Assembly: GCA_044345405.1 (NCBI GenBank)
Contig: JBIJBE010000057.1
Coordinates: 1-18,831, forward strand
Direction of reading: 5' to 3'
Origin: Bdellovibrionota bacterium
GTDB taxonomy: Bacteria; Bdellovibrionota_C; UBA2361; OMII01
DNA: 18,831 nt
Shown here: positions 1-18,831 of the stretch, piece by piece
How positions within the stretch are numbered: position 1 is the first letter of the stretch
How the letters are laid out: the number at the start of each line of letters is the position of its first letter
Notes under the pieces: generated by a model
Told to the model about the DNA's origin: nothing
What the model saw: only the letters and a program-made list of their open reading frames with translations
Databases searched by the model: none
Made by a program: the position numbers and the translations under genes

Positions 1-2
1 CC

Positions 3-98
3 GCCCGACTTGTGACCCTCAACCGCTCGGGGATAGCGACGCTTGAGGAAATTCCGCGAATGTCTCGAGTCCTTATCACGCTTGCGCCAGAGCGGTAG
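3..98 (+). CDS. Probable 3' end of an upstream gene cut by the window edge (…ARLVTLNRSGIATLEEIPRMSRVLITLAPER*)
   Basis: Frame 3 is open from the window start to TAG at 96-98, while + frames 1 and 2 stop earlier. It is too short to assign a function. Confidence 0.4.
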   Translation, partial: ARLVTLNRSGIATLEEIPRMSRVLITLAPER

Positions 99-183
99 CT
101 CAGCGTCGCGCGGGTAGGTCTCCGGGTGGGATGGTAGTATTCCACTCCGCGCCCCCATTTTGTGGGGTGTTGGGGTCGTATTG

Positions 184-1143
184 CTAGAATCCTATAAGGC
201 CTCGTACCCCTCCGGAGCGACGGGCCGCTTTGGTAGCCGTATCGATAAGTGACTGGGGAATCGCTGGGACGGAGAGGTCTATCTTCATGGTCGCCGAGTG
301 TCGGACTAGGTCGCCGATCAGCTCAGACATAGAGGCGTACCGAAGAGCGGGATTCTTCTCAGCGCATATCTCAATAAAATCTTGGCACCACTTCGGGGCG
401 TCGGGTCGGAAGTCCCGTACCTGCGGAATCGCTTGAGTAATGTGCTTCGCGATAATCGTAGCGAGGGTATCTCCTGTGAAGGGTGGCTCTCCCGTCAACA
501 TTTCAAAGAAGACGATACCGAGGGAATATATATCCAGTAGAGGACTAACCGCGCCGCCTTTTAAGAGTTCAGGGGCCATGTAGAACGGGGTGCCCAGGAT
601 CGCTCCCTCAGGTGTTAGCTTGCGGTCGAGAACGATATCCTTGGCCGAGCTGAAGTCAGATAATTTGACGTGATCGTCGTGCCCTAGAAGGACGTTCTCA
701 GGTTTGATGTCGCGATGAGTAATCCCCACGCCGTGTGAATAGTCGAGAGCGAGAGCTAATTGGAAGAGGATGCGGATCGCCCGTTCTATCGGCAGGCTTG
801 AGCGATGGCGATCTATCACGGCTCTGAGGTCCTCTCCCTCCACGATTTCCATGGTGAAGTAGTGCCCGCCGTTCTTGAGCTCGCCGAAATCAAAAATTCT
901 CACGATATTGGGGTGGGAGAGTTTGCGAGCGACGATGATCTCTCGTTGAAATCTCGCCACGAAAGAGGCGTCGGTGAGTAGGCTTTTGTTTAGCAACTTA
1001 AGCGCTATTACCTCATTATCAAGGCTGGTGTCTTGGACCTTATACACGGTGCCCATGCTCCCTGCGCCGATCTGGCCGATCGGCGCGTACCGCCGAGTGG
1101 GGGTCTCCGAGAGGTCTTTAGGATCTGATGGCGGGGTGTTCAC
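184..1143 (-). CDS. Hanks-type serine/threonine protein kinase (PknB-like catalytic domain only, cytoplasmic)
   Basis: Gly loop GAGSMGTVY, IALK lysine, RFQRE alphaC glutamate, catalytic HRDIKPEN, DF(S), GTPFYMAPE, DIYSLG and subdomain XI Arg (NPALRY). There is no TM helix or sensor domain. GTG start. Confidence 0.95.
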   Translation of the reverse strand: MNTPPSDPKDLSETPTRRYAPIGQIGAGSMGTVYKVQDTSLDNEVIALKLLNKSLLTDASFVARFQREIIVARKLSHPNIVRIFDFGELKNGGHYFTMEIVEGEDLRAVIDRHRSSLPIERAIRILFQLALALDYSHGVGITHRDIKPENVLLGHDDHVKLSDFSSAKDIVLDRKLTPEGAILGTPFYMAPELLKGGAVSPLLDIYSLGIVFFEMLTGEPPFTGDTLATIIAKHITQAIPQVRDFRPDAPKWCQDFIEICAEKNPALRYASMSELIGDLVRHSATMKIDLSVPAIPQSLIDTATKAARRSGGVRGLIGF

Positions 1144-1307
1144 GTGCGAGGACTCCGAGGTGCTATCTCATCTAGTATATGAGAGCGGCGAGGGCCCAGC
1201 AATGCCGGAAACGATGCTCTTTTTTCGCGTGAAATGTTTTGGGGAGTCGTATAACCTCTCTGCCTCGGGCAGTGAAGGATTCCGGTATCTTCGTAGGAGA
1301 AATGAAC

Positions 1308-1778
1308 ATGGTGTCGAATGGACAGCGAGTTGAGGGTAAAACCGTGGTGTCGGCTGAGCCTCTTCGAGGGGGAATCTCGCACCCATGGACAGAGGCGGCG
1401 ACTCGGCCCCAGAGACCTGAGATCGACTTCCTCAGGAAAGAGCTTGGATTGACCGAGCCACAGGTAAAGATCCTTAATTGGCTCGCGCTCGTAGCTGGGG
1501 AGCGGTTTGTCTTTCACAACGGGAAGTATCGTGAGTCCTCGTTCCTTAATGTGGTAGTTCCTCCTTCTCTTGAAGAGTATCTCCCCTTGGTCATGGTATC
1601 GCTGGGTTTTGAGCGTGTCAGCGCCTCCCCATGGTCAAACGAGTGGCAGGGGACGTTTCGTGATGAGTGTCCCGTCGCCTCCCTGCGTCCGGACAAGGGC
1701 GAGATAGACATTCGGAGGCTCCCGTACAAGGCTCCTCAGGGGCGGGGGCGTGAGCGTGACTTGGAGCCGCAGAGCTAG
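1308..1778 (+). CDS. Hypothetical protein (~156 aa)
   Basis: Longest ORF in the gap, divergent from the kinase. AGGAG at 1295-1299 lies 8 nt before ATG 1308, which is preferred over the TTG at 1239. No recognisable motif. Confidence 0.6.
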   Translation: MVSNGQRVEGKTVVSAEPLRGGISHPWTEAATRPQRPEIDFLRKELGLTEPQVKILNWLALVAGERFVFHNGKYRESSFLNVVVPPSLEEYLPLVMVSLGFERVSASPWSNEWQGTFRDECPVASLRPDKGEIDIRRLPYKAPQGRGRERDLEPQS

Positions 1779-1911
1779 CGGCGCTGACTTGTTTGGACCG
1801 GCGCATCGGTCGGCAACCTGTTGAACCGGCGTTGAAACTTTCCGCCTTGTCAGAGCCTCGTGTCGCTTTCTATGCTTTGAAGGGAAAGTTTGGTGAGTCG
1901 TAAGGTAGTGT

Positions 1912-2658
1912 ATGCGGAAAGCAATTCGATTTTTGGCTTGTTTCTCAGTTGTGTGTTTCGCGGCTTGCTCCGATCCGCAATCGGCGCAGCTCGCGAATGA
2001 CATCGAGGTGATAAAGAAGCAGCAGGCGGAGGTTCTTCAGAAGTTGAACTCACTTGAGGTCGCGATGAAGGGGCGTCCGGCGCAGCCCGCGCCACCTCCC
2101 CCTCCGCAGGGCCCCTTTACGGTGCCTGCCAAGAACGCGACCGTTTTAGGAAACGCTAACGCTCCAACGGTCATCGTCGCGTGGTCCGATTTTCAATGCC
2201 CGTTTTGCTCAAAGATCCTCCCGGCTATTAACGCTACCCTGCAGGACCCTGAGATGAAGGGAAAGGTTGCCTTCGTTTTTAAGCAGTTCCCGCTCGGGTT
2301 TCACAAGCAGGCGATCCCAGCGGCTCGTGCCGCGCTCGCCGCTGGTCGTCAGGGTAAGTTCTTTGAGATGCACGACAAGATATTCGCGAATCAGGCTCAA
2401 TTGTCCGACGACAAGTATGTCGTGTGGGCAAAAGAGTTGGGGCTTAATGTGAGCAAGTTCGAGAAGGATGTCGCCGATCCCGCGATTGAGGCTCAGATCA
2501 AATCTGAGATGGAAGAGGGCACGAAGGTCGGTGTACGTGGAACGCCAAGTCTGTACATCGGCACGAAGAACGGGGATTCCTACATCCTCAATCGAGCCAA
2601 TGACCGAACGGTGGAGTACTTCAAGCAGTCGGTGAAGGATCTTCTGCAGAAGAAATAA
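1912..2658 (+). CDS. DsbA-family thioredoxin-fold thiol-disulfide oxidoreductase, predicted lipoprotein
   Basis: Signal peptide with lipobox FAA-C, a short coiled coil and a Pro-rich linker. Then SDFQ-CPFC active site, FKQFPL, QGKFFEMHD helical insert and cis-Pro loop GVRGTPS. Confidence 0.92.
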   Translation: MRKAIRFLACFSVVCFAACSDPQSAQLANDIEVIKKQQAEVLQKLNSLEVAMKGRPAQPAPPPPPQGPFTVPAKNATVLGNANAPTVIVAWSDFQCPFCSKILPAINATLQDPEMKGKVAFVFKQFPLGFHKQAIPAARAALAAGRQGKFFEMHDKIFANQAQLSDDKYVVWAKELGLNVSKFEKDVADPAIEAQIKSEMEEGTKVGVRGTPSLYIGTKNGDSYILNRANDRTVEYFKQSVKDLLQKK

Positions 2659-2850
2659 CCAGCCTCCTCCAGGTGCTGGCGCGCTAACTCACTCTCGATT
2701 GAATGCGGATGGGATACCTAGTTTCGGTAGGTTACCCCTTCTTGCCCCGGGTTCTTCTGGGGGATCGGTCCGAACTCTAAAGATTCCCTCCTTTGCACCG
2801 ACCTGCATCTTGTCCGAGTGATAAGGGACCCACGTTCCAGAGGGGGAAGG

Positions 2851-4533
2851 ATGAGTGAATCAACCAGCACAAAGCGAACAGTTCAGTCAGTAGTATCCGA
2901 CGCCGCGAAGATCCGAGAGCGGCAACAGGCCGTGGTTACGGAACGAACGAAGGCGTTCGCTCAGACGAACGTATTCGCCTCGATCATGCTCAATCAAGAA
3001 CTCTCTCCGGAAGGGAAGCGAGACGCGTTTGTGAAGGAGCTCGCGTTCTCAAAGGAGAGCACTAAGGAGCAGAATCGGGCCAAGCTTGAGGCCTTCGGCG
3101 CCTTCAAGGAGTATCTCCAAGAGCAGCGTAAGGTTCTTAATCGCGAGGGTATCAAACTTCAGGACACAGAGGCCTTTGCTGAGCTTCAGTCCGTTGTGGA
3201 TGATATGACCCGAGCCAGCGTTGAGTTTCAAGACAAAGCGAAGCCTCTTATCGATGTCCTCACCGCGGTCTTTGAGATTCGAAAGAACGACAAGATTCCG
3301 GACGTGTACAAAGAGATTCAGAAAGATAAAGAGTGGGCAGAGGAGCAGAAGAAACTCCTGGAAACGTTCGAACAACGACTCGCTGAGTCTGTTTCCCGCG
3401 GTGAGGCTCTTGAGCGAGAGAAGGCGAGGCTCTCGGCGGAGAAGTCCTTTTTCGGACTGGGTCCGATCAAGAAATCCGCGCTCGCTCGGATCGGAGAGAT
3501 CGACTCGATTGATAAAGTGAGAGCGTCGGATGAGATTAATGACGCCCTCAACAAGGTAGAGGCCCAACGGGCGACCATAGCCGCGGGCCGAGATCCCGAG
3601 AACCCAGAGCTATCCGATCAGAAGCGGGTGTTGCGGGAGTTCCTTGATCTAACTAAGGAGGAGAATAGGGACCGTCAAAAGGCTCTCATCGACGCCGCTG
3701 TGAACTACGTTGATACATCCGATACACGCCTCAAGGGCGTGCTTGGTACGCTTGAGCGATTGGGTAAGCACGCCGAGGTCCTCTCGGATACGAACGGCAT
3801 CCTTAAAAACATGCACCTCATCATGGACGAGTCGTTGAAAGCGGTTTCTCAGGGGAATGAGGAGGTGAAGAAGGGACTGGAATCGGCTCCCGGGGAGGAG
3901 TCCTCTATCGCTCGAATGACCCGTGAGGATAAGCTTCAAGACCTCAACGAGTTTATTAGTCGATCCGATGACCACGCGATAGACGTGGCGAACTCCATCG
4001 GCGGTCTTACGAAGCACGCCGTTCAGATCCAGGCTTACAAGGATACGATAAGGAACGAGAGCGGGAGTACCAAGCGACTCCACCTTGAGGGCGTCTCACA
4101 GATGGGAGAACAGCTCATGTCCGTGGTGAGCGCGATATCAGCGGCGGCTACAAGCGAGTCCCGCTCAATCGCGGCCAACAATTTCGCCCGCATGGCGGCG
4201 CAGAATCAAACGATCATCTCGCAAGAGGTCGTGCGTAACGCCACGACGATCGACCTTGAGGCGCAGCAGATCTCTCGCCTCGTTGGAGAGCTTCAGGATT
4301 ACGGCGATGTTCTCAAAGCTTCGAGCGATATCGCGAACGCTGGATACACTCGCATGCGTGATACGATCGGCGCGATTCGAAAGGTCTCTGGCGCGGTTCA
4401 GGGCGCTATCAACGACCTCGTGGATGAGCGAGCTGAGGCGAATATGGCGAGTGGTGAGGCGGATAATTCATCGGAAAAGCCGGGTGGGGGCCAAGGATTC
4501 GCCAATCCGTTTGATAAACTTGGAAATTCATAG
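2851..4533 (+). CDS. Large all-alpha coiled-coil protein of unknown function (560 aa); first gene of a putative 3-gene operon
   Basis: Long ORF with a purine-rich RBS (AGGGGGAAGG) directly before ATG 2851. It is E/K/A/S/L-rich, Cys-free and Pro-poor, with heptad-like helices and no signal peptide or clear TM helix. Confidence 0.85.
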   Translation: MSESTSTKRTVQSVVSDAAKIRERQQAVVTERTKAFAQTNVFASIMLNQELSPEGKRDAFVKELAFSKESTKEQNRAKLEAFGAFKEYLQEQRKVLNREGIKLQDTEAFAELQSVVDDMTRASVEFQDKAKPLIDVLTAVFEIRKNDKIPDVYKEIQKDKEWAEEQKKLLETFEQRLAESVSRGEALEREKARLSAEKSFFGLGPIKKSALARIGEIDSIDKVRASDEINDALNKVEAQRATIAAGRDPENPELSDQKRVLREFLDLTKEENRDRQKALIDAAVNYVDTSDTRLKGVLGTLERLGKHAEVLSDTNGILKNMHLIMDESLKAVSQGNEEVKKGLESAPGEESSIARMTREDKLQDLNEFISRSDDHAIDVANSIGGLTKHAVQIQAYKDTIRNESGSTKRLHLEGVSQMGEQLMSVVSAISAAATSESRSIAANNFARMAAQNQTIISQEVVRNATTIDLEAQQISRLVGELQDYGDVLKASSDIANAGYTRMRDTIGAIRKVSGAVQGAINDLVDERAEANMASGEADNSSEKPGGGQGFANPFDKLGNS

Positions 4534-4557
4534 TGCGTCGCTGCCGGGGAGGTATCT

Positions 4558-6732
4558 ATGGGAGATTCAGCGTCTGGGGAAACGTTGACTCGAGGCTCCG
4601 ACGTTCTCGCTCGGAGACCGAACTTTAAGCTCGTCGGGCGTGACACCGAGCTCGCCGAGTTGTCTACCGCGCTCATGAAGCTTCATCGTCGAAACCTTGT
4701 CGTAACGGGACGAGGAGGGGTTGGCGTGAGCGCCATCGTTCTCGGATTGCAGGCGAGTAAGCGCGATCTCACCACACCGGTTGATATCGTTGGAAAGCGA
4801 TTCTTCTGGCTGAACACCGATCTTCTCTTCGAGTCGGGGAACACCGCGGCGATAAATGAGGCGTTCAGAAAGGCGCGTAATACTTTGAGCGCCTCAAACT
4901 CAGCTGTGCTGGTTGTTGAGGACGCCGCGGACTTCATCAAGTTCGCCACAATGACGGGATGTAGCAATCTCATTAACGGTTTGATGGGAGACCTAAAAGC
5001 GGGGCGCTATCAAGCTATCTTTGAGACGAGCGATGAGGGACTGGCTGAGCTTCTTAAATGTGACGGGGACCTCTTGGAGAATTGCACCCTCTACGAGGTA
5101 AAGGAGCCTGCTCCACTGAATCTCCGATTAATCGCCGAGCAGGTGCGTGGAGAGCTTGAAGCTCACCATGGCGTTGGGATATCGCCCAAAGCTCTTGAGG
5201 GGGCGGTAGCATTGACTGAAAAATACAAATTGACCGAGTTGAGGGCGCAGCCGGACGCGGCGATAACGCTCCTCGATCTCGCCATGACGCACTTCTGTCG
5301 CCAGGCGCACCTCGCACCTGTTCACATCGAGGAGCTGAAACGAAAGCTCGCGTCGACCCCTCCCGCCGCCCCCGAACGTCGTGATATCGAAACTCGTATT
5401 CAGACGGCCCAAGCGGAGTGGAACGAGCGACAACGGCAGGTTCGAGCGCTCTACCAGGAGATGAGCGACGGAGAGGAGCAGATACGGGTACTTGAGGATG
5501 AGGTTCAGACCCTAAAAAACGCCCATCAGCGGCGTGTTTCGGAGCTGCAGAGCTCGGCGAGCGCGAGTAGTGTGATGAGTGGTCACGGTGATCCGATGGG
5601 GATCTACAAGGACTCCGACACCGCCGCCGTAACTGAGGTTCGGCAACGGCTCGATATGTTGCGTAAGCTGGTGTCGCGGGCGAGCGAGGCATACACAAAA
5701 AAGGTGGCCGAGGTCTACGCCGGGTTGTCGATTGGGGAGGAGGATGTACTGCGCTCGTTTAGCGCGCTATCCGGGATCCCCGTAGACACGTTGACGGAGA
5801 ACGAGCGAGAGCGATTGCGTAATCTGGAACACGTTTTAAGCGCGCGGGTAGTGGGACAGACGGAGCCGACCACTGAAGTTGCGCAGTCGGTTAAACGAGC
5901 TCGATTGGGCTTGAAGCTTCCGAATAAGCCCTCCGGGACCTTTATGTTCCTTGGACCTTCGGGAGTGGGAAAGACCGAACTCGCGAAGGCGCTCTCCGAA
6001 GCGCTCTCGGTTCCCCTGCTGCGGTTCGATATGTCGGAGTATATGGAGAAGCACGCGGTCGCGAAGCTCATAGGAGCGCCTCCAGGATATGAAGGGTATG
6101 AGCATGGTGGGATCCTCACCAATCTCGCGCGTCGTAACCCTTACAGTGTCGTGCTCTTTGACGAGATTGAGAAGGCTCACCCCGATGTCTTCAATCTGAT
6201 GCTTCAGCTCCTCGATGATGCCCGCCTTACCGACAGCCGAGGACTGACCGCGTCGTTTAAGGATACGATCGTGATTATGACTACGAACATCGGAACGCCT
6301 CACTTCCTCGATGAGACGATGCCGTTTGAGGAGGCCAAGAAACTCGCCCTCACGGACCTCCGTTCTCACTATCGTCCAGAGTTCCTGGGACGGTTCGGGG
6401 GAAATATCTACGCATTCCAACGGCTCGGTGTTGAGGTGCTTTCGGCGATCGCGATCAAGGAATTGGGTCGTATCAACGCGCTCATCGCCGATCAGAAGAT
6501 TCACCTCGTCATGCCCCAGGCAGCGATGCGGGAAATGGTGCAAGCCGTGTATGTTCCGCGGGAGGGGGCTCGAAGCATCTTGGGATACATGGACCGACAT
6601 ATTACATCGAGTATCGCGGACCTCGTATTGAATGAGCGTGTGAGAGAGGGGGAGATAGAGGTCTCCTTTGAGGGATCCACAAAAACTATCGTGTTGAAGC
6701 CCGTGGCTCCCGCTGTGGCTCAAGCGGTGTAG
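4558..6732 (+). CDS. ClpA/ClpB (Hsp100)-family AAA+ protein lacking the N-domain, with degenerate NBD1, long coiled-coil middle domain and intact NBD2
   Basis: LVGRDTE start of NBD1, LEAHHGVGI and QPDAAITLLDLA (cf. LPDKAIDLIDEA). NBD2 has RVVGQ, FMFLGPSGVGKTELAKAL, RFDMSEYMEKHAVAKLIGAPPGYEG, VVLFDEIEKAHPDVFN, IMTTN, RPEFLGR and GAR. RBS GGAGGT at 4548-4553. Confidence 0.92.
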   Translation: MGDSASGETLTRGSDVLARRPNFKLVGRDTELAELSTALMKLHRRNLVVTGRGGVGVSAIVLGLQASKRDLTTPVDIVGKRFFWLNTDLLFESGNTAAINEAFRKARNTLSASNSAVLVVEDAADFIKFATMTGCSNLINGLMGDLKAGRYQAIFETSDEGLAELLKCDGDLLENCTLYEVKEPAPLNLRLIAEQVRGELEAHHGVGISPKALEGAVALTEKYKLTELRAQPDAAITLLDLAMTHFCRQAHLAPVHIEELKRKLASTPPAAPERRDIETRIQTAQAEWNERQRQVRALYQEMSDGEEQIRVLEDEVQTLKNAHQRRVSELQSSASASSVMSGHGDPMGIYKDSDTAAVTEVRQRLDMLRKLVSRASEAYTKKVAEVYAGLSIGEEDVLRSFSALSGIPVDTLTENERERLRNLEHVLSARVVGQTEPTTEVAQSVKRARLGLKLPNKPSGTFMFLGPSGVGKTELAKALSEALSVPLLRFDMSEYMEKHAVAKLIGAPPGYEGYEHGGILTNLARRNPYSVVLFDEIEKAHPDVFNLMLQLLDDARLTDSRGLTASFKDTIVIMTTNIGTPHFLDETMPFEEAKKLALTDLRSHYRPEFLGRFGGNIYAFQRLGVEVLSAIAIKELGRINALIADQKIHLVMPQAAMREMVQAVYVPREGARSILGYMDRHITSSIADLVLNERVREGEIEVSFEGSTKTIVLKPVAPAVAQAV

Positions 6733-6747
6733 CAACCAGGAGAGATA

Positions 6748-7578
6748 ATGAGCGATCCGGCCGGAAGGGGAGATGGAGGAAAGGACGAGCTCGACTCGCT
6801 TATCGCCCGCGCCCGGCGTATGTCGAAATCGACATCTCCATCGGTGACGCCATCCGATGACCAGGGTACGATCGCCGAATCGATTCGAGAATTGAACGAG
6901 AATGTAACCTTCCTTCGAAGAGCGGTTACCGCGACTCGGACGGTTGTGGGGGGCTTGCTTTCCACCGTTGTTTCTCCCGTGTGGCGAGTGCTTCGCCCCC
7001 CGCTCTCCTGGTTGTGGAGGATCTACCTCTCGGTGTGGAATCGATTCGCCTACACCGTCGATCGAACGACGAAGGAGCGAAGGTTGTCGCGCGTTCGGTC
7101 TAGTATCGTCGTTGTGTTTACCGTGCTTGTTCTCTCTACCTTCACCGATACATGGTTGGGAAGCACGGTCCGCTTCTTTACCGTTGAGCCGATCGTTGAT
7201 GGGATGCTGATAGGCCTATCGAAACGCACAGAGGTGTTCTACCTAACGCAATCCGATGAGATAGATCCCGAGAACAATATTCACTCAGTTCGCGGTTGTC
7301 GTAAGAGGGGAGAGTGCGCTGAGGTCGACGCCGCGTACTTCCGGGTGCAGCCCCGACTCTCGCACGATATCTGGAAGCTATGGATGTACGGTAATCCTGT
7401 GTATGTCCCTGACCACATCGTGGCACCGATCGCTCCGGGTCTTAACGAGTGTCACGTTACCTACTATGGGTACCGAATGACCTCCTCGTGGATCGCTCGG
7501 GTGCTTCGGTCCTTGCAGTTTTATCCGACGATGCTTGAGGCGAAGTGTACGTATCTAGGGAGCGATAATCGCAGCTGA
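6748..7578 (+). CDS. Membrane-anchored hypothetical protein (276 aa) with a C-terminal 4-Cys extracytoplasmic-type domain
   Basis: AGGAG RBS, 15 nt after the ATPase stop. N-terminal polar/helical part, Trp/Arg-rich amphipathic stretch, hydrophobic helix SIVVVFTVLVLSTF, then a beta-rich domain holding all four Cys. Confidence 0.85.
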   Translation: MSDPAGRGDGGKDELDSLIARARRMSKSTSPSVTPSDDQGTIAESIRELNENVTFLRRAVTATRTVVGGLLSTVVSPVWRVLRPPLSWLWRIYLSVWNRFAYTVDRTTKERRLSRVRSSIVVVFTVLVLSTFTDTWLGSTVRFFTVEPIVDGMLIGLSKRTEVFYLTQSDEIDPENNIHSVRGCRKRGECAEVDAAYFRVQPRLSHDIWKLWMYGNPVYVPDHIVAPIAPGLNECHVTYYGYRMTSSWIARVLRSLQFYPTMLEAKCTYLGSDNRS

Positions 7579-7746
7579 CCCCTACGTACGACCCTCTAGC
7601 GTATATCCTGTGGAGAAGACTCGATTTTGGGACCACGAGCGGTATGCCACATGGTATCCCGTGCGCGCGGGATATAGTGCCCCTGGGGGCTTTTACATAG
7701 GGCAGCTCTGTGAGACAACGGGAGGAACGTACAAGGAGTACCCCCT

Positions 7747-8493
7747 ATGCTAGAGCTTTTTTCTCCGGAGAACTTGATCGCCCTATTGACCCTAACGTCA
7801 TTAGAGATCGTTCTTGGAATAGATAATATCGTTTTTATCGCGATTATCGCCGGTCGTTTAAAGGCTGAACAGCGCCACTCAGCTCGTCTGATCGGACTTG
7901 GGCTCGCGGTTATCACGCGGTTGATGCTCCTCTTCACCCTTTCCTACATGGCATCGCTTACCAGTCCGGTTGTGACGATGCCGTTTATGGGTCGGGAGCT
8001 GAGTGGTCGTGATATTATCCTCCTCGTCGGAGGTCTCTTCCTTATTTACAAAGCGACGAAAGAGATTCGAGAGAAGACGGTTCACGAGGAGAGTGAGCTT
8101 CGTGAATTTCAAGGCGGTAAGATGCCGACGATGCGGGGTGTGATAACCCAAATCATTCTCATCGATATCGTGTTCTCGCTCGATTCCGTGATCACGGCGG
8201 TGGGAATGACAAACAACCTTCCGGTGATGGCGACCGCTGTTGTTTTGGCTGTTATCGTCATGTTGCTCTTCTCAGGATTTATCGTTCGTTTCATCGAGGC
8301 GAATCCTACGATTAAGATACTCGCGCTCTCGTTCCTCCTCATGATCGGTCTCGTGCTTGTCGCCGATGGACTCGGTCACCACATCGAGAAGGGATACATC
8401 TACTTCGCGATGGCGTTCTCGCTTGGGGTGGAGATGCTTAATTTAAGGGCGGCCCGGGTGCGAGGGGTGTCGGGGGAGGGCGGTCATTCCTGA
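7747..8493 (+). CDS. TerC-family integral membrane protein (short type, no CBS domains); probable Mn2+/metal-related transporter
   Basis: Signature motifs LEIVLGIDNIVFI, GGLFLIYKAT, DIVFSLDSVITAVG and KGYIYFAMAFS. About 7 hydrophobic helices. AAGGAG RBS at 7733-7738. Confidence 0.95.
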   Translation: MLELFSPENLIALLTLTSLEIVLGIDNIVFIAIIAGRLKAEQRHSARLIGLGLAVITRLMLLFTLSYMASLTSPVVTMPFMGRELSGRDIILLVGGLFLIYKATKEIREKTVHEESELREFQGGKMPTMRGVITQIILIDIVFSLDSVITAVGMTNNLPVMATAVVLAVIVMLLFSGFIVRFIEANPTIKILALSFLLMIGLVLVADGLGHHIEKGYIYFAMAFSLGVEMLNLRAARVRGVSGEGGHS

Positions 8494-8648
8494 CCGCCGC
8501 GTTAATGGCGTTCAACGGTGACGTGGACGTATGGCGTTACACGTCACCGTCGACGTGAAACGAGACAGGCAACGTTCCGGCGAGCAGGAATGCTCGCCCT
8601 CCCAAGGTGCGACCCGTGACTAGGGAGGGCGACCATTCCTGGTCGCCG
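8474..8648. repeat. Cluster of three 26-bp REP-like palindromic repeats in alternating orientation (BIME/REPIN-like)
   Basis: Copy A (+, 8474-8499) GGGAGGGCGGTCATTCCTGACCGCCG; copy B (-, 8578-8603) GGGAGGGCGAGCATTCCTGCTCGCCG; copy C (+, 8623-8648) GGGAGGGCGACCATTCCTGGTCGCCG. Each is GGAG followed by a perfect 8-bp stem with a TTCC loop. Confidence 0.8.
8515..8550. other. Strong hairpin between convergent terC-family and glk genes (REP spacer; possible terminator or mRNA stabiliser)
   Basis: Perfect 11-bp inverted repeat ACGGTGACGTG (8515-8525) / CACGTCACCGT (8540-8550). There is no U-tract, so a terminator role is uncertain. Confidence 0.55.
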
Positions 8649-8710
8649 TGTTGCGGACGGCGAAGGTTATCAGGAATGCGAAGCGTTTTGGCGCTCAGGA
8701 CATCCCTTCC

Positions 8711-9700
8711 CTACAACGTCGAAGCGATAGCCGCCGCCCCATAGAGCGAGGCGTAATCATCCTTGATGATGAACACAGGGGTCGCTTCAACACGCTCCTT
8801 CTGCTTACCTTTGTTGAGGTATCCTTCAAGGAACGAGCCGTTCGTGAGGAACTCCAAGATCTTTGGTGGGATACCACCGCCTAAGAAGACACCTCCGGTC
8901 GCGAGGTAGGTGAGAACGATATTGCTACAGTGGGCGCCGAGCATGGTGCAGAACATATTGAGCGTTTTGACGCAGAGGTCTGATTTACCCGCCATCGCGA
9001 TGCCTGTGATAGTTGAAGCTGGATGCTCCTTAGCCTCGGGGGTCTTCATCTCCTCGGGCTCTTCGCCGTATCCGGAGTCTCGAAGGAAGGTGTAGATGTT
9101 GAAGATACCTGGTCCGCACAGTATCGACTCAACGCTGACGTGAGAAAGTTTCTTTTGAAGATACTTTAAGAGCTCGATCTCAAGGTCGTTGGTTGGCGCG
9201 AAGTTAGCGTGTCCACCCTCTGAGGCGAGGAGCACGCTCCACCCACCTTCTCGATGAATGAGCGAGTGTCCCAGTCCAGTTCCTGGCGCGACAACAACGC
9301 AGGAGCCCGCGCGATCATACCCCTCACCGCCGTAGAGCGTTTTGAGGCTGCTTGGACCGAAGTGCGGAATCGCCGCCGCGGTACTGACGAGATCGTTTAC
9401 GAGTTTGACTTTGGAGATATCAAGGGCGAGTCCAACCTGAACCATCGCGACCTCCCATGGGAGGTTCGTCACCTTGACCTTGCCGTTCACAACGGGACCG
9501 GGGAGTCCGAAGCAACCTGCCTCAAGATGCCCTTTGACCTTTGAACTGTGTTTGTCCATGAAGACGCCAAGGATCGCCTCAAGGCTCTTGTAATCCTTGC
9601 TCGCGTAGTCCTCAGATACCACCAGCTCGACCTTTCCAGCACGTCTCTCAAAGAGGCCGATTCGAGCCTTCGTTCCACCCACATCACCAGCGATAAGCAT
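8711..9700 (-). CDS. glk: Glucokinase (E. coli Glk-type, non-ROK)
   Basis: AGDVGGTKAR phosphate-1 motif, GPV…VTNLPW, LVND, APGTGLG, SEGGHANFAP, VSVE and GGVFLGGGIPPKI. CAGGAG RBS favours ATG at 9700 (alternative 9706) over the TTG at 9760. Confidence 0.95.
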   Translation of the reverse strand: MLIAGDVGGTKARIGLFERRAGKVELVVSEDYASKDYKSLEAILGVFMDKHSSKVKGHLEAGCFGLPGPVVNGKVKVTNLPWEVAMVQVGLALDISKVKLVNDLVSTAAAIPHFGPSSLKTLYGGEGYDRAGSCVVVAPGTGLGHSLIHREGGWSVLLASEGGHANFAPTNDLEIELLKYLQKKLSHVSVESILCGPGIFNIYTFLRDSGYGEEPEEMKTPEAKEHPASTITGIAMAGKSDLCVKTLNMFCTMLGAHCSNIVLTYLATGGVFLGGGIPPKILEFLTNGSFLEGYLNKGKQKERVEATPVFIIKDDYASLYGAAAIASTL

Positions 9701-9999
9701 GAACATCTCCTGAACAGTTAATGCATCGGCATTTCTAGCAAACAGAGCGACGTCGGCCAACTATTTCCGCCGGAAGACGTCGTTTTGTCCTATTCGGTCT
9801 ACGGACGAGATTGTCTGACGGCGAACATTGAGAAGAGGATTAGACCGGGTATGAAGGGGGCCGCGGTATGAGAGGCGCTAAAAGAGAGGACGCCCGATGC
9901 CGATAGGTTCCAGAAATATCCCGTCTTAACATGGACTTCCCGAAGTACGCTCCCTATAATCCGAACACCAGGGGCCCTGCGCCGTATATTCGTTCGCCT

Positions 10000-11391
10000 A
10001 TGAAGATCTTGATGCTCGGATGGGAATATCCCCCTCATATCGCGGGGGGACTCGGCACTGCCTGTCAGGGCCTAACGAGCGCGTTGTCCTCCCAAGGGGT
10101 CGATATTCACTTCGTCGTTCCCCAGCTCTTCGGAATGGAAGAGGCACGGCACATGGTGCTTTCTGATTCCTCTCGCGCGATTTCGCCAGGTGGCCAACAA
10201 CCGCAAGGTCCTAAGCCACCGCCCGTTCCCGTTCCCACGACCCGTATCCCGGCTTTTCTCTCCCCGTACTGGAGTCCCCGTCAGTTTACGGAGACGATGG
10301 CCGCAATCACGCACCAACAGGTTGCATCGCTCTCGCCCGCGTTGAGAAAGGATCCGACGGCGCGTGCGCTGATAGATGGAGAGGTATATGGGATCGATCT
10401 CGTCAGCGCGCTCGAACACGCGCAGCCAGACCTTCCCGAGCGGGTCGCGGGTAACGATCGCTACAGCAAAGACCTCTTCGAGGAGGTTGAGCGCTTCACG
10501 ATGCAAGTTATCTCACAGTTCGCGGGGGAGTCGTTCGATGTGATTCACGCCCACGATTGGATGACGTTTCCCGCTGGGGTCGCTCTCTCCGAGCGAACGG
10601 GCAAACCTCTTATCGTACACGTGCATAGCCTTGAGCAGGATAGAAGTGGCCTCTTCGTGCATCCTCAGATCAGTGAGATGGAGCGTTTCGGGACCCGACA
10701 CGCCGATAAGGTGATAGCGGTGAGTTACTTCACGAAACGCTCTATTGAACGTCATCACGGAATCCCCTCAAGTAAGGTACTCGTTGTTCACAACGGCGTG
10801 TATCCGCGAGAGATGGTAACTGATTATCGAGGAAAGAAGACGTGGCCTGAGCACGTGGTCGCTTTTGTCGGTCGAGTGACCTTCCAAAAGGGGCCTGAGT
10901 ACTTCGTTGAGATGGCGGCGAAAGTTATCCCCCATCTGCCGGATGTTCTTTTCGTGGTCGCTGGCCAAGGAGATATGCTGCCATTGATAATGGAGCAGGT
11001 TAAAGAGCTTGGTCTTTCAAAGAATTTCATGTTCCCGGGATTCGTGCAGGGTGAGGAGCTTGAGGAGATCTTCTCTGTCGCGGATATCTATGTCATGCCA
11101 TCCGTGTCTGAGCCGTTCGGTATCACGGCGCTTGAGGCTGTGAGCTTCGATACCCCGATTATTATCTCCAAGCAGTCCGGTGTGGCCGAGGTTATCGAGC
11201 ATGCCCTCAAGGTTGATTTTTGGGACGTGGACCGCATGGCGGATCTCATTATCAACGCGCTCGTGCATCCTGAGATGCGCCAGGATTTGGCTCGAATGGC
11301 TCGAGAGGAGATCAAAGTGCTTCATTGGGACGCGGCGGCTTTAAAGACGATAGAGGTCTACCAAGACGTGAGTCCACAAGCCTCGCTATAA
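10000..11391 (+). CDS. GT4-family (GT-B fold) glycosyltransferase, glycogen-synthase-like
   Basis: MKILMLGWEYPPHIAGGLG N-terminus, IHAHDWMT, VHVHSLE, VVHNGV, FVGRVTFQKG and PSVSEPFGITALEA (E-x7-E). Start placed at ATG 10000 by family N-terminus; the ORF extends back to 9931. Confidence 0.93.
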   Translation: MKILMLGWEYPPHIAGGLGTACQGLTSALSSQGVDIHFVVPQLFGMEEARHMVLSDSSRAISPGGQQPQGPKPPPVPVPTTRIPAFLSPYWSPRQFTETMAAITHQQVASLSPALRKDPTARALIDGEVYGIDLVSALEHAQPDLPERVAGNDRYSKDLFEEVERFTMQVISQFAGESFDVIHAHDWMTFPAGVALSERTGKPLIVHVHSLEQDRSGLFVHPQISEMERFGTRHADKVIAVSYFTKRSIERHHGIPSSKVLVVHNGVYPREMVTDYRGKKTWPEHVVAFVGRVTFQKGPEYFVEMAAKVIPHLPDVLFVVAGQGDMLPLIMEQVKELGLSKNFMFPGFVQGEELEEIFSVADIYVMPSVSEPFGITALEAVSFDTPIIISKQSGVAEVIEHALKVDFWDVDRMADLIINALVHPEMRQDLARMAREEIKVLHWDAAALKTIEVYQDVSPQASL

Positions 11392-11408
11392 GGGCAGGAA
11401 CGAGAAGT

Positions 11409-12635
11409 ATGCCGGCGGTTTGTTTCTATTTTCAGGTGCACCAACCGTATCGACTGCGGCGTTATTCCTATTTTGATGTCGAGAACGCGACCACCTACTT
11501 CGATGACACACTGAATCGCTCTATTATGGAGCGAGTCGCGAAGCGCTCTTATCTGGCGGCGAACGAGCGCCTGCTTCGCGCGATTCGCGCATGCGATGGT
11601 TCGCTCAAAGTCGCGTTCTCGATAAGCGGCACCGCGCTTGAGCAGATGCGTCTCTACGCCCCAGACGCGCTGGAGAGCTTTCGAGCGTTGGCGGCCACTG
11701 GATGTGTCGAGTTTTTGGGGGAGACCTACTATCACTCCCTCGCGTCCCTCTACGATCGTGATGAGTTCGAGGCGCAGGTGCGTTTGCACTCCGATGCCAT
11801 CGAACGGGAGTTCGGTCAGCGGCCCCGCGTATTTCGTAATACGGAGCTTATCTACAGCGATGAGATCGGGCGAGTGGTTGGAGAGCTCGGATTTCGGGGA
11901 GTTCTGGTAGAGGGAGTGAACGATATCTTGGGATGGCGTTCGCCACATTTCGCCTACCGCGTGCCCGGGGCGACAACCAAGTTGCTTCCGCGAAGTTTTA
12001 AACTCTCGGATGATATCGCGTTCCGGTTCACCCATGGCGGTGACGAACGCCTCACTCCGGAACGATACGCCGCCTCGTTGCATGACCTCACCGGTAACGC
12101 TGATTTCGTTGGGTTGTTCCTCGATTATGAGACCTTCGGTGAGCATCATGAGGGAGATACCGGGATTCTCGATTTTCTTGAGAAACTTCCGCCTCACGTT
12201 CTCAAGCACAAGGAATGGTCCTTCACTACGCCCTCTGACGCGATTCGGTATCTTCACCCTGTCTCCGAATTGTCCTTCGCCCGCGTTACATCGTGGGCTG
12301 ATACCGAGCGAGATGTGAGCGCGTGGTGTGGCAACAAGATGCAGCGGGGAGCGATTGAGACGCTCTACGAGACCAAGACCCTCTATGCGGGATGTGATAT
12401 CGCGGCGCCCGATATGGCGCTCGCTCGAGAGACGTGGCGTCGTTTGCAGACCTCCGACCACTTTTACTACATGAGCACCAAGGGAGATGGAGATGGTGTG
12501 GTGCATCGATACTTCAGCCCGTATGAGAGTCCGTACGACGCTTTCGTCGCGTACATGAACGTGCTCAAGGATATCAACGCCCGTTCGAGAAAGGTCGCTC
12601 GTGACCGGGACCGTGAAGCGGCTTCGAACGCATAG
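11409..12635 (+). CDS. Glycoside hydrolase family 57 (alpha-amylase-like)
   Basis: YFQVHQPYRL, GETYYHSL, FRNTEL (nucleophile Glu), LSDDIAFRF, DYETFGEH (acid/base Asp), SWAD and LQTSDHFYYM. Starts 17 nt after the GT4 stop. Confidence 0.95.
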   Translation: MPAVCFYFQVHQPYRLRRYSYFDVENATTYFDDTLNRSIMERVAKRSYLAANERLLRAIRACDGSLKVAFSISGTALEQMRLYAPDALESFRALAATGCVEFLGETYYHSLASLYDRDEFEAQVRLHSDAIEREFGQRPRVFRNTELIYSDEIGRVVGELGFRGVLVEGVNDILGWRSPHFAYRVPGATTKLLPRSFKLSDDIAFRFTHGGDERLTPERYAASLHDLTGNADFVGLFLDYETFGEHHEGDTGILDFLEKLPPHVLKHKEWSFTTPSDAIRYLHPVSELSFARVTSWADTERDVSAWCGNKMQRGAIETLYETKTLYAGCDIAAPDMALARETWRRLQTSDHFYYMSTKGDGDGVVHRYFSPYESPYDAFVAYMNVLKDINARSRKVARDRDREAASNA

Positions 12636-12672
12636 GACGCGCCTCGCCCGCCTCTACCGACAGGTCGAGTCT

Positions 12673-15429
12673 TTAGCTTTTCGACCGTCCGCGAGGAGAG
12701 GGCTCAGCGCGGACCTGTATCATTCGCTCGATGCACAGGGAGACGAGAGAGGTCCAGCCGGTCTGATGACTCGCTCCGATACCGGTGCCGTTGTCTCCAT
12801 GGAAGTGCTCGTAGAAGAGAATAAGATCCTTCCAGAAGGGGTTCTTAGCGTAGCGAGTATCATCTCCGTGACACGGTCTACGGCCCTGAGGATCCCGAAG
12901 GAAGAGGAGGCTGAGGCGACGTGAAAGTTCGTCGGCGACCTGCTTGAGGTTCATGAAGGTGCCACTTCCGGTTGGACACTCAATTTTGAAGGAGTCCCCG
13001 TAGAAGGTGTAGTAGCGGTCGAGCGCCTCAATTACGAGGAAGTTAATCGGGAACCATACAGGTCCGCGCCAATTCGAATTGCCGCCGAAAAAGTCGGTGT
13101 TGGAATCTCCAGGGCAGTAGTCGATTCCGTAATCCCGATTTTCAAGGGTGAGTCGATACGGGAACTCCGCGTGGATCTTGGAGAGAGATCTCATGCCGTA
13201 GGGCGAGAGGAACTCCCGCTCATCGAGGATGTAGCGAAGCATGCGTGTCAGACGCTCGGCTGATGGGATCGCGAGAAGCTTCAACCCGTCTGAGGATTGC
13301 TCAATATCGCTGACCGCTTCCTTCGGACCGGTCGCCGTATACGCGATCTGTTTGGCGAGGGCGCTCTGATTGGCGACGAACCATTCGAACCGCTTCTTGA
13401 AACCTGGAAGCTTATCGATGGTTGTATTCTGGAGCACCTCAACGGCGAGGAGGGGAATAACGCCGACGAGCGACCGTACCCGCAGGGGGATGTGCGCTCC
13501 ATCGATCGAGAGCTCATCGTAGTAAAAGCCATCGAGTTGATCCCACAGTCCGGTACCACCGAAATGATTGATAGCGGAGGCGATAGAGATGAAGTGCTCA
13601 AAGAACTTCGAGGCGAGGTCCTCGTACTCCTCGTCGTGAGCGGCGAGCTCGAGAGCCATCGTTAACATCGTGCCGCAATAGAAGGCCATCCACGCGGTGG
13701 CGTCGGCCTGTTGCAGCGTCCCTCCCTTGGGTAACGGCGCGCTTCGGTCAAATACCCCGATATTATCGAGACCAAGGAATCCACCGGAGAAGAGGTTCTT
13801 CCCTTGAGCGTCTTTACGATTCACCCACCAGGTAAAGTTAATCAGAAGCTTGGCGAATACACGCTTGAGGAAGTTGCGATCCGCTTGTCCAGACTCGACG
13901 CCCATCTGATAGACACGCCAGCACGCCCACGCGTGCACGGGGGGGTTCACGTTCGAGAATTCGAACTCATACGCCGGTATCTGACCGTTCGGGTGCATGT
14001 ACCACTCGCGGAGCATAAGGATGAGTTGTTGCTTGGCGAACGCTTGGTCGATGCGAGCGAACGTGACCATGTGGAACGCGAGGTCCCACACCGCGTACCA
14101 CGGATACTCCCACTTATCAGGTACAGAGATGATATCGCGATTGTAGAGGTGGCTCCACTCGTTGTTCTTCTGAGATTTGCGAGAGTCCGATGGAGTGGGT
14201 TGCGTTGGGTCTCCCTCGATCCACTCCTTCACCGAGTAGTAGTAGAACTGCTTCGTCCACAAAAGCCCCGCGTATGATTGCCGCATGACGAGTCGCTCCT
14301 CAAGAGAGGCGTCCGCGGGGATGAGAGATTGGTAGAAGTCGTCACATTCCGCCTTTCTGCGATCGAAGATCTCATCAAAGTCATCACCAAAGGTCTCCTT
14401 TTGGGGGGCGAACGATGAGGTGAGTCTCAGTTTGAGCTCAACCTGTCCGTGCGCGGGGACGTTGGTCTGGTAGATGAACGCGGCCTTGGTGCCGACCATC
14501 TCCGGATTCACGGCATCGGTCTCGCCATCGATAATATAGCGATGAAACGCGTCCTTTACGTACGGCGTTTCGTTGTCACGCCCGAAGAGTCGTTGGAGGT
14601 TGGTCTCGTTGTCGGTAAACACCGGCGTTATCTCTTTCGGTTCAAGTGATGGATCAAGCAGGACAACGAAGGGATCGAGTTGAGGATGCACGAGAAGGAG
14701 TCGATCCTTGCTGAGCATCGAGATGCGGGGCTTAATCGTGTAACCCTCTCCCGAGCGTCCCCATGCCCACGTGTTTCGAAACCAGATGTGGGGAAGCAGA
14801 TAGAGTGGGGCCGCCTTCGCGTGTCGATTATGGGCGGTGATCTTGACCAGGATATCGTTGGGGCCCGCTTTCGCGTACTCGACGAAGATATCGAAGTACT
14901 CGTTGGTATCAAAGATGCCGGTGTCGGTGAGCTCATACTCGCGCTCAAGACGTCCCCGTCGACGATTTTCATCAACAAGCGCCGCGTAGGGGAACTCTTT
15001 CTGAGGATACTTGTAGAGCGCCTTCATGTAGGAATGAGTCGGCGTTGAGTCGAGGTAGTAGTAGCACTCCTTCACATCCTCGCCGTGATTTCCCTCGGGG
15101 CCACTTAGTCCGAAGAGCCGCTCCTTGAGGATCGAATCCTTCCCGTTCCACAGCGCGAGGGAGAAGCAGATCCGACATTGACGATCCGTTATGCCGAGGA
15201 GACCATCCTCTCCCCACCGGTACGTTCTGCTGCGCGCCTGATCGTGCGTGAAGTACGACCACACCGAGCCGTCCGCGGAGTAATCCTCGCGTACTGTGCC
15301 CCACTGTCGCTCGGGTAGATACGGTCCCCACCGTTTCCAATTTTTGACGCGACGCTCGTCCTCCGAGAGGCGATCTCGCTCAGCGTTCGGGTTCGGTGAT
15401 GGTGTGATCTTTTTACGGGCCATGCGCAT
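12673..15429 (-). CDS. GH63-like glucosidase (MGH1-like / mannosyl-oligosaccharide glucosidase family, (alpha/alpha)6 barrel)
   Basis: WKRWGPYLPERQWGTVREDYS, GNHGEDVKE, PDKWEYPWYAVWDLAFH, GFLGLDNIG, GGNSNWRGPVW and FYEHFHGDNGTGIGASHQTGWT. The start is ATG 15429 or 15423. Confidence 0.92.
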   Translation of the reverse strand: MRMARKKITPSPNPNAERDRLSEDERRVKNWKRWGPYLPERQWGTVREDYSADGSVWSYFTHDQARSRTYRWGEDGLLGITDRQCRICFSLALWNGKDSILKERLFGLSGPEGNHGEDVKECYYYLDSTPTHSYMKALYKYPQKEFPYAALVDENRRRGRLEREYELTDTGIFDTNEYFDIFVEYAKAGPNDILVKITAHNRHAKAAPLYLLPHIWFRNTWAWGRSGEGYTIKPRISMLSKDRLLLVHPQLDPFVVLLDPSLEPKEITPVFTDNETNLQRLFGRDNETPYVKDAFHRYIIDGETDAVNPEMVGTKAAFIYQTNVPAHGQVELKLRLTSSFAPQKETFGDDFDEIFDRRKAECDDFYQSLIPADASLEERLVMRQSYAGLLWTKQFYYYSVKEWIEGDPTQPTPSDSRKSQKNNEWSHLYNRDIISVPDKWEYPWYAVWDLAFHMVTFARIDQAFAKQQLILMLREWYMHPNGQIPAYEFEFSNVNPPVHAWACWRVYQMGVESGQADRNFLKRVFAKLLINFTWWVNRKDAQGKNLFSGGFLGLDNIGVFDRSAPLPKGGTLQQADATAWMAFYCGTMLTMALELAAHDEEYEDLASKFFEHFISIASAINHFGGTGLWDQLDGFYYDELSIDGAHIPLRVRSLVGVIPLLAVEVLQNTTIDKLPGFKKRFEWFVANQSALAKQIAYTATGPKEAVSDIEQSSDGLKLLAIPSAERLTRMLRYILDEREFLSPYGMRSLSKIHAEFPYRLTLENRDYGIDYCPGDSNTDFFGGNSNWRGPVWFPINFLVIEALDRYYTFYGDSFKIECPTGSGTFMNLKQVADELSRRLSLLFLRDPQGRRPCHGDDTRYAKNPFWKDLILFYEHFHGDNGTGIGASHQTGWTSLVSLCIERMIQVRAEPSPRGRSKS

Positions 15430-15676
15430 GAAATTATTACATTTGTTAGATGAGATGAGACCCGAGAACAATGCGTAAGACCGTCGTATCTTGAAAGATT
15501 TCTGAGGGGGTGTGAAAAGCTCAGGAGTCGAGATGTGTGGTCTGGGGACGAGTAAGAGGTCGATTGTGCGTTTAGGTAGTTGATATTACAGAACTTATCT
15601 CGGCTGAAATAATAGGCGACACTGTTCGAATTTCATACCATATCTCATCAAGAGTTTTAAAAAGGCTGGATAAGCT

Positions 15677-16099
15677 ATGTCTCGAACACTACTTTCTGCT
15701 CTCTTTTGCACTGCTGTTCTATCCTCAGGGTGTGGATACCATGCCGCGCCACTCGCAATTGGAAGCGTTGGTGGAGCCGCCGTAGGCGCGGGAACGGGCG
15801 CCATCATCGGCAGCGTTATCTCTGGAGGAGATGTCGCGGCGAGCGCCTTGTTGGGCGGCGCTATCGGGTTGCCTGTCGGATTAGCCGCGGGAATGATCTA
15901 CGACTACTACAGCGAGGATACTATCCGCGAGATTAAGATCGAGGATATTAAGAATAATCAGCGGGAGATCCTCGCTCGGCAGCGTGAGATTGACGCGTTG
16001 CGAGAGGAGATTAAGAGCGATATCCCTGATGGTAATCCTCCTTCAGATCGCCAGGAATATCGATATATGGGTCCCTCGCTCGGAAATCCCTATCGGTAA
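15677..16099 (+). CDS. Glycine-zipper lipoprotein with C-terminal coiled coil
   Basis: Signal peptide ending LSSG-C, GxxxG repeats (GSVGGAAVGAGTGAIIG…LLGGAIGLPVGLAAG), then the heptad stretch IKNNQREILARQREIDALREEIK. Confidence 0.85.
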   Translation: MSRTLLSALFCTAVLSSGCGYHAAPLAIGSVGGAAVGAGTGAIIGSVISGGDVAASALLGGAIGLPVGLAAGMIYDYYSEDTIREIKIEDIKNNQREILARQREIDALREEIKSDIPDGNPPSDRQEYRYMGPSLGNPYR

Positions 16100-16134
16100 C
16101 AATCTCAGATGTGCCAATCGTTTTGAGGTCGCTT

Positions 16135-16533
16135 TTACGGAGTGACTCTCAGGATGGACTCCAGCTTCTTTTGCAGCGCCTCCGCCGAGAACGGTTTAAT
16201 CATGTAGTGCGTTACTCCCGCATGGGCGGCCTCGATTACGTTTGAACGCTCAGATTTAGCGGTTATCATCAAGAAGGGGACCTGTTTTAATTGAGGATCC
16301 TCTTTGAGCGCTGAGAGAAATTCAAGTCCGGTCATGTTCGGCATCGACCAATCTGAGATTATCAAATTACATGGTTCCGTCTTGAGTTTGAGGAGCGCGT
16401 CCTGACCTCCTCGTGCCTCAACGATCCGGTCGTATCCCAGCAGGTGAAGGGTGTGCTTGAGGATCGTTCGCATGCCGGCGAAGTCGTCCACGATCATGAT
16501 TCGAATGTCTTTGGATTTTTCCTGTCCTTCCAT
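16135..16533 (-). CDS. cheY: CheY-like single-domain response regulator (132 aa)
   Basis: IMIVDDF, phosphoacceptor ISDWSMPNMTG, PFLMITA, AGVTHYMIKPF and LQKKLESI. GGGAGG RBS before ATG 16533, so the 181-aa ORF start is over-extended. Confidence 0.88.
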   Translation of the reverse strand: MEGQEKSKDIRIMIVDDFAGMRTILKHTLHLLGYDRIVEARGGQDALLKLKTEPCNLIISDWSMPNMTGLEFLSALKEDPQLKQVPFLMITAKSERSNVIEAAHAGVTHYMIKPFSAEALQKKLESILRVTP

Positions 16534-16706
16534 GTCCGCCTCCCGGTGCGCACGCAGCTGCCCCTTGCTTTGTCGGTCGGCTCGTTGCGAGGACATCTTA
16601 ATGGAAGAGGGCTTAATCACCAGGAAAGCGTGGCAGCGATGAGGCCATTGAACGCAACATGCTGAAATCAGGTTGCACATTTTCTGCTATCTCTCTAGTT
16701 CTCTAA

Positions 16707-16745
16707 CGCAACTAGGTTGCAAGTGATGGTTTGGTGGGATAGGCT
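16707..16745 (+). promoter_or_regulatory. Putative sigma70 promoter of the TonB-dependent receptor with a palindromic (Fur/Zur-family-like) operator over the -35
   Basis: -35 TTGCAA (16717-16722), 17-nt spacer, -10 TAGGCT (16740-16745). The palindrome cGCAAC-TAG-GTTGCa at 16707-16721 overlaps the -35. A weaker copy TGAAAT-CAG-GTTGCA lies at 16663-16677. Confidence 0.55.
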
Positions 16746-16790
16746 GCCCCCGGTCCGCGGACTTGAAAGTTATGAAGGTACTTTAAGGCT

Positions 16791-18821
16791 ATGAAGTGTT
16801 TCTCTCATCATCACCGTTCAGCGATCCTTGTCGCCATGCTCTCTCTCGGGTCGTTCTCCGCGTACGCCGAGGACACGGCACATCGTCTCGACGAGATCAT
16901 CGTTGAATCGACAGGCCTCGGGCAGACCCTTACGGATCAGGCTCAGCCCGTCACCGTCCTGTCTGGTGATGACCTCGACATGAAGGTGAATTCCTCTCTG
17001 GGAGATACGTTGGGATCGGAGGCCGGTATCTCGTCAAGCTCCTTTGGTCCTGGGGCTGGACGACCGGTCATTCGAGGTCTCGATGGTGGTCGCATTCGCG
17101 TTCTCGAAAACGGCGTGGGATCGAACGACCTCTCGGCGAGCAGTCCGGACCATGCCGTCACCATCGATTCGTCGTTGGTGGACAAAATTGAGGTTGTGCG
17201 GGGTCCCGCATCGCTCCTCTACGGTACAAGCGCTGTCGGAGGTATCGTGAATACCTTTGATAACCGTATTCCGGAATACCTTCCCGACGCCCCGGCGGAA
17301 GGAACCGCGGAGACGCGAGGAGATAGCGCGAGTAAAACCCGAACGGGACTTGTAAGTGTCACTGCCCCCGTTGGTAATGTCGCGCTTCACGTCGACGCGT
17401 TGGCCTCAAAGTCAGATGACTATCACATCCCTGGCTACGCTCGAACGGGCGAACTACGAGCAACGACCCCAATCGATTATCCCGAACCACAGGGCACCCT
17501 CTCATGGAGTGATACACAGACCGATGTCCTAACCGGAGGAGGTTCTTATATCTTCGATAAAGGATACGTCGGCGCTTCATACAACGACTACAAAACGATC
17601 TATGGTGTCCCGAACGGAGAGCCCGACATCTCCATCAACGCCCACCGTCGTCGCGCTGATTTCCGGGCGGGAGTTCGTGATACGGGTGAGTTTATCGAGT
17701 CGGGCACAGTTCGAGCGGGATACGTTGATTACCAGCATACCGAGTTCGAGGGGGATGAGGCGGCAACGAATTTCATGAATCATGGTATCGACTCGCGTGT
17801 TGACCTAAAGCACAAAGCGGTGAATGGCGTGCGAGGCACATGGGGCGCTCAATTTCAGGGCAACGACGTCGACGCGGAGGGTCTTGAGGCCTATCAGCCC
17901 CCCTCGACTACGGATGTGTATTCCTTGTTCGCGCTCGAGGAGCTCTCTGCGACTGAAGACCTCACCCTGCAAGCGGGCCTTCGATATGATTGGAATGAGG
18001 TCGAGACGGATGGTTTCGATGAAATCACGTCGCAAGACGATCAGACCCGTCGCTACGACCTTTTTAGTCAGTCTGTAGGAGCTACCTTTCAAGTATCCGA
18101 CGAGTACGCATTGGCGTGGTCGTCCGCGTACACTGAGCGCGCGCCCAACGCCCAAGAGCTTTTCGCGGATGGGCCTCACGTTGCTACGGGGGCGTACGAG
18201 ATCGGTGATGACTCTCTCAATACCGAGCAATCGCTTGGTACGGATATCGCGCTGCGAAAGACAGAGGGGACTATTCGAGGTTCCGTTGGAGGGTTTTACA
18301 ATCGCTTTTGGAACTTTATCAACGCGAATCCTACCGGCGCGACCGAGGATGACCTTCCTGTATACCAGTTCGAGAATATACCGGCCGATTTTTGGGGGTT
18401 TGAGTCTCAAGTAGCGTACTACGCGGTTGATTCGGTGGCGAAGGAGGTCTCCTTCGACTTTCAACCGGACTACGTATGGGCTCGAAATCGAGATTCTCGA
18501 GAGTATCTACCCCGAATTCCGCCGTTGCGAATGAAATTCGGCGCGAACTACTACCACGAAGATCTCTTCCGGGTTCGACTTGAGTTACAGCAGGTGTTTG
18601 AGCAGGAAAAAGTGGCTAGCTATGAGACCACAACGGATGGTTATTCGATGCTCAATCTCTACCTGAGCAAAGATGTGAACTATCAAGGTCAAACATATGA
18701 GTTGTTCGTTCGTGGCACGAACCTTCTCAGTGAGAAAGTGCGTAATCATGTGTCATATATCAAGGACGTCGCGCCACTCCCCGGAGCCTCCGCGATGGCT
18801 GGATTTCGAGTGCGGTTTTAA
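16791..18821 (+). CDS. TonB-dependent outer-membrane receptor, ZnuD-like (putative zinc/metal uptake)
   Basis: Signal peptide (AYA-E), TonB box LDEIIVES, plug motifs SSFGPGAGRPVIRGL, DHAV and IEVVRGPASLLYG, barrel motif ELFADGPHVATGAYEIG, NLL…RNHVS, C-terminal Phe (RVRF). Confidence 0.92.
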   Translation: MKCFSHHHRSAILVAMLSLGSFSAYAEDTAHRLDEIIVESTGLGQTLTDQAQPVTVLSGDDLDMKVNSSLGDTLGSEAGISSSSFGPGAGRPVIRGLDGGRIRVLENGVGSNDLSASSPDHAVTIDSSLVDKIEVVRGPASLLYGTSAVGGIVNTFDNRIPEYLPDAPAEGTAETRGDSASKTRTGLVSVTAPVGNVALHVDALASKSDDYHIPGYARTGELRATTPIDYPEPQGTLSWSDTQTDVLTGGGSYIFDKGYVGASYNDYKTIYGVPNGEPDISINAHRRRADFRAGVRDTGEFIESGTVRAGYVDYQHTEFEGDEAATNFMNHGIDSRVDLKHKAVNGVRGTWGAQFQGNDVDAEGLEAYQPPSTTDVYSLFALEELSATEDLTLQAGLRYDWNEVETDGFDEITSQDDQTRRYDLFSQSVGATFQVSDEYALAWSSAYTERAPNAQELFADGPHVATGAYEIGDDSLNTEQSLGTDIALRKTEGTIRGSVGGFYNRFWNFINANPTGATEDDLPVYQFENIPADFWGFESQVAYYAVDSVAKEVSFDFQPDYVWARNRDSREYLPRIPPLRMKFGANYYHEDLFRVRLELQQVFEQEKVASYETTTDGYSMLNLYLSKDVNYQGQTYELFVRGTNLLSEKVRNHVSYIKDVAPLPGASAMAGFRVRF

Positions 18822-18831
18822 CTCCGAGCGC

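Follow-up and report, generated by a model that had tools for sequence, protein, structure and literature searches.

A ClpB-derived Hsp100 encoded with a helical protein and a membrane protein in bacteria and giant phages

Hsp100 unfoldases are general disaggregases or, rarely, motors of a single structure, as in the case of ClpV and the sheath of the type VI secretion system (T6SS). Here, we ask whether a ClpB-like ATPase encoded between two genes of unnamed families in a Bdellovibrionota bacterium (assembly GCA_044345405.1, contig JBIJBE010000057.1) functions together with its two neighbors and, if so, in which process. The window, i.e., the whole stretch of DNA analyzed, comprises 18,831 nucleotides, and all positions refer to it. 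An earlier note on this DNA had proposed that the three genes, here referred to as g1, g2, and g3, form an undescribed system. Homologues of the three genes co-occur in other genomes, no match to a characterized system was found, and none of the papers in the literature searched describes the three-gene module. Altogether, we estimate the probability that the genes genuinely function together as a module, with an Hsp100 dedicated to it, at roughly 0.9.

Arrangement, conservation, and distribution of the three genes

As described in the earlier note, the three genes are co-oriented, with small gaps and a ribosome-binding site (RBS) before each. All of them lie on the forward strand. g1 (2851..4533) extends from the ATG at 2851 to the TAG at 4533, encodes 560 amino acids, and has the RBS GAGGGGGAAGG at 2840-2850; an alternative GTG start at 2818 is possible and lacks an RBS. 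g2 (4558..6732; ATG at 4558 to TAG at 6732; 724 amino acids) follows after 24 nt with the RBS GGGGAGG at 4546-4552, and g3 (6748..7578; ATG at 6748; 276 amino acids) after 15 nt with the RBS AGGAGAG at 6738-6744. The intergenic regions that bound the genes are 192 nt upstream (2659..2850, forward strand, which carries the g1 RBS) and 168 nt downstream (7579-7746), matching the approximately 190 and 170 nt given previously. No promoter or RNA element was recognized in 2659..2850, neither a sigma-70-like site nor a credible terminator was found in 2400-8000, and sigma-54, sigma-32, and sigma-E patterns upstream of g1 across loci were at or below the level in shuffled sequences. Rfam gave no match in the window at the gathering score and none in either flanking gap at E ≤ 1; no tRNA was found in the window; and searches beside the module for insertion scars, in the form of direct or inverted repeats, returned short chance matches only. 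The sequencing runs containing the stretch are exclusively lake-water DNA metagenomes, with no RNA run among them. The window also lacks T6SS, clpP, clpS, mcsAB, and dnaK genes, in agreement with the earlier reading of this context.

The order g1-g2-g3 on one strand is conserved in 73 of the 74 loci with enough DNA, and the remaining locus has g1 alone, in the single genome that carries g1 without g2 and g3; seven further loci are cut by contig ends. This arrangement is far beyond chance. In 15 of the 73 loci, the end of g2 and the start of g3 share 4 nt, which suggests translational coupling. No conserved fourth gene was found in 80 loci, the next real gene cluster comprising 12 loci. Among 41 related genomes, g1 is present in four and g3 in five; their presence and absence agree in 40, and the sole discordant genome contains a broken g3 fragment. 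g3 is single-copy in all five genomes searched. For 57 loci, the distance matrices of the three proteins are correlated pairwise (Spearman 0.72, 0.42, and 0.53), and nearest neighbors agree between the matrices in 45/57, 41/57, and 36/57 cases. The proposal that the three genes make up one conserved module is borne out by the synteny and the concordant presence of g1 and g3.

The module occurs in at least 107 bacterial species, with loci in Bdellovibrionota, Alphaproteobacteria, and Gammaproteobacteria. The patchy distribution for which the earlier note had suggested looking is evident: two of 24 congeners and six of 51 Halopseudomonas species carry the module. In three congeners, it resides in three different chromosomal contexts, and a gene tree of bacterial and phage copies mixes phyla. 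The best explanation is that the module is a self-contained three-gene operon that is exchanged horizontally. Among 72,556 plasmid records, no relative of g1 was found.

An Hsp100 with one catalytic ring and two partners of unnamed families

Judging from its sequence, g2 is a ClpB-derived Hsp100, i.e., an unfoldase of the hexamer type. Its best NCBIfam match is ClpB (TIGR03346), with 396.5 bits versus a cut-off of 1232.1; with 318.6 bits, it also misses the cut-off of 884.95 for ClpV/TssH (TIGR03345). We aligned 19 module ATPases with the three Clp paralogues from the source genome. In the D1 domain of g2, the degenerate Walker A motif GRGGVGVS (4708..4731, forward strand; residues 51-58) has V57 at the position of the lysine, the Walker B motif reads VVED, and the pore loop reads SGN-TAAIN; in 19/19 module ATPases, the Walker A lysine, the Walker B glutamate, the KYRG pore loop, and the ERRF arginines are all lost. 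The lysine position is occupied by C, V, or I in every aligned family member, and the phage copy likewise lacks the lysine. In D2 (AAA_2 match, E 5.2e-55), the Walker A motif GPSGVGKT (5953..5976, forward strand; residues 466-473) and the pore loop GAPPGYEGY (6073..6099, forward strand; residues 506-514) are intact, the Walker B residues D535-E536 (6160..6165, forward strand) are invariant, as are K472, Y511, N577, R612, and R672, and all 19 ATPases retain Walker A and B, GYEGY, TTN, RPEFLNRF, and GAR. Thus, the earlier assignment of E536 as the Walker B glutamate agrees with the alignment. An AAA_lid_9 match at residues 192-267 with a coiled coil after it, at approximately residues 258-387 (5329..5718, forward strand), indicates that the M-domain is present in the D1 small subdomain; it is longer than that of the genome's own ClpB and contains a low-complexity insert. 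About 150 N-terminal residues of that ClpB, corresponding to the N-domain, are missing in g2, which begins 24 nt past the g1 stop codon. At the place of the ClpP-docking [ILV]G[FL] loop, neither g2 nor its family has an insert, as in ClpB; two paralogues of the source genome have LGF (ClpA-like) and GFGF (third paralogue) at this position.

In comparison with ClpB/Hsp104, g2 has in common the D1 large and lid subdomains, the M-domain in D1, D2 and D2-small, a canonical D2, and the lack of a ClpP loop; however, it has no N-domain, has lost the D1 Walker A lysine, Walker B glutamate, pore-loop tyrosine, and arginine fingers, has a longer M-domain, belongs to a separate clade, and is always encoded with the two partner genes. 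This clade, which contains all module ATPases, has a long stem and an SH-aLRT support of 99 in a first tree (disregarding row L109, an antisense ORF) and a support of 100 in a second tree that includes the phage copies. A separate canonical ClpB is kept in the source genome and in 5/5 carrier genomes examined. These features uphold the description of g2 as a dedicated, atypical ClpB relative. We infer that the D1 ring is a pseudo-ATPase scaffold and the D2 ring the only motor, and that g2, because it lacks both the N-domain and the ClpP-docking loop, would remodel proteins rather than deliver them for degradation. This family has turned the first Hsp100 ring into a conserved non-catalytic scaffold.

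g1 is an acidic, cysteine-free, all-helical protein; its family of 385 representative clusters is unnamed, and no relative was found in Pfam (E 0.1), NCBIfam, PADLOC, or the PDB, nor a DNA-binding or enzymatic domain in Pfam and NCBIfam. The AF2 model consists of helices only (pLDDT 78), and g1 has no transmembrane segment (maximum 19-residue hydropathy 0.94). As modeled, g1 has an elongated helical shape and is soluble in the cytoplasm. Two motifs are kept from Bdellovibrionota to phages: (i) FFGLG (3448..3462, forward strand; residues 200-204), which is common to the bacterial and phage copies and in the model forms the tip of a hairpin between helices 149-195 and 208-245; and (ii) the C-terminal NPFDKLG (4504..4524, forward strand), which follows a low-confidence linker (residues 515-549; pLDDT <50) in an unstructured tail and whose PF is at most a few residues from the end of almost every copy. 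Fold comparisons of g1 gave no specific relative. Foldseek against the PDB found nothing at E ≤ 1e-3; a wide VIA-align search returned generic helical bundles with a top Z of 12.3, within the range of this tool for unrelated helical models; and a BFVD search returned only long coiled-coil proteins with rmsd values of 28-111 Å. The weak fold matches include the alpha-pore-forming toxins AhlC (Z 10.5) and Cry6Aa (Z 9.4), and the hairpin matches CHMP4B (Z 9.6), Snf7 (Z 9.3), and PspA (Z 8.8), with unrelated hairpins scoring as well. Profile searches of PDB sequences with g1 and g3 gave no meaningful match.

Two candidate relatives of g1 were rejected. Kinship to PspA/IM30 or ESCRT-III (PF04012, PF03357) is not supported at the sequence level, with no Pfam match at E 0.1, and the hhalign probability for PspA is 0.8%; matches to PF04012 in the source genome lie on another contig only. 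No sequence kinship of g1 to known polymer formers was found. A lead to TelA (PF05816; ESM Atlas 0.78) has an hhalign probability of 0.2%, and PF05816 matches nothing in the source genome. Of 80 other loci, only one (L057) has a TerC gene close to the module, and the link to ter islands that the earlier note had raised is therefore coincidental.

g3 is a bitopic membrane protein, also of an unnamed family. Its N-terminal part contains a helix with the family motif LLxRAxxL (residues 10-28; 6775..6831, forward strand) and is followed by a transmembrane segment (about residues 119-138; 7102..7161, forward strand) with the positive stretch KERRLSRVRSS just before it. Hydropathy scans of 12 family members gave a single peak in nine and two separate peaks in three. 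The C-terminal domain (residues 151-274; 7198..7569, forward strand) is predicted to be an OB-fold-like beta-barrel with cysteines at 184, 190, 235, and 267, which are kept in most lineages and absent from one (L084-type). From the positive-inside rule and the four cysteines, this domain is probably periplasmic; it is probably also disulfide-bonded. In VIA-align searches, all of the top 50 chains were OB folds, including SSB, RPA, PriB, AB5 toxin B subunits, and the anticodon domain of AspRS, at Z scores of only 6.3-7.8. The Foldseek comparison that the earlier note had called for left g1 without a PDB match at E ≤ 1e-3, and for the g3 domain it gave probabilities of up to 0.97 with E > 1e-3. 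According to these models, the helical N-terminal part of g3 lies in the cytoplasm, a single span crosses the membrane, and the OB-fold-like domain with its conserved cysteines is on the far side.

DUF1523 proteins (PF07509) share with g3 an N-terminal transmembrane segment followed by a domain with V-x-x-YG-x-R ... [FY]P; however, they lack the long cytoplasmic N-terminal part of g3 and have an extra C-terminal transmembrane segment. The hhalign probability is 27.9% (E 6.4e-4) over 28 columns, and the ESM Atlas cluster value is 0.78; DUF1523 gave no Pfam match to g3 at E 0.1 and no match on g3 at the genome level.

Copies in giant phages and comparison with known systems

Beyond bacteria, the complete module occurs in a clade of giant phages, which is new here: the Agrobacterium jumbo phage Atu_ph07 carries it, as do 10 of the 12 IMG/VR viral contigs with matches. 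In Atu_ph07 (NC_042013), gp493, gp492, and gp488 are homologues of g1, g2, and g3 in the same order; different from the bacterial loci, three small genes are inserted between the g2 and g3 homologues. gp493 is 27% identical to g1 (E 2e-50), gp492 is 37% identical to g2 with an equally dead D1 Walker A motif, and gp488 matches g3 with an hhalign probability of 100% (E 1.9e-48). gp493 and gp488 are annotated as hypothetical and gp492 as "ATP-dependent protease." In the accessible text of the Atu_ph07 paper (PMC6102473), gp492 is named ClpB, is counted among seven Clp-like proteins, and is suggested to remove aggregates, and gp493 and gp488 have 0 occurrences.

ClpV/TssH, which acts on the T6SS sheath, and Vps4, which acts on ESCRT-III, are functional analogues: as here, a single helical protein is encoded together with an AAA+ unfoldase that presumably serves it exclusively, and g1 resembles such partners in that it combines a hairpin of helices with a flexible C-terminus bearing a short conserved motif. 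However, the module differs from them in that the ClpV cut-off is missed, T6SS genes are absent, g2 has no MIT or N-domain, and g1 is not detectably ESCRT-III or PspA; moreover, the bitopic OB-fold membrane protein is an additional, third part. PspA operons have been described to encode a two-AAA+ protein whose N-terminal copy is inactive, and ATP-dependent membrane remodeling has been proposed by these authors (mSystems 2024, PMC11237479). These operons are similar to the module in that a helical membrane-associated protein adjoins a two-AAA+ ATPase with an inactive first domain; they differ in their true PspA/Snf7 homologues, to which g1 does not belong, and the main text has 0 occurrences of ClpB and Hsp100, but their ATPases may nevertheless belong to the g2 family. 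Identity with the PADLOC systems DolB and PDC-M37B was rejected, since the ATPase match is partial and the partner models are not matched by g1 or g3.

Possible functions of the module

The module stands out for a dedicated Hsp100 that is always encoded with two partners of unnamed families, one of which spans the inner membrane; its task is probably membrane-proximal and so far has no name. Most likely, from sequence features, it is a membrane-tethered remodeling machine in which g2 would act on g1 or g3. Through g3, the machine would be located at the inner membrane and linked to something periplasmic. Both g1 and the N-terminal helix of g3 would dock on the D1 ring, which is conserved yet catalytically dead, and on the long M-domain. 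By analogy to ClpV and the sheath and to Vps4 and ESCRT-III, we speculate that g2 grips g1 by its free C-terminal PF tail or its FFGxGG hairpin tip and pulls it with ATP, thereby disassembling or recycling g1 assemblies at the membrane. We put forward this particular division of labor, with g3 as membrane anchor and g2 disassembling or recycling g1, tentatively and at somewhat less than even odds. The physiological role could be the upkeep or remodeling of the cell envelope or membrane, which would serve some diderm bacteria as well as giant phages during the infection cycle. The answer would give AAA+ biology a new client-motor pair and jumbo-phage biology a new auxiliary function.

In Plasmodium, the PTEX translocon is composed of HSP101, PTEX150, and EXP2. 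By a similar logic, the module could be a membrane translocon or extractor, with g2 docking via g3, g1 as adaptor or pore-former, and polypeptides being threaded through the inner membrane or extracted from it, as by PTEX or Bcs1/Msp1-type AAA proteins. The three-part set of unfoldase, helical protein, and membrane protein fits this scenario, as do the translational coupling of g2 and g3, the weak fold similarity of g1 to, among others, AhlC and Cry6Aa, and the translocase roles proposed in a jumbo-phage review for phage AAA+ chaperones such as BCS1, ClpA, and ClpX. However, the toxin folds match no better than other helical bundles, no conserved cargo gene is nearby, and no channel is evident because g3 has one transmembrane segment and g1 none; we consider a translocon unlikely.

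A conflict system, for which we see about the same small chance, would provide anti-phage defense in bacteria and superinfection exclusion or counter-defense in phages, with g3 sensing an envelope event and g2 and g1 executing a membrane or proteome response. The patchy distribution equally suits such a system, and the three contexts in three congeners, the mixing of phyla in the gene tree, the ClpB-like D2 domains of some PADLOC candidates, and the NAD+ salvage genes amid which the module lies in three phage contigs (L161, L163, and L164) are in line with it. By contrast, the flanks consist of housekeeping genes rather than defense islands: none of 105 immediate neighbors scanned is an integrase, transposase, or defense protein, and PADLOC gave six matches among 149 flank ORFs from 18 loci, all via generic domains. 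The proximity to defense islands that the earlier note had considered was not found in these sets. When the three proteins themselves are compared with PADLOC, no model matches g1 or g3, and g2 matches the candidates PDC-M37B (2.2e-31) and DolB (1.2e-20), which have ClpB-like D2 domains, over residues 411-586 only, i.e., the AAA core. Effector domains such as nucleases, NADases, or pore toxins were not found in the module. Together with the presence of the module itself in jumbo phages, these observations weaken the anti-phage role suggested previously.

A bolder reading, to which we assign a low likelihood, is an ATP-powered transmembrane coupling device, in which the single-ring Hsp100 would pull on, or thread through, the bitopic OB-fold protein and the helical partner, such that force or a polypeptide crosses the inner membrane. 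If so, bacteria and phages would possess in this module a counterpart of PTEX or an ATP-driven analogue of the TonB/TolA force transducers, and giant phages would have captured it to manipulate the host envelope.

RseA-type anti-sigma factors are degraded by ClpXP. Following this logic, a periplasmic cue could cause g2 to grip the cytoplasmic N-terminus of g3 and to unfold or extract g3, thereby releasing or activating g1. The architecture of g3, with a free cytoplasmic N-terminus containing a conserved helix, one transmembrane segment, and an outside domain, and the coupling of g2 to g3 are compatible with regulated unfolding; this reading is nevertheless improbable, as g1 has no DNA-binding or enzymatic domain, g2 has no protease partner and no ClpP loop, and every round of signaling would use up the machine.

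That g2 is a second general disaggregase with unrelated neighbors, as its best NCBIfam match and the name and role given to gp492 (PMC6102473, in its accessible text) might suggest, is already disfavored and highly improbable, given a score far under the cut-off, the loss of the N-domain, D1 catalysis, and the D1 pore loop, the strict synteny and co-occurrence, and the canonical ClpB retained by carriers. Cultured carriers that are harmless are found in Halopseudomonas, Motilimonas, Pokkaliibacter, and Taklimakanibacter; with these and the isolated phage Atu_ph07, the function of the module is directly testable.

Three genes inherited and lost together

g1, g2 and g3 are passed on and lost as a set that serves cells and phages alike. 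In the window, g1 (2851-4533; 560 aa) encodes a helical protein, g2 (4558-6732; 724 aa) a ClpB-like Hsp100 ATPase, and g3 (6748-7578; 276 aa) a membrane protein. All three genes are on the plus strand and have purine-rich RBSs (2840-2850, 4546-4552 and 6738-6744, respectively), with gaps of 24 nt between g1 and g2 and 15 nt between g2 and g3, and flanking gaps of 192 nt and 168 nt. This layout matches exactly the three co-oriented ORFs that the earlier note described in 2851..7578, and, as it had stated, the window contains no T6SS, clpP, clpS, mcsAB or dnaK genes. Rfam and tRNA scans of the window gave no matches, and we found no description of the module in the literature searched.

A one-genome-per-species scan yielded 107 g1 relatives, from which we retained 80 loci. 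Based on direct tblastn, g2 adjoins g1 in 78 of the 80 loci and g3 is present in 47; using transitive clustering of all ORFs, we found g3 in 72/80 loci and the window. Contig ends cut seven of the eight loci that lack g3; the eighth, L088 in genome G140, is a true absence, with a solitary g1 homologue (6935-8731), a convergent 2OG-Fe(II) oxygenase gene after it, no g2 found near g1, and no g3 found anywhere in the genome. The conservation of the gene neighbourhood, which the earlier note had proposed to examine, is borne out in that all copies have the order g1-g2-g3 on a single strand; a 4-nt overlap joins g2 and g3 in 15/73 loci. There is no conserved fourth gene, the larger ORF clusters being antisense shadows and the next real cluster covering 12 loci. 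In 10 loci (ORF cluster 8; L029, L062 and relatives), we notice a co-oriented ORF of ~275 aa without a family, situated upstream of g1 at a distance of about 0.5-1.5 kb, which may reflect lineage synteny or an extra partner.

Among the 41 genomes nearest the window, g1 is present in the window's own genome (G000), G014, G019 and G036, and g3 in the same four genomes and as a broken fragment in G003, where the fragment, with an internal stop, is all that is left (C131:8169-8567). The G036 copy (L017) is decaying, with g1 reduced to about 150 residues, g2 split and g3 intact. The distance matrices of g1, g2 and g3 correlate across 57 loci; because genome relatedness was uncontrolled in this comparison, we read the correlation only as suggesting that the genes were inherited together.

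An accessory module among ordinary neighbouring genes

The carriers are diderm bacteria, comprising Bdellovibrionota (including Micavibrio-like MAGs), many Alphaproteobacteria (Dongia, Taklimakanibacter, Maritalea, Parvibaculaceae and Paracoccaceae) and Gammaproteobacteria (Halopseudomonas, Motilimonas, Pokkaliibacter, Woeseiaceae, Wenzhouxiangellaceae, one Vibrio and Alcanivorax). The module is accessory, and its distribution is patchy, with carriers in 2/24 other species of the window's genus and 6/51 Halopseudomonas species. The three congeners with the module have it at three different chromosomal sites. In the nearest congeners with an orthologous dsbA (G020, 81%; G015, 73%), an SPFH/Band-7 gene (257-1135 of L126 in G020; 215-1036 of L128 in G015) lies downstream of dsbA at the site corresponding to window 2659-7746, i.e., the site of the module in G000. 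In G020, dsbA and terC flank this gene; no terC was found in the G015 locus. The congener SPFH protein as query had no match in G000 (99.4% complete). L028, L038 and L042 have a different Band_7 gene upstream of the module, in divergent orientation. We found no flanking repeats marking an insertion of the module.

Of 137 candidate immediate neighbours, 105 were scanned, a hand-picked subset being excluded for brevity. These 105 have ordinary functions in metabolism, transport and regulation, and none is an integrase, transposase or defence gene; PADLOC gave six matches among 149 of the 179 flank ORFs (18 loci), all via generic domains. It is doubtful that the module is a conflict system; the proximity to defence islands that had been proposed for examination was not observed, and the proximity to ter genes does not recur, TerC occurring near the module in only one of the 80 other loci.

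In the window, the module is preceded by a Ser/Thr protein kinase gene (184-1143, minus strand) and a gene for a DsbA-like thioredoxin (1912-2658). An STK-like gene is also directly upstream of the module in L041 (6458-7519), which is probably a coincidence. The N-terminus of the DsbA-like protein is of lipoprotein type (…FAACS), and its linker (PAQPAPPPPPQGP) is rich in proline; a second, more distant DsbA-like paralogue (about 40-45% identity) is present in congeners. Downstream are a gene for a TerC-family protein (7747-8493) and an alpha-glucan/glycogen-type cluster (8711-15471), which encodes glucokinase (minus), a GT4/GT5 glycosyltransferase, GH57 and, on the minus strand, a GH63/MGH1-like hydrolase of 932 aa. 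Genes for a response regulator and a TonB-dependent receptor are also on this side.

A ClpB-like motor and its two partners

In g2, Pfam identifies AAA_lid_9 (192-267), a coiled coil (258-387), AAA_2 (457-613, E 5.2e-55) and ClpB_D2-small. The top-ranking NCBIfam model is ClpB, with 396.5 bits against a cut-off of 1232, and the scores for ClpA, ClpV, ClpG and ClpK are likewise well under their cut-offs. We aligned 19 family members with three Clp paralogues from the window's own genome. All 19 lack the N-domain. In their first ATPase ring (D1), the Walker A Lys is substituted (GxGGVG[C/V/I][S/T]), Walker B is [IV][ED]D versus hhhhDE, and the KYRG pore loop and ERRF arginines are missing. The second ring (D2) retains Walker A/B, the GYEGY pore loop, sensor 1, the Arg finger and sensor 2 in all of them. 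The ClpP-docking loop is absent, whereas the ClpA-like paralogue of the same genome has LGF at this position. Based on this alignment, g2 is a motor with a single active ring and lacks a protease partner. D1 is well conserved despite the lost catalytic residues, with many nearly invariant positions, which points to a role in binding rather than catalysis. The M-domain, a coiled coil inserted in D1, is longer than that of ClpB.

G000 separately encodes an 881-aa ClpB of the canonical type as well as two further Clp ATPases. In each of five other carrier genomes, a single module ATPase (519-608 bits) is accompanied by a distinct ClpB (297-323 bits). A quick IQ-TREE phylogeny with 35 rows, among them a wrongly picked ORF (L109), places 18 module ATPases in a single clade (SH-aLRT 99, stem length 1.88), separate from the ClpB/ClpV-like and ClpA-like groups. 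In the available part of the PSP paper (mSystems 2024, PMC11237479), PspA is described beside a protein whose first of two AAA+ domains is inactive, and ClpB is not mentioned.

The partners of g2 are a soluble helical protein (g1) and a bitopic membrane protein (g3). g1 has no family in Pfam, NCBIfam, PADLOC or PHROG, and its profile found no relative in the PDB. A word-indexed search returned 55 clusters, all unnamed or "hypothetical" except one with the automatic JGI label "predicted nucleic acid-binding Zn-ribbon protein". An HMM scan of 1.84 billion representatives gave 385 relatives, 218 at E <= 1e-30; among the best 150, full-length ones measure about 500-615 aa, the shorter rows match only in part, and fused forms of greater length are absent. 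g1 is acidic and has neither cysteine nor a hydrophobic segment. The AF2 model (82 sequences, mean pLDDT 78) contains only helices, with a hairpin (149-195/208-245), very long helices beyond residue 270, a drop in confidence past residue 430 and an unstructured tail (515-549). Motifs common to Bdellovibrionota through phages are NxF...PExK, FKEYLQ, LTDTxxFxEL and GVAGVADRLSxVLQAVSxAAL; the hairpin tip [FW][FW]G[LFMW]G and a PF motif among the last few residues are kept over the same range. Fold searches matched generic helical bundles and coiled coils, and kinship to TelA (0.2%) or PspA/ESCRT-III (0.8%) failed in profile-profile comparison.

g3 has no family in any library, and a profile search gave 237 clusters, all hypothetical, with lengths of 224-332 aa among the best 120. 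Based on AF2 (71 sequences, pLDDT 88), an N-terminal helix (residues 10-28), with the family motif LLxRAxxL in the alignment, is followed by a long amphipathic helix (41-101) rich in aromatic and basic residues and by a stretch of positive charge. A single transmembrane segment (about 119-138) comes next, and then a beta-barrel (151-274). Of 12 members scanned, nine have a single hydrophobic peak and three have two separate peaks. Four Cys C-terminal to the transmembrane segment are kept in most lineages and absent from the L084-type lineage. In a Foldseek-independent fold search, 50/50 best chains were OB folds with modest Z (6.3-7.8). Because of the positive-inside rule and the cysteines, we infer that g3 is N-in, C-out and that its OB-like domain is periplasmic and disulfide-bonded; a distant kinship to DUF1523 is possible.

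We suggest that the inactive D1 ring and the M-domain would be the docking surfaces, that g3 would anchor the machine and couple it to the periplasm, and that g1 would be the client, held through its free tail or hairpin tip. As working analogies, ClpV with the sheath and Vps4 with ESCRT-III come closest. We regard a PTEX-like translocon as unlikely, and RseA-like signalling as more improbable still.

Module copies in jumbo phages

The phage copies of the module are a new finding. By tblastn against 50,697 phage records, g1 was found only in Agrobacterium phage Atu_ph07 (490 kb), in the order gp493 (g1-like), gp492 (g2-like), three small genes and gp488. gp492 has 37% identity to g2 and shares its inactive D1 Walker A, and gp488 is clearly homologous to g3 (hhalign 100%, E 1.9e-48). 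In the available part of the Atu_ph07 paper (PMC6102473), gp492 appears as "ClpB", and gp493 and gp488 are not mentioned; the available part of a jumbo-phage review contains the term "ClpB" zero times.

g1 relatives are also present in 12 IMG/VR contigs of 20 to 519 kb, of which 10 have all three genes in order, one ends after g2 and one is a fragment. Among 126 flank ORFs scanned (146 candidates), 50 have PHROGs matches, including endolysin, RNA ligases, methyltransferases, homing endonucleases and NAD+ salvage genes; therefore, these contigs are phages. In a FastTree quick tree of 81 module ATPases rooted on six ClpB sequences, all 12 phage rows fall within one supported clade of 24 with copies from Dongiaceae, Hyphomicrobiales and Plastoroseomonas, and the deep branches are bacterial, which suggests that phages captured the module from Alphaproteobacteria. 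The Plastoroseomonas hellenica ATPase (L053) is nested in phage sequences, adjoining L159, and a return transfer from phage to bacterium is possible in this case. The NAD+ salvage genes lie beside the module in three phage contigs (L161, L163 and L164): a nicotinamide phosphoribosyltransferase gene is upstream of it in L163 and L164, and genes for a PnuC-like transporter and an NMN adenylyltransferase flank or follow it in L161 and L164.

Follow-up and report, generated by a model that had tools for sequence, protein, structure and literature searches.

Class I Hsp100 proteins have been described as machines with two ATPase rings that both work. The window analysed here, a stretch of DNA of 18,831 nucleotides, contains a gene of this kind (gene B) in which the first ATPase domain (NBD1) has lost its catalytic motifs. 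The original prediction described the product of gene B as a single-motor remodeller, independent of a protease, in which NBD1 had been selected as a pseudo-ATPase scaffold. Every motif on which this was based was found at its place in the reading frame and in register with the canonical motifs. The features of gene B are as follows.

4546..4552, forward strand: ribosome-binding site GGGGAGG of gene B, seen in the sequence
4558..6732, forward strand: gene B, Hsp100/Clp ATPase of 724 amino acids in a single uninterrupted open frame
4708..4731, forward strand: NBD1 Walker A remnant GRGGVGVS (residues 51-58), with Lys replaced by Val57 (GTG, 4726-4728)
4831..4848, forward strand: NBD1 pore-1 loop remnant ESGNTA (residue 92), aligned to the KYR-type motif
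4906..4923, forward strand: NBD1 Walker B remnant VLVVED (residue 117), without DE
5062..5085, forward strand: NBD1 arginine-finger remnant DGDLLENC (residue 169), without RR
5242..5253, forward strand: NBD1 lid family signature RAQP (canonical RFLPDK), with Q231 and P232 conserved
5323..5727, forward strand: middle coiled-coil domain, variable and without the ClpB helix-3 E-L-x-Y-G motif by pattern count
5728..6657, forward strand: NBD2, catalytically complete (K472, D535/E536, N577, R612, R672)
6085..6096, forward strand: NBD2 pore loop GYEG (residue 510), non-canonical

The build of B is thus a pseudo-ATPase NBD1 without a preceding N-domain, a middle coiled coil and an intact NBD2. The possibility that an N-domain had been overlooked upstream was rejected: the stop codon of the preceding gene (gene A) at 4533, which lies 24 nucleotides from the B start, and the ribosome-binding site together fix the start of B and exclude such a domain. 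In line with the originally claimed lack of an N-domain, no Clp_N match was found in B, and about 25 residues precede NBD1 as opposed to about 180 in most controls. Residues 24-699 align continuously to ClpB of T. thermophilus (1qvr; E 1.6e-99), and domain matches were obtained to AAA_lid_9, AAA_2 and ClpB_D2-small. By the two tandem Clp-type AAA+ domains in its sequence, B can be counted among the class I Hsp100/Clp proteins. ClpB is its best NCBIfam match, with 396.5 bits against a cut-off of 1232 (a shortfall that is partly an effect of length), while the TssH score is 319 bits against 885; B stays well under the curated cut-offs for ClpB, ClpA, TssH, ClpG and ClpK. Searches for a sigma-70 promoter and for Rfam matches found none.

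To place these features in a family, residues 1-400 of B were used in a search in which 8000 candidates were scored. Of the 85 proteins obtained, 47 had E values of 1e-59 or lower; a gap separates them from the other 38, mostly canonical Clp proteins with E values of 1e-10 or above, and these 38 were taken as controls. The close set consists of B and 46 matches, the identical P0002 being left out. The distant members were taken from a profile search among representatives at 50% identity, the best 150 matches of which were listed (149 of them new). They form a core of 41 proteins above 200 bits on an NBD1-only profile, with P0243 and P0247 added by hand, and a group of seven sisters with short N-termini and 105-164 bits; the remaining profile matches stand outside the tallies.

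When B was aligned to 1qvr ClpB and S. aureus ClpC, each of its motifs fell in register with the canonical counterpart. Among filled rows, the Walker A lysine was found in 0/45 close, 0/43 core, 7/7 sister and 37/38 control sequences. The Walker B DE is missing from all family groups (0/45 close, 0/43 core, 0/7 sisters) and present in 38/38 controls, as is the arginine-finger RR (0/46, 0/43 and 0/7 against 38/38), while the KYR of the pore-1 loop was counted in 0/45 close, 0/43 core and 0/7 sister rows and in 35/38 controls. In nearly all close and core rows the lysine column holds a hydrophobic or small residue (I, V, L, C, M). Exceptions are one core row with Arg at this column, one core row with Glu at the catalytic column of Walker B, and a single Arg one position upstream of the finger in 18/96 family rows. 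The sensor-1 region of NBD1 is altered as well, from GATT to FET/E, a change that the original prediction passed over along with the middle coiled coil.

These losses are shared down to about 30% NBD1 identity. Since they are identical in every scored relative, with 35-38 of the 38 controls intact, they can be ascribed neither to chance nor to sequencing error. They had been counted as four independent losses; they are inherited traits of the family and not separate events in B. Orthologues that keep GKT, DE and RR had been named as the case that would speak against selection, and what was found are core and close rows without Lys, DE or RR and sisters that keep the lysine only. Judged from its sequence, NBD1 must be unable to hydrolyse ATP or to grip substrate in the canonical way, though it is conserved as a domain.

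Other features of NBD1 have been kept. In the RAQP signature, Q231 occurs in 47/47 close and 42/43 distant members, P232 is invariant, and R229 is present in all 47 close members. Among filled close and core rows, R28 of the GR motif is kept in 84/85, G51 in 86/87, G54 in 88/88, G56 in 87/88 and Ser/Thr58 in 86/88, and the acidic Walker B positions are retained. Other conserved residues are GR27-28, the family-specific K68, W84, Q152 and the Q231-P232 pair. The retention of the GR motif, the P-loop glycines, Ser/Thr and RAQP, and of the lysine in seven sisters, leaves room for non-catalytic ligand binding.

Codon comparison of the window gene with three MAG genes gave an NBD1 amino-acid identity of 0.65-0.82, with synonymous sites saturated (pS 0.72-0.81). 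The pN was 0.13-0.25 for NBD1, 0.11-0.17 for NBD2 and 0.33-0.47 for the middle domain, and pN/pS was 0.18-0.32 for NBD1 and 0.16-0.24 for NBD2. A low pN of NBD1 at saturated pS means that the dead domain is constrained nearly like the live NBD2, and on this codon-level evidence NBD1 is under purifying selection. The expectation that orthologues share the degeneration was confirmed in 95-96 proteins, and the selection on NBD1 in the window gene and the three MAG genes. For the pseudo-ATPase scaffold, the conserved losses and the pN/pS support the part that concerns selection; a role as scaffold only does not follow, since the GR motif, glycines, Ser/Thr, RAQP and the sister lysine remain.

The NBD2 phylogeny that had been called for was also built. 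In an NBD2-only tree of 96 rows (5 partial rows having been dropped), the 57 rows of the family split at 100/97 from the 39 rows of other Clp proteins, apart from ClpA, ClpB, ClpC and ClpV. As a family profile had been used to find the rows and the tree is rooted at its midpoint, it demonstrates separation and not a proven origin. The sisters that keep the lysine are already without N-domain, DE, RR and pore loop, suggesting that catalysis was lost first and the lysine later. The free NBD2 tree needs three changes to explain the loss of the lysine, and a single clade of lysine-less rows is acceptable (p-AU 0.51, 34-row subset). One relative of B carries a LAGLIDADG intein-like insert.

NBD2 carries GPSGVGKT at 466, LFDE at 533, TTN at 575, GRF at 611 and GAR at 670, and its K472, D535, E536, N577, R612 and R672 were found in every filled row. 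With the catalytic motifs of NBD1 gone family-wide, this sequence pattern agrees with the claim of a single motor residing in NBD2. NBD2 had also been called intact throughout, which is correct for the catalytic residues; the pore loop GYEG is not a canonical pore-2 loop, as its Glu position is E in 47/47 close rows, mixed (E/V/D/A) in distant rows, and V or I in 37/37 filled controls. The middle domain, about 135 residues of ClpB-type coiled coil that align to the ClpB counterpart, is the least conserved domain. The helix-3 pattern E-L-x-Y-G, composed from aligned controls and recall, was counted in 0/47 close and 1/51 distant rows and in 26/38 controls. The Tyr of this helix is needed for collaboration with DnaK, which is abolished in ClpB Y503A (PMC3887210). 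An IGF/LGF loop after the NBD2 sensor-1 was found in 0/47 close and 1/41 distant rows; B thus does have no ClpP loop, and by sequence it would not qualify as a ClpP partner of the ClpA/ClpC type. The missing loop was dropped as a novelty, as it is also absent in 36/38 controls and is the usual state of ClpB (PMC5540906).

The best clue to the function of B was found outside the gene, in two partner genes that the original prediction had missed. B is the middle gene of a cassette A-B-C, the partners of which have the following features.

2851..4533, forward strand: gene A, 560 amino acids, an all-helical bundle with no predicted transmembrane segment (homologues, predicted model); proposed substrate or partner
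3448..3462, forward strand: FFGLG loop of A, which forms the tip of the hairpin made by helices 149-195 and 208-245; candidate membrane contact
4426..4533, forward strand: disordered C-terminal tail of A (about 35 residues, pLDDT <50 at 525-550) with an (N)PF end; candidate handle for the ATPase pore
6748..7578, forward strand: gene C, 276 amino acids, with helices at the N-terminus, one hydrophobic stretch and a C-terminal barrel of OB-like type; putative sensor or membrane anchor

The order A-B-C, with gaps of 10-28 nucleotides, was found in the window and in 3/3 MAG loci from a genome scan (one Deltaproteobacteria, two Bdellovibrionota), and A lies directly upstream of B in L001-L004. The flanks differ among all four bacterial loci. 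A TerC gene beside gene C was considered as part of the module and rejected, being missing from the flanks of L001-L004. In the Agrobacterium jumbo phage Atu_ph07, A adjoins B, and C follows three genes on, 1.6 kb downstream; the phage B (gp492) shows the same NBD1 losses, and the linkage persists although its A is only about 27-31% identical to the bacterial copies. The phage collection held no A, C or family-level B beyond Atu_ph07, and gene context for the distant family comes from this one phage. Among plasmids no member of the family was seen: gene A had no match, and the 15 matches listed of 100 to NBD1 were all less than 30% identical and mostly TssH. As an indirect indication, an exactly equal longest-contig size was common to the B cluster and an A or C cluster in 26/47 cases (11 with both) compared to 1/36 controls. 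Taken together, the gene orders indicate that A, B and C are inherited together. The company of these two genes, kept in bacteria as well as in a giant phage, suggests that B is a dedicated machine and not a general heat-shock chaperone. No informative family was found for A or C in Pfam, NCBIfam, PADLOC or PHROGs.

Gene A has 55 homologues at 27-98% identity, and its model has a pLDDT of 75.5. Its highest 19-residue hydropathy is 0.94, so that a hydrophobic membrane-inserting segment as in ClyA is absent. The loop motif [FL]G[LFM]G is present in 48/49 aligned homologues, with G202 and G204 invariant, and PF occurs inside the last 14 residues in 44/49, with a Phe there in 49/49. A faint resemblance to TelA, a protein tied to tolerance of envelope-active agents (PMC12791056), was detected by hhalign between the A and TelA alignments (score 29.75, E 0.008, 206 collinear columns, probability 4.9%). 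The score beat 90/90 block shuffles and 2 reversals, and weakened to E 0.065 with a larger alignment. Among fold matches of A, a phage TelA ranked 12th (E 2.5e-3) amid generic coiled coils, and the Atlas link to TelA scored only 0.78. None of 49 A members matched Pfam TelA (PF05816) above its curated cut-off, a single TelA sequence found nothing with the A profile, and Foldseek of A against the PDB gave nothing at E 0.001. A may at most be called weakly TelA-like in sequence. The bundle was also compared to XaxA (Z 11.0, rmsd 5.9, 246 aligned) and ClyA (Z 10.6, rmsd 3.7, 207 aligned), scores that were tied with those of unrelated bundles.

Gene C has 61 homologues and a model pLDDT of 82.5. 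It contains one strongly hydrophobic segment near 115-140 (hydropathy 1.79), followed by a barrel (152-273) that matches OB folds at Z of about 6 and that probably lies outside the membrane. Four Cys are invariant in 55 aligned rows, and the phage copy keeps the second pair only. The best viral match of C is the Atu_ph07 protein (E 9.5e-19). DUF1523 (PF07509), an Atlas lead at only 0.78, matched 0/55 C members.

From these data it is hypothesized, with a probability of roughly one half, that B is an Hsp100 remodeller with a single motor, dedicated to this three-protein module, which acts in the manner of Pex1/Pex6 and remodels A at the inner membrane. The roles of A as substrate and of C as anchor are proposed from gene linkage and analogy. 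Having neither an N-domain nor a ClpP loop nor the motif that contacts DnaK, B has lost every general route of substrate entry and has kept two fixed partners. It would still form a two-tier hexamer, in which the dead NBD1 ring would serve as an entry collar, passive or gating, and as a surface for partner recognition that replaces the N-domain and DnaK, with NBD2 as the sole puller. A would be the cognate substrate, assembling on the cytoplasmic face of the inner membrane via its FFGLG loop and offering its disordered tail of about 35 residues for engagement by B. C would sit in the membrane, with its disulfide-bonded OB-like domain outside and its helices inside, and localise or trigger A and B. 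The net task could be to take A assemblies apart and recycle them in an envelope-stress or membrane-protection response.

Pex1/Pex6 is the closest working analogue, though it belongs to another AAA+ clade than Clp, and Vps4 or NSF are further parallels. In Pex1/Pex6, D1 is ATPase-dead and without aromatic pore loops, and a substrate can reach D2 only if it has a tail of 30-40 residues (PMC9265785). The tail of A is of this size, and NBD2 is accordingly proposed, by analogy, to pull it through the NBD1 collar. The likeness extends to the double ring, the anchor (Pex15/PEX26) and tail engagement (PMC9265785); it is one of analogy and not homology, since Pex1/Pex6 is a eukaryotic heterohexamer with N-domains. 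The main difficulty of this model is hexamer assembly without a working NBD1. Stability of the ClpB hexamer requires nucleotide binding by NBD1 and the Arg pair (PMC5540906, PMC5319980, PMC4239642), so B would have to assemble in another way; Hsp104 assembles through NBD2 (PMC5540906).

Other explanations were weighed against this model. Lineage-specific decay or a sequencing error can practically be dismissed: nothing was found in its favour, and it is refuted by the open frame, by equal losses in 95-96 proteins to about 30% NBD1 identity and by purifying selection. A general stand-alone disaggregase similar to Skd3, with the linkage to A and C incidental or regulatory, would fit the ClpB match of B, and Skd3 does disaggregate by an NBD2-like domain alone, without Hsp70 (PMC7343390). 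This is very unlikely given a linkage held from MAGs to phage at about 27-31% identity of A, a score much under the ClpB cut-off, the lack of anything substrate-binding in place of the N-domain and a Glu instead of a hydrophobic residue in the pore-2 loop. A different view of NBD1, compatible with either biological role, is that it senses a nucleotide or other ligand without catalysis and gates NBD2, instead of being a passive collar. The retained R28, G51, G54, G56, Ser/Thr58, acidic Walker B positions and R229, as well as the lysine in seven sisters that lack DE and RR, make this a possible if tentative reading, while the hydrophobic or small lysine column of nearly all core rows (one has Arg) speaks against it and the glycines may serve the fold alone.

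It is also conceivable that the cassette is a phage-conflict system, in which B would restrain or release A as an effector that damages membranes or acts abortively, C would respond to a cue from outside, and the phage copy would act in superinfection exclusion or phage-phage competition. The differing flanks at all four bacterial loci, the copy in Atu_ph07, the Atlas tie (score 0.89) between C and a cluster of 53% viral content, the intein-like insert in one B relative and the Z of 10-11 of the A bundle to XaxA, ClyA and AhlC are in line with this idea. It is nevertheless considered unlikely, because the four bacterial loci are not flanked by defence or mobile genes, the GC of the cassette equals that of the window, A lacks a hydrophobic segment and its toxin-fold scores are level with those of unrelated helical bundles. 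Moreover, B was rejected as a Clp-like defence ATPase, since its PADLOC matches (DolB and PDC-M37B) are confined to residues 411-586, i.e., NBD2, with no full-length match and none for A or C. More improbable still is an undescribed ATP-driven membrane machine shared by bacteria and jumbo phages, in which A would form a ClyA- or TelA-like lattice or channel, B would thread proteins in or out with the dead ring docking or gating them, and C would be a periplasmic receptor. If true, bacteria would possess an equivalent of Pex1/6-Pex15 or of the HSP101-EXP2 translocon of Plasmodium, and the source of energy for TelA-like proteins, long unexplained, would be found in it.

The dedicated remodeller proposed for B can be compared to several known systems. 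B resembles ClpB/Hsp104 in the NBD1-middle-NBD2 layout, the missing IGF loop and 44-46% NBD2 identity, and of the features that define ClpB it has the coiled-coil middle domain. By sequence it lacks the others, namely canonical NBD1 Walker A and B motifs with the Arg pair, Clp_N, the helix-3 Tyr motif and an equivalog-level score. It further differs in the lost pore-1 loop, the GYEG pore, its own branch of the NBD2 tree and its fixed partner genes. ClpV/TssH is an operon-encoded Hsp100 that recycles the T6SS sheath, one cognate assembly. Like B, it is encoded in an operon and lacks a protease loop; however, ClpV-like controls have an N-domain and NBD1 catalysis and fall in another branch of the tree, and B has no N-domain, no nearby T6SS genes and no equivalog-level TssH score. 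Plant SMXL/SMAX1/D53 proteins are ClpB-derived with a degenerate D1, but they keep a double Clp-N, have a degenerate D2 too and are transcriptional regulators (PMC12184505). Human CLPB (Skd3) shares a single NBD2-like motor and, unlike B, has ankyrin repeats in place of NBD1 and the middle domain (PMC7343390). For gene A, TelA/KlaB (PF05816) shares a long helical bundle and the weak collinear match over the C-terminal 206 columns, but A has no Pfam hit and is about 190 residues longer; an annotated Clp neighbour was present at 0/10 TelA loci, within short flanks.

Dead first rings, degenerate ClpB-derived domains and single-motor Clp proteins are therefore already known from Pex1/Pex6, SMXL and Skd3, respectively (PMC9265785, PMC12184505, PMC7343390). 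A description of the B family or of the A-B-C cassette was not found in the open-access full-text literature with narrow multi-term queries, for which absence is weak evidence. In effect, A-B-C is an unannotated three-gene module whose B is wrongly labelled as a simple ClpB, both in databases and in the publication of a phage genome: Atu_ph07 gp492, a true family member with the same losses and both partners, was published as an ordinary ClpB chaperone, and its dead NBD1 and partner genes go unremarked in the available text of that report (PMC6102473). ClpB proteins with NBD1 mutated in the laboratory show poor assembly or function, whereas here a natural and deep family has dispensed with NBD1 catalysis and conserved the domain, some members having kept the Walker A lysine. 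The family thus allows two points to be tested, namely the purpose of the first ring and the assembly of a Clp hexamer without it, and B may be the ATPase that partners TelA-like proteins. In the Atlas, clusters resembling A and C were also seen in Pseudomonadota and viruses, as leads only.

Genes A and C, which flank the Hsp100/Clp ATPase gene B in the cassette, encode proteins that each start with a short helix (window 2851-2910 in A and 6778-6828 in C). Each of these starting helices has one nearly invariant alanine, A18 and A22, respectively. The N-terminal helix is possibly a docking motif for B that A and C share. Around the cassette, the window contains the following genes:

184-1143, minus strand, Ser/Thr kinase
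1912-2658, plus strand, DsbA/thioredoxin-like lipoprotein with a CPFC motif, upstream of A
7747-8493, plus strand, TerC-family membrane protein, starting 168 nt past C
8711-15471, a cluster of sugar genes of an ordinary kind, with a glucokinase, a GT4 glycosyltransferase, a GH57 protein and a GH63/MGH1-like glucosidase
15677-16099, plus strand, glycine-zipper lipoprotein
16135-16680, minus strand, CheY-like receiver
16791-18821, plus strand, TonB-dependent receptor

It is tempting to connect the DsbA/thioredoxin-like lipoprotein with the cysteines of C, but its gene is not conserved at the other cassette loci. Likewise, no TerC gene was found beside the cassette in the three MAG loci (L001-L003) or in the Agrobacterium phage locus (L004). 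At L002, an rpoB-rpoC pair, recognized from its translation, lies 1.1 kb upstream of the cassette (L002:88-4858). The setting of this cassette is housekeeping, not mobile. A search of a phage collection matched TelA-family genes in 154 phage records, many of them from jumbo phages, and TelA-like genes are thus commonly carried by phages.

Among the relatives of B, the group P0214-P0241 and the phage protein L004:5273-7258 stand apart by a middle domain that is shorter by about 50 aa; their total length is about 665-720 aa. This subgroup may be enriched in phages. Seven sister proteins of the family (P0248, P0249, P0251, P0252, P0258, P0264, and P0269) all keep the NBD1 Walker A Lys and lack the Walker B DE, the Arg pair, the pore loop, and an N-domain. 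In most of them the pore-2 loop reads GYAG. Finally, one family member of 977 aa (P0236), retrieved by a profile search of 50%-identity representatives, carries a LAGLIDADG/Hom_end intein-like insert exactly at the NBD2 Walker A, which places it in the live ring rather than in the dead NBD1 ring.
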